Assembly (NCBI GenBank): GCA_051294905.1
Contig: CM119372.1
Coordinates: 27,406,001-27,470,000 of the forward strand
Direction: 5' to 3'
Source of the DNA: Botryllus schlosseri
Lineage: Eukaryota
DNA length: 64,000 nucleotides
The position numbers and the translations under genes were made by a program. Shown in pieces: positions 1 through 64,000 of this stretch (position 1 is its first letter; each line of letters begins with the position of its first letter). The notes beneath the pieces were generated by a model. The model did no database searches. It worked only from the letters and a program-made list of their open reading frames with translations, and was not told where the DNA came from.

Positions 1-640
1 CCAGACGTCATTGCTGCATCACAATACCAATGTCACATACAATGCAACACTCGAGGCTTATTCTGGGGAGTTCCGGGACCACGAACAGAATAAATTTATA
101 TTTTCGCAATCAGTACCGGGTAGCTTTCGATTGATACTCGTTTTATGAAATTTAGGCTAATACACGACAAGCCGGACAAAAATTACCGTCAAATAGCCTT
201 CGACCAAATGGAAAGTATGACGTACACCAATTTCACTGAGCCGTGAGATTTGCGTGGTTGTACCAAACCACGGCATTCCGAGTCACAAAAGTCCTTCTCT
301 GATTATAACGTTTGACGTGACGAGTACGAGTAATTCTACAGAGGGTCGCGTCCAAGACCAAATCACAATTTTCAGTCACGAATCATCAACGGGTCATGTT
401 TTACTATATTAAACAAGTAATGTCACGTAATAGTTGATCTTCCACTTTGAAACTGATGTATTAGTGAAGTTTGATGAGTAGTTTCAGGCTTCTGGAGTAG
501 TTTTAGAGCGAATTTTAAGTCCTCAAAAACTGGTAGTAAAATATTGTCGAATACTTCGAAATCCAAAATGCCGTCGCGGGCCGCACAAAATGGTCTAGCG
601 GGCCGCATGCGGCCCGCGGGCCGCGTGTTTGAGACCTCTG
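1..640. mobile_element. Right-hand part of a non-autonomous hAT MITE, same family as 57544-60075
   Basis: Ends in GCGGGCCGCGTGTTTGAGACCTCTG. About 250-640 closely matches 59625-60075. Confidence 0.8.
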
Positions 641-844
641 AATTAGACGTAGGAATGGTATGCAGTTTCTATACATAACTAGAAATCTATAGTTGTTCCA
701 GTTTGTTAAATCATGACATTAACACTAACTTTATGCGCCGCGATCAACCGGTTTCCTTAATCCTGGGTTAATGAATCCTGACGAACGCGCTAATCGACTT
801 TATTGCTAATCCAACTTTATTATCTTCGCCCTAAATGTATCAAC

Positions 845-1583
845 TGAGGCAATTAAAGGATATAATACTCCCATAAAATCAATATTTTCCGTCGCTTTGC
901 CAACAATTTCGACGAGGACTTACCAGGGAACATAAACTTACGCCTTTTAACGGTCGAGACCAGACCGGACAATGTATTCGGCGTCTGAGTATCGCTACAT
1001 TGATATTGAGCTGAGTGTAAAATAGGTTTTTATACTTGCTGCAAATATTACCCCATTAAGAAGTTATACACTATTCAGCAGTGGCCAACACTTCAATCGA
1101 ACGGATTTGGTTTTAATGATGCAGTAAAGATACGAAGTCAAGATTGACCCCGTACGCCTGCTAGATTTTTTCATCAGAAAATGATATCAATTTCATTGAT
1201 TGGTTGAATAAGCATCATTCGCTGACTACGTATTTTGCTCGTGATGTTTTTGATTGCGGGTCAAACTCACAACAGAGTCACAAACGGAAACCTGGATATT
1301 TCCAGCAAACGTTTGTAACAAAGCAAGTAAAACATTTGAGATTGTCAAGGTGCATGCTCGTTTAATGTTGATTTTTAGTGCTGCCAGCGCCATGCATGGA
1401 GTGGCCCGCAGTTGAAATGCAATAAATATGAACTAAAGATGTTGTAATGAAGTGAAAATTGTAATATATGAAAAAGGTTCACACTGTAGAACCTACCAAG
1501 GTTCTGTTGTGAACGCGAACCTCTTAATTTCCGAGGTTCACACACAGAACGCGAACGTGAACCTCGCGTTCACATCATCCCTA
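845..1583 (-). mobile_element. Partial copy of a GTTCAC/GAACGTGA-rich hAT-like MITE (family of 61627-63756)
   Basis: Reverse-complement match to about 61627-62400. Terminus CATCATCCCTA. Confidence 0.7.
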
Positions 1584-1829
1584 GTATATATGTAATCTCA
1601 ACATGTCAGAAATATATCTCGTGTTTGCTGGGCTGAAACGGTTGTGATTCATCCGATGCAAGACCAATTAACATCCAGAGTTTTCATTCTAGCATACAAA
1701 TTCAATGGATCTATTCCTAAAGCACAACGGATAAAAAGTATTACTTGTGTTGTTGCGTTATCATCTTCAAAATATCACACACAATACAAATGCTGTATTC
1801 TGTGAAACACGCTATTGATTTGAGTCACA

Positions 1830-3920
1830 CCATAGATTCAAAGAAAATTTTACTCACTCGTTGCGTAACGGATATTGATATCCGTATGCATTGTTTTTCT
1901 AGATACAAATTATGTTAGTGTAGCAGAAAACAATTCAGTACAGCAGAAAACAATTTAGTGCAGCAGAAAACAATTTTCACTCGCTTGGATTTTGTAACCG
2001 CTTTGTGAATCTTCAGTCAATAGTTCGTTTTTTGTCAGATCCTCGTATTGCGAAAAGTAACCTTCACTCAAATGGTTGAGCTTTGCCATACTAAGCTTTC
2101 ATCTGTAAATTAGGATTACGACCAGCCTAAAAATCTGATACTGTATACAAAGCTGTAACTGTATCGGTAACTAGCCGAGTTGTAACCACAATTCAATATC
2201 GTCATCATTTAGCGATCGGTGAACATGTCAAATGAGAAACAACCAGTCCCGAACTACCGCGTTGATCTTAATTTTTGTCATCATGATAATCGAAGTACAT
2301 TTATTTCGAGCAAACGGCTTTTTACGACATGATAAAATTTGAAAAAAGTTATGTTTAGTAGATTGGTTTGCATATCGCGAAAAATTACATACCATTCATA
2401 TTGATACTGCTATTTTATTGACCGATATTTTGTTTCGTCAGTTATCGATTTTCTAACCAAGAAAATTTAATACTTCAGGTACTCGTCGCTTCGCTTACTA
2501 CATTTCAGATTTAGACCCCCCCCACCCGTCTCTCGGTATCAAAAATAACATCGATGATGAAATACACACAATCAACTGCGACAAGTATTACTCTTGTAGG
2601 AAACTAATGATTAACTCACACAACTCATTTCATATCAAAATTATGATGAAAAAATAATGAACATAAAAATCGATATTCGCATACTACGAAACCGCACAAT
2701 GATTGGTTACGCTTTCAAACTGTTTTGATATCTTAAGAATTTATGTTATGGATCCAAATCTGGCCCGCGAGAAGGCTTTGTGTGGCCTGCGAGGTAATTC
2801 TCGAAAATAGTTATAACATCAGGTAAAATTGCAACGCCTACCAAAATGTGAATACCCTGACCACAAATTCGATGATGACTAAAACATCAGTTCCGACGCA
2901 TTGGCGTAACCAAGGGTGAGCCATATTTATCGCAGATCTTCGTGTATGACCAATGACCATAAAGTAGGATACTTCGTAGCAGATTTAGTTGACTCGAAAT
3001 TTTTCTTAGCACTTTGCATGATTTTTTGTCACTCTATTTCTTGCCTGTAGTATTGGAACCCCTTCCTGAAAATTATAAATAGGTGTAATATACAGAATTG
3101 AGTCTAACTGTATTCACAATTAGGAGATAACGTGTCGTCCAACATACAATTTCGCTTGTGCGCTCGCAGCGAGATCATCGGCGATGAAACATTTGCACAA
3201 AATGATAGAGGCATGTTCACCGAATCCTTCGATATTGCTATGTCCAAACGCCGAATAATCATGTCCTTGCCAAATGAGCCAAGTGGTAGGTTTTACAGAG
3301 GCGACCCCTAATATATGCAAGTAACATATTTCTTGATCAAATTCATTCCTTACCTTCGAAAAAATTTCGCGCTTCGCGCGACCAGGATATGAATGCACAG
3401 TGGCACACTGCACAGTTGCACACAGAGTTTTCATGACATAATTCTTGTCAATTTTAAAGTGCATACTAATATAAGTCTTGTTTTCAACGTTACCTATTCC
3501 GGTTTGCTCCTATCGGACGACTAAAAAAGGTCATCAACATGAACTGGCCCGCGAAATGGTTCGTAAAACTCATGTGGCCCTTTGACCGAAAAGGTTGGCC
3601 AACCCTGGTATGGATGGACGTCGGTGTATCCAAATTAAAATAGCTTAAAACAGAACAAGTAGCCTACTTACAGGAAACACCAGAGTTCTTTACACAAAAT
3701 TTGCATGTGTACAATATGTGTTAATCGCGCGTAAGTCATACACATGGATACTATCTATCTAAGTTCGGTTAACGGAAATTTATTACGCCAGCGTCGCGCC
3801 GTCTTTCGTATAACAAAACCAGTCACTGGTTAAACGATCTGTCGATATCATAGAAATAATCATCACTCCAACGAAATAGTACATATGTTTTCGAGTCACG
3901 TCTAGTAAATCTTACACATG
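1830..3920 (+). repeat. Old diverged relative of the giant-palindrome arm (colinear with about 40105-41230), interrupted by a MITE
   Basis: Many colinear shared blocks, e.g. TGTAACTGTATCG, TGATAATCGAAGTAC, TACGACATGATAAA, GCTTTCAAACTGTT, GAAACACCAGAGTT, GTACATATGTTTTC. Confidence 0.75.
2754..3607. mobile_element. hAT-Charlie-like MITE with the 5' TIR lost
   Basis: 3' end AAAAGGTTGGCCAACCCTG. Flanks TTATGGAT/GTATGGAT (7/8 TSD match). Related fragment at about 19395-19550. Confidence 0.6.
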
Positions 3921-4839
3921 CTCGTTGTTGTTGTTTATTGAACAATTGCCTAATCAGGTTATTTGCGCCATGATCATGACAGTAGTCAGTGTCTTCGCCT
4001 TTGTACTCTTTTCCGGAAGACTTCCAGCTACGCATCCATTCACCCAGCAGTTTCTCTCGCTTTTCATGCGCCCGTATAACTTGTTCTCTGCTGCCGACTT
4101 TTTGGCACGGCTCATCATCATTCTGGAATTTTTTGAAACACTGCTATAGCAATGGGTTGGCGATGAGGAGTCCAGATAAACCTCCGACACATAGAAGTTG
4201 GTCTGAACGGGGATTCGAAACACTGCCAGTGGTGTCGTGACTCCAGAATTTCTACCTAAGTGTTGGAGGTTTAGCTAATCCCCTCCTCGCCATCTCATCC
4301 GCGTGAGCAGATTATTACTAAAGCCTGGAAGTGGGCCGTGCTACAAGTCGGCAGATACGGAATCAAAAATAAGGAATATCGGCCTGGTGTAAATGACCGT
4401 AATAGTCGACAAACACCATGAATACAACAAACAACAACTCTTGGAATTTCGACCAAACACTACCTGAATTACTTTGGTTAGAATCCTGCAATTAATGATA
4501 CTATTGTACAGATATTTATTGGATGATTACCCGCTTAAAGAATCAGGGTTAAAACGGAAAGTGGCAATTTGCTATCAAGCTATGACCGAAAGTCGATGTT
4601 ATTCTTGTTAACGATCGGTGAGGGGGGTTGATCATAGTAATAGGGTTACCATATTTCCTGGCTCAAATTTCGGATACTCATTAGCGCCCACTAGTGGGTA
4701 ATAAATTGAGGTATGGGCACATTGTCTGTCAATATGACGTCACACTGTCATAGCTTTGCCTATCAACTGTATACAGGAGTGGAACATAGGTCATGAATTG
4801 AGCCATCTCTAATGCGAGCTCTGCGATGATGCTGTAGCG

Positions 4840-6285
4840 CAGCGGTTCTCAACCGGGGGTCCGCGGACCCCTAGGGGTCCGCGAAGCAATTTCAGGGGGT
4901 CCGCGAGACCTCTAAATTTTTAAAATGGTTGATAACCTAAGTTTTATTTTATTTTTTAATTTGAGAAAGCATGAGGCAGTTTTGCACCACAACTGCTAAA
5001 ACCTCATGAGTCATATCATCGTAGTAATCGTCTGACATGAACTGTCGTCTAGTTGAAAATCATCTTCATTGGCAATTTTTCAATAACCTGCTGATACAAA
5101 CATATTGCTGTTTAAAGACGTTTTGTTTGGGTTTGTGTAAAAAATAAAAAATGCGGAGATAACGTCAATCAGGGTAACTTCGTAATGTATGCGAAATCTT
5201 CTCGATGCGAAGTTGTCAGTCTCATAAAATTAGTGAACAAGTCGTTTGAAACAAAAATTTCTGAAGTATTTCCCTAATTTGTCCCAATGCAGGGATTGAA
5301 ACCTCGCCACGAAATCCATTTTATCCTGTAATATACATAACCACTATTTGAACAGCTTCTTGGCGGTACAGAACTTCAATATACAATTGAATAGTATATT
5401 CATATTGAAATGAACCCGAGTATTTTCAGTTGACACTCGTCATAAATCATACAAGGATATACCTGCCCTTAAAGCTCGGCTATCAGATTTGGCACATTCT
5501 TTTTGCGGATTCCCTATCGACAAGGCTGTTTTTTTTTTATGAACAATGAGTGTTTCGTTGCTATCAAAGCATTACGCTCCTGAAATTCATATCACCAGTT
5601 ATATTGGTATGTAGCCTTGTCTTGTTAATGTTCAATTGTTCATGGTCGAAAATGTTTGCTCGTAAATATGTATGTAAACCCGAACATAACAAGTCGTTTA
5701 TTGACAGCCTTTCTCAGGTTGGAAAACTTGGATCCATTTTGGCGCATAAAATTTGTCTACACTTTTAGATTAGGATTTCACTTTGACGGTAGAAACTCTC
5801 TGCGGCTCATGATCCGTATGTTACCAGTCCCTGCGCTAGATGCTGGACGTGATATGTTCATAAAATATATGTTTCTTCATTTTGGTGCCATAAATATATT
5901 GCGATCACACCAAAATTATCGTCGGAAGCGTTATGCGTTAATATTGCATTAGCCTCCATCTATCTTTGCGGAAATGGTTTTCGGCAGTCCGCGTTCATAT
6001 CAAAACTATGACACGGACTTTCAAGACACGACCACGTAGGCTACCTCAAGAAATACAGCAGCAAAATTAGCTTTGAAATAATAAAAGTCTACCAATTTCA
6101 ACATAAATGGCATGAGGTTATTTTGAAGAAAGATCATTATTTTGCTGTTTATCACAAGCCTTTGCTCAAGGCAGATGAAGTTTGCACCATAATAGAGCTA
6201 AAATTGAACTAAACCCTGAGGGGGTCCGCGAGGGTCCGTGACGATCAAAAGGGGTCCGCGAAGCCAAAAAGGTTGAGAACCACTG
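4840..6285 (+). mobile_element. Non-autonomous hAT-Charlie MITE
   Basis: TIR CAGYGGTTCTCAACC. Perfect 8-bp TSD CTGTAGCG at 4832-4839 and 6286-6293. Confidence 0.9.
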
Positions 6286-6513
6286 CTGTAGCGTATTCTC
6301 ATTTGGTCTGCCACAGCCGCAGATGTCTTTACGGGCCGGATGAAATCGACTGGTGGGCCGTTTCCGGCCCGCTTGTGGTGGATGATGACTTCGAAAATGC
6401 ACTGATCGTTAAGTCATGTTCATGTCACACGAATATAGCTATTTCTGAGCCGAAATGACGGTTCGCACCAATAGGTTGCACATCCGGTTATTTCCATCTT
6501 CTATGGTCTCGAC

Positions 6514-7026
6514 TAGGGCTGGGCACAATGATTCGAGTACTCGAATCTGAATCGAGTAAAATGATTCGAGTCGAGTAGTAAAATACGATTTTTTCGAGTA
6601 CTCAAATTATACGCTTCTCACCACTGAAAGTTAATTTATCAACGTGAAATATAGTTTCGATACTAGTTTCCACTGTTGAAGCCTTGAAACCTCGATTGGC
6701 GGTAACGTAGCATACGAAACATAAAGTACAAAGCTACGAAGGTTACTGAACGTAGCACATTTCCGAAGTCATGATTATCCCATAACATTGTCGCCAAGTG
6801 GAATAAAATCGGTATGGTCGAAAACATACCATAGTATCATTTATGAGATGGATAACAGGCATTATTATATTCTTTGTGGCGGCATAAACGGTACATATTT
6901 GAACTTTGAGGTATTACATACTGTTATGACGTCATAATTAGTGATACTCGATTACTCGACTCGACTCGAAGCATATTATGTGATTCAGAATTGAATCACT
7001 CACATACTCGAGTTTGCCCAGCCATA
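6514..7026. mobile_element. Non-autonomous hAT MITE
   Basis: Ends TAGGGCTGGGCA...TGCCCAGCCATA, CTCGAG-rich subterminal repeats, TSD GTCTCGAC at 6506-6513 and 7027-7034. Confidence 0.9.
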
Positions 7027-7216
7027 GTCTCGACTCCATTGCCAATTTGAAAATGTTCCGTGGCCCAGTTTCAAATTATATAAGCTGATTACTAAAAAAA
7101 AGGTCATTTCCTTCACACAGACTTCATCACGGTCTATTTTGGAAGCTGATTACGTTCAATAACTTCGCGATCTTCAGAATAAAGGCCACGTTTGAAACCA
7201 CTGTCTTTGACTAAAG

Positions 7217-8467
7217 CAGTGGTTCTCAACCTTTTTCACGTCGCCGACCGGTCAAATTTCAAAAAATGTCCGGCGGACCGGTGAACTTTCAAAATTGAAA
7301 TGAAGCCAAAATGTAAAGTATGCATCCGTTTTTTTAACTATATGGTGCTACAGAGTGACATTTAGGGGGTTTTGATCGTAGTTAATTCGTTTTGGATGGC
7401 ATCCGTATGATTTTATGGCAGTGAGTCTGCTGAGTCGAGGTAAAATTGTCTGGTCAAGATAAACGTGCTACCACCGAGTGTCGTTTACAGTCTTTCGTGC
7501 CGAAGGCGTGGGTTTAACTGACCACCCCAACGCGAATAATATTCTTGTCTTTGACAATACCGAGAGAAGAAGCGTTTCGGAGTAGAAGCGAGCACCTTGT
7601 CGTGCTACCTTGCTCATTACCCACTGTCACCAAACGCAGGCTACTGTAACTACGAATACCATGCGTGCCGCAGAAAAAACACCTTACAGCAGCTATACCG
7701 GCCATACGCAAATCCGGGCCGAAAAATTACTTCGTCAGCATACCCCAAAAATACGTTGGTCTCGGGCCCCCACAGGGCGATAAGCCAAAGTTTCGGGGGA
7801 TTTGCTCCCGGACCCGATAGTTGGGCGGATTAATTTCACCTGCACTTGTGCGCACATTCATTCTACTCAGTGCAAGCAAAGAGTTTATGTTGCTTAAACG
7901 CGACAATAGCAAAAATGTTCGATCATTCATGACTGAATCGGTTTTCTCGCTGCCGAATTTTTGGCCCAACTTTCAGAGTCCCATGTTAGCATAAACTTCA
8001 TTATGCGTTGGTTCGTCGTGGCGCGGTAATGACTGACGTCGCAATGCAGAGTTCTATCCTATCTTGCGTATTTCTCGGAGAAGGGCAACTATAAGCAAAG
8101 CATTCAGTGACATTGACTCGCGCAAAGCGCGAAAAGAAATTGAAAAGTGTTGGAAAAAGTTTCAAAAAATACGTTCTGATTTATACTCATTTGCAAAATA
8201 ATTTTGGGCCATTTTCAGGCTCGTCCCTTCTCCAATTAAGCGGTTTTGAGTGCCACAGTGACGGTCCTGTACAAAATGAATCAATCAAAACGAATGATCG
8301 CGAAAACTGCGCTGTTTAGCGATGGGTCAGCTCGTATCTCTATTGTGTTTGTCGCGTTCAACATTTCATTTTGAAATTACGGTAAAAATTGTAATATACG
8401 TGGCGGACCGGCAGGAATGTCGTCGCGGACCGGCACCGGTCCGCGGACCGGCGGTTGAGAACCACTG
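7217..8467. mobile_element. Non-autonomous hAT-Charlie MITE
   Basis: TIR CAGTGGTTCTCAACC. TSD GACTAAAG at 7209-7216 and 8468-8475. Confidence 0.9.
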
Positions 8468-8959
8468 GACTAAAGCATCCATACGGCATTAACCGACTCC
8501 AAAAAATTTAGCCCTCTTCAAGCCTTCAAAATTCTGGACATTTAAGCATATTTCAGAATTTCCTCCCGGACGCAGTTTGAATAGTAAAATTGCGATCAGT
8601 TCGGGAAATTCCTGTCGTATGGCAACCTTACAATATAACCGCACTAATTTCTTATTATCCTGTCACCCAGCGCAGGTTTTGGGTCATTATCACCCCACTA
8701 ATATCTCACCACGGATCTGAACTACACAACATTTTGTCGCCGATCGTGAGGGTCACCAATTCACAGGTTTTGACCGACAAAGCCATCAGCGAAAGATTAC
8801 CTTGCCACCGATCCCTATACCTATACATGCAGTCAGGCACCTCATCAGCGATCCATATGTCCGAAAGGGTCACCAGGTCACCCAGGCTTTCACCGGCATC
8901 ATGTCACCGCACCCCTCTGACGCCCTGTCAGTCTGCCACCGATCTACTACTACTCACGA

Positions 8960-9878
8960 ACAATTTCAGGGGTCCGCGACACCTCTAAATTTGCAAAATG
9001 ATTGATAACTTAATTTGTATTTTTTTTATTAGGGAAATCACGACGCTGCAGTTTCGTTTCATAACTGTTAAAATTTCAGGACACGTATCAATAGCAATGC
9101 CTTCTGAAATGGAACATCCTACTGTGCAAACTCAATTTACTTGTAAAATTCCGAATTGCCTATTGATACAAATAACATATTGTCGTTTAGAGGTGTTTAG
9201 TTCGAGTTTGTGGAAAAATAAAAGTATAGTGTAGTATGGTCAAACAGGGTGACTTCGAAATGATTGCAAAACATTTCGGATTAGCAGTTGTTAGTCTCAG
9301 CATATTAGTGAACAGTAGTTTGAAATAGAAATTCCTGCCGTTTTCTCGTAATCCATCCCAATTAATGAATTGAAATCGCACCACGGAATCCATTTTCGTC
9401 TGTAATATACATTACCGCTATTCCAAAATAAGGTGAGGTCAAGGTGCTGAGCTTCGGGTGCTGCTAAATGAAATGACTAAAGGCTGGATGTTCAATAAAA
9501 AGTTTTTTCCTGTATTTTGACGCCATATATGTTGCGACCATACCTAAAGGTGTCGTCGAAAGCATTACGCGTTAATATTACCTTCGGCATCGCCTATTTT
9601 TGTGGCAGTGGATTTTCGACACTCGTTTATGTCAAATCGACGGCATGGATTTTCAAGACACGGCTGCGTATTTCTACCCAATTTCTACATATAGGAAGAT
9701 GATACTTTCAACAATGTCCTTTTGTTGCTGTTTATCACTAGCCTAAAGCTAATATTGGCACAAGACAGATGACTGTTGCACGATGATTGAGCTAAATTTG
9801 AAATGAATCTTGCGGGGTCCACGGGTGTCCGTGTCGGAGCAAAAGGGTTCTACGAAGACAAAAAGGTTGAGAACTACT
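8960..9878 (+). mobile_element. 5'-truncated diverged copy of the 4840-6285 MITE family
   Basis: Colinear similarity (CAATTTCAGGGG-TCCGCGA ... AAAAGGTTGAGAAC). Confidence 0.7.
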
Positions 9879-10216
9879 ACTCTAGTCATTATTACCTAAA
9901 ACAATGTGAAATAGACATCAATTTGCGAAAGATTAGAAGAGTTCACTCATAACAATGGGTTTTAGGAGAAAATGTACCAAACGGTAATTACTGTCAGAGG
10001 CTCAAAAGGTCCCCGGCCTCAAAAATATATTAGGTGTTTACCCCTCAAATGTGCACTTTGCAAGTATGTTGGTTGGGATAATATTGTATTTAGACTTTCT
10101 TGAAATTGGTGAGATGAATCATTGAGGTGACTTGAATCAGAATCGTATCCGTGGGAACCCGAATAGCAGTGAACTAAATTCGACGAGTCATGCATTTACA
10201 AATGCATGATTGATTA

Positions 10217-11686
10217 CCTGGGCAACAATTTTGAACGAAAAATTTGTTGACTTTGATTTTGTACTTGATTTAGGCTAATTTTGGCGTGTTGATTCTAAAA
10301 ATGCCACTGGTTTTCTTTTATCACGTCAACTTTTTGCTCTACGACATATGCCCAAAATATGCAAATTTTCACGAATTTTGTCGTATTACTTTTCCATATT
10401 ATATAAAAATCCACACTTTTACCATATAATAAGTTATATAGTCAAGGGCTCGATTGACACACATATTTGATGCAAACTGCAGGGTATGGCAAGAAAAATA
10501 CACATGACATTTACTGTCAGCTATAGGTCCAATGCCACATTCAGATTATCGAGTGTAACCTGAAACTCATATACGCGCGATAATTTGGATCAAGATCTTA
10601 GGGATAGCAGGCCAAATGATGAAGATTTTGAAATCGAAGATGATATAAAACGTAGAGTAGTCCATCAACACGAGTTAATGATCTGACATAAGCTTTGGGA
10701 CTTGGAATAGAAATGTTCCGAACTTTTAACATCCTTATGAAGTGAGAAAACATTACATGGCTAGGTAGAGAAGGTATTTCACATTCGATCAGGAGAAACA
10801 GTCTTTTCTTCGTAAGCCTATACTTTCGATAGCTTTGTGTATTGCCGTGATACTGGCATTGACATGATACCGTTACCATGGAATACTGGTGAAGTTAGGA
10901 ATCCCGACTTACAAGTCAAGTGAATGGAAAATGCCTATAGGTAGCTCAAAAAGGATCCTAAAGTGTGCCATTCTCCAAAATGGCGATGTCTTAGGTGCAG
11001 TAACCAATGTACACTCAGTTAATCTTCGTGAATAATACAGAAAAATTAAGAGTAATACTGAAACATTGAATTATTGCAATATCACGAGCACGATTGGATC
11101 ATATGTGTCAGCTTTGAAATATTGCGTTTTCTATAGTGGTCAGACAATAAGGTTGCCCATGTAACCCTGATACACATGTGTCACTGCCATAAGTTTATGT
11201 CGGACAGCAGATATTCAAAAAAGCTAAAATATCTAAAAAATTTCCCTAAAAACCTTGACATAGTCAGAGATTGACAAGGAGAAAATGTTTCGCAACATCT
11301 GAAGATGATGGGGCTGAGATACCAGAGTAGATTGGAGCTTACATATGTCAGCTGACTATTGCTCGAGAATGAAACAAGACAACCTAGAGATTTATAGGTT
11401 ATTAGCGTAAATTTGGACCGTGGAACTCGCACTTTATTTGTCATGTAGAAGCAATATCAGTTTAAATCAACCAGATAAAGCAGTGCAAATTTTTATTTGA
11501 AGTCTTTTGATTTACTTTCGACTGCTTGTAGTTTTTGAAACGTTTTATACAATAAGCACAAAATATTTAAAATAGTGCTATTATGTGGGTTATGAGACAA
11601 TGTGGTGGATGCTTAACTCAAAAAATTGACATAATATAGAGAAAAACGACAGTCGTTTTTGAATTCAGCGTCCACAAGTTAGTCAA
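10217..11686 (+). mobile_element. Chapaev3 (CMC superfamily) deletion derivative with transposase remnants, copy A
   Basis: Starts TTA|CCTGGGCAACAATT. Degraded peptides match Chapaev3 transposase motifs (HSVNLRE.Y, YHEHDWIICV, FPKNL...HLKMM.LRYQ). Reverse-complement homologue of copy B. Confidence 0.7.
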
Positions 11687-12333
11687 GGCATTTTCATTAT
11701 CCGAGATTAGCACCATTGCTGTTACGCAACAAATGACAGCGAAAACATGGTATTCATGTTATTTCAGTGGTTCAAAAGGAACAATGAAAGCATACAATGC
11801 GCCCACGCTGTCTTATTAACAACTTGTATTATTAGTTTTTGTTAATTTGACATGCTCTCTCGATGCGGTGTTGAAAGCCATGGTTTTTGGGTGGTCTGCA
11901 CAATTTGTTGACACCGCATCTCGTTGATTACCACAGTGGGAAAGATGTGAAATGATGGCGTGTCAAGATCTGATAGGCTAGACTTTCGTCCGTAGATTGA
12001 TTGATTGAATTTGAATTACGTTAATAGAATACCGCGAAGCGTTCCGCACCTTTGCCACTATACCCATTAAAAGACATATATTTCATTACTTACCGTGAAA
12101 ATACCCACAATAATTATAGTCTGCGGATAGGATGAGGCTCCCTGCTACATGTAGCCCAAACGATTGGCTTCAACTTTGCAGTCAATACAATATTTATAAT
12201 TATTCCTGGACTTAATAGATGAAGGATTGAATTATTGTCGTATTATTCCGTTTTGCTCAATCTTTTCTCCGTTTCGTTTGGTCTAGAGTAGACAGCGAAA
12301 ATATTAATTGGTTTAGAGTACTGGATAGTAACT

Positions 12334-13365
12334 ATGACAGAAACGACTTGGCAAGTGACGCATGGTGGCCTGTCGACGACAATGGTGACTGGACTGAACA
12401 CGGCGTATGTCTCCCAGCATACATCGACTGACGATTTTCCAACAGGCGGACTGGAGGCTATTAACATTATCATTCTGCCGGCAACAACTTGGACGATAGC
12501 AAACCTGCTTGCGTACGGAAGGGCGGAAAGGAAATTTAAAATAAACACCGACGACGGACGGCTGTACATACTTTGCGCCATTTCACTGACTTTGGGATTA
12601 AGTCGATTATTTGTGGATATTGCCATGTTTCATGTTGAGTTAACTCCTACAACATGCGAAGTAATGGCTGATGCGAGCGCTGTTTTAGAAGGCGTCGCGT
12701 TATTTCCGGTGTTTATATTTCTGTGGTATCGCCAATACGCCATATCTACCAATCCAATTGTACAACCATTCGTACCCAAGACGGTTAAATTCATAAGCTT
12801 GTTCGTACTGCTGGATATCATAGCTTCAACGATTATATTGTTCTTCATAAACGTTGTCCCAGTCTGTCACAATATGTTGCCTTAATACGGATGTTCCGAA
12901 ACCTCACAGTACGAGAGTTCCTCAAATCGGAAATTTTATTTTTTGCCGATAATAACTATTTCATTCCTATTGTTTGGTCAAGTTTTACTGTTATTCCTCT
13001 TTGTCTATCCAATTTACGTCATGAAGAAGAAACATAGTCGATGTGTTCGCTTCCGAGAACGTAACGACGACTCAACTTTAAAAAAGGCTAAGAGATGCTT
13101 GATTTGTTTCGTGATCGTGATATTGACTGACATTGGCGTAACCGTCTTCAATATTCTACCCTGGTTTCCCCCTACTCATACCGCTCAAGCCACTTTAAAG
13201 AACCTTGATATATGGATTAATCAGGTCACAATTTTAGCAACGTTCAATTGCTTCGGGACTTTAATGCGCTATTTAGTATACCGTCGCAGACAGACCAATA
13301 GACAAGCAAACGAAGGAATTGGCAACGAAGGGGTAGCAGGGACGCCACTGGTCGGTACACTGTAA
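12334..13365 (+). pseudogene. Intronless 7TM/GPCR-like membrane protein (343 codons) with one in-frame TAA at 12883-12885
   Basis: ORFs 12334-12885 and 12943-13365 are in the same frame and the gap between them is open (YGCSETSQY...). About 7 hydrophobic segments, Cys before TM3 (TTCEV) and in ECL2, FLWYRQ at the end of TM3. Confidence 0.75.
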
Positions 13366-14343
13366 AAAATAAAGGTGGATTTTAGGGTGGAATTAGGGTG
13401 GAAATATTGTTTCCACTCATGATCAAAGGAGGGTGACTATAATACACCTCCTGAAAGGTGATATCCTTCTTTCCACCCCTATTTGACCGTGGATGATGAA
13501 TCCGCCTATACGCGTGAGGTGCGCATACGGGGTTGTTGTCGCGAAATTTAATGCGTGTGCCCAAGGTGGCTGGTTAAACACACATATGAAGGCCGGAAGG
13601 ACATTGGTATGTAATATGTGACCCTCATATCGGTACACAGAGACAGCGAGATAATAGTTATAAGCCAACCGCGCAACCGTGCACATAATCATTGAATGAA
13701 AATCTCTATCTTCATTGCGGGGAGCAGATATTTGTTCAATGTTCAGTTTGAAAGTGTTGGAATCAACAATTATTCAATCGTCCGTTGGTCGTCCGCTGTA
13801 CTAGTAGTTCGTCCGTTACTATATAGGTTACTACGTATGTTAGTTATATGCCGTTACCGTATATAGTTAGAAGTTTGTTGTTGCCATTGTTACGGTGCGA
13901 GTTACTAGGTCTGTGATTTTTACTGTGACGTCAGAATGATACAGACGGTGAATGAAATCGTCAGACTGATGCCTGCTTCTGATTGGTTGTTGTATCACTA
14001 AAAAGTTCGGGTGGTAAAAAGATGGCGCCGACAACACAGTTGTCTTCGACAAATTTTGTAGTAAGAGAAGCGAGTTTTTGTGAGTCCATGGAGTATACGA
14101 GAGGGAGATAGTTGGCTTTGGATTATGGATTGGCGTTGTCATGCTTGTATTAGAAATGCGTTATCGTGTTGGACATACTTGCCCAGCCTGTCAAGTCTTC
14201 GGCTGTGAAATTGGATCGTGCAATCACATTGCCACGGCATGCAACAGCTACAGATGCCATTTAGATTCTCATCACATGACGGTGCAGGCCAGATACCAGC
14301 TATTCATGAACATTTGCTAATCAATCTGTCTGTTTAGGTAGCC

Positions 14344-14568
14344 ATGAAATTGTTAGTTAAGCTATCAAATTATTGTCCGCTGATTACTGTCGACGACGCT
14401 TCTGAGATAAGAAGAGAGGTTTCGGAAATACACAAAGGTGAACTCCATGATCGTGACTTCAAAATCCAGTGTTATGACAGAAGATTAGGCCAGTATCTAG
14501 ATCTGGAGTATGCGGATGTCGGAGATGATGACGTCTTCAAAGAGGACATTGCAATATGCCAAGTAATT
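14344..14568 (+). pseudogene. Likely first exon of the EnSpm accessory (SAMD3-like) protein
   Basis: GCCATG start. FKIQCYDRRLGQYLDL resembles the N-terminal motif of animal EnSpm ORF2 proteins. GTAAGT donor at 14569. Confidence 0.45.
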
Positions 14569-14787
14569 GTAAGTAAGCACACACTGAATTCACATCATTT
14601 ACTTGCTGCTAGCTGAACATTTTTTAGTAGTCCAATTCTAGTGAGATAGTCGTTACATTTCTATTGTCGAATTTATCCAGCGTATAATTCACTGGTAGCC
14701 GTGGCCCGTCGGTATACATGTTTTGTAAGACCGAATTCGGCAGTACGCTTCTTGTTTTGTAATGCCACCCCTGGTCTGCTCATATAC

Positions 14788-15169
14788 TAGGCTTACCATA
14801 CGTCCTCTTTTGAGAGGATTTGTCCTCTTTTTTGACTTTTTTGAAAGTGTCCTCGGAGGACGCCCTTGTGTCCTCTTTGAGATTTTGTCCTCTTTTTTGA
14901 AAATTTAGGTCAGATTTAGAGCAAATTGCGAGTGATATGCCGCAAATTAGCACAGAAGTGAAGCTCCGGGAGGTATTTCGGAGTGAAAAACGGTGATTTG
15001 AGCTCTGAGCGAAAAGGTGACCGTTTTTTTTAATTTTTATTTTTTAGTCATCAAATGTGGAGAGAAAAACGGTATTTTGAGAATTCTACAGAATTCTACT
15101 CCGGTTTTGCAAGTTTTAAATTTCTGAAAAAGTGTCCTCTTTTTAGATTTCCAAAATATGGTAAGCCTA
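14788..15169. mobile_element. Small hAT MITE nested in the EnSpm element
   Basis: TIR TAGGCTTACCATA, TSD TCATATAC/CCATATAC (7/8), GTCCTCT subterminal repeats. Confidence 0.8.
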
Positions 15170-17197
15170 CCATATACCTGCTTTTGATTGCGCTTGCGTA
15201 ATATTGATAGTACATTGACTCTTGCTGGTGCGAGACAACATTGTTGTGTTTAAGAACTACGATTGGTTGTGTGTCGCACGTCCAACAGCTTTCAAAAATG
15301 CTTCATGAAGACTAAGTTTCGGTGTCACTGTACTGAATGTCCTATCAAGTTAATTTGAATATTCCACGCCCGCAAAAGTAAAGTATATGCATATTGCATA
15401 TTGTATATCCACACAAGTGCATGCCATCTCACAGTTTGAAAAGCAATGCTGCAAAGCCAATTTTGGTTCTGTCAGTATTCCTTGCTCCCATAAGTACTCA
15501 TCTTTTTACCCAGGTAAATATTGCATTGCCGAGAAAGTGAGTGATCCATTGGATGTGCTGTCGGAAATCGCCCTCAATTCGACGCCAGGTACTCATGACG
15601 GAAACGACAGTTCTGGTGAGTTATACTAAATTTTGAACTGAGCTGTTGGTTTTAACAGAACTTACGATCTCGTCAATTATGCAATCAAGTAATTAATTGT
15701 GATCCATTATTTGCCATATGTGCTCATTAGTCATGTTCAATTGTACAGCAATCAACATCAGGACTTGCCATGAGTTTTTGTGCCGTTTTTGATCCATGCC
15801 AGGGGGATCAACCTGTAGCCTTAGAAGCCGATATGAATAAATAGGTGAGCTCGGAGTATAAAATAAATGGACATAATCGACAATTTAATGCGGATATTTG
15901 GCTTCAAGTTGGTGCATTACGACTGTGCGCTGGAATGCGGCCGCATGCTGTTTCAATATTAGGAAATCAGGCCGTGAATAGCAAAAAGGTTGGTCAACCC
16001 TGATCTACACCAATGCCTCCATAGCAAACAACACACTTATGCTCTGTAAGTTAGTTGTATTTTGTATTACAGAATCTGACGATCTGGACTGGATGGTTAC
16101 ATTGGTTAGTCTAACTGCCATTTTCCTCAAAAATAAACTTCTTCCTGTCTGATCAGGTACGAATATTTATCGATATTATCAAGCAGTTGTTTGATTTGAA
16201 GTATACATAATTCGGGACTGTCAGAACGATTCGACAGTCCTAGTCGAACTTTGCATTTTATAGCAACTATGTAATTGTAGTTTAAACACATTTTTTCAAC
16301 GGTATACATCCCATTGCTATTGAATCGTTTTTAGTCTGGCAGCCTTTCATAACTAATCATTTGGCTGGGAATTCGACAGCAGAGCAGTCATATTTTTTAT
16401 AGCTGCAACCGATGAAATAAGATCAGATAAGGGCATTTGAATATTTACTCCTTCTCAAACGCCCTGCTGTTGACAAGCCCGTGCACCCTTTTCGTCGCAG
16501 TGAAGCAGTGGTGTACAAATGGCGTTTCGCAAAGCAATTTCTGGGTGTCCACACACTCAATTGGCAACATGAATGATAACCTAATTTTTAGGCCCAGATT
16601 CAGATCATCACGCCGTGTATTTAGGCGATTACAAGTATATAAGTGGTGATCTGCAAGCCATGTTAGTGTTATATACTTCAAGTGGACATCTTCAGTAGTA
16701 CAACTTTTTCAAAAAGTAGAACTAAACGCATAATTTTAGCTGTATTTCGAAGGTGGCCACTTTTCAACTCGATAGATGCATATTCGCAACTTACTCAATA
16801 TGAGTAATAACATGACAGTTGCAGTAAAACAGAGTTACAAATTTAAAAACTTTTGAGGGTGTCCAGCCCGCAGGACTGGACGGTCAAAAAGAGGTCGGCA
16901 TGGTGACGATAAAAAGTTGGTGTCAGCGTGGGCTGCTGACTAACACCTGGTTGTCAAGTCCATCTAATGTTCATATGCCCGAGCCAGAGGCGTTAAACGC
17001 AGTTAACAAGGCTATACTGAAGTAGAAGTAGGAAGACATAATTTTACTCGGTACGAGTTATGTTGTAAACCAGCTACAAGTAGAAGTAGTTTGACAGTCT
17101 TTTGATACTACTCAAGTGAGCATGTATTTTTGAATAGTTATAATACACTGCCAATATGTATGTTTGACCTGTTTCACAATACCAAACCTTTCTTCAG

Positions 17198-17404
17198 ATG
17201 CCCAGATCAGCCTACCTTACAATTTGTTCTGCTGTGGAAAAGAAGGAGTGGGCCATCTACTTTGATGGGGAGACAGTCCGAGATATCAACAGCTTCCATG
17301 AGGGATTTGCAGTGATGCTTTCAGTCTACTGGATATTCGACATACAGTTTTCGACAAACATCAGAAATTCCCTCACTTTCATGTCAGTTCTAGCACACTG
17401 TTGA
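17198..17404 (+). pseudogene. Last exon of the EnSpm accessory (SAMD3-like) protein
   Basis: Acceptor TTTCTTCAG ends at 17197. FAVMLSVYWIFDIQF...LTF matches the conserved C-terminal motif (..YY.FNL.YP...L.F). AATAAA at 17461. Confidence 0.55.
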
Positions 17405-20400
17405 AAGAGATGAGTTCTGCTGTTCGCACCAAACTTGGTAAAATCTGGGACTAATTTAAAAATAAAGTTTTGGAATAAAGGCGATGTTGTGATTTATGTC
17501 AACGTGGATTATGAAGATTTAATTTAGATGTTGTGCGCATCGAAGTCGTTTGACGAAGATATCCGGATAGGATGAGGTGGTATCTGGATAGGCTGATGAG
17601 GGGGTTTACTGATAGCATAGGGGAGGAAAATTTTCCACCTGACATAGGTGGGGGAGCCCACCACCCTTTACGGGTGGAGAAAATACCACCTCCTTTGGGT
17701 GATTTTTGAAACACCTCTGTAAGGTGGCCACAGTTTTTACAGTGTAGGACGTGATTTTCATCATATCATTATTCTCGCGTATCGCGGTAATGTGTTGTAT
17801 TTGTATGGATAGAATATGAAGTGTTAAATCTATCTGATGCCAAATGGACTTAAATTTACTATGTACCAATCTTAAGATGATTCGAGTGAACTTTTACGTA
17901 TGACTACGCAAACTGTATTGACTGCACTCCTACTTGACGTTTCAGAAATACGGAATAACTCGTGACTCTGAGCAAAATTTTATGAGTTAATATTATTATT
18001 ATTATGCTACATGTAAGTCAGCGAATGATGCTTACTAAACCAATCAATTATATCAGTGTTTCCCAAACTTTTTTGTCAGCGCCCCCGACCCCCTCACCAT
18101 GCCTTAATCATAAAACGGAAGTTGTTCTGCATTTATTACAGCTAATAATGAGACGGATGAAGCTGGTATATTATTATCATCATTCTCGTCATATTGGGTT
18201 TGAGTTTTGATTGTAAAATCTCCAGTCTCCACGTCCTGTACTGTCAAGTCGGTTTCTGCTGTGGGTCAGAAACCTGGTCACGACCCTGAAAACACGTTCT
18301 ATAATGAGCGCGGAAGGACAACGACGAAAAAGTCACCCCGACTCCGTGATAGTATTTCTACATGCTTTAAATGTGTATAAGGAACGATTGCTTTGGGTTG
18401 AGCTCAAAATTATTCTATACTACCATATAATCAGCTCATCAATCATTTCATGCTCGGAAACTTCACAGAATGGATTGATTACCCGGTAAGGAGTTTCTAA
18501 TTGGACTATATCCTGGAATCAAGTCAGCATATCCTCGTGCAGTTTTCCGAGATGATTGAATTAGGTTTCTCCATCAAAATCAGGTATTCGAGCAGGACCG
18601 GTGGCTAATGAAAGCTTGAGAATTGCAACAGTTCTTGTCGCAAAATCTCGGTGAAATATCACGGGCTTATCACTGAATTCGGACAGGGTCATTTTCACCG
18701 TTATCAGCTTCATCATTTCTGAGAACGGATATATTCTGCTCATAAATTTTTGAAAATGTGCGCCTCAAGTAGAAACGATACTGTTTTTCGCAACCAGAAC
18801 GCCGTGTCGAAGGCCACGGTGGCAGCTCATTGGAAAATTCACGGTCGTTTGAAATCAATTAAAATCACGCAATACAGTTTCTCTTAAAAAGCTATACACG
18901 TTGCAGTGAGCAATAACTGCTCAAATACTTCGTAGTTTTCACAGCGAACCACACTTTATAGGGATTCTGCCGACTGCTAAATTAGTCCATTGAGGGGCAG
19001 GATCAACATTTTCATGTAAAAATGGACTTTTCCGGTATAGCTGACTAAATGGACTGTGTATGTAGCTGCCAGGGCTGTGGAGTCGGAGTCGGAGTCGGTG
19101 GAGTCGGAGTCGGAGTCTGGTTAATTTTTGCTTGATGGAGTCGGAGTCGGAGTCGGAGTCGTGAAAACTGTAGTGGCTGGAGTCGGAGTCGGAGTCGGAG
19201 TCGAGAAAAAAATACTGACTGGAGTCGGAGTCGGAGTTTGTGAAAATGACCCTGACTTCGACTCCGACTCCGACTCCAACTTCTTTATCATGAAAACAAT
19301 TGCATTCAGAGGTATCTTTAAATTACTAATATTACCTATAATAGGATTTTTATGTACCATCAATACTGTTAATAGTAACGATACAGATCAGGAGCGGCCA
19401 AACCGTGCCCTCCAGGCCAAATGAGGTTTTGTATGGCCTGAGAGGTAATTCTCCAAATTAGATAAAACACCAGGTAAAATTTCAAGGCCAACCAAAATCT
19501 GATTAGCCTGACTGCGAAATTTGATGATGACTATAAAACATCAGTTTCGAGTGGTTTAGCCCTTGTTGACGTAAAATTCACAAATTTTAGGCTGCCTACA
19601 ACCGACAGGTGAGACTTGCAGTAGTTCCAGATAAAATTCGGCATTAAAAGCACGAACCGCTGAAGTAGTTCTTCACGACCACAGGTACAGTGTTGCCCCA
19701 AGACGCCGTTGTTAGGCCACGCAGGGGGATCGCTTTTAATGTGATGGTGCCTCATCGAAAAAGGTCTATTATAGTTCAATCGCGATCTTAATCGGTTTGT
19801 TCAATATACCTTGCTCCCCGGAATTAGCCCTAAGTTATCCCACATTTTTCTTTCCGATAATCGTCAATTTCAATGCGGGAGAGGTAAAAGCCTGACTATC
19901 GACTAATTCAGTAATCTATGTCTTTGTTATTTATTTCGTCTGTTTTGTTCCAAGATATTAATCATCCACAAACATAGCATTTGCGTTTTTCATAACTGTA
20001 GTTCCGAACAATAACAGCGCCGTGTTTCGTGTGATCCCAAAAATTGTTGATCGAAGAGAAGCTCTAGGTTAAAATGCTTCATCCAGTTGGGAAGGAGGGG
20101 AACGGGGAGGCAGCAACTTCGTGATCCCAGAAATGGTGTACCGCCGAAGCAAGTACTATACTTAGCCTAGGCCCAGGTGAGTTTCGACACCTCTAGTAGG
20201 CTACATCTTTTCATTATATCTTGTGATTTATTGATTCGATAAAATTAATAATGATAATAAACTCCTCCAGTGCACAGATTGCTGTAACCAACATAGCCTC
20301 AATTTCAGTGAACATTAGGCAATTCTAGCTTCATCTGAATAAGGACCCATGGATTTCTTGTTCCTCTCGTTCAATGATCTCATTTATTTGATCACTTCTG

Positions 20401-21429
20401 CAGAGATCGCTACCCCATATTACTGCACATAGCTGACATATCCTTACTTTCGTTTGCTGGGATTTATTTAAATACGCCGAAACAATGAATACGTAGAATA
20501 ACCATAAGATGGCTGCAGCAGTGCCTTTTGATATGTCACATGATGCTGAATTTTCTCTATCTGCGATTATCACAGCCACCACGTAGTTGACAGTTATAGC
20601 ATTCACATCATCACCATTGCAGTGAGAAGATTTTGAATCCAGGCTAGGGAAATTCCGAGGCAGGCTCCGATAATAACTACAAGTTGGCGAGTAGTGCACT
20701 CCAGTGTTTATATAGCTCAGTGGTTAGTACTGGAAAGACAACCCGAATCATTATTATTATTATTTAGACTTGTGACCAGAGGTTAAACGTTTTACCAGTT
20801 TTGTTGTGTAACAATGAAATTCATATCGCACTGACGACAACGTTCATAACGTGACCAAAGGGAAATAGTTTCGTTAACTACGGTAGGGGTAGATAATATT
20901 GTAGGAGCATGTAATATAGAATGAGGTGAGAAGTCGAGTCGAACGCGTTTTGCCTGTAGGTGGTAGAAATATATCTATGGGTTAAAAATATTACCGGTAA
21001 ATATCTCTCATGGACGCGTTACTGGACACAATGTATTCTTGTAGTTAGACAGGGGTAGTGAAAGCAGTGTACGCCGGTACTGTAGCGTGTAGGGTGAGTC
21101 TGTGCCTCCTATATGTTTTTTTGCTTTGTTGATTGTAAACTCGACATTGATATGTAGACTTCAGGATAGACCAAATTATTACGCTATGAGATGTATTCTT
21201 GTCTGACTATAGAGTAGCAGGAGTGTTGTTGTGCCAGATATCGACTAAATTGTATCGTTTTGATTTCATATTTTCACTATATAGCTATGTAGAGAGTAGG
21301 CCATAAAACCTATCCCAGCGAATCTGCCATAGCGTGATTTTCCATGTATAATATGCACCCTGAAATGACTTGTAGATTCTGGGGGAAAGCCTGTACGCTT
21401 GTATAGCATAGTATAGTACGCACCATATA

Positions 21430-21690
21430 GCCGACAAGATAACGTAATGGTGAAGCGTCCGGCTTCTTGATCAGTGAGTCTGGGGTTCGATTCCTGACCG
21501 GTTCACACCAAAGACCTGATTAGTAACACTGGTATCCACAACCTCTCTACTTGGCGCTCATGCATTAATGGAATAGCATGGATGGACGGGTGGTGCAAGA
21601 CGTAGATAGCCGTAAAATGCTATATCTGTACCTTGCTCGTTTAGCGGAATATCCACTCATGAGTCGGTGTATATGCCGCATAAACATCAA
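21430..21690 (+). mobile_element. tRNA-derived SINE
   Basis: A-box-like TAACGTAATGG, B box GGTTCGATTCC (21484-21494), then ACACCAAAGAC...CTTGGCGCTCA.GCATTA, which resembles a widespread metazoan SINE core. Confidence 0.7.
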
Positions 21691-22157
21691 AGACAAAAAT
21701 TAACCACGTCCTTTACTTCCCTACCCTGCATCCACAGTAGTCTACATGAATAGTAAACTCGTAAATGCCGATTATACAAGCTTCTAGTGTTGACGAACTG
21801 GTGCGTATGATATAGGTTACCAGCAATGGTAATGTTTCAGTATTGTTGTAGACATGCATAATGTGCAGTGTGAACCCAAAATTCAGTAACATTTTGCGCA
21901 TTATACCGGGAAAATCACGGTCCTAATATATTTTCAAATGGCCTATGTTATGACAAGATTGCAGCCATGATAGAGTCAAACTATTCCAATGTTTGACCTA
22001 TTTATATTTTGGGTGCTCTTTATTGTTTCTTAGAACATGATTGTGTATGATGTGAATGCACTTCATTGTTTCTTTGAACATGATTGTCATATTAGGCTTT
22101 TCGAAGTACAGAACTTCAATATTGCAGCAAACAATACATTCATATTGTTAAATTTAT

Positions 22158-22197
22158 TCCACTGGAAGCTTTTCGACTGGCTCTCTTCAGCAGTGAA
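22158..22197 (-). ncRNA. Minimal type I hammerhead ribozyme motif (antisense copy)
   Basis: Exact reverse complement of 22295-22334. Confidence 0.7.
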
Positions 22198-22294
22198 CGC
22201 CAGTAAATGAGGTTAACCAAGTACTTGTCATTATTACGTCACAACGACAAAATTCTTTCTGTATTTCGAACTTGGTTAACCTCATTTACTGGCG

Positions 22295-22334
22295 TTCACT
22301 GCTGAAGAGAGCCAGTCGAAAAGCTTCCAGTGGA
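22295..22334 (+). ncRNA. Minimal type I hammerhead ribozyme motif
   Basis: TTCACTG-CTGAAGA-GA(GCCAG)TC-GAAA-AGCT-TC^-CAGTGGA: stem I, both core boxes, short stem II, palindromic AAGCTT stem III. Predicted cleavage after C22327. Confidence 0.72.
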
Positions 22335-22476
22335 ATAAATTTAATAATATGAACGTATTGTTTGCTGCAAGATTGTCATATTGTGTATCATTGGTTTGTT
22401 CTTGAATTTCCAGACAAATCTCATAACTTTGAGCATCGCTATTTAGAATTCACATCGAATAGTATAGACCTTCCTG

Positions 22477-24471
22477 ATGAGCGCAAAGAATCCACTGAAA
22501 TCCAGTGCACACGACTATTTCATTTTAAGTGAAGATGGCGGAAATTATATATGTCAATGTGAAATTGACATAGGAAGAATATGTGGAACCAAAATAAGTA
22601 GTTTTGGTGGTAAAGATAAGAATGCTGCTCCAACTAGAACATTCAATCTCAAAAGGCATTTGGCACGTAGTCATCCTGAAATCATGATAATAGTTGAAGA
22701 AAAAGACAAAAGACATGCTGCAACAACAGCATCAGGAATTCAGCGACCAACCAAATCTAGTGACGCCCGAAAGTCTATATCAAGCTTCTTCAAATCAGAC
22801 AAAGTTACAATTACAATGACTGCAGATAATTTCAAGAAACATCTAATTGATTTAGTTGTGCAAAACGGACTACCTTTGCGGTTGTTTAGTCAACCGGCTT
22901 TCCAAGGAATATCTGGTGAAATGGCTACGAAGCTTGGGGTCTCTTTGGATAGACAGAATGTCCGTAACATTATCATCGAAGAGGCAAAAAGTAAAAAAGA
23001 AGCTATCACAAAAACTCTGCAAAATAAGTTTGTCTTTTTGAAAATGGATGCAGCAACACGACACAGAGTTAATTACTTCGCAATAAATGTAAGGTTTGTT
23101 AATGATAGTAATCAAACCATTACTGAAACTCTTGCTGTCAAAGACACCAAAGCTCATCATGAAAGCGTTTATCTCCAGAGCTTAATCGAAGATGTTTTGA
23201 AGGAATTCGAAATAAAAAAATCACAAGTTCTCTGCATTGTTACTGATAATGCATCCAATATGGTAAAGACAATTGAAAGATTGAATGAAGCAAATCAATT
23301 TGATAGTGACACAGCCATGGATGTTGTTGATAGTGATAGTAATAGTACTGAAGGAGATAGCATAGTAGAGCATGAGATGGAAGAATTGGATCACCCTGAT
23401 GAAGTAATTGATGATATTCTTGAAGAGTCGTCGAAGCTTTCCTTGATAAAACACATGCGATGTGCGGTGCACACTTTACAGTTGGCAATTAGAGATGGTT
23501 TGAAAGAAAAGCGCACTGCTTCATTAATTAGCAAGATCAGGCAAATAGTGACAGCATGCAGAACTCCTAAGATTGGAGCAATTTTGAAGAGGAGGTTGGG
23601 AAAAGGAGCTTTGATTGACCAGGTGACTCGCTGGGGGAGTACTTATATGATGGTCAGAAGGTTACTGGAGTTGAAAACATCATTGGAGGATTTAGATAAT
23701 CCTAATGTGGTGCTTAGTACAGCACAATGGAGTGAGGTTGAAAACTTAGAGCGTGCGCTTTCACTTCCCTTTTTAGTCACAAAAAAACTACAAACAGAAG
23801 ATTTGACAGCAGGTGCTTTCGTGTACGAATGGAAAAACCTTGCCTTTCAACTTGGCCAATTGGGAGGATCGGTTGCAAATGGCATCACATCATCTATGGC
23901 AAAAAGGGAAGCCCTACTTTTTGAGAACGATCTGCTTCTGGCTGCTGTGTTCGTAGATCCAAGGAACAGGGTGCTCTTAACTCCTGATCAAATGATTCAA
24001 GCCAAAGCTGCTTTGTGCGACATTGCCACGAGAATGAGAGGATTGTTGCCAGAGGATCTCCAGCAAACTCAAGACAATTTAGCAGATGCAGAATGCCATT
24101 CTTCATCAAGTAATGACGAAACAAGTTTTGAAAAGTATTTAGATCGAAGGGAAAAAGATCTGGCCAAACGAAAGCGCGTTGAGAAAACTGCACCGGTCAA
24201 TGTCCAGTTGGCAGCTTTTAAAAAACTGTTCAACACTGCACTGGAAGAAATTGAGAAATACGATAGAACATGCAAGATGCCACTTCATGAACTAATTGAT
24301 ATTTACCCTGATGAAATCAGGAGTGTGGCAACAATTGTCACTGCATTGCCACCGACTCAAGTCAGTGTGGAAAGGCTCTTTTCAGCATTGAAGTTGATCA
24401 AATCTGATCTAAGGTCATCGATGAAAGAAGATCTTGCAGAGGCAATCTTGTTTCTCAGAAATGTAAATTGA
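22477..24471 (+). CDS. hAT-superfamily DDE transposase, 664 aa, uninterrupted
   Basis: BED-like zinc finger (C..C...NLKRHL.RSH), catalytic motifs KMDAAT and VTDNASNM, CxxH (RCAVH), TRWGST, and C-terminal dimerisation motif VSVERLFS. Confidence 0.95.
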   Translation: MSAKNPLKSSAHDYFILSEDGGNYICQCEIDIGRICGTKISSFGGKDKNAAPTRTFNLKRHLARSHPEIMIIVEEKDKRHAATTASGIQRPTKSSDARKSISSFFKSDKVTITMTADNFKKHLIDLVVQNGLPLRLFSQPAFQGISGEMATKLGVSLDRQNVRNIIIEEAKSKKEAITKTLQNKFVFLKMDAATRHRVNYFAINVRFVNDSNQTITETLAVKDTKAHHESVYLQSLIEDVLKEFEIKKSQVLCIVTDNASNMVKTIERLNEANQFDSDTAMDVVDSDSNSTEGDSIVEHEMEELDHPDEVIDDILEESSKLSLIKHMRCAVHTLQLAIRDGLKEKRTASLISKIRQIVTACRTPKIGAILKRRLGKGALIDQVTRWGSTYMMVRRLLELKTSLEDLDNPNVVLSTAQWSEVENLERALSLPFLVTKKLQTEDLTAGAFVYEWKNLAFQLGQLGGSVANGITSSMAKREALLFENDLLLAAVFVDPRNRVLLTPDQMIQAKAALCDIATRMRGLLPEDLQQTQDNLADAECHSSSSNDETSFEKYLDRREKDLAKRKRVEKTAPVNVQLAAFKKLFNTALEEIEKYDRTCKMPLHELIDIYPDEIRSVATIVTALPPTQVSVERLFSALKLIKSDLRSSMKEDLAEAILFLRNVN

Positions 24472-25152
24472 ATGAATATAATTGGGCCTGCCAATAATAA
24501 TCAACAATCCGCAAACATTTGTCACTGCAATTTTGATTTGATAGCAATTCGTTTGGGTATGAGTGAGAACATTTCATTGATATTGAGAACAAAGCTTAGT
24601 GATCGCTCGAAGAGTGAAATAATGCCATAACCATGTCTTTATGGAATACTGCAAAGTTGGAATCAATAATTCGGACATAGGTTGGCAGATAATATTATTA
24701 ACTAAGTGATGTAGTAACAGTATCATTTTCTTGAGTCGATTCATAGGAATGTTGGAGTCGGAGTCGGGAGTCGGAGTCGTGTAAGAAAAATAGTTGGAGT
24801 CGGAGTCGGAGTTGGAGTCGGTGCGTTTTAAGATTCAGGAGTCGGAGTCGGAGTTGGAGTCGGACTATTGGAAATGTCTGGAGTCGGAGTCGGAGTTGGA
24901 GTCGGTGGTAAAATTCACCGACTCCACAGCCCTGGTAGCTGCTTTATTCATCAATCGTTTCATCACTATGCAGCATTTGCCTTTTACACCTACACCCCCC
25001 CCCCCCATTTGCGCTCTCTCTCTTGCTCTCTCTCCACCTCCACCGAGTTTTATAGCCGGCGCCCCCAATCGTCCATCGCCCATCTCCCCCTTCACTATCG
25101 CGAACGCCCCCAGGGGGCGCTGGTGCCCACTTTGGGCGTCACTGAATTATAT

Positions 25153-25570
25153 TGACATAAATAAAACATCGTTGTCTACTGTAAATAAATCTAGCAGGCG
25201 TACGGGATCCATCTTGATTTGATATGTTTATTGTATCATAAAAACGAAATCAGTGCGATTTATCTTATGAATGGGGTAACATCGGTAGCAAGTATAGTAA
25301 CCCGTTTTTCACTCCGCTCAATATCAGCGTAGCAATACTCAGACGCTGAGTGCATCGTTCGGTCTGGCCTAGACCGTTAAGGAGTAGGCTCATGTGGCCT
25401 GAGTTGTCGGTACGTATCGTGTACATTAATATATCACTTCACTGATACGTAGGGTTGCTATTAGCAATATGACGCCACGTGCTGTCATACGTTCACTTTC
25501 ACGTTCACACAAAACCTTTAAAAAAGGTTCGCGTTCACACAACCTGAACCTTCTAAAGGTTCACACAATT
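25153..25570 (+). mobile_element. Right part of a GTTCAC-family MITE (left part at about 17960-18045), split by the 18054-25144 element
   Basis: Both pieces are colinear with 61990-62548 and 63692-63750. Confidence 0.65.
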
Positions 25571-25873
25571 TTTAGTATCCACACTCTGCCATCAAACAGC
25601 AAGATTTAGATCCGAATTGAAAACGATGCTGGAGACCAAATTTACACGATACAAAACAGAAGGCTTCTACAATATCTACTCTCAATAGTCGATTCACTAT
25701 GCGTGCAAAAATTGCCAGCATTTACACAGGCCACAAAACTTATGATGACAAGTTTGGCTCGCAGTTTTCACTAGGAAACTAATGTAACGAAATCATGAGT
25801 GACTTTATTATTCAAATGATCCACCTGGCAATGAAGAACTAGGAAAGGTCTCAATGTATAAATGTATGTATGG

Positions 25874-26796
25874 CAGTGTTGGGATGACGTTTTCATATGG
25901 CTTGACTTGACTCGAGTCACTTTGCAAAAATGATTTGACTTGACTTTAGTTGACTCGGCGCTTCAAAAATGTCAATTGACTCGTGACTCGGAGCAAAACT
26001 TACGAGTCAATTTCACGTCATCAAGTAAACGGTGTCGATAAAATCACCCTATCTTATGTACGTTCGGATTGTTCGCGATACGCCGATGTCACTTGAGAGG
26101 GCAACCAGTAATTCACTGATTGTAAAGGAAACGATCACGGCTTCCGTTGTCGTAGTAGTAGTAGATTAATCTAATAGCAACGTATCTTTGTTTTTTTAAC
26201 GGCTCGGTGCTTACATTACGCAGTGCTCACCTTTACCAATCCACTTGTATAATTTAAATCGGACGAACATAATTTATGCGTTTATATTCTCTCAGATAAG
26301 TAGATGGGTAGTGTAGGCTACTGTACCATATCAACTTGTTTCGACTTCTCGAGGCTTCGTATGCGATTCTGCATTTTGGTTGATAATGACAGACTGTAGC
26401 ATGAAGCTATACGCAGCAGTTACTCACGTATTTTACTAGCATTCCAAGTATGCGCGAGCGATACAACGTCTTTTTGCATTCGCATTTAACTTTATATTTG
26501 CTAGTTCATTCGACGCAAATGGCCAATTAATCTGTCTTTCGTCCAGTTTTAGTGATGATGCAAACTCACTACATATTGCTACTTCGAAAATCCAATTTGA
26601 CTTGCATCGTGACTTGACTCGTGACTTGACTTGACTCGACTCGACTTGACTTGACTCGAGTCACCGCGAAAAACAAGTGACTTGACTTGACTCGAGTCAC
26701 CTTTGAATATCGATTGACTTGACTTGACTCGAGTCAAAATGTGCAATGACTCGAGATGACTCGTAACTGGAAGGTAGTGACTTGATCCCAACACTG
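25874..26796. mobile_element. hAT-like MITE with TGACT/GACTCGAGTC subterminal repeats
   Basis: Ends CAGTGTTGGGAT...ATCCCAACACTG. No matching TSD seen. Confidence 0.65.
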
Positions 26797-28022
26797 TTGA
26801 TCTTTAATTTCAGACCACATCATATTTAAAGTGCAGTGCCTCTGGTGCTTTTCTGCTGTTTTGTTGTACACCAGACAATTTTAAATTTGACCATCCAATC
26901 GATCAATTGGGTTATTCGTGTGACTACCGCCAATTCAATAACATGTTGAATAGTGTATTGAAATCCGCTTTTCTGCAACTACAAAGGCTGTACCATATCA
27001 ACGAATACTTTTCTGCGCCTATGTTTTGACATAGTACGTACTTTATTTTGGCAATTCGGCGTATTCACGGTACTACATGGTTTTGTAGATTAACCTGTGA
27101 TAGCCTGACATCCAAATTTTTCATATTGACATATTGACTGTTTTTAATAACGGGAGAATCCGGAACAACCTCGTGCCAAGAACCATAAATCACTGTCGCG
27201 CTTCGGTGGTTCAACAAAGACGATGTCACAGTTCGATAATTGTAACTAGCTTTCGGCGTTTTTGGCGGAGGTATGTTGAACAGTGAAGATGGCAGTACGC
27301 TTGATTCCGATAAATACCGATGGATCTCAATTGACGGCGCGTGGAATCACCAATCGGCTTCATTTAACAATCTAATCATTGATCGGGAGACTGCTACCAA
27401 GCAAGGTTGGGCGGCACCCCGTAAATAGCCGCTTAGCATCAAACGAGCCTTAATAGATTCCACCTTTTTTGAAATAGCAGAAGTTAGTATCATCTTAAAT
27501 CTATGATCCCGAGTCCTTGAATTTATAATTGTTTTCATACGTGGTAGAACGGTGGCGGCATGAAATAAAATCCAACACAAAAACAGGAGGAGCCTTATGA
27601 TCTCATAAATGATACTGATTTTTGAGGAATTTTACTCAACGCACATCAACTTCGTAGGTGAAGTTTTCGTTGTTAAGTGCTTGAATGTCAGGCCTGTTTA
27701 ACAGTTTGACGGCTAAAATATTAATGTTTTTCCGAGGCCCCGCAGCGTTAGCTTTTGATCTTCGAATACAATTCAAAATGATACATATGAACCGTTATAT
27801 CATATCTATTTGTAGAATTTCTTTTTCTGGTATGGATGACAAATTCAGTCTGACGAAAAATCCGATATTATGGGTATGTTGCAGCATACTTGCCTCCCCT
27901 CACCCGGGTTGTAACCAAGTCACATGGTTCCGAGTCACGAGTCCATCTTGCTTTGGTGGTTTTGACTCGAGTCCAGTCGAGTCATTTTCAATTCATCACC
28001 AAGTCCAAGTCATCGTTTAAAG

Positions 28023-29128
28023 CAGTGGTTCCCAACCTTTTTTGACTCATCGCCCCCTTTTGAAGCTCCACACCGATCATCGCCCCCCAAATATTGGGAA
28101 CCGAAAAACAGCACTTCGTCCCCCTCAGCCAGTGGGCTTTTTGTCGCTACATATCAGCTATACCCTATTTCATGTACTGTCAGGTGAGTCACCGCATTTC
28201 GCGTAAACGCGCGAAGCGCGACAAATTTATATAATTCATGTTTGAATCGGTCAATATGGTCGATGTGGTATGTTGGAAAAGGTAGGACCCCTAAATAATA
28301 ATTAAACATCTTCGGCGGAATCGTTGTTATATTGACTTCATGACATGATTCTATTTCGTGACCTCCTATATCTGCTATGTCAGAAGATAAGGAAATCGTC
28401 AAAACGTACCAAACTAAAAGACGCACATGATTTCATATTGGTATTTCTTTACTGTCAAATAATTTATTCCTTGCGGGATGCCATTTGTCCTGTAGGGTTA
28501 AGGTCGCCAGGACAGGAACATTCGACGCCAGCCATTGAGGCGCCTATGGACAATTAAACATATATGTAATTATGTTTTATGAAGTTTTCGGTCAGCACAA
28601 GGGCATTCCTTTCGGACAAGGTCTTCTCGCTGCTGATCGTTCTGGCACACTTCTCGGAGTCGTATGTTACATGGCCTCTAACTTCATATGTCTTGGTGCG
28701 TCGTGGCGCAGTAATGACCGACGCCGAATTCTCCCATTTCCATAAATCATGCGTATTTTTGTTGCGTGACGGGGACCTCAACATCAAGATACATGAAAAT
28801 ATTAAATCGCGCCCAGCGCGAAAACTTTTGGAAAGTTCCCATGAATTTCTAAAAAATTACTCTATCATTCATGTTAATTCACGAAATAAATATGGGCTTC
28901 CTTCGATTTCAGGCCCCCCACTCCCAATTGGGGGTTTTTGGGTGCGGTAGTTACGGTCCCGACTCCAATATAGCCGTTTTACCGCGCCATCGCCCCCTTC
29001 GTTGTTTTCGCCCCCCATCGCCCCCTTCTTCCGTTTTCGCCCCCCTATCGCCCCCTTCGTTATTTTCGCCCCCCTAGACCGCCAAATCGCCCCCTGGGGG
29101 GCGATATCGCCCACGTTGGGAACCACTG
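28023..29128. mobile_element. hAT-Charlie MITE nested in 27904-31080
   Basis: TIR CAGTGGTTCCCAAC, TSD GTTTAAAG at 28015-28022 and 29129-29136, TCGCCCCC repeats. Confidence 0.9.
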
Positions 29129-30337
29129 GTTTAAAGGGTCAAGTCCGAGTCATAGTGTTATGACTCGAGTCCGAGTCCAAGTCACACTATTGAAGTAATG
29201 TTCAACTTATGTTTTCAATCCTGCTTGGGTGATATCGAATTCCCTGCTTGCCAAACATGCCTATTTTGTCCCTATCATAGTCTTGGCACATGTTTCTTTA
29301 GGCAGATAACGGACAGTTCCTGGCCTCATTTACCGATGCTACAGATAGACGAGCCAGGCAGCCAATATGATGACTTTACTAATCTTAGAAATTTAAATCA
29401 AATATCTGTCTTGTCAGTCTGATACATCACAGATACAAGCATTCAGTTTTTTTTATTACGAGCACATCGACGACAGCTCATAAATAGCTTTTAGAGAACC
29501 AACGAATTCACGTCTACATACTGTCTGATAGAGAACCAGCGAATTCACGTCTAGATGCCAGTTGATAGAGAATCAACAGATGCATGTTTATGTCGAGGTA
29601 GAGTTTTTATTTCACATTATCAGGTGGTTGACTAAAATAGGCCAACTTGCCTGCTCAGCTCCCGAAATAGCCGCCGGAGCGTTACTTCAGGACTGATTTA
29701 CTGTATTTTAGTCGAATTTGACCTACATTTACCAAAAATTTTAAAAAAACGGACGAAATCTCAAAAAGGAGGCTACTTCTTAAAATTGTTAGATTGCCTA
29801 AAAGATCTTAAATTTGGCTCAATTCCATCCAGTAGAAAGCAATGCTATGAGAAAAAATTTGGATTAATTACAAATAGAGACTTTCGAATTTTACTGGCTA
29901 CCTCATGACATTATTAGATTGTGTAAAAATATGATTCATAGCAAATTTGGCTCAATTCTAACTAGAGGAAGCGAAGTTATTAGAGTGGAATATTTTGGAT
30001 ATGGAAAAATAGTCGGCTTACTACTAGTATGTAATTATATTACATGAGAGAATTTCCCACTAAAAATACTCCATTTATTTTCAAATCCAAAATTTTCTCC
30101 TCTCATATCATTGATTCTACTTTTTAAAATTAAGCCAGATTCAGTGTTCTTTGTATGCAACATAACAATTTTATCAGGCTGCCAACCAGTAGAAGAAAAA
30201 AGAAGTTATTTTTGAACAGCCCTATTGTACAAACATCACACAACATTAGCCATTCAATATTACTCATGTGCACAATGCATACACCTAACAAAACGTCCAA
30301 TGAACGGAGGGTATTGTCTGTTTTCACAGAGAGCAGA

Positions 30338-30598
30338 TCAAATCAATGAGTTACACTTCAAAAATAATAAAGTGGAAAGGAGATCCTCGGATATGTTAAA
30401 GCGGCATGGCCTTAGAATAAATCCACATCTACTGAATACAAGTTCTACTGGTGCACTAGATGCAGGAAGCGACAAGCATTTTTGAACCACACTGAAGAGC
30501 ATTAGATACTCATTCTTTCTAGTCGTCCAAAAATGCAAAGAATCATCGCCTTCAAATCTACACATGAGCTTATCAGTCTCTTCGAAGTACTTGGCCAT
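30338..30598 (-). pseudogene. hAT transposase C-terminal dimerisation domain remnant
   Basis: LHFW...YLML...CLSLPASSAPVELVFS...LLFLKCN. Confidence 0.85.
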
Positions 30599-32931
30599 CT
30601 GAGTTATTTCATTGGCTCTAATTGAACTTTGCTTCGATTGTTTGCTTGTATATTTGAAAAGTCTTGAGTCGGCTACTTTGATTGCGGAGGATCTATTACT
30701 TCTTCATCACTGGATGATTTTGTACAATGCATGCTATTATGTACCATGGTCTGTTGTTTTTACGGTGGTATATCTGATATCAGACGAGTGAAACGAAAGC
30801 AGTGATGACAAATAGCGATATCGGCAGAATTCGTCAGATGCGTTGATTCAACCATTACGATTCGCAAATTTCTTTATCTTCAAGTCATATAAAATAAGCC
30901 GAGTCAATGACTTGGGTCGAGTCATGCGTAATGACTCGAGTACAAGTCGAGTCAATCCAAATATTGACTCGAGTCGAGTCATTTTCCAATTTCAAGTGAC
31001 TCGAGTCAAGTCGAGTCACAGAAAAATCGGGACTCGAGTCTGACTCGAGTCGAGTCATGACTCAAGTCATTACAACACTGCCCCTCACCCCACGTTACCG
31101 GATTGATGTACCATAAACAGGAATTGGATGGGCGGATAAATCAAATGATAAATCAAAGGAGCTCAGGTACAGTAACGACGCATCATTGTAGACTTTATTG
31201 ATAACATCAGCAAATGTGCATTCGTTATTTTGCAAGTAAGAAGCGATAACCTGGATATCTGTTAAGATGGCAAACTGAATCAGGGATATCCAACCTGCGG
31301 CCCACCAGCTCGCTAGTAGTTTTCAATCCAACTAGTAATTTGAACTTATAATCTCAGCCTTTAAAATGTGCCAGTCATCTTCTCCGTCCTCCTTTTTATT
31401 TCTCATGCGTGATTGATGACGAAATTGAGATTGTTGCGCGATAATGCCTCCAGAGACTGGTTGAATGAGGCTATACAGAGTGCCGAGTGCAAGTTACGAC
31501 ATTTGTTTTCTTGTTTTCATAATGCTGTGTTGGTGACAGTTGTTATTTTCAAATGCAACTTTTTGCTGCAACTATTCGTAAAATTAGGTACAACAAAAAT
31601 TATAGGCTCAATATGATTCGTTTCTTGGCAAATTAAACGATGTTACATCTTCTTCTAAATTCAACATTGAAAAAGGAAATGGAAATTTTTGTATGTATTC
31701 GTTGAGAACATGGATAATAATTTTGTTACATCCGTCTATCGTAAGGCTGTATTCAGTGGCGAGTAGCCTCAATGGAATTCATTTTGCCGTAAAATCAATT
31801 TGACAAGACAGCTTGTACACCGGACCCCAAGTAGCACCCTATGGAGCACCAAAGACCAACTTTTTTGGAGGGGAGGGGATGACGAAGTACTGTTTCGGTA
31901 TTGCAGCTGTATACCGGGAATATTCATTACTCTGGCAACACAATTTTGTTGACCATTATCAGACAATTGATTTTGACTAATATTTGGCGCTGAATTAAAA
32001 AATGACGCCCGTTTTTCTCTATCACGTCAATTTTTTGGGTTAGGCACCCGCCACATTGTCCCATAACCCACATAATAGCACTACCTTTAATATTTGTATT
32101 TATTGTATAAAATGTTTCAAAAACCACAAGCAATCGAAAGTAAATCAATAGACTTCAAATAAACATTTGCACCGCTTTATTTGGATGATTTAAACTGATA
32201 TTGCTTCTACAGGACCGATAAAGTGCGAGTTTCAGGGTCCAAATTTACGCTAATAACACATAATTCTGTAGGTTGTCTAGTTTGATACTCGAGAAATAGA
32301 CAGCCAACATATGTAAGCTCCAATCTACTCTGGTATCTCAGCCCCATCATCTTCAGATGTTGGGGGATGTTTTCTCCTTTCCCATTTCTGACTATGTCAA
32401 GGTTTTCAGGGAAATTATTTAGATATTTTAGCTTTTTGAATGTCTGCTGTCCGACACAAACACATGGCAGTGACACATGTGTATCAGGGTTATTACATGT
32501 GCATTGTGCATCCTTGTAGTCTGGCCACTAAGAAAACAGGATATTTGAAAGTTGACACATATGATCCAATCGTGCTCGTGATATTGCAACAATTTAATGT
32601 TTCTGTATTATTCACGCAGACTAACTGAGTGTGCAATTGATAATGCACCCAAAACGTTGCGACTTTGGAGAATGCCACACTTTAGGATCTTTTTTGAGTT
32701 ACCTATAGGCATTTGCCATTCACTTGAGTTGTAAATCGGGATTCCTAGCCCACCAGTAATCCATGGTAACATTATCTGGCCAATGGCAGTATCACAGCAA
32801 TGCACAAAGCTACCGATTGTAGGCCTACGAAGAAAAGGCTGTTTCTCGTGATCGAAAGTGAGATATCTTCTCTATCTTGCCAACTAATCCTTTCTCACTT
32901 CGTAAGGATGGTGAAAGTCCAAAGATTTCTC

Positions 32932-33336
32932 TTCCAAGTCTCAAAGCTTATGTCAGATCATTAACTCGTGTTGATGGTCTACTCTACGTTCTATATCATT
33001 TTCGATTTCAAAATCTTCATCATTAGGCCTGCTATCCCGAAGATCTTCATCTTGATCCAAATTATCTTCCAAGTCTCAAAGCTTATGTCAGATCATTAAC
33101 TCGTGTTGATGGTCTACTCTACGTTCTATATCATTTTCGATTTCAAAATCTTCATCATTAGGCCTGCTATCCCGAAGATCTTCATCTTGATCCAAATTAT
33201 CTTCCAAGTCTCAAAGCTTATGTCAGATCATTAACTCGTGTTGATGGTCTACTCTACGTTCTATATCATTTTCGATTTCAAAATCTTCATCATTAGGCCT
33301 GCTATCCCGAAGATCTTCATCTTCATCCAAATTATC
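32932..33336. repeat. 135-bp unit repeated three times in tandem
   Basis: CTTCCAAGTCTCAAAG starts at 32931, 33066 and 33201. Confidence 0.9.
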
Positions 33337-33342
33337 GAGCGT

Positions 33343-33519
<177 letters not shown>

Positions 33520-33681
33520 TTTATTTTTTCATCCAACCAAAATACATAACACACGGCAGTGGTGGTTTTACAGAAAATATGCATGCACAGTACTCGGTAT
33601 TAGATAGGAATGATCGATAAGACCGTGAAGGTCATCTAGTCTGATCACACCAGCATCAAACAGGTACACTTGACTCTAAAC

Positions 33682-34919
33682 CAGTGGTTCTCAACCTTTT
33701 TGTCTTCGCGGACCCCTTCCGGACCGTCACGGACCCCGCGGACCCCCACGAAGCTTTAGATCAAATTTAGCTCAATTATCATGCAATCGCCATTTGACTT
33801 GTGCAAGTGATAGCTGTAGGCTTAGTTATAAAAAGCAACGAAATGACTTTTCTTGAAAATAAGATCATACTCTTCGTTCGTGTTGAAATTGGGATGACTT
33901 TTAATATTTCAAAGTAAAATCTGCAACTGCATATCCTGAAATACGGGGTGGTGTCTTGAAAATACGCACCTTCGGTTTGATATGTACGAGTGCCGAAAAT
34001 TAATTCCCACAATTTTAGGTTATGGCGAATGTAATAATAACGCGTAACGCTTCCGACGACACATTTGGGTATGATCGCAACAAATATGGCACCAAAATGG
34101 AAAAGCGATTTTTTCAATGTACATACAACGTCAAGCCTGGTCATTTCTATCTAGCACAGGGGTGTCAAACATATGGCCCGTTGGCTGCATCCGGCTTGTC
34201 AGACCACTTCATCCGGCCCGCGAGGCCATTCTGAGTAAATTGAAAAAAAATTAATCTCATTATCCGACAGATTTTTAACAGAAGTTGAGATTTTACTACT
34301 AAATAATTCGACGCAAATAATCCAGCATATTTTTCACCACGAATAGGTCGGACCAACGACGCATATCCGTTGTCCAGTGACATTGTCCACTAAAACGGGC
34401 ACAGAAATATTTCAATGATATCCTCGTTACAGCCACTCTTATAGTAGGTAATAAATGTATTCAATTGGCCAATTATCGTATTTTTGCCAATTCCATTGTT
34501 TGCGAATAACGTTGTTGCTGGAATAAAGTGGGCCCACATATTCCGTGATATCAATAAAGCATTCCAGTGAAAAGCAAAGATATGGATGTCGACATAGCAT
34601 ATTGAAATTATTTGACTGGTCCGGTCCGCGAGTGACTAAAACTCCACAAAACTCCATCAAACAGCAAAATGTTTGTATCAGTAGGCTATTGGCAATTTTG
34701 GGATTAAAATGAGCCCGCACAGTACGATATTGCATCTCAGACGGCCATACTGTTGATGTGAGCTCTGGAGTTTTACTAGTAATGAAGCGAAACTGTACCA
34801 CGTGATTTCCCTATTAAAAAATACAAATTAGGTTATCAAATATTTTGAGGCTTCGCGGACCCCCTGAAAATGCTTCGCGGACCCCCAGGGGTCCGCGGAC
34901 CCCCGGTTGAGAACCACTG
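33682..34919 (-). mobile_element. hAT-Charlie MITE (4840-6285 family) in the LINE 3' UTR
   Basis: TIR CAGTGGTTCTCAACC. TSD CTCTAAAC at 33674-33681 and 34920-34927. Confidence 0.9.
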
Positions 34920-35039
34920 CTCTAAACAGTCTGGCTGTAAAAAATGTTGCGGTGGTTAAAAAAATTGAATAGAAGAAAAATCAAACGATGGTAGCAAATG
35001 ATCAATGAAGCAATGTCTGGGCGAGGTAGGGCAACAGTG

Positions 35040-36974
35040 TTAATGTAACGACAAGAGGTGATCAAGTAGGGCTTTTTTGAATCTATCATAAGGCAATTCA
35101 CGGATATGTGGTGGTAATGCATTCCAGATGATAGGTCCCGAGTAGTCGATAGATCTCTTAGTAAGGTTGCTATTGGGTGGGGGTAAGTAGATATTTCCTT
35201 TAGACGAGGATCTCGTGTAATGGGAGTGGACATTTTTAGCAGGCACGAAAAAGTCATCAAACACAGGATGCAAACTTTCGGAAAAATGTTTGTGAATGAC
35301 TTTTGATGCTTCGAAGCGATATAGTTTGTCAACTTGCAAAATTCGGTGCTTACGGTAGTAAGGCGATAGTTTGGTGCGTAAATGTACAGATGAGATCAGC
35401 AGTATTGCACGGTTTTGCAGGAATCTAATTCTGCACAAAAATGTTGTGCATGCACTTCCCCATACTACGATTCCATATTGCAGGTGAGAGTGGAAAAGAG
35501 AGAAATATATGGTTCGTAGTATTGATCTGGGAACCAAATATTGCAGACGGGTCATTATTCCCACACACCGAGCTAGTTTCGATATTGTGCATTCAATATG
35601 CTGCTTCCAAGACATTTTGGCATCAATGGTGACGCCGAGGTATTTTGCTGAGTCACATATGGAGATTTGTTTATGATTCATGTTCACAGTGTAACTATGA
35701 TTGGCATTATTCAAAAGGAGCATCTCGGTCTTATCGGCATTCAAACTTAAGTTGCTTGCTTGCAGCCATCTTGACACTTTTGAGAGTTCCCTATTCACGG
35801 ATGCATGCGAATCATCGACAGTGTTGGAGGTTATGATTATGAAGAGGTGAGTATCATCAGCAAATAGGGTTGTGCGGAATAAAGATGCATTAACAATGTC
35901 GTTAATATAAATGAGGAAAAAGTCGGTCCAAGGACTGAGCCTTGTGGCACTCCACAAGTTATATCTCTGGTGGTCGTTCTTAATGTCCCCAGTTTAACAA
36001 ATTGTTTGCGGTTTGCCAGGTAGCTTTCAAGTAGAGTTGCTGCAATACCCCTGATTCCATAGTGTTCTAGATTGTATCTTAAGATTCTGTGGTTAAATGT
36101 GTCGAAAGCTTTGCGGAGGTCGATAAAAATGCCGCAGCCATTTTGTTTTGCTTGGTGGTTTTGTAATAGTCCGTTACAATTGATGATATTGCATGGTTGG
36201 TGCTGTGGCTTGATCTGAATCCATGCTGAGTCGGAGACAGTACTGCATTCAATTCCAAAAAAATTCTTGAGTCGGCAGTCAATCAGTTTCTCAAAAACCG
36301 TGGCAAGATTTTGCAAAACAGATATTGATCGGTAGTTAGAAATTAGCTTTTTACAGCCTTTCTTAAACACTGGCATTACCCTTGCAGTTTTCAGTGCATC
36401 AGGGAAAATGCCTATAGACGTATCGACACATTAAAGAAAATGCATATAACATCACCAATAATATTAAAGACTAGCTTCAGAAAGTGAGTTGGGATGAGAT
36501 CGGGCCCTACTGCTTTGTTACTTTTCATTTCAGATAATATGATAGCAACTTCTCCATTACTTGTCGGCTCAAGAAAAATGGATTTCTGAGGGCCAGGACT
36601 CAAGTACGAGAGAAAGTCATTGCAGGAGTTTGGTATTGAAGCTGCAAGATCCGGACCAATGTTGCAAAAATACTGATTGAAATTTTCTGCTACTGCAAGC
36701 TGGTCCTTGATCATGCTGCCATTCTCGAGGAGCTCGATGTCAACAGCACTCTTGGGAGCATTACCTTTAGTTAGGTTGACACTTTCTCCAATGGTTTTCC
36801 ATGTGTTCTTGGGATCTTTGGAGCACTCTTCGAATCTTTTGTGGAAGTATGCCTTTTTGGCATTTTCTTTCATATGTGTCACTTGGTTTGCATATATTTT
36901 GTACAGTTTTTTGCCTTCGCTTGTGCCTTGCAGATAGTAGTGCTTATGCATCCAATCCCTTATTTTGATCGCAA
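35040..36974 (-). pseudogene. LINE ORF2 reverse transcriptase region (frameshifted)
   Basis: NYRSISVL, QHGFR, FIDLRKAFDT, GVPQGSVLGP, LFADDT and KYLGVTID spread over several frames. Confidence 0.92.
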
Positions 36975-36994
36975 CTAGTAAGTAGTATAGTCGA

Positions 36995-37330
36995 TCGCTC
37001 GTGACGGGCTATGGGGCTCTTATGGGCGGGGTGGTGACGCGCCTGAAAATCGGGGGTGGTGATGCGCCTTTTTAGACCCCCCTTGCGGCGGTGATGCGCC
37101 ATGTGTTCTTATGGGTGCGGTCGTGATTCGCCTTTTCGGCTATAGGCTGCGGCGGTGACGCGCCAGAAAACCCGGGGTGGTGACTCGCCTTTTTTGCTAT
37201 AGGTGGTGGCGGTGAGTCGTATTTCATGTATTCTTACAGGGTCTCTGCTGATTCACCATGTGTTCTTATGGGCGTGGCGGTGATTCGTACTTTCGAGTAT
37301 AGGCATCTCTCGCGTGGTGTTGAATATGTA
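36995..37330. repeat. GC-rich subterminal motif array GGTGA(C/T)(G/T)CGCC, mirrored at about 51785-52120
   Basis: About 10 copies of the motif, plus recurring ATGTGTTCTTATGGG. Confidence 0.75.
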
Positions 37331-40300
37331 CGAGTCACCAACAATAACCGCGCAAACGGAAACGCTGTTTGTTGTGAGAATTAAGCAGTGCGACCTATAT
37401 TTCGAATGACCTGCGCGCTGAATTGTTGCCCATACAGCTGTGTGCTACTATCGTATCGATTATTACACTAATCCAGTCAGTGCGAAATAGTTTGCTAAAT
37501 CTAGGAATCACTTCCAAGGTAATATTTTGGTAATTAGTTTACCGCAGAGCCGGCGTAGTCGGCGATTCGAATATCAACAATAACCGCGTTCACAAACTAA
37601 CACTTCAAAAATGTGTGAAATAGTTTGCAAAACCCCGCGATCTCTGACAAGATAATGACTCGGGTGACATGATAACGTTACAGGTATAGGCTGAGGTGGT
37701 GATTCGCCATGTGTTCTTATGGGTGCGCTCGCACGTCGTACTTTCAAGTATAGGTATCTCTCGCATGTCGTATTGGAAACTCGTGTTGGCTCGCTCACGC
37801 GGTGAAATTTTAGTAATCAGTTTGTCGCAGAACTTGATTTCACTCATAAGATTTAATAAGTAACGAATAACAGACCGCCAGTGTCGGTAACTTGAATAGC
37901 GACAAATCGTCACTTATTTCCGCTCTAAGCCTAATCCTTTGTGAAGTGAACGCTTATTCAAAAGGTTGTGATATAATTTCAAAATCCAACGACCACTCAC
38001 CGGATAATGCTGCAGACATAGCACTCTCTCATGCCCGCTCACAAGGTAATATTTCGGTAATTAGTTTGTCACAGAACCGTCGCAGACGGTGTGATTCAAA
38101 ACCAGCAATTTGTCACTTGCCCGCGATCGCTATATGTTTTGACACTTCAGAAGAGTGGTTGACTTTAGTTGCGTGATACAAATCATGAGAATATTCAATC
38201 AATGCGTCAATTTGTCAACTCGAAATGAAACTCACTACACAGTTCAAGTTGATTCGTATCTGAATGTGTTAATTCGGTACAATTCTAATTATTTTGAGAA
38301 ATCTTTTCGTGATCTTTTGATTCGACTGCAACCTGAATATTACTGACACCGACTTTCAGTCACATCGAATTATTCGCACACTCCGCGCCGTCGTTTTCAT
38401 AGCTATAGAATCAATACCAACTATAACTCTACAAGAATCAAGAATCACAAGTATGTGCATTATACAGTTATTGTCTTTATCAACATGAAATCAAACTCTT
38501 AACAAAAACACGCAACTAATCATTTGGCAACTCTAGCATTACCAAAAAATTCCAGTATTGTTGATTGAAAATCCTTGAGTCATTATTATCAAAAATGTTA
38601 AAGTACCGCATCGGAATCCATTCGCGGGATGTACTAAAGGTAAATCCAGATAATCCAAAATGAAATATTTGGACTTTGACAAACATGACTACCAACTTTG
38701 ATCCAGTCACATTTCAAGATTACACTTTGAAACAATCCTTGAAACTTACAACTCTATTCACGACTGAGTTTTCCGTTTATCAGTTTCAGTAAATACTATC
38801 GCGATATTTTAATGTGTTACTACGCACAATCGAATCAATCAATGAAATAGCACCTGTTGTAAATATTTCTAACTTGACAACCACTTATGCATACCGCGAT
38901 CGACTTGTGACGCGATGAGTTAAATCGGAATATTTCAATCTATTTTTCGAAACCTTGAACAAGCTATCAGGTTTTTTTTTTTGTAATCGAGTGAACGGAA
39001 ATAGTATTACGTCTCAACATTTTACCATCTTCCCATAAACAAAAGAGTAAAATACAAAAAACCTTGTCAAGTCAATCCGTTTGTAACTTACCCAACCAAA
39101 GCAAAAAGTATCCTTATGAAAAGTAGACAAGACTACGCCAGTAATCACCACAATCCAAAATCCATAGCAAGTTCGGTTGTATTCATAGTCCACCAACTCG
39201 TATTTTTATTCAACTGTAAAAGTCGTTACTACTCTGCTAGACAAAAAAAAATTACTATGTGGTATATTTTGTAAGACAAAAGTAATTACTTCTCGGTGTC
39301 AGCGACTTGAGATTAACATATGTTTTGAGTATATGATATTTGAATGTCTGACCAACGTAGTTAAGAATTCATTTCTTACGACCGAACACCGGTATTACAT
39401 TGAAAGTTATCATGCTGTAAACATAAGGATTGACACATGGATTTGACATATGTAATAGTTGATCATGACTTGATTATTAAATTATTCGCGTTAATTAGAC
39501 CCGGTGTTGCGGTAAAGGTTATTATGACAACAACAAACTTTTCACCACCGTGGTTATCAACATATTGATTTGTAAAACTATACTTGTCTGAAATGTTCTT
39601 GGTTTGAAAGATATTCCGTGTTGGTACAAATCACTCTGTGTATTACGGATATCAGAAAATATTTTTACAAATGTAGTTGTTTCCAGTAACCAAGACTAAA
39701 GACGACACAACAATTTCGTTTGGAATATTTTTATTGGACGCATCCTATTCTACTAGACTTGAGTAATACACAAAACTCATAGCATTAACAAAATCGCAAT
39801 AGGCGCTACACTGAAATCTACAAAATGTGTTTGTATTGTTACTCAAAGTAGTGATCATAAATTATCATTTAAATAAGTAATTGTAATCATAAAACCAAAC
39901 TTGTGAAAGTCATTACCATAACAAAAGAATATTGTAGGTTGCTTGCTAAATGTATGCCGGAAATATTTGTAGAACGCTCACGACCAAAGAAATCGGGAAT
40001 TTCTCCCCATTGTCATTCGTCAAAGTATATGTTGTCACAATACTCATCCCGTCAAAGATCTTACTTGTATGTGATTGAATCGCCGGTAATTAACTCGCTA
40101 AATCAAACCATAGGGAAATTTCACTCAGTCATCGGATATGAAACAGCGTCGCTTAATCGGCGTAGAGCGTTTTTCTAAATGCAAATCATACCTGACCAAC
40201 AGAAAACAATTTTCACTCACCTTGTAATGAAACCAAGCGGTGGGTCTTCGTTCAATATTTTGTCTGTGGCAAATACTTTGCAATAAACACACACACTGGA

Positions 40301-41914
40301 TTGGTTGAGCTTTACATCATCAAGCTGTCATCTGTAAATCGAGATCACATCCGACTTGTAACTGTATCGTTTACCTAACCGAGTTGTATGCACAGTTTGA
40401 TATTTTTCTCATTTAGTGATTGCTGAACATACCAAACGATACACATTCACTTCCGAAATACTGCGTTGATCTCAATTCCCTTTGTCCTGATAATCGAAGT
40501 ACTTTTGTTTTGAATTCATAACAATAGGCTTTTCTACGACATGATAAATTATTGACAAGTTCTGCTTAGAAGATTGGTTGCATATCACGAAAAATAAGAT
40601 ACCACACATATTATTACTGTTACTCCATTCATCGGTATTTTTTCCGTTGTCGATTTTCAAACGAGTAAAATTTATTACTTGAGTTGCTCTGCTTACTATA
40701 TTTAAATGTAAACTCGCCCGTCTTTCAACAACAAACAATGTTAAAAAAGTATGCAATCAAACACAACAAGTTTTACGATACTAATTATTATCCCACATAA
40801 CCCATTTCTTACCGAAGACATATGAAATATAATCATGTTACACGAAAATATTCGCTCATGCTACAAACCTGTACAATGATTGGTGGTGCTTTCAAACTGT
40901 TTCGATACCTCAAGAACTTTATTGTCTGAATGGTTGTTCATGTATCGTAATAATCAAGTAGTTCAACACAGAACTAGTATTAACAGAAACACCAGAGTTG
41001 TTTACACAAAAGTTTGTATGTGTACAGTATGCGAATACCATGTGTAAGTCCAGCACAATTGTGGTATCCATACGAGTTTAGTTAACACAATTTACGACAC
41101 CGAGGTCGCCTCATCTTTCGTAAGACAACAAACCAAGGCTTCAGGATATGTCCATGTCATAACAATAAATCAGCTACTCCAACAACAGAGTACATATGTT
41201 TTCTAGTTACGGTGCTTACATCTTACACACAAATCGACCTACTTTGCTAACGAAAAGCGCTGAGTCATCACAACAATACAACTAAAACATACTATCATAC
41301 AAATTGGTCGTTATAGTTTGCCCACCAACGATACATCGTACAAGTAGCAAGTCTCGAGAATCCAGTTATTCAAAAAAAAAAACGTGAAAGTGTTTCTACA
41401 CCAAGTCGGTATGTTGACGAAAGCATATATTGTAATATCATGATCGATTTACATTCGTTGGTCACAAAATGTCACTACTCTAAATAATTATTTTTCACTC
41501 AAAGCCTACTTGTCACCATTCGTTTCATCAAGCACGAGTTCAAGAAACCTGCTACGACATGAATTGTTATTTTTATGTTGTGTAAATAGGTAATAATTAA
41601 TTTTAGTAACACTATATCAACATCATCGAGTTGTGCGAATAGATTTACATGTGGTCTCGTGGTTTTAATCGAAGTATACAGCGCGGTCTAATGTAGAGTC
41701 ATCTCTATTGTACAACAACTCGGTAATCGAAATGCATTAAAATTTAAACAACAATCTTGGTTCGTCGCACCAAAAATATGTTTACTATCACGATACTCTA
41801 CACAGGTCGTGTAAATTCTTTTCACACTCGTAATAGTATACCAACAGCTACCGGTGACAACGTTTAACAATACCAACGACACTAAAAAAACGACACCTAC
41901 CCAAATAAAATTAC

Positions 41915-42590
41915 CATTTTCACCTGGAGATCGGTCGTTACCCGAGTAGAAATACCATTGTCCTTTGGAGATTTATCGTTTACCCAGTGTAACAAACCCC
42001 TTATCCTTTGGAAATCTATTTTTTCTCTGGGTAACAAACCTTTTTCACTTGGAAATATATTTTTCTCTGGTTAACAAACCTTTTTCACTTGGAAATATAT
42101 TTTTTCTCTGGTTAACAAACCTTTTTCACTTGGAAATATATGTTTTCCCTCAACAACAAACGTTTTTCACTTGGAAATATATTTTTTCCCTGGGTAACAA
42201 TCTTTTTTCACTTGGAAATCTATTTTTTCCCCGGGTAACAATCCTTTTTCACTTGGAAATCTATTTTTTTCCCTGGGTAACAAACCTTTTTCGCTTGGAA
42301 ATATATTTTTTCCTTGAGCAACAGACCATTTTTACTTGGAAATATATTTTTTCCTTGAGCAACAGACCATTTTCACTTGGAAATATATTTTTTCCCTGAG
42401 CAACAAACCATTTCACTCGGCGGGTCGTCGTTTACCTGAGTAAAATATCATTTTTCTTTGGAGATCTGGCGTTTACCCATTGTAACAATACATTTTCACT
42501 TGGAAATCTGTCGTTTACCTGAGTACCAATACCGTTTTCACTTGGAAATCTATCTTTTCCCTGGGTAACAATACCCTTTTCGTTTTGAAA
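41915..42590 (+). repeat. 40-41-bp minisatellite in the left arm
   Basis: About 15 units of the form AAACCTTTTTCACTTGGAAATATATTTTTTCYCTGGGTAAC. Confidence 0.9.
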
Positions 42591-43894
42591 ACTGACAACC
42601 ACACTGGTCAATTTGATATTTTTTTGTATATTGTTACAACAGACAGCGACAAAATATACACCAACAACGACTCCGATACATTTGTCTAATAAAATATATT
42701 CACTTGCTCTGATGCATCCCATCAAAATCATTGGTTACTCACATACAATAACAATGTGCTGTTGTACATCGACATGTATGTTTTCGGAATTGGCGAATAA
42801 AGGGGTTTCCGATATGTCCGTGATGTCCGGGTTTGTGCTTTGGATTTTCCAGAGTCAAAATGTCTGAATAAAACACCTCCTCGACTTTGGTAACTGGTTG
42901 ATACACGGATATTGGTGTTCGGAAAACGGATGAATTTATGTTCCCCATCGCGCTGACAACATCGGGTTACTTGTGAGTTTCCTCGGGTCTGTTTACTATA
43001 TTGTGTCTTTACTGGTCAATACATGTCGCTCCAGTCAGCTGAAACCGGATCACCAATATGAGAAAGTGTGGGGGCCTGATCCGGATATTCACTCATGAAC
43101 CAACGACCAATATTCAAGTAAACATGTTACAGACCGTGTTTTGTCTCCATGAAAAATACCAATGCATACACCATCACATACAAGTAACGTCACGATTGTT
43201 CACAAGTATTCGCGTAAACGAGGTGTACATACAATGTGTCGGTGTACAAACATCATGGAAAACAAATTCATGTTCTCAAGTCTCATCATGCGACGACTCT
43301 GTACATTCAATGTGGGCATAGATGACTTGGGGACAGACAAGCAGCTATATTTGGACGTAACACGATCTTAGTATGAACCGCCTTCACCCAACTTGTGAAA
43401 AATGCATCTCACACGAGTACAACCCTTTCACGGGTTCACACCTTGATTTTACAAGATTGTTCGGATTCTCAGGTAGACTTGCATCGTGATCCAGACCTCG
43501 ACATATAGTAAAATCGGGTTGCGTAACTCGCTCAATCCCCGCGTATTGTTGGTCATAACCTGTGAACTTTTTTGCTGAGACTGCAGTGTTTCACCTGGCA
43601 TAATGTATTTGGCGATCACCCTCGTTATCAGTCTTTCACGCGATGAATATGTCAGATGTCGCTACTCCCACATAACGACTACAGATAAACATCGTGAGCA
43701 GTGACTCTGGATTGAAATCGTAAACAGGGATTATGTGTGTGTGTGAAGCTCGAGTTCGATTACGATTAGATAATGTAATCCAAGGTGTGTCTCTGTGAGT
43801 TGAAGTCTTATTTCGTGTTAATCACACCGCAAGAGGGTGCTATCTCGTAATTCTACAGGTCAACATAAACCGCGAATGGAAACTTTTGGTCTAG

Positions 43895-44254
43895 TTGATC
43901 CAGCTACCTATTGAAACGTTGTACCCACACAGACCATTGAGAAAACGTTATCGCTACCTGACCATATACACGAACATGGAAGGACTACGCGTAACTGTCC
44001 ATAGATTCCTCTGGCCTCACACCGTTGTTTTACGACACAGACAAGACGCAGCGGTGGAAATATTGAAAATAAAAAACGATACCTTGGTGACATTTGATTT
44101 GGATTTTACACCTGATGAACCATACACTCGATTGGTACATTGGGACGACAACTCTATCGTCGAGGTCGAGGGAAAAGAAATGTACAGATTTGTTGGTGTT
44201 GTGGATATTCGGCGTAAATCGGGATGCATGATAGTACATGGTTCGCATATTTGA
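43895..44254 (+). CDS. Orphan ORF in the palindrome spacer (119 codons from TTG, first ATG at 43976)
   Basis: Longest ORF wholly inside the unique spacer, globular-looking composition, no family recognised. Confidence 0.3.
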   Translation: MIQLPIETLYPHRPLRKRYRYLTIYTNMEGLRVTVHRFLWPHTVVLRHRQDAAVEILKIKNDTLVTFDLDFTPDEPYTRLVHWDDNSIVEVEGKEMYRFVGVVDIRRKSGCMIVHGSHI

Positions 44255-45041
44255 CTGAGAATATATCGGTATGCATAGTGCGCTGTCCATTGTATCATGC
44301 CGTGTGTCATCTATGCCCACATTGAATGTACAGAGTCGTCGCATGATGAGACTTGAGAACATGAATTTGTTTTCCATGATGTTTGTACACCGACACATTG
44401 TATGTACACCTCGTTTACGCGAATACTTGTGAACAATCGTGACGTTACTTGTATGTGATGGTGTATGCATTGGTATTTTTCATGGAGACAAAACACGGTC
44501 TGTAACATGTTTACTTGAATATTGGTCGTTGGTTCATGAGTGAATATCCGGATCAGGCCCCCACACTTTCTCATATTGGTGATCCGGTTTCAGCTGACTG
44601 GAGCGACATGTATTGACCAGTAAAGACACAATATAGTAAACAGACCCGAGGAAACTCACAAGTAACCCGATGTTGTCAGCGCGATGGGGAACATAAATTC
44701 ATCCGTTTTCCGAACACCATTATCCGTGTATCAACCAGTTACCAAAGTCGAGGAGGTGTTTTATTCAGACATTTTGACTCTGGAAAATCCAAAGCACAAA
44801 CCCGGACATCACGGACATATCGGAAACCCCTTTATTCGCCAATTCCGAAAACATACATGTCGATGTACAACAGCACATTGTTATTGTATGTGAGTAACCA
44901 ATGATTTTGATGGGATGCATCAGAGCAAGTGAATATATTTTATTAGACAAATGTATCGGAGTCGTTGTTGGTGTATATTTTGTCGCTGTCTGTTGTAACA
45001 ATATACAAAAAAATATCAAATTGACCAGTGTGGTTGTCAGT

Positions 45042-45717
45042 TTTCAAAACGAAAAGGGTATTGTTACCCAGGGAAAAGATAGATTTCCAAGTGAAAACGG
45101 TATTGGTACTCAGGTAAACGACAGATTTCCAAGTGAAAATGTATTGTTACAATGGGTAAACGCCAGATCTCCAAAGAAAAATGATATTTTACTCAGGTAA
45201 ACGACGACCCGCCGAGTGAAATGGTTTGTTGCTCAGGGAAAAAATATATTTCCAAGTGAAAATGGTCTGTTGCTCAAGGAAAAAATATATTTCCAAGTAA
45301 AAATGGTCTGTTGCTCAAGGAAAAAATATATTTCCAAGCGAAAAAGGTTTGTTACCCAGGGAAAAAAATAGATTTCCAAGTGAAAAAGGATTGTTACCCG
45401 GGGAAAAAATAGATTTCCAAGTGAAAAAAGATTGTTACCCAGGGAAAAAATATATTTCCAAGTGAAAAACGTTTGTTGTTGAGGGAAAACATATATTTCC
45501 AAGTGAAAAAGGTTTGTTAACCAGAGAAAAAATATATTTCCAAGTGAAAAAGGTTTGTTAACCAGAGAAAAATATATTTCCAAGTGAAAAAGGTTTGTTA
45601 CCCAGAGAAAAAATAGATTTCCAAAGGATAAGGGGTTTGTTACACTGGGTAAACGATAAATCTCCAAAGGACAATGGTATTTCTACTCGGGTAACGACCG
45701 ATCTCCAGGTGAAAATG
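45042..45717 (-). repeat. Mirror copy of the 40-41-bp minisatellite in the right arm
   Basis: Reverse complement of 41915-42590. Confidence 0.9.
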
Positions 45718-48456
45718 GTAATTTTATTTGGGTAGGTGTCGTTTTTTTAGTGTCGTTGGTATTGTTAAACGTTGTCACCGGTAGCTGTTGGTATACTATT
45801 ACGAGTGTGAAAAGAATTTACACGACCTGTGTAGAGTATCGTGATAGTAAACATATTTTTGGTGCGACGAACCAAGATTGTTGTTTAAATTTTAATGCAT
45901 TTCGATTACCGAGTTGTTGTACAATAGAGATGACTCTACATTAGACCGCGCTGTATACTTCGATTAAAACCACGAGACCACATGTAAATCTATTCGCACA
46001 ACTCGATGATGTTGATATAGTGTTACTAAAATTAATTATTACCTATTTACACAACATAAAAATAACAATTCATGTCGTAGCAGGTTTCTTGAACTCGTGC
46101 TTGATGAAACGAATGGTGACAAGTAGGCTTTGAGTGAAAAATAATTATTTAGAGTAGTGACATTTTGTGACCAACGAATGTAAATCGATCATGATATTAC
46201 AATATATGCTTTCGTCAACATACCGACTTGGTGTAGAAACACTTTCACGTTTTTTTTTTTGAATAACTGGATTCTCGAGACTTGCTACTTGTACGATGTA
46301 TCGTTGGTGGGCAAACTATAACGACCAATTTGTATGATAGTATGTTTTAGTTGTATTGTTGTGATGACTCAGCGCTTTTCGTTAGCAAAGTAGGTCGATT
46401 TGTGTGTAAGATGTAAGCACCGTAACTAGAAAACATATGTACTCTGTTGTTGGAGTAGCTGATTTATTGTTATGACATGGACATATCCTGAAGCCTTGGT
46501 TTGTTGTCTTACGAAAGATGAGGCGACCTCGGTGTCGTAAATTGTGTTAACTAAACTCGTATGGATACCACAATTGTGCTGGACTTACACATGGTATTCG
46601 CATACTGTACACATACAAACTTTTGTGTAAACAACTCTGGTGTTTCTGTTAATACTAGTTCTGTGTTGAACTACTTGATTATTACGATACATGAACAACC
46701 ATTCAGACAATAAAGTTCTTGAGGTATCGAAACAGTTTGAAAGCACCACCAATCATTGTACAGGTTTGTAGCATGAGCGAATATTTTCGTGTAACATGAT
46801 TATATTTCATATGTCTTCGGTAAGAAATGGGTTATGTGGGATAATAATTAGTATCGTAAAACTTGTTGTGTTTGATTGCATACTTTTTTAACATTGTTTG
46901 TTGTTGAAAGACGGGCGAGTTTACATTTAAATATAGTAAGCAGAGCAACTCAAGTAATAAATTTTACTCGTTTGAAAATCGACAACGGAAAAAATACCGA
47001 TGAATGGAGTAACAGTAATAATATGTGTGGTATCTTATTTTTCGTGATATGCAACCAATCTTCTAAGCAGAACTTGTCAATAATTTATCATGTCGTAGAA
47101 AAGCCTATTGTTATGAATTCAAAACAAAAGTACTTCGATTATCAGGACAAAGGGAATTGAGATCAACGCAGTATTTCGGAAGTGAATGTGTATCGTTTGG
47201 TATGTTCAGCAATCACTAAATGAGAAAAATATCAAACTGTGCATACAACTCGGTTAGGTAAACGATACAGTTACAAGTCGGATGTGATCTCGATTTACAG
47301 ATGACAGCTTGATGATGTAAAGCTCAACCAATCCAGTGTGTGTGTTTATTGCAAAGTATTTGCCACAGACAAAATATTGAACGAAGACCCACCGCTTGGT
47401 TTCATTACAAGGTGAGTGAAAATTGTTTTCTGTTGGTCAGGTATGATTTGCATTTAGAAAAACGCTCTACGCCGATTAAGCGACGCTGTTTCATATCCGA
47501 TGACTGAGTGAAATTTCCCTATGGTTTGATTTAGCGAGTTAATTACCGGCGATTCAATCACATACAAGTAAGATCTTTGACGGGATGAGTATTGTGACAA
47601 CATATACTTTGACGAATGACAATGGGGAGAAATTCCCGATTTCTTTGGTCGTGAGCGTTCTACAAATATTTCCGGCATACATTTAGCAAGCAACCTACAA
47701 TATTCTTTTGTTATGGTAATGACTTTCACAAGTTTGGTTTTATGATTACAATTACTTATTTAAATGATAATTTATGATCACTACTTTGAGTAACAATACA
47801 AACACATTTTGTAGATTTCAGTGTAGCGCCTATTGCGATTTTGTTAATGCTATGAGTTTTGTGTATTACTCAAGTCTAGTAGAATAGGATGCGTCCAATA
47901 AAAATATTCCAAACGAAATTGTTGTGTCGTCTTTAGTCTTGGTTACTGGAAACAACTACATTTGTAAAAATATTTTCTGATATCCGTAATACACAGAGTG
48001 ATTTGTACCAACACGGAATATCTTTCAAACCAAGAACATTTCAGACAAGTATAGTTTTACAAATCAATATGTTGATAACCACGGTGGTGAAAAGTTTGTT
48101 GTTGTCATAATAACCTTTACCGCAACACCGGGTCTAATTAACGCGAATAATTTAATAATCAAGTCATGATCAACTATTACATATGTCAAATCCATGTGTC
48201 AATCCTTATGTTTACAGCATGATAACTTTCAATGTAATACCGGTGTTCGGTCGTAAGAAATGAATTCTTAACTACGTTGGTCAGACATTCAAATATCATA
48301 TACTCAAAACATATGTTAATCTCAAGTCGCTGACACCGAGAAGTAATTACTTTTGTCTTACAAAATATACCACATAGTAATTTTTTTTTGTCTAGCAGAG
48401 TAGTAACGACTTTTACAGTTGAATAAAAATACGAGTTGGTGGACTATGAATACAAC

Positions 48457-51431
48457 CGAACTTGCTATGGATTTTGGATTGTGGTGATTACTGGCGTAGT
48501 CTTGTCTACTTTTCATAAGGATACTTTTTGCTTTGGTTGGGTAAGTTACAAACGGATTGACTTGACAAGGTTTTTTGTATTTTACTCTTTTGTTTATGGG
48601 AAGATGGTAAAATGTTGAGACGTAATACTATTTCCGTTCACTCGATTACAAAAAAAAAAAACCTGATAGCTTGTTCAAGGTTTCGAAAAATAGATTGAAA
48701 TATTCCGATTTAACTCATCGCGTCACAAGTCGATCGCGGTATGCATAAGTGGTTGTCAAGTTAGAAATATTTACAACAGGTGCTATTTCATTGATTGATT
48801 CGATTGTGCGTAGTAACACATTAAAATATCGCGATAGTATTTACTGAAACTGATAAACGGAAAACTCAGTCGTGAATAGAGTTGTAAGTTTCAAGGATTG
48901 TTTCAAAGTGTAATCTTGAAATGTGACTGGATCAAAGTTGGTAGTCATGTTTGTCAAAGTCCAAATATTTCATTTTGGATTATCTGGATTTACCTTTAGT
49001 ACATCCCGCGAATGGATTCCGATGCGGTACTTTAACATTTTTGATAATAATGACTCAAGGATTTTCAATCAACAATACTGGAATTTTTTGGTAATGCTAG
49101 AGTTGCCAAATGATTAGTTGCGTGTTTTTGTTAAGAGTTTGATTTCATGTTGATAAAGACAATAACTGTATAATGCACATACTTGTGATTCTTGATTCTT
49201 GTAGAGTTATAGTTGGTATTGATTCTATAGCTATGAAAACGACGGCGCGGAGTGTGCGAATAATTCGATGTGACTGAAAGTCGGTGTCAGTAATATTCAG
49301 GTTGCAGTCGAATCAAAAGATCACGAAAAGATTTCTCAAAATAATTAGAATTGTACCGAATTAACACATTCAGATACGAATCAACTTGAACTGTGTAGTG
49401 AGTTTCATTTCGAGTTGACAAATTGACGCATTGATTGAATATTCTCATGATTTGTATCACGCAACTAAAGTCAACCACTCTTCTGAAGTGTCAAAACATA
49501 TAGCGATCGCGGGCAAGTGACAAATTGCTGGTTTTGAATCACACCGTCTGCGACGGTTCTGTGACAAACTAATTACCGAAATATTACCTTGTGAGCGGGC
49601 ATGAGAGAGTGCTATGTCTGCAGCATTATCCGGTGAGTGGTCGTTGGATTTTGAAATTATATCACAACCTTTTGAATAAGCGTTCACTTCACAAAGGATT
49701 AGGCTTAGAGCGGAAATAAGTGACGATTTGTCGCTATTCAAGTTACCGACACTGGCGGTCTGTTATTCGTTACTTATTAAATCTTATGAGTGAAATCAAG
49801 TTCTGCGACAAACTGATTACTAAAATTTCACCGCGTGAGCGAGCCAACACGAGTTTCCAATACGACATGCGAGAGATACCTATACTTGAAAGTACGACGT
49901 GCGAGCGCACCCATAAGAACACATGGCGAATCACCACCTCAGCCCGAACTTGCTATGGATTTTGGATTGTGGTGATTACTGGCGTAGTCTTGTCTACTTT
50001 TCATAAGGATACTTTTTGCTTTGGTTGGGTAAGTTACAAACGGATTGACTTGACAAGGTTTTTTGTATTTTACTCTTTTGTTTATGGGAAGATGGTAAAA
50101 TGTTGAGACGTAATACTATTTCCGTTCACTCGATTACAAAAAAAAAAACCTGATAGCTTGTTCAAGGTTTCGAAAAATAGATTGAAATATTCCGATTTAA
50201 CTCATCGCGTCACAAGTCGATCGCGGTATGCATAAGTGGTTGTCAAGTTAGAAATATTTACAACAGGTGCTATTTCATTGATTGATTCGATTGTGCGTAG
50301 TAACACATTAAAATATCGCGATAGTATTTACTGAAACTGATAAACGGAAAACTCAGTCGTGAATAGAGTTGTAAGTTTCAAGGATTGTTTCAAAGTGTAA
50401 TCTTGAAATGTGACTGGATCAAAGTTGGTAGTCATGTTTGTCAAAGTCCAAATATTTCATTTTGGATTATCTGGATTTACCTTTAGTACATCCCGCGAAT
50501 GGATTCCGATGCGGTACTTTAACATTTTTGATAATAATGACTCAAGGATTTTCAATCAACAATACTGGAATTTTTTGGTAATGCTAGAGTTGCCAAATGA
50601 TTAGTTGCGTGTTTTTGTTAAGAGTTTGATTTCATGTTGATAAAGACAATAACTGTATAATGCACATACTTGTGATTCTTGATTCTTGTAGAGTTATAGT
50701 TGGTATTGATTCTATAGCTATGAAAACGACGGCGCGGAGTGTGCGAATAATTCGATGTGACTGAAAGTCGGTGTCAGTAATATTCAGGTTGCAGTCGAAT
50801 CAAAAGATCACGAAAAGATTTCTCAAAATAATTAGAATTGTACCGAATTAACACATTCAGATACGAATCAACTTGAACTGTGTAGTGAGTTTCATTTCGA
50901 GTTGACAAATTGACGCATTGATTGAATATTCTCATGATTTGTATCACGCAACTAAAGTCAACCACTCTTCTGAAGTGTCAAAACATATAGCGATCGCGGG
51001 CAAGTGACAAATTGCTGGTTTTGAATCACACCGTCTGCGACGGTTCTGTGACAAACTAATTACCGAAATATTACCTTGTGAGCGGGCATGAGAGAGTGCT
51101 ATGTCTGCAGCATTATCCGGTGAGTGGTCGTTGGATTTTGAAATTATATCACAACCTTTTGAATAAGCGTTCACTTCACAAAGGATTAGGCTTAGAGCGG
51201 AAATAAGTGACGATTTGTCGCTATTCAAGTTACCGACACTGGCGGTCTGTTATTCGTTACTTATTAAATCTTATGAGTGAAATCAAGTTCTGCGACAAAC
51301 TGATTACTAAAATTTCACCGCGTGAGCGAGCCAACACGAGTTTCCAATACGACATGCGAGAGATACCTATACTTGAAAGTACGACGTGCGAGCGCACCCA
51401 TAAGAACACATGGCGAATCACCACCTCAGCC
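48457..51431. repeat. Tandem duplication of about 1,487 bp confined to the right arm
   Basis: Units 48457-49944 and 49945-51431, junction CTCAGCC|CGAACTT. Identical ORFs are offset by 1,487 bp. Confidence 0.92.
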
Positions 51432-52140
51432 TATACCTGTAACGTTATCATGTCACCCGAGTCATTATCTTGTCAGAGATCGCGGGGTTTTGCAAACTAT
51501 TTCACACATTTTTGAAGTGTTAGTTTGTGAACGCGGTTATTGTTGATATTCGAATCGCCGACTACGCCGGCTCTGCGGTAAACTAATTACCAAAATATTA
51601 CCTTGGAAGTGATTCCTAGATTTAGCAAACTATTTCGCACTGACTGGATTAGTGTAATAATCGATAGTAGCACACAGCTGTATGGGCAACAATTCAGCGC
51701 GCAGGTCATTCGAAATATAGGTCGCACTGCTTAATCCTCACAACAAACAGCGTTTCCGTTTGCGCGGTTATTGTTGGTGACTCGTACATATTCAACACCA
51801 CGCGAGAGATGCCTATACTCGAAAGTACGAATCACCGCCACGCCCATAAGAACACATGGTGAATCAGCAGAGACCCTGTAAGAATACATGAAATACGACT
51901 CACCGCCACCACCTATAGCAAAAAAGGCGAGTCACCACCCCGGGTTTTCTGGCGCGTCACCGCCGCAGCCTATAGCCGAAAAGGCGAATCACGACCGCAC
52001 CCATAAGAACACATGGCGCATCACCGCCGCAAGGGGGGTCTAAAAAGGCGCATCACCACCCCCGATTTTCAGGCGCGTCACCACCCCGCCCATAAGAGCC
52101 CCATAGCCCGTCACGAGCGATCGACTATCCTACTCTAGTA

Positions 52141-52756
52141 TGTCATAACCAATCCAAGGTTTCGAAGCACCTTGTATTGCGGTTGACTTTCCTAATTTGG
52201 AAAGATGTATCGAGGGCTACCCGCAGTTCCTCAATAAATATTTGAAAGTGGCGATTGTAGTTGTCAATTGTGAGTGGAGGAATTTTGTAGTTGTTGAAGG
52301 TATTGCTGACAATTTCATATACTCCTCACTACCGCGTGGGTTTAAGGGCGTTCGAGATTCAAATTCTTTAGCACATTGTGGCAGGCCAATTTCATGTGGC
52401 AGATGATGGGATAGTGATCAGTCATACTGTGTTGGAGCACAAAAGGGAACAGGTGATATTGATGAGTGTTGCAGTAGAAGTGATCTAGTAGAGTTTTGGA
52501 TCGGTCAGCTATTCTTGTGGGTTTAGTAATTATCTGAGCTATTCCATAAGAATCAAGCATTTCACGGTACCTTGTGTTGAAGTTGGTGGTCTTCAGCAAA
52601 TCAATATTTATGTCTCCAATAATAAATATTTGTTTTTTAGCTGCCGTTAGCGTTTTCAGTATATTTGAGAATTCGTCAAGAAAAGTATCTTGCTTTGTTC
52701 CTGGGTGTTTGTAGATGACTGCCACCGTGAGAGCTTTTTGTACATTTACTCTGACA
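52141..52756 (-). pseudogene. LINE ORF2 apurinic-endonuclease domain, C-terminal part
   Basis: VIYKHP, IIGDINIDLL, ITKPTRI, TLLDHFY, TDHYPI, then KPWI. Confidence 0.9.
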
Positions 52757-55175
52757 CATTGGCGCCGAGTTACGGGGTGGCGGGGTGGCGCAGCCACCCC
52801 ATGACACAATTATGGGGTGGCGGCCACTCCTTGCAAAATGCTTAAACGCCCGCCGTCTAATCTGTCAATTAGCGAGTCCGTGATATCGCGTAAATGCCAA
52901 CCATTTACCATTAACGGATGCGCGCGTGAATAATTAAATACTCAGCTTTTTCGGCGACGACGAACTAGTGCTCAAAACGCCCAATAAAGTGTAATCCGTG
53001 ATTTGTAATCACTAATAATCATACAATCGAAGCGACCTCGTTGACGGCGTCGATTTCGACACGCTTGCGCCGCGAAACACCATCTCCTCTCTTGACCAGA
53101 CGAACGAATTCACGTTCTACTTCTCTCAATTAAGTTGTATTTGCGCGCATATTCGTTTACAAAATATTTCTTGAGTTAGTTTCGTAATAGTCTTTTTAAT
53201 TGTAGCGCGATCGCGAAATAGGAAATCGGGTTTGTGTATGCTATCGAAGAGAAGGTCATTCCTGCGCAAAGTGAGCATATTCATTACTCTAACAAGGCTT
53301 TGCTAACTTTTATCTGGAAATGCAGTAATGCAGCTCAAACGTCTTTATAATGAACAAACAATTGTCGTGATGTCAGACTCGGAACCCCATTATGCTGTAC
53401 GCAAGTTGAGGAATTGCTGATTAGATGCGCGCATTCTCGTTTGCTATCATCTGTAGGCTACTAATTCTTGTCTGCTTTATACGTTCGTATTCCCTCGATG
53501 TCACTTGTCAGTGTTTGATTTGTTATTAATACTGCGCATTGTGCAGTACATGGCGTTGAATTACGTTGTCAAATATTGATTCAACAAGAGATTCTCTGTG
53601 GCGCAAATTCTGAATTTATTCGATTAGTTTGAGCGGGAACCTTCTATTTTCCAATAAACTTCATTGCTGGACGGACTCTATCGGGCGCAACCATATCGCG
53701 GATCGAATCTCAAACCTTCTGGATTTGTATTCCCATTAATAAGGTTGCGGCATGCGCCCATATTGCTCTTGCTGCAATAACACCTTGATAATTAAGTCAC
53801 ACCATTTCACGATCAAATTCGACTGGCTGATCGGGACTTACGTATAGGCCGTAGGCTCCGGGCTTGTATTAACCAGCGCGTTGTCGGCATTAAAACACTA
53901 CGTGCGTAGCCAGTGAGTTTATCATTTCAAACTGAAAATCCCGTCCTTTTGAAATGTCAATTAACAATTCGTATTATCGATGCTGCGTATACTGCAAATT
54001 AGCGAGAATCATTTGTATGCGAAATGGGTCGTCGATATCTCATGTGCACTATCGTCGGTGATTTGATTTAGCGCGTCCATATGCAGGCCTGCTACCGTCC
54101 GCAGAAACACTTTCGCCAAACAGTAACAATCTATGAGTGTACTATTGTTTGTGTTTAAGTATATGTATCTTTTTGATTAAAACTTATGCCCGCGTCTAAA
54201 CAAATTGTGCTCTATGCCATTGCCGAATCTGGGTATTTAGGTATGACTCGCGCACCCTGTAATTGTAATTATTGCGGGTTCGCGGCATGTCTGCAATTTC
54301 GGTATCAGCGCAACCTTGCCGGCCGATTGTACAGTCCGATAAAATTCTTCACTACTATGTATTTCGCACAGCGTACTGATACTGATTTCAGCAAACTAAC
54401 GATCTTTATGAAATGTCAAAATTCGACCTCATTGCTAGAAACGTAGATTTCATCACGTGCTCTGAGAAACACCATCTCCTATAGTCCTATCCCGATTTGA
54501 CGACCAAATATACGTTCATCTTCTACAAATTAAAATGCATTATTTGCATCGATGAGGCCCGCAAGCCGCGTTTAAAATATTTTGTGAACCATTTTTGTCA
54601 TAAATATTCTCTGAGCGCAAAGTTGAACAGTGTTTTATTGTGTGTGCCTGGTAGTTGGAATTTATTCTAGTGCCCATAATATTAATCCAATTATGATTCG
54701 CGAACGTAAACCGGGAAATGCAGCAATGCAGTCTATATCGATGTTTTAATCAGCAACCAATTGTCGCGATGCAAGCTACACTAAGTAAAAACCCATTGTG
54801 TTGGCGGCAAGGGATAATTACTGATTGGCCGCACGCGTTTGTAATCATACTTCTTGTCTGTCTTTCGTGTTCCAGAATTGTTGTGCCATGTTACTGCTCA
54901 GTCCAGCAATGAATGCCGAGCGTTCGGCAATCAATAACCTAATTTTGCAATGATCTCAACGGGAGATCGCGTCGCGTGCACAGACGAATCTCGCTAATTG
55001 GACACGGCCGCGCGTAACACTGATATTACGACATGTTGAATTACAACTGAATATTAGCATCAGACAGGTAATTTCGAAAGGACGAGGTTTTGCGTTTCAA
55101 AAGGAGAGGGTTTCGACACCTCCCTGACTACGCGCCTGCCGCCACCCCATGCAAAAATAAAAGTCGGTGCCTATG
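52757..55175. mobile_element. Non-autonomous hAT element in the LINE endonuclease domain
   Basis: TIRs CATTGGCGCCGAGTT / AAGTCGGTGCCTATG (12/15). TSD CTCTGACA at 52749-52756 and 55176-55183. Removing it restores EYIFVRVNVQKALTVAVIYKHP. Confidence 0.9.
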
Positions 55176-55183
55176 CTCTGACA

Positions 55184-55540
55184 AATATATATTCTACGCC
55201 TTCGGTTTCAAATTTTACGTCGGGCATCATGTCATATCTCAGACCTTCGTTGATGTATAGTCCAACACCTCCAGCGTTCGTCTTAGATGGCGAGTGTAAA
55301 AAGTTGAAACCTGTCAGGTTAACATTAGTTGTTGGATGTTCTTTCAACTTGGTCTCAGAGATTCCGATGATGGTTGGTGAGCAATTTAACATTTCGAACA
55401 GGGGGAATTTCATCTAGATGAGCTTGGAGGAATCTTGTGTTTAAGTGTGCAAGTAAAATTCCTTGAGATGATGGGATATCACTACTATTCGTTGAATTGA
55501 TAGATCTGCAGTTGCTCATGTTAAAAAGGTTTTGAGCCAT
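55184..55540 (-). pseudogene. LINE ORF2 N-terminus (endonuclease), frameshifted
   Basis: HLNTRFL, IIGISETKL, NAGGVGLYI. Confidence 0.88.
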
Positions 55541-56427
55541 TTTTTAGCGTGTGTTGCGTTTGCAGTGAGAGAGCAGTATATCAGCTTATATTTGACTTTA
55601 TCGAGGTCATCCTTTGACTCAATGTGGATTCTGGGTGCGCCATCATTCTTTTTCATGTAGATATTCCCATTTGCAGTCCAGAGGTATTTGAAGCTTTTAT
55701 CTTTTTTCGTAGCTCGCGCTTCAAATAAGACATCTCTTCTGTAATTTGTTGAATTTTCGTTCAGGAAGAGTTGTTTTATTCCTTCTACACCGAAGTCTTT
55801 GATATCCTTTTTGTCCTTTCTCACTTTGAGAAATTCTTTTTTTGGTTGGTCTGAAGAGAATTTAGCTACAATGGGTCCTGTTTTGTCTGGATTTTTGAAG
55901 CGCACTCTATAGCAGTGCACAATCTGTGGCGCAGTGATGTCAGCTTCCAAGGCTTTAGCTATTTTCATAATGGTCTCAGGCAGATCTTATTTTTTGGAGT
56001 AGGGAACACCATGAAATTCCAGGTTGTTGTTTCGAGATTGCTGCTCCAGGTTGTCGTTGGTGCGTACTAGGCCAGATATTTTTTTCAGGATACTCATAGT
56101 TGATTCAAATTTGTCGTGTTCCTTGAGCATGGTTTCTTGCGAGGCGAGATTTAGATTTTCTTTGTTGCTCTCAAATTCTGCATTCATGAATTCCATTCCA
56201 GTCTTGCAAGTTTCTATTTCTTTCCGGAATTCCTTGTTTTCTTCCTTTAGTTTCCAAACCTCTTGTTTGGTCTTATCATGATCAGATTTCAATATTTCAT
56301 ATTGCTTTTGCAATGTTATATTCAACTGTGTCAAACCTTTGACTTCACTGAGCGTATCTTCCAGTTTACTGTCCATCTTTTTCAGTCTCGCCAAGATGGC
56401 ATCTTCATGTGTTCTATGCTTTGTCAT
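55516..56427 (-). pseudogene. LINE ORF1 (coiled coil plus L1-ORF1/FP25K-like RRM-CTD), frameshifted
   Basis: Coiled coil, then EQQSRNNNLEFHGVP, PIVAKF, LFLNENST and FKYLWTANGNIYMKK. Confidence 0.85.
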
Positions 56428-57543
56428 TTTGTTTCTTGGATGGATCTATAGCTTAGCCCTAGGTTATAGCCTCGAATACTTTAAACCTTAATACAACCAA
56501 ATACTCCAAGCAGTTTCAAGTTACCTTGGATAAGCTGAATGGGGCATTGGACCTATAGCTGGTAGTAAATGTAATGTTCATTTTTCTTGCCATATCCTGC
56601 AGTTTGCATCAAATATGTGTGTGAAATATCCTCGGATGATTGCATCCTCTAACCAAAAATGGGTGAAAGCATCGGCCAAGATCGATACTAGTACTTTTCT
56701 CCTAATAATTCAATCGAATCCTTAGCTATATAACTTATTTTATGGTAAAAGTGTGGATTTTTATATGGTATCGAAAATTAATATGACTAAATTAGCGAAA
56801 ATTTGCATATTTTGGACATATGCCGTAGAGCAAATACTTGACGTGATGGAAGAAAACCAACGACATTTTCGGAATCAGCACGCCAAAATTAGCCGGAATC
56901 AAGTGCAAAATCAAAGTCAACAAATTTTTCGTTCAAAATTGTTGCCCAGTGTTATTAATCAACAATGTTTGATATTGTCCATCGACGGGCAGCTCAACAG
57001 TCTGAAGAATCACCAGAAATCGTGGTTCACGATGTGCTGTGGGAATTACATAAAGTATTTAAGCGTCTATTGCTGCAGATCGAGGTGCAATGGCTTTTCA
57101 TGTGAAATTGCGTTGAGCGTGGAATATTGCCAGAGCTGCGACCACGTAGAAACGATGTCCGTTAAATGGCGGAGATATTATCCCAAATTTAACGAATCGT
57201 AATTATTTCTTTTTGGTAATGAGGTGGATGATAGTGTTCGGATTCAGTAATAACCTCCTGATGTATCAACCAAATTCAGCGGGAATTCTTCCCATTCTCA
57301 AGCTTGCGCAGGCTTGCTACAGATCCCTTTGCATGTCTGATGTTGACGTAGAAGGAAACAGAAAAGACCTTGAAGAACTGCGCAATGACATGACTATTCC
57401 ACTTCTGAGTGTCTTTCAATTGGAAATTTCTGACTGGATAATAAAATAATTTCAATTGGAAATTTCTGACTGGATAATAAAATAAATTCATGCTAAGAAA
57501 TTTGCTACCATGAAGTTATTGGAAAGCTTTATACAGTGTAGAG

Positions 57544-60075
57544 CAGAGGTCTCAAACTCAAATGTGCTCGCGGGCCAATTTCCTACTTTTGATGGCGCCG
57601 CGGGCCGCAGCATCAATAATAGGGGAATTCAATGTATTTCCAAGTAGGCCTTATTTGACGGGACCTTGCAGACTGACATTCCACACGCATCGTAAAAATG
57701 TGATTTACTATTGTTAATCACGCCTGCCACAAAATAAATAACATTTTTAGATATCTGAATGAAATTGTTGCTGTATTTGGCATAGTTTGTCAACATAATT
57801 AGTTGTAGACATCATGCGAGAGTACAAATGCGTCAGGACATTGTAACAGCTGTAGCGTTATAATTTTGCAGCTAGCGGAAATTTGACGTGCCGCAATTAT
57901 AGGTAGAATTTTAGAATTTTACAAAGATTGATCTGATCAGAGCATTGGAGTAGTACAGACTATAATCCGGGTCTCGGGTACACATAACTAGGCTATTGAT
58001 CATGTCATTGCCAAAGTCAAATTAAATCAACGTTAGATTTACCTTCGAATATTAGAAGAGATCAATAATAAGTTGAAGATAATGATTACTGTGCAATATC
58101 AATAGAAATGTCCAATCGCCGAAGAATCCATTTGTGTTACAGCTGATAGAAGCGTAGGCTCCGACTACTTTATACTCCCCACATTTAATTGGCGATGATA
58201 ACATGGATACCCAACATGACACAGGATGTAAGCAACCAGTGGCGTAGCAGGCACCTGGCGGTTCTGGCTCTGCGCCAGGGACGGCAGGCTCCAAGGGGGC
58301 GGCAAATGAGGCTGCGCAGTGCACAGTGTACACAGTCGGCTAAAAGCAGCGTCATTAGTAGTCCTATAACTGGCATCCCGTGAGGTAAAATTTAATCAAA
58401 CTGGTCTCCATCAAAAGCTAGTGTCGCGCTGATTCCGAAAACACGAATTAATATGTTAACATGGCAATGGAACCACTCAAAAATAGCCATCAAGGCCGAT
58501 TGTTCCTTACAATCGGAGCGCCGCAACACACTGACTAATTGACCATGATAATGGAAATTATATCGAGCGATCATTTGGAGCAATGCCGATTTTCAGACCA
58601 GTATTTAAATTGTATTTCCGGAATCAGGTCAACAATAGCTTTCGATTAAGATCAGTATTGTTAAATTTGAGCGCTCGGGGGGCCTGGCCAACTATAGGAT
58701 GACCATGACCAATTATGCTGCTTTTAGCTAGCTCAGCAGTAGGCCTGTCTGGGTATTCAAGTGTGACAAGTAAACTTGAAGCTCAAACCAGGTTTACCGG
58801 CATAGCCTAAGCCACTTGAAGATATGTTTGGATTTTTTATTCCCCACGCGCTGCTGCAAAGTGAAAGTCACAATTTATTCACCAGCGCTTTTAAAAGCAC
58901 CTATGACGACGAAGTTGACTTTTTGGAGTTAACTGTGTAAATTGACAGATTTAAGAGGCTGGTATGAAGCAGTGGCTAGTTAATGCAAAACTACTTGATT
59001 CGGCACCATATTTATGCTCGTGGCTGAAACTTCATCTGACCATTGGTGTTTCAATTGCAAGCTGTGAGAGGAGCTTCTCAAAGCTCAAACTGATTAAGTC
59101 TTATTTACGTTCTACCATGAATGATGATCGGCTATCAGCTCTATCCATTCTGTCTATAGAAAGACTGAAAGAGACTATACGTTCAAAAACTTGAATTTGA
59201 AGTTTTTATCGCTGATTTTGCTTCAGTCACAGCCCGACAAGTTAAGTTTTGAGGCGGCTATTGATTTCTATTTGCACAATACGTTCGTTCCCTATTTCTT
59301 GTCTGTATTATTTTTAGCCTTATTAACGGTGAGGCTGAGATGCGGCATATTATTTGTAATTATTTGCATTGACACGTTTGCTTGAAAATCAATTTATGTC
59401 GAAATTTGCTGCTGTCTGCTTAGGGGGCGGCATTTTAAGCGAGAGCCAGGGGCGGCAGCACATGCTGCTACGCCAGTGTAAGCAACTATAGGCCTACACA
59501 TCAAGAGGGCAAAATAATTATAATGGTTGCCATACCGACCTGCATCTAAATGAGCTACGAAGCGCAAGCTAGAACCTTTTGATATTTTACTATTTTCAAT
59601 AACAGTTGGATAGTTTGTTGCATCCGTGGTTGTACCAAATCACGGCGTTCCGCGTCACAAAAGTCCTTCTCTGATTGTACTTTTGATGCGACTCAACTCG
59701 AGTAATTTTTATTTTATCACCCATTGAGTCCGAATTCGATTAATACTACAAAACGTCGCGCCCAAGTCCAAATAACAATTTTCAGTACGAATCATCAACG
59801 GGTCATGTTTATGTTTAACACCATAAACAAGTAATGTCACGTAATAGGTAATCTTACACTACGTCGAAACTTTTTAAAGTGATGTAATAGTGAAGTTTGA
59901 TGAGTAGTTCTGGCTTCTGGAGTAGTTTTAGAGCGAGTTTTGAGTTCTCAAATTAAAAAAAAAATTGGTAGTAAAATATTGTCCAATACTTCGAAATCCA
60001 ACATGCCGTCGCGGGCCGCACGAAATGGTCTCGCGGGCCGCATGCGGCCCGCGGGCCGCGTGTTTGAGACCTCTG
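57544..60075. mobile_element. Non-autonomous hAT MITE
   Basis: TIR CAGAGGTCTCAAAC. TSD GTGTAGAG at 57536-57543 and 60076-60083. Confidence 0.92.
58237..59478 (+). mobile_element. hAT (Tip100/ZMYM-like) deletion derivative nested in 57544-60075
   Basis: TIR CAGTGGCGTAGCAG, TSD TAAGCAAC at 58229-58236 and 59479-59486, remnant ASCERSFSKLKLIKSYLRSTM..DRLSALSILSIE at 58964-59194. Confidence 0.9.
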
Positions 60076-61282
60076 GTGTAGAGCAATTTTGAGATAAAAT
60101 CAAAGTTCAGTATTTCGCCTCAATCGTTCCGCATACAGACACGAATCTAAGCAAAACACCTTACCCGAGGCCAGAGTATTGGAGTCAGGGATCGATATCC
60201 CTGATTGGAGCTAATTTTTTTCTCAATCCATTTCCCAGCTCGTATATTCGATAGATCGCAGCTCATATTTCGTAAAGCATAGTTTCAGTGCCGTGTCAAA
60301 GATTATGATTCATCACGGATACGCATACTGCGGGACGTGGGTATTTCAGAGTGTTCTTAGCAAAACTGATCACCGATATCATGTGGACGATGAATATGCA
60401 CCATAGCCTCATGCTGTTAGTGTTATTGCATTACTGTTAGTTGCAGGATAACTGTCAATTTATTTGCATTCATCAAAATCAGAACTTGCGTTCGGTTCAA
60501 TGATATAGACTCCGTATTACGATGCTGAATAGAACACGATGTCGAGGGTTCCAATCATTCCATACCGTATAGGTCGACGATTACTAATACAAGTCGTCCG
60601 AAGGTCAATGATGCATTTAATAACGATCGACATATTTCTACATGTTTTGAAGCAGCGTTTTAAAACACCTGTTATGAATGAAACCCTATCGATGAAGCTA
60701 CAAAGTTTATCTTGCGGACTCCGTGGCTTCTGACAAGGAAATCATCATACAGTTGGTGCGTTCCATTCCAAAGACGCAATACATTTTGAATATAACCTGT
60801 TTGTAGGGTACTTCAGGACCGTGGCTCGTTGGAAGTACCATACGAAGATTTGTTAAGTGTACCGATCAGGTATTGCCTGACAAAAAGTCAGGGAAACGTA
60901 ATCCCTAACACCAGTTATATTTGTACAGCAAACTGAATTGATACGTTTGAATCTCCATCTATTTTCCCAGTTCAAGTAGTTTTGATCACTGCCACGGATA
61001 TCAATACTATTCGTCTTTTACTTCCACTTGTGTGCAAAAAGTGACAGTGGGGACATCTGGCCGTGAAACAAGCAGGCATACTTATTCAAGACATTCTGCA
61101 TAATGTGACATGTGTTCTCTGTATCGTGTGGGCACTAAATCGTTCGTATCATCCTACTCGCCGCCTCTCAAAGCGGACCGGCAGAAAGTTTCAAGACCAG
61201 CTTTTATTTAACTCGATTATACTTTTGTTGCAATAGTTACAAGCAATGAATTTTAATAGTGGGAAATAGATAAGTTCCATTA

Positions 61283-61496
61283 TGCACCGTATCCATCTTG
61301 GGATTCTAGCGGCTGGCTAATTCCTTGCAAATGGACAACTCCTCCGAAGTCACAGCTTGACGAGGATGGGATAGCATCGTAGTAAGCTTGGAACACAGAG
61401 CCAGCGCCCACACGTAAACGGAGCTGATCGCAGGAGTTGGGGTCGGTGGAGCAGCAGGATGTAACGTCGGACGCAGAGTTGCATTGCTCTCGAACC
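61283..61496 (-). CDS. Possible exon of a Cys-rich host protein
   Basis: GC-richer open frame VREQCNSASDVTSCCSTDPNSCDQL... after the acceptor TGTCTCAG. Neighbouring exons not identified. Confidence 0.3.
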
Positions 61497-61626
61497 TGAG
61501 ACATGAACGACGGAATCAGATAATGTGGTAATAGGAATGAGATCAATGAATATATTGTGCGAACTAAATAGTAACGTCTCAATGAAGCCCGGAGTAAAAG
61601 TCGACCGTGCTTGTAGTAATAATTAC

Positions 61627-63756
61627 TAGGGATGGTGCGAACGTGAGGTTCACGTTCGCGTTCTGTGTGTGAACCTCATAAATTTAGAGGTTCACTTTCA
61701 CAAGCGAACTTTGGTAGGTTCCGGACTGTGCACCTTTTTCATATATTACAATTTTCAGGTCATTATAACATCTTTGACTGAAATTCATTGCGAATCAACT
61801 CCGGGCCACTCCATGCGTGGCGCTGGCAGCATAAAAAAATCAACACTAAACGAGCATGCACCTGACAATATCAAAAGTTGTACTTATTGCTTTGTTACAA
61901 AAGGCTTCTCTAAATATCCAGCTTTCCGTTTGTGAATATTTAGTGACTCTCTGCTGTAATGAGCTTGACTCGCAATCACGCAACATCAAGAGCAAAATAC
62001 GCTACATGTAGCTATAGTAAGCGAATGATGTTTATTCAACCAGTCAATGAAGTTGATATCACTGTCTGATGTCGAAAATCTAGCAGGCGTACGTGGTCTA
62101 TCTTGATTTCATATGTTTATTGTATCATAAAAACCAAATCCGTGCGAGTGAGGTGCTGGCTACTGCTGTATAACTTGTTAATGGGGTAGTATCGGTAGCA
62201 AGTATAGAAACCAGTTTACACTCAGCTCAATATCAACGTAGCAATACTCAGACGCCGAATACATTGTCCGGTCTGGCCTAGACCGTTACTCTCACGGTTA
62301 TATTCCCTTGCAAGTCCTCGTCGAAATTGTTGGCAAAAAGACAGAAGACATTGATTTTATAGGATTATTATATCATTTGATTGCTCCTTTTGCTACATTT
62401 GGCGATGTTTAAAAAGTCAGTATGTTCTTCAGCATTGTGACATTATGTGGCCCGTGTCGTCGCTAGGTATCGTGTACATTAATATATCACTTCACTAAAT
62501 ATAGGGCTGCAATTATCATACATCATCACGTGACGTTCACGTTCACACCAGAGGTGGTCAGTAACGAAGTACTTCTACTTTTTCAATCAAGAAGATAGCC
62601 TGAGAAATTTCGGGGCTGTTTTCGCGGAGTATCAACATTTAATTTCCACAAAAGTTGAGTAGCCAAGACTTTTCGTCGCGCTTCGCGCGCAGTGGATACG
62701 GAGTGACCAGTATGATTTCGCGAAAGTATCGGTGGATATAATTCAGGTCGCGGGTTGGCGTGGTTCCGTTTACACCACATTGTCGCCCTTCGCCCATATG
62801 AAATAATTCATCACAGCATATATGGCTCATCATAACGTTTGAAACTGATGTTTCGCAATCTAGCATTTACTTGTCATATCGTAATCTAGCATGTCCATGG
62901 CGTGTCCTAATCTGGAAACTTGGACTCTGACTTTTTTTAGTTTTAGAGCTGCTTTAGCACACCACCTTTGAACCTTTCTGGACTAAAGGCATGAAATACA
63001 TGTTCCACTTTTAGAAGTAGTATTTATATTTCAGTTTTAATTCCCAGTATCATATACTTTGAGATATAATTAATATCAGTTCTTTTGTCTGGATAACATA
63101 AATGTTTAAGAATAAAAGCAAGTGTAGTAATGCCTTTAATTTCCGGAAATAAAGCTACACACTATGGCATTTTTACGGTCCACCATATTTTTTATTAACG
63201 TTTACTAATCGCGCAAAGTGTTTACACCGTATCCTATCCAACTTCTCCGTATTGCTCTTCGACTAAACTACGGGCCTTATAATATGGGGGATGGCGCCGT
63301 ACCATGCTATTTTCTGAAACGTGCTATTAGAGAAATCAGAGGATTAGTATCGCATTTCCATATCGATACTATCATGATGTGGATGAATCCATATGCTATC
63401 GAAAATTGGATACCTGTTGGTATGCATCAATATGAATCAAGCTCGTCACCTTTTGCATAGCTCAATTTGCACCTTTTTACAATCCATGTGAACGAATTAG
63501 GATCGTTTTCACAGCTACTTACTTAATTGAGTACATTTAAAGTCAGTCAATTCTACTTCTACTTCAAGTAGTTTTAAGTTGCTTATGGAAGAAGTACTTC
63601 TACTACTCGTACTTGAGTAGATTTTTTCGTCGCTGGTTCTACTTCTACTTGAGTAGCTTTCTTGACTACTTTGACCCCCTCTGGTTCACACAGAACCTTT
63701 CAAAAAGGTTCGCGTTCACAGGAACCTGAACCTTTTAGAGGTTCACACCATCCCTC
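61627..63756 (+). mobile_element. Full-length GTTCAC-family hAT-like MITE
   Basis: Ends TAGGGATGGTG...CACCATCCCTC. Degraded TSD ATAATTAC/GTAATTAG. Confidence 0.75.
62549..63683. mobile_element. hAT MITE with TACTT repeats, nested in 61627-63756
   Basis: Ends CAGAGGTGGTCA...TGACCCCCTCTG. TSD GTTCACAC at 62541-62548 and 63684-63691. Confidence 0.88.
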
Positions 63757-64000
63757 GTAATTAGAGGATTCATCGGAAAGAATGTTGGCCCGAGGTAAAT
63801 TACCACAGATTTGAAACAATCTAAATACCTACAAAGTCACGATCATTGCGCATAATAACAGTATAGTGTTGTCTATTATGGCGCATATTATTGACCATTC
63901 CATATGCTAGTGAAAACATTATCCAAAATTCATTATCCACTTGCTACTTCTAGCTCTACGAATTTCGCAACATTTCGAGTGGGCACAATATTGTTTTACA

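Follow-up and report, generated by a model that had tools for sequence, protein, structure and literature searches.

A hairpin with opposed hammerhead motifs in the 5′ region of a hAT transposon is probably a truncated Penelope-like element insertion

The hairpin that lies upstream of a hAT transposase in the window (the whole 64-kb stretch of DNA that was analysed) is very probably an insertion that was dead on arrival and came from a high-copy family of Penelope-like retroelements (PLEs), placed there by the sequence of events proposed below. The insert is 277 bp long; it is inert as a retroelement and most likely neutral for the hAT. We infer its PLE parentage from its structure, the parts of which are as follows.

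22082–22093, unstranded: left copy of the putative target-site duplication of the PLE insert (exact repeat).
22094–22121, minus strand: putative PLE tail of 28 bp that only the inverted copy has and that carries the ORF start on to codon 16.
22122–22222, minus strand: left arm, read as an inverted 5′-truncated pLTR copy.
22218–22227, unstranded: 10-bp palindrome at the inversion junction, with a 5-nt microhomology to 22270–22274 (base inspection).
22223–22370, plus strand: 47-nt loop and right arm, read as a direct 5′-truncated pLTR copy without tail.
22371–22382, unstranded: right copy of the putative target-site duplication, 12 bp (exact repeat).
22096–22143, minus strand: putative first 16 PLE ORF codons (arm and tail), with 11 of 16 residues common to the fragment 5403–5356.

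The two arms of the inverted repeat (22122–22222 and 22270–22370) pair at 99 of 101 positions, with mismatches at 22138/22354 and 22147/22345, and the calculated folding energy of the full hairpin is −183.5 kcal/mol. The arms and the 12-bp direct repeat that flanks the insert had been described in an earlier sequence-only reading, and both were recovered exactly. A common 12-mer between two random 50-nt stretches of the window arises in about five of 10 000 draws. Because the exact repeat stands at both sides, the insert is delimited as 22094–22370. The insert is asymmetric, the extension at 22094–22121 being found on the left arm only, and this tail contains a 7-bp stem-loop. Part of the tail (22100–22113) also matches the loop (22257–22270) at 13 of 14 positions, as a direct repeat in the orientation of the putative PLE itself.

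Each arm contains an ATG-started frame, which remains open for 16 codons through the left arm and tail (minus strand) and for seven codons in the right arm. When the longer frame is compared with the minus-strand fragment at 5403–5356, seven codons are identical, four are synonymous and five are changed, with no indel; the match scores 61, against 25 at most for unrelated frames of the window. As this match is rich in synonymous changes, the first codons of a protein-coding frame stand at the end of the arm. The fragment itself is a second, diverged PLE-like ORF start, and hammerhead descriptors detect no intact hammerhead upstream of it. In structural terms, the insert has a type I hammerhead in the putative pLTR, first ORF codons that lie in the pLTR and are extended by the tail, a head-to-head inverted 5′-truncated copy, a junction palindrome, variable truncation among copies and a short target duplication. 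The extension, found at one end only, is counted as a PLE tail at 28 bp, slightly below the published range of about 30–40 bp. The earlier proposal of a Penelope-type pLTR origin with inverted insertion gains support from the tail, the ORF start, the junction palindrome and the target duplication.

A hammerhead descriptor run over the whole window returned exactly two sites, one in each arm and on opposite strands, as had been claimed, and the same descriptor returned no site in 30 of 30 shuffled windows.

22160–22195, minus strand: putative minimal type I hammerhead of the inverted copy (descriptor and weak RF00163 match).
22297–22332, plus strand: putative minimal type I hammerhead of the direct copy, with a predicted cut after C22327 (descriptor and weak RF00163 match).

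The Rfam comparison suggested earlier had a divided outcome: Hammerhead_1 (RF00163) matches both arms, but at 16.6 bits (E of 1.5) it falls short of the gathering score of 34, and a scan of the entire 64-kb window at gathering thresholds gave no matches. Lower-scoring Rfam matches to miRNA and sRNA families were set aside, since any long hairpin yields them. The plus-strand motif consists of a stem I of 5–7 bp, a CUGAAGA core, a stem II of 2 bp, GAAA and a palindromic stem III. All of the conserved core (C3–A9, G12–A14, U16.1 and H17) and the G10.1–C11.1 pair are present (22302–22327). Position 17 corresponds to C22327, in agreement with the cut site predicted previously, and is followed by an AATAAA at 22334 that is part of the repeat and present in both arms. 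Stem III (22321–22326) is its own reverse complement, giving the palindromic 15.2–16.2 positions and loop 3 of minimal PLE hammerheads; that class also has a long helix II and an additional base after position 9, before 10.1, and both are absent here, the 2-bp stem II following directly after A9. Just 5′ of stem I, six nucleotides (22288–22293) are complementary to loop II (22311–22316). The chance of such complementarity within 15 nt is about 0.002 for six nucleotides and 0.007 for five, and the pairing is a possible ribozyme pseudoknot. Contacts of this sort are common in hammerheads. The exact 30-nt ribozyme pattern had no match among metagenome contigs. Within the hairpin family, a hammerhead with a short stem II and a possible pseudoknot is available in many natural variants; this hammerhead family may already stand in the supplements of PMC4209133.

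The probability of stem I computed with ViennaRNA is about 1e-48 to 1e-49 within the full hairpin, so that the long stem is predicted to mask the ribozyme, as the sequence-only reading had anticipated. It is only about 1e-5 to 1e-6 even when the left arm is removed. Because ViennaRNA disfavours the isolated motif too, it is a poor model of this ribozyme, and we draw only on the difference between the two values.

Contigs or reads of four sequencing runs (X1, X3, X4 and X21), out of 24 found, were compared with 19300–24740. The coverage of X4, a run of undefined kind, is not counted as expression, and X21 (raw RNA under another organism label, of which about 12/100 was read) contributed one read to the region. 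The two insert bins stand at 546x and 575x (X1, X3) and at 24x (X4) the median summed contig depth of the ten ORF bins, a measure that is not equal to copy number but differs greatly between insert and ORF. Among the 18 listed of 1040 rows, loose ends before 22093 comprise 66 X1 contigs (agreement 0.43) and nine X4 contigs (0.49) with dissimilar flanks, and upstream of 22221 there are 53 X3 contigs that go on in common sequence (0.63). Four of the 12 listed joints with letters between (of 33) link 22125, 22133, 22148 or 22150 to 22221/2, and these four pass through the common sequence upstream of 22221; they are copies with shorter inverted arms, no second hammerhead and a less truncated direct copy. 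The hairpin is a dispersed and abundant high-copy family of its own, with variable arm lengths. As arm length varies among copies, the two back-to-back ribozymes are an accident of the inversion point of this copy.

The high depth and the sharp common end at 22093/4 could also come from a fixed 277-bp unit spreading as a fold-back or retrozyme-like element, self-contained and non-autonomous. We give this explanation almost no credence, as the arms are neither terminal nor symmetric (the tail is one-sided), the inversion point differs in other copies, which also reach upstream of 22221, and the insert has none of the head-to-tail tandem units that retrozymes need (bioRxiv 10.64898/2026.07.22.740005). 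Two specific classes were rejected on similar grounds: a MITE or fold-back DNA element, given the one-sided tail and the variation in arm length between copies, and a non-LTR retrozyme, given two copies on opposite strands only and no head-to-tail tandem.

The insertion of a truncated PLE would have proceeded as follows. The first step would have been a nick, made by the endonuclease of the parent PLE at an AT-rich site in the non-coding 5′ part of the hAT, probably within a 5′-UTR intron. Reverse transcription would have begun near the PLE ORF start and copied about 150 nt of the pLTR, and a switch at the 5-nt microhomology would have given an inverted second copy ending 28 nt deeper in the ORF, which is the tail; repair would have left the 12-bp duplication. 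The one ribozyme of the pLTR would thereby have been duplicated, once on each strand, to give both hammerheads; should the region be intronic, splicing would take out the hairpin.

The host element and the features adjoining the insert are as follows.

19062–19069 and 24935–24942: 8-bp hAT target duplication, exact.
19070–24934, plus strand: host hAT element with 17-bp terminal inverted repeats and GGAGTC subterminal arrays.
19300–22029, unstranded: 5′ non-coding region of the hAT with further nested high-copy repeats (from depth).
22349–22405, plus strand: putative PLE start codon and seven codons running into hAT DNA, which gives an upstream ORF of 18 codons in a different frame from the transposase.
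22408–22413, plus strand: candidate splice acceptor, with 63 nt between it and the transposase ATG.
22477–24471, plus strand: hAT transposase ORF of 664 aa, open in this copy.

Membership of the hAT superfamily follows from the terminal inverted repeats, the 8-bp target duplication and the transposase, the ORF of which carries the hAT dimerisation domain PF05699 (24.8 bits; cut-off 21.4). The best relatives of the transposase are 55% identical and come from frogs, a termite and other animal contigs. The end of the insert is 107 nt from the ATG at 22477, which bears out the earlier placement of the hairpin about 100 bp upstream of an intact transposase. The hairpin is one of about five high-copy repeats within the 3.4-kb 5′ region, where depth peaks occur in the bins 19300–19663, 20210–20755, 21302–21847 and 21848–22029, and joints in X1 skip parts of this region (20138 to 20391 and 21362 to 21760). 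A SINE-like repeat of very high copy occupies 21431–21760, with a sharp start at 21431; one X1 joint skips it, and it is nested in an older inverted-repeat element (21333–21357 and 21895–21919). Further repeats are found at 19384–19690 (83% match to 2773–2896) and 20210–20755.

Among the transposase ORF variants of other runs are a stop (codon 320), indels that shift the frame and changes affecting the conserved His61 and His66, and hence there is no sign of tight maintenance of the hAT family. Nine of the 15 best-supported ORF substitutions (among the 40 listed of 277 variant rows) alter the protein, one of them to a stop, and a domesticated transposase was rejected for this reason.

At the locus itself, the X3 pieces 21720–22118 and 22346–22546 cross from the hAT flank into the insert on both sides at flank-level depth, and the X4 piece 21533–22122 does so on the left; each reaches 25–29 letters into the insert, less than the 31 letters of the bridging rule. 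No empty-site joint is present among the 15 listed of 75 joints. Taken together, these pieces and joints indicate that the insert is probably common to other individuals and not private to one.

The sequence-only reading had proposed that the hairpin is a built-in attenuator of the transposase. An attenuator that evolved across the family, with hammerheads that cleave the transposase pre-mRNA or an AATAAA that polyadenylates it, would be in keeping with the intact core, palindromic stem III and possible pseudoknot, with the AATAAA at 22334 and with the lack of an empty site among those 15 of 75 joints. We consider it very unlikely on the following evidence. A plus-strand transcript contains only the right motif in the sense orientation, and its full complement, the left arm, is transcribed first. 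Cleavage in a hAT transcript is unlikely, since the sole sense ribozyme would be paired to the antisense arm transcribed ahead of it (stem I at about 1e-48 once the left arm is transcribed). Minimal PLE hammerheads were inactive as monomers and weak as dimers in PMC4209133, with weak or no cleavage as dimer or monomer likewise described in PMC6765202, and cleavage by the hammerhead of an Anolis PLE is protein-dependent (PMC11167929). The single sense motif per transcript counts against self-cleavage of the pre-mRNA, and the AATAAA, being part of the repeat and present in both arms, counts against early polyadenylation as a means of attenuation.

Related hAT loci argue in the same direction. 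From 80 loci gathered, 34 had a match starting in the first 34 residues, and after four with less than 300 nt upstream were dropped, 30 loci remained, which are 34–57% identical and partly redundant. A hammerhead was found within up to 1 kb upstream of the transposase in none of the 30, whereas the positive control recovered both motifs; three of the 30 have an upstream inverted repeat of at least 20 bp. BLASTN searches with the insert and the hAT 5′ region gave no match to the 80 related loci. With a dispersed family of variable arm length and no upstream hammerhead in the 30 relatives, the attenuator proposal is not supported. As for the suggested siRNA source, siRNAs from the stem would match the PLE family and not the transposase coding sequence.

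The candidate acceptor lies 43 nt beyond the end of the insert. Of the 11 related hAT loci inspected, seven have an acceptor-like hexamer 50–71 nt before the start. They fall into two sequence groups (L001, L008 and L012; L031, L033, L041 and L071), and the site hints at a 5′-UTR intron in this hAT clade. A consensus donor is found at 20175, one of four on the plus strand. The site, reconstructed computationally without the insert, aligns marginally with the upstream regions of seven related loci: the score is reached by 13, 13 and 28 of 500 shuffles for L008, L001 and L012, respectively, and by 42 to 458 of 500 for the other four. Around the candidate donor there is no similarity to related loci (66 and 53 of 100 shuffles reach the score). 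A 5′-UTR intron that holds the hairpin is plausible; it would account for the tolerance of so many repeats and would strip the hairpin from the mRNA. The intronic position suggested earlier is weakly favoured by the acceptor-like sites.

Two further readings accept a PLE origin and differ on its consequence. In the first, the insert alters the expression of this one hAT locus through dsRNA in the pre-mRNA, disturbance of the splice site, or a pLTR promoter with the 18-codon upstream ORF. The short distances to the candidate acceptor (43 nt) and the ATG (107 nt), a hairpin of −183.5 kcal/mol that offers a 100-bp dsRNA target, the flank-to-insert pieces in two other samples and the intact ORF, terminal repeats and target duplication of this copy are all consistent with such an effect. 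Promoter capture is kept as an alternative because a pLTR of D. virilis can drive downstream genes (PMC2377424) and the right arm points into the transposase. We nevertheless regard a local effect as unlikely, since the pLTR is represented by about 150 nt only, at least four other repeats are tolerated in the same 5′ region, the stop, frameshift and His61/His66 variants of other runs give no sign of tight maintenance, and any siRNAs that the stem yields would have no match in the coding sequence. The second reading, that a PLE pLTR fragment was captured by an intact hAT, is now part of its expression control and travels with it, seems to us quite improbable. Were it true, the fragment would sit in a 5′-UTR intron just before the acceptor and would either provide a promoter in the sense orientation, coupled to an upstream ORF in another frame, or serve as a dsRNA target, the latter placing a DNA transposon under small-RNA surveillance aimed at an abundant retroelement. 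If the insert measurably controls the transposase, one transposon class would be regulated by another through a captured ribozyme repeat; a literature search turned up no paper that brings together a hAT transposon, its transposase and a hammerhead ribozyme. As it stands, the locus carries little weight as one more truncated PLE insertion, although it is a tidy example, with tail, ORF start, junction palindrome and target duplication within 277 bp.

Several other features were observed elsewhere in the window. A giant inverted duplication (36981–43326 and 44306–52134) is near-perfect, with one mismatch in a 4355-bp core arm and a 979-bp spacer, and has an extra 1487-bp tandem unit on the right and 41-bp arrays inside; it is either a very recent duplication or an assembly artefact. 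A broken LINE-type reverse transcriptase (35040–37008, minus strand; Pfam RVT_1, E of 1e-5) ends at the edge of this palindrome. Another repeat (25897–27995) carries GACTTGACTCGA arrays at each of its ends; a C-terminal fragment of a hAT stands apart from it at 30338–30703. At 12292–13365 (plus strand), hydrophobic in-line frames of 197 and 159 aa with one stop between them resemble a multi-pass membrane receptor; a Pfam search of the 197-aa frame gave no match.

The insert resembles the insertions of endonuclease-bearing PLEs (Arkhipova et al., 2013, PMC3846280; Craig et al., 2021, PMC8557442) in its 5′-truncated pLTR, head-to-head inverted copy and one-copy tail, as well as in the ORF start in pLTR and tail, the junction palindrome, the target-site duplication and the location inside another transposon. 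[quoted passage not shown] The tail is ascribed in PMC11167929 to two internal starts of reverse transcription, and targets are AT-rich. The present insert differs from canonical PLE insertions in its extreme truncation, with no ORF body and no parental ORF for a telomerase-like RT and a GIY-YIG endonuclease in evidence, in its tail (28 bp versus 30–40 bp) and in its target-site duplication (12 bp versus 8–10 bp in the rotifer examples).

The motifs are similar to metazoan PLE hammerheads (Cervera and De la Pena, 2014, PMC4209133) in the CUGANGA and GAAA core, the G10.1–C11.1 pair, the short stem I, the palindromic stem III and the occurrence as opposite-strand pairs 100–700 bp apart; that paper ascribes such pairs of minimal hammerheads to truncated PLEs. 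They differ in the 2-bp stem II, the lack of a bulge between positions 9 and 10.1 and the complementarity of loop II to the six nucleotides before stem I. The non-LTR retrozymes (bioRxiv 10.64898/2026.07.22.740005) are, like the insert, short PLE-related repeats that are non-coding and contain a type I hammerhead; the insert is not a head-to-tail tandem, and it has a tail and an ORF start. Like Mu killer of maize (PMC3440606), it is an inverted repeat beside transposon sequence which, if transcribed, could be a source of siRNAs, but the Mu killer hairpin consists of transposase and terminal-repeat sequence, whereas the hairpin here is of unrelated, putatively PLE, sequence. The host element resembles the GGAGTC-array hATs of frog, termite and other animals in its terminal repeats, 8-bp target duplication, dimerisation domain and long 5′ region, which is 3.4 kb with about five nested repeats here and 1.8 kb in the related locus L008.

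Follow-up and report, generated by a model that had tools for sequence, protein, structure and literature searches.

A palindromic, non-autonomous element family that is probably a satellite of the Maverick/Polinton transposons of Botryllus schlosseri

The element at positions 36981-52134 of the window (the whole 64,000-nucleotide stretch of Botryllus schlosseri DNA that was analysed) is probably a copy of an abundant non-autonomous, almost wholly palindromic satellite family of the genome's own Maverick/Polinton transposons. In this animal genome of 495 Mb the family numbers some 740 loops or more, and its copies have diversified into subfamilies, the palindrome being heritable and integrated in hundreds of copies. 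No published description of this element family was found.

Alignment of the arms bore out the architecture proposed in an earlier note on this DNA, with arms at 36981-43326 and 44306-52134 around a spacer of 979 bp, exactly five differences between the arms and a duplication of 1.49 kb in one of them. The differences comprise three mismatches (36986/52129, 37379/51736 and 42912/44720), a 5-bp indel at 37449-37453 and a 1-nt length difference at 38972/48661, with the right arm holding left-arm positions 709-2196 twice in tandem at a period of 1487-1488 bp. Both ends carry AGTAG as had been claimed, the left end reading AGTAGT... and the right being the reverse complement of AGTAGG..., and the hexamer CTAGTA borders the two ends as a 6-bp duplication (36975-36980 and 52135-52140). 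The inverted repeats make up 87-95% of element length, and an inverted repeat of 6.3 kb at >99.9% identity rules out a chance origin. The features of the window copy and its insertion site are as follows.

35040..36980, resuming at 52141-52809, minus strand: interrupted non-LTR retrotransposon, reverse-transcriptase part (RVT_1)
36975..36980, no strand: left target-site duplication CTAGTA, the hexamer repeated at 52135-52140
36981..43326, plus strand: left arm of 6,346 bp, matching the right arm in reverse complement except at 3 mismatches, indels of 5 bp and 1 nt, and the duplication
36981..37767, plus strand: Maverick-type terminus; behind the AGTAGT tip come subterminal GGTGGTGA(C/T)GCGCC-type repeats and three copies of a 71-nt motif
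38439..38597, minus strand: relic of the 3' end of a Maverick protease gene with adjoining sequence, 72-74% DNA identity to three Maverick copies
41912..42581, no strand: 41-bp tandem array of 14-16 units, its right-arm mirror at about 45051-45720
43327..44305, no strand: unique spacer of 979 bp forming the loop, aligning in full with that of the L032/L033 copy at 89.6% identity
43653..43693, plus strand: block of ~40 nt upstream of the loop gene, near-invariant between two deeply diverged loop types (8 copies aligned)
43976..44254, plus strand: loop gene, 92 codons and a stop, encoding a conserved orphan protein under purifying selection
44306..52134, minus strand: right arm, 7,829 bp with the duplication, from the inverted-repeat comparison with the left arm
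about 48457..51431, no strand: arm positions 709-2196 repeated in tandem (2 x about 1,488 bp), a feature confined to the right arm
52135..52140, no strand: right target-site duplication CTAGTA, matching the left hexamer

The element interrupts a LINE carrying an RVT_1 domain (E 5e-16 and 1e-5), and the view that its reading frame closes exactly at the empty site was upheld. When the two flanks are joined with a single CTAGTA and read by eye on the minus strand, the translation runs ...KPWIGYD followed by ILVAIKIRDWMHKHYYL. The interrupted LINE copy is itself decayed, having a stop in the same frame 27 codons upstream.

A search with the terminal 350 bp, suggested beforehand as the way to further copies, found them. 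Of the 40 places scored, most formed +/- pairs, spaced 13.3-15.2 kb apart in 12 of the 14 pairs, and the paired pattern recurred with an arm-interior query as with the termini. The other copies that were fetched were palindromes in every case (8/8), being 13.3-15.1 kb in length with arms of 5.4-7.1 kb across copies and 75-96% identity to the window copy, such that divergence between copies is about 5-25%. The palindromic plan was found at all nine loci examined, on seven contigs and with a separate 6-bp duplication at each, and both loops and arms are homologous among the window copy and the eight others, all eight of which also carry arrays homologous to the 41-bp array. Across the genome the loop-gene motif gave 743 matches against 0 for a reversed control. 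If the copies are full length, the family's share of the genome would be roughly 2% (743 x about 14 kb), making it a major source of long palindromes, that is, of fragile sites.

Within each copy the two arms are 99.3-99.97% identical, against the 5-25% divergence between copies, and nearly all between-copy substitutions occur in both arms. In eight copy pairs the ratios of substitutions seen in both arms to those seen in one arm were 424:2, 267:3, 238:2, 46:16, 31:15, 1031:5, 951:3 and 840:4. For 11 of 11 elements placed in a tree built from termini, the left end grouped with the right end of the same element. If reads mapping to both arms were used to polish the assembly, the measured arm identity could be a little too high; the arms nonetheless keep private differences. 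It is proposed that the arms evolve in lock-step because new mutations are copied from arm to arm. Once a strand is displaced as replication proceeds, or lies exposed in the chromosome, its arms would anneal into a 6-kb hairpin, with heteroduplex repair or arm-to-arm gene conversion transferring each new mutation between them, and the hairpin would also restore a duplex origin in the manner of the adenovirus 'panhandle'. Homogenisation may proceed in place by gene conversion or be coupled to replication, both routes being consistent with the data. The large palindromes of the primate Y have arms held uniform by arm-to-arm gene conversion, and the likeness to such large chromosomal palindromes lies in an arm identity of ~99.9% long kept despite mutation; these differ, however, in being single-locus, gene-bearing host structures rather than mobile families. 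Arms of 6 kb that evolve in lock-step make hairpin repair or gene conversion visible in nature, which is rare.

The claim that the ends are of Maverick/Polinton type was substantiated by the (AGT)2 motif, the 6-bp duplications and the homology of the termini to gene-bearing Mavericks of the same genome. Perfect 6-bp duplications flank 11 of 11 elements (nine palindromes, the gene-bearing Maverick derivative L031 and a full Maverick), and AGTAGT stands at 21 of their 22 ends, the exception being the right end of the window copy with AGTAGG. About 510 bp of the window terminus are 96-98% identical to the terminal inverted repeat (TIR) of L031, whose ends are the nearest neighbours of the window's in the tree of termini. 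L031 is an internally deleted derivative of 9.3 kb that encodes an integrase (rve+chromo), an A32-like ATPase and a 432-aa capsid protein and is without a polymerase. The full Maverick, of 15,959 bp, has polymerase, integrase and capsid genes and tips homologous to those of the palindromes, sharing with them only its first ~60 bp and scattered subterminal motifs; its capsid gene occurs in at least 80 copies with 97-100% identity and an open frame. Its 1,212-aa ORF passes PF03175 with 31.5 bits against a cut-off of 25.8, and the empty result of a genome-wide PF03175 search is a false negative, since this fetched ORF passes the family cut-off. In the account of vertebrate Mavericks given in PMC8097293, the elements end in (AGT)2//(ACT)2 motifs, are flanked by 6-bp duplications and have TIRs that measure 46-1,447 bp. 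The palindrome shares with Mavericks/Polintons as described there the (AGT)2...(ACT)2 ends, the 6-bp duplication and the terminal inverted repeats, and differs in its want of polymerase, integrase and capsid genes and in inverted repeats of 6.3 kb.

Inside the arm, the protease relic (~160 bp) corresponds to the stretch next to the TIR in three Maverick copies, and a weak, colinear trace of the Maverick capsid C-terminus was detected (28% over 75 aa, E 0.24; reversed control 0 hits). From these comparisons the outer 1.6-2.2 kb of each arm is read as a decayed protease-side Maverick end. The inner ~4 kb of the arm had no detectable similarity to the three Maverick copies by blastn or tblastx, giving scattered sub-threshold matches only. 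That neither arm nor loop holds recognisable pPolB, integrase, ATPase or capsid genes was confirmed, there being no arm or loop ORF above 149 aa. No polymerase match was obtained with tblastn of 15 Maverick ORFs against nine arms, and the rve integrase of L031 and the full Maverick is absent from the palindrome by ORF list and tblastn. The capsid, packaging ATPase and protease genes are represented only by the protease relic and the weak capsid trace. Lacking polymerase, integrase, ATPase and capsid genes, the element must therefore depend on a helper.

The description of the element as gene-poor and a defective genome has to be revised in one respect, as the loop encodes a conserved 92-aa protein and 'defective genome' understates what the element is. 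The gene was found in eight of nine copies and was stop-free in 144 of 150 scored genomic matches. Between loop types dN/dS is 0.13-0.23 at a dS of 1.1-1.8, and within a loop type pN/pS is 0.195 (190 pairs) or 0.246 for the 14 nearest-neighbour pairs, which hold 45 synonymous against 39 non-synonymous differences. These ratios (dN/dS 0.13-0.25) indicate that the loop protein is under purifying selection. The near-invariant block at 43653-43693 is a candidate promoter or 5' exon, and an AAG|GTRTGT site lies at 43782. Pfam gave nothing for the protein below E 0.1, and a profile search of 1.84 billion representatives yielded one 91-aa relative, in a cluster of 3 unnamed members, and one spurious WD40 protein. 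An Atlas search with the protein returned no match at 0.9 or above, tblastn against four Maverick copies reached a best E of only 0.03, and two AlphaFold runs gave mean pLDDT values of 44.6 and 37.6 with no confident fold. The loop protein probably aids the satellite's own propagation.

It had been supposed that the window copy arose from a single recent template switch, that is, as a fresh snap-back (copy-back) defective genome produced during protein-primed Polinton replication and then inserted. Arms differing at five places only, an outer 1.6-2.2 kb that reads as a decayed Maverick end (protease relic 72-74%, capsid trace E 0.24) and a total size near that of the putative 16-kb helper count in favour of such an origin. 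The same plan, with homologous arms and loops, is nevertheless present in all eight other copies, the genome holds 743 matches to the loop motif, and ~4 kb of each arm is without detectable similarity to the three Maverick copies compared, whereas a fresh snap-back from a present-day Maverick would show recognisable capsid and protease genes. With a plan inherited family-wide by copies up to 25% diverged, a de novo snap-back is refuted for the window copy and is extremely improbable. Still less credible, to the point of being negligible, is an assembly fold-back artefact from a chimeric read or mis-joined palindrome. Public contigs, from one DNA run, are too fragmented to speak for or against the assembly, none spanning the step from arm to loop by 31 letters to either side, yet the architecture recurs at 9/9 loci on seven contigs with a 6-bp duplication of its own at each, the window arms carry private differences and a one-sided duplication, and the interrupted LINE frame closes exactly. 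The artefact was rejected on this recurrence, the private arm differences and the LINE frame closure.

Foldback transposons classically have long arms with internal tandem repeats, seen here as the 41-bp array and the subterminal repeats, and code for little or nothing, and the palindromes might be ordinary members of a cut-and-paste DDE superfamily (Mutator/FB-like or P/Galileo-like) that are Maverick-like at their tips only. This is very unlikely given the 6-bp duplications of 11/11 elements and their (AGT)2 tips, a terminus of ~510 bp that is 96-98% identical to that of an element with Maverick integrase, ATPase and capsid genes, and a Maverick protease relic within the arm. A DDE transposase ORF was found in 0/9 copies, and no autonomous partner with the same termini encoding a Mutator, P or other DDE transposase was seen, the gene-bearing partner being a Maverick. 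The DDE foldback was rejected on the 6-bp duplications, the Maverick-type termini and the lack of a DDE transposase. It is also improbable, if a little less so, that the palindromes persist mainly as host sources of long hairpin RNA or small RNAs silencing Mavericks, in defence or another domesticated function. A transcript through both arms would make a perfect 6-kb hairpin, and the outer ~0.75 kb is common to Mavericks; only the termini and the 160-bp relic match Mavericks, however, so most of the hairpin would target nothing, and the few RNA reads mapped showed no arm-wide transcription. Hundreds of dispersed copies, fresh duplications and a gene selected at the level of the element fit a selfish element better.

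For the helper-dependent palindromic satellite, a putative helper Maverick would provide the integrase that generates the 6-bp duplication and probably also the terminal-protein/polymerase machinery starting at the (AGT)2 ends. An ancient copy-back of a protease-side Maverick end probably founded the architecture, which the window copy inherited. The size range of 13.3-15.2 kb, near that of the putative 16-kb helper, suggests packaging in helper capsids, with a strict size rule being weakened by the insertion of the 9.3-kb L031 too. A bolder reading, held tentatively and judged rather unlikely, is that the palindromes are true satellite viruses of animal polintoviruses, matched in size to the capsid, replicating through a panhandle and encoding in the 92-aa protein a factor that hijacks the helper. 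Replication would then start from Maverick origins via the self-annealing hairpin, with one arm recopied or repaired from the other in each cycle. If true, the palindromes would form the first satellite lineage of Mavericks, as well as a natural system whose 6-kb palindrome is enforced by replication itself.

Adenovirus incomplete-particle DNA is one example of snap-back-type genomes. Snap-back or copy-back viral genomes, such as the AAV snapback genomes described in PMC8235507, resemble the palindromes in being helper-dependent, in having one end inversely duplicated and in lying near packaging size. Such genomes arise anew in each infection and do not form lineages, whereas here the structure is heritable, integrated in hundreds of copies and equipped with a selected gene of its own. 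With regard to copy-back, colinearity with the protease-side Maverick end extends over the outer 1.6-2.2 kb, and the inner ~4 kb of the arm is without a detectable parent. Foldback transposons, of which the sea-urchin TU is one, are members of cut-and-paste DDE superfamilies whose duplications have other lengths, and in the palindromes the ends, the duplication and the gene relic are of Maverick type and the arms several times longer. The Drosophila FB and Galileo elements treated in PMC3573991 resemble the palindromes in their inverted arms, which are very long and repetitive inside, in a short middle and in coding for little or nothing. The transpovirons of mimivirus, as outlined in PMC5499653, are similar in being small linear DNA hitch-hikers of a Polinton-centred class with terminal inverted repeats, without capsid genes and using helper particles, and differ in being about 7 kb and non-palindromic, in encoding a helicase-polymerase fusion and other genes, and in having giant viruses of protists as helpers (PMC5499653).

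With loops numbering at least 743, and 97 places scored for the capsid gene out of 305 candidates, the proposed satellites would outnumber their helpers. Such a family would offer handles on Maverick replication and packaging, having cis-acting ends only, a helper-like size and a single selected gene. What is conserved in the arms would mark the cis requirements of the helper machinery, with the 92-aa loop protein as the candidate hijacking factor. Mavericks/Polintons are thought to be integrated viruses, their replication and packaging having hardly been observed.

With respect to RNA, Rfam at E up to 0.1 and a tRNA search gave no matches, and no RNA holder was listed for the loop. RNA support for the loop gene is minimal: at family level, one bulk run labelled as the same species gave 14 matching reads among 12.9 million examined, 12 of the 14 overlapping the queried stretch only partly. 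An RNA run labelled as another organism yielded 0 reads and has no weight as a test. The contigs of one run, guessed to be RNA but possibly DNA, span all 30 bins.

The palindrome claimed in the earlier note was borne out by measurement, in which two mirror-image arms lie around a loop, the elements of the window copy being as follows.

36981-52134: whole insertion (left arm, loop and right arm), 15,154 bp
From 36981: left arm, 6,346 bp
Between the arms: loop, 979 bp
To 52134: right arm, 7,829 bp

Base-by-base comparison of the arms found exactly the five differences listed in the note and, in addition, a tandem duplication of arm positions 709-2196 in one arm only. The left tip reads AGTAGT and the right tip is the complement of AGTAGG, with CTAGTA on both sides as a 6-bp target-site duplication, in keeping with the AGTAG ends and duplication already noted. 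The insertion interrupts a decayed non-LTR retrotransposon (RVT_1 domain), whose frame runs on across the empty site (KPWIGYD followed by ILVAIKIRDWMHKHYYL) as had been proposed for a LINE restored by deletion of the insertion.

The view that the window copy arose from a one-off snap-back event did not hold once the genome assembly (495.5 Mb, 219 contigs) was searched. A search with the terminal 350 bp yielded 2,216 first-look candidates; 40 were scored, mostly falling in +/- pairs, and among these 12 of 14 pairs were spaced 13.3-15.2 kb apart; an arm-interior search gave 2,900 candidates that paired in the same way. Eight further full copies taken from seven contigs were all palindromes (total length 13,285-15,137 bp) with arms of 5.4-7.1 kb, loops of 332-931 bp and an arm-to-arm identity of 99.3-99.97%, while their arms were only 75-96% identical to those of the window copy, in a mosaic pattern. 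A degenerate 20-nt motif of the loop gene had 743 genomic matches compared to none for the reversed control. Two pairs of termini exceed the usual 13-15 kb, being 29.7 kb (G000:C25:89476-119204) and 21 kb (G000:C16:1579259-1600317) apart, and are possibly nested insertions.

The loop carries a gene, a 92-codon frame at 43976-44254 of the window that is present in eight of the nine palindromes, the exception having the 332-bp loop. Genome-wide, 144 of 150 scored matches to the gene (1,197 candidates) were free of stop codons. Two deeply diverged loop types share 60-63% of residues with a dS of 1.1-1.8 and dN/dS of 0.13-0.23, and ahead of the gene a ~40-nt block is nearly the same in both. Within the window's loop type 20 further copies were taken, all open, and after one with a 3-nt insertion was dropped the remaining 19 plus the window's own ORF gave a summed pN/pS of 0.195 (190 pairs). 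In nearest-neighbour pairs pN/pS was 0.246 (14 pairs; 45 synonymous versus 39 non-synonymous differences), such that even recent divergence arose under selection and therefore in propagating lineages rather than by decay after insertion. Pfam, a profile search of 1.84 billion proteins, Atlas and two structure predictions yielded nothing usable for the loop protein and comparison with the Maverick copies gave no significant match; on these searches the protein is an orphan.

The Polinton/Maverick-type ends reported for the window copy proved general, with perfect 6-bp duplications in 11 of 11 elements (all nine palindromes, the gene-bearing derivative L031 and one full-length Maverick) and AGTAGT tips at 21 of their 22 ends. 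Both features are shared with vertebrate Mavericks, for which PMC8097293 gives a (AGT)2//(ACT)2 end motif, a 6-bp duplication and terminal inverted repeats (TIRs) of 46-1,447 bp. Eight of the 11 duplications carry CG as their third and fourth bases (AACGTG twice, AACGTA, ACCGTA, ATCGTT, AGCGAC, CACGGG and TGCGTC), a hint that the integrase may prefer NNCGNN targets. The two gene-bearing elements are as follows.

G000:C7:25714711-25724437: L031, Maverick derivative, 9,327 bp, 653-bp TIRs
G000:C5:728137-744095: full-length Maverick (L044+L038+L039), 15,959 bp, 439-bp TIRs, duplication ACCGTA

L031 encodes an rve+chromo integrase, an A32-like ATPase, a 432-aa capsid protein, three penton-like paralogues and a protease-like ORF, to which the full-length Maverick adds a 1,212-aa ORF passing PF03175. 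A six-frame genome search with PF03175 found no match, missing this passing ORF, such that its negatives are unreliable for diverged polymerases. The penton-like paralogues of the full-length Maverick lie three in tandem (301/225/141 aa) with a common C-terminal motif. The body of L031, which lacks the polymerase, is 97% identical to the full-length Maverick, and by this comparison L031 is an internally deleted relative that lost ~7.4 kb including the polymerase. As to an autonomous partner with the same ends, the termini of L031, with its integrase and capsid genes, are 96-98% identical to the window copy over ~510 bp and group most closely with it in a tree of termini. What the polymerase-bearing Maverick has in common with the palindromes is limited to the first ~60 bp and scattered subterminal motifs. 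The TIRs of L031 are closer to the palindromes' termini than to those of its full-length relative, suggesting that helper and satellite exchanged ends. Of 97 scored places for the Maverick capsid gene, at least 80 are 97-100% identical and have open frames, and helpers have therefore been active very recently.

Beyond the ~750-bp terminus, window 38439-38597 (160 bp) matches the Maverick protease gene at its 3′ end with 72-74% identity, the gene adjoining the TIR. In three related copies a colinear stretch aligns weakly with the C-terminus of the capsid protein (75 aa at 28% identity, E 0.24; none in reversed arms). The outer 1.6-2.2 kb of the arm thus looks like a decayed protease-side Maverick end, as would fit an ancient copy-back origin. 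No relative of the remaining ~4 kb was detected among the Mavericks compared, nor did this inner part contain an ORF >149 aa or any Rfam or tRNA match. The inner arm holds a 41-bp tandem repeat (14-16 units) kept in all copies.

The arms evolve in lock-step. In four-way alignments of two copies each, substitutions between copies were scored as both-arm or one-arm, with ratios of 424:2, 267:3, 238:2, 1031:5, 951:3 and 840:4 for six copy pairs, and 46:16 and 31:15 for the closest pairs. As a point mutation starts in one arm yet the changes are in both, some copying process is required, and from these counts arm-to-arm copying must be much faster than lineage splitting. The two arms may anneal, either in the chromosome or, during protein-primed replication, as a hairpin formed by a displaced single strand, after which mismatch repair or gene conversion would equalise them. 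From the selection signal in nearest-neighbour pairs, most copies would be young compared with the divergence of lineages, such that homogenisation would have to act in active lineages. Assembly polishing with reads mapping to both arms could raise arm identity; private one-arm differences survive in the assembly and T at 42912 is the minority state in public contigs.

In PMC5499653 a Polinton is defined as encoding polymerase and integrase, and the palindromic element is therefore not a Polinton; it is most probably a helper-dependent Maverick derivative. It resembles foldback transposons in anatomy, snap-back defective genomes in origin and, by analogy, satellites or transpovirons in lifestyle, with a gene of its own, a lack of capsid genes and a size like that of a helper. 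Of the copy-back reading, the Maverick-type ends, helper dependence and an ancient copy-back fit; a single recent event does not, and with its 92-codon loop gene the element is more than a defective genome. Full-text searches of openly accessible literature turned up no description of palindromic or very-long-TIR Maverick derivatives. The family is of interest for research into Mavericks, defective genomes and the biology of palindromes.

Public runs carrying the same species label contain the loop, and 0.35-0.39 of its sampled words occur in runs under three other organism labels. In one bulk RNA run 14 of 12.9 million reads examined fell on the stretch, and a few of these covered the conserved upstream block and loop gene, their first mates mapping to the minus strand. 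At most this agrees with weak plus-strand transcription of one or another family member.

Elsewhere in the window, a 667-aa open frame at 22468-24471 (+) has a hAT-family dimerisation domain at its end (E 2e-5); it is either a hAT transposase gene or the relic of one. At 33223-33620 lies a long (GA/TC)n microsatellite, which gives LSLS.../RERE... frames on both strands. Inverted matches of 154-345 nt at 87-89% identity, ~21 kb apart (11218-11562 with 32093-32437 and 10896-11049 with 32594-32747), are probably two oppositely oriented copies of another repeat.
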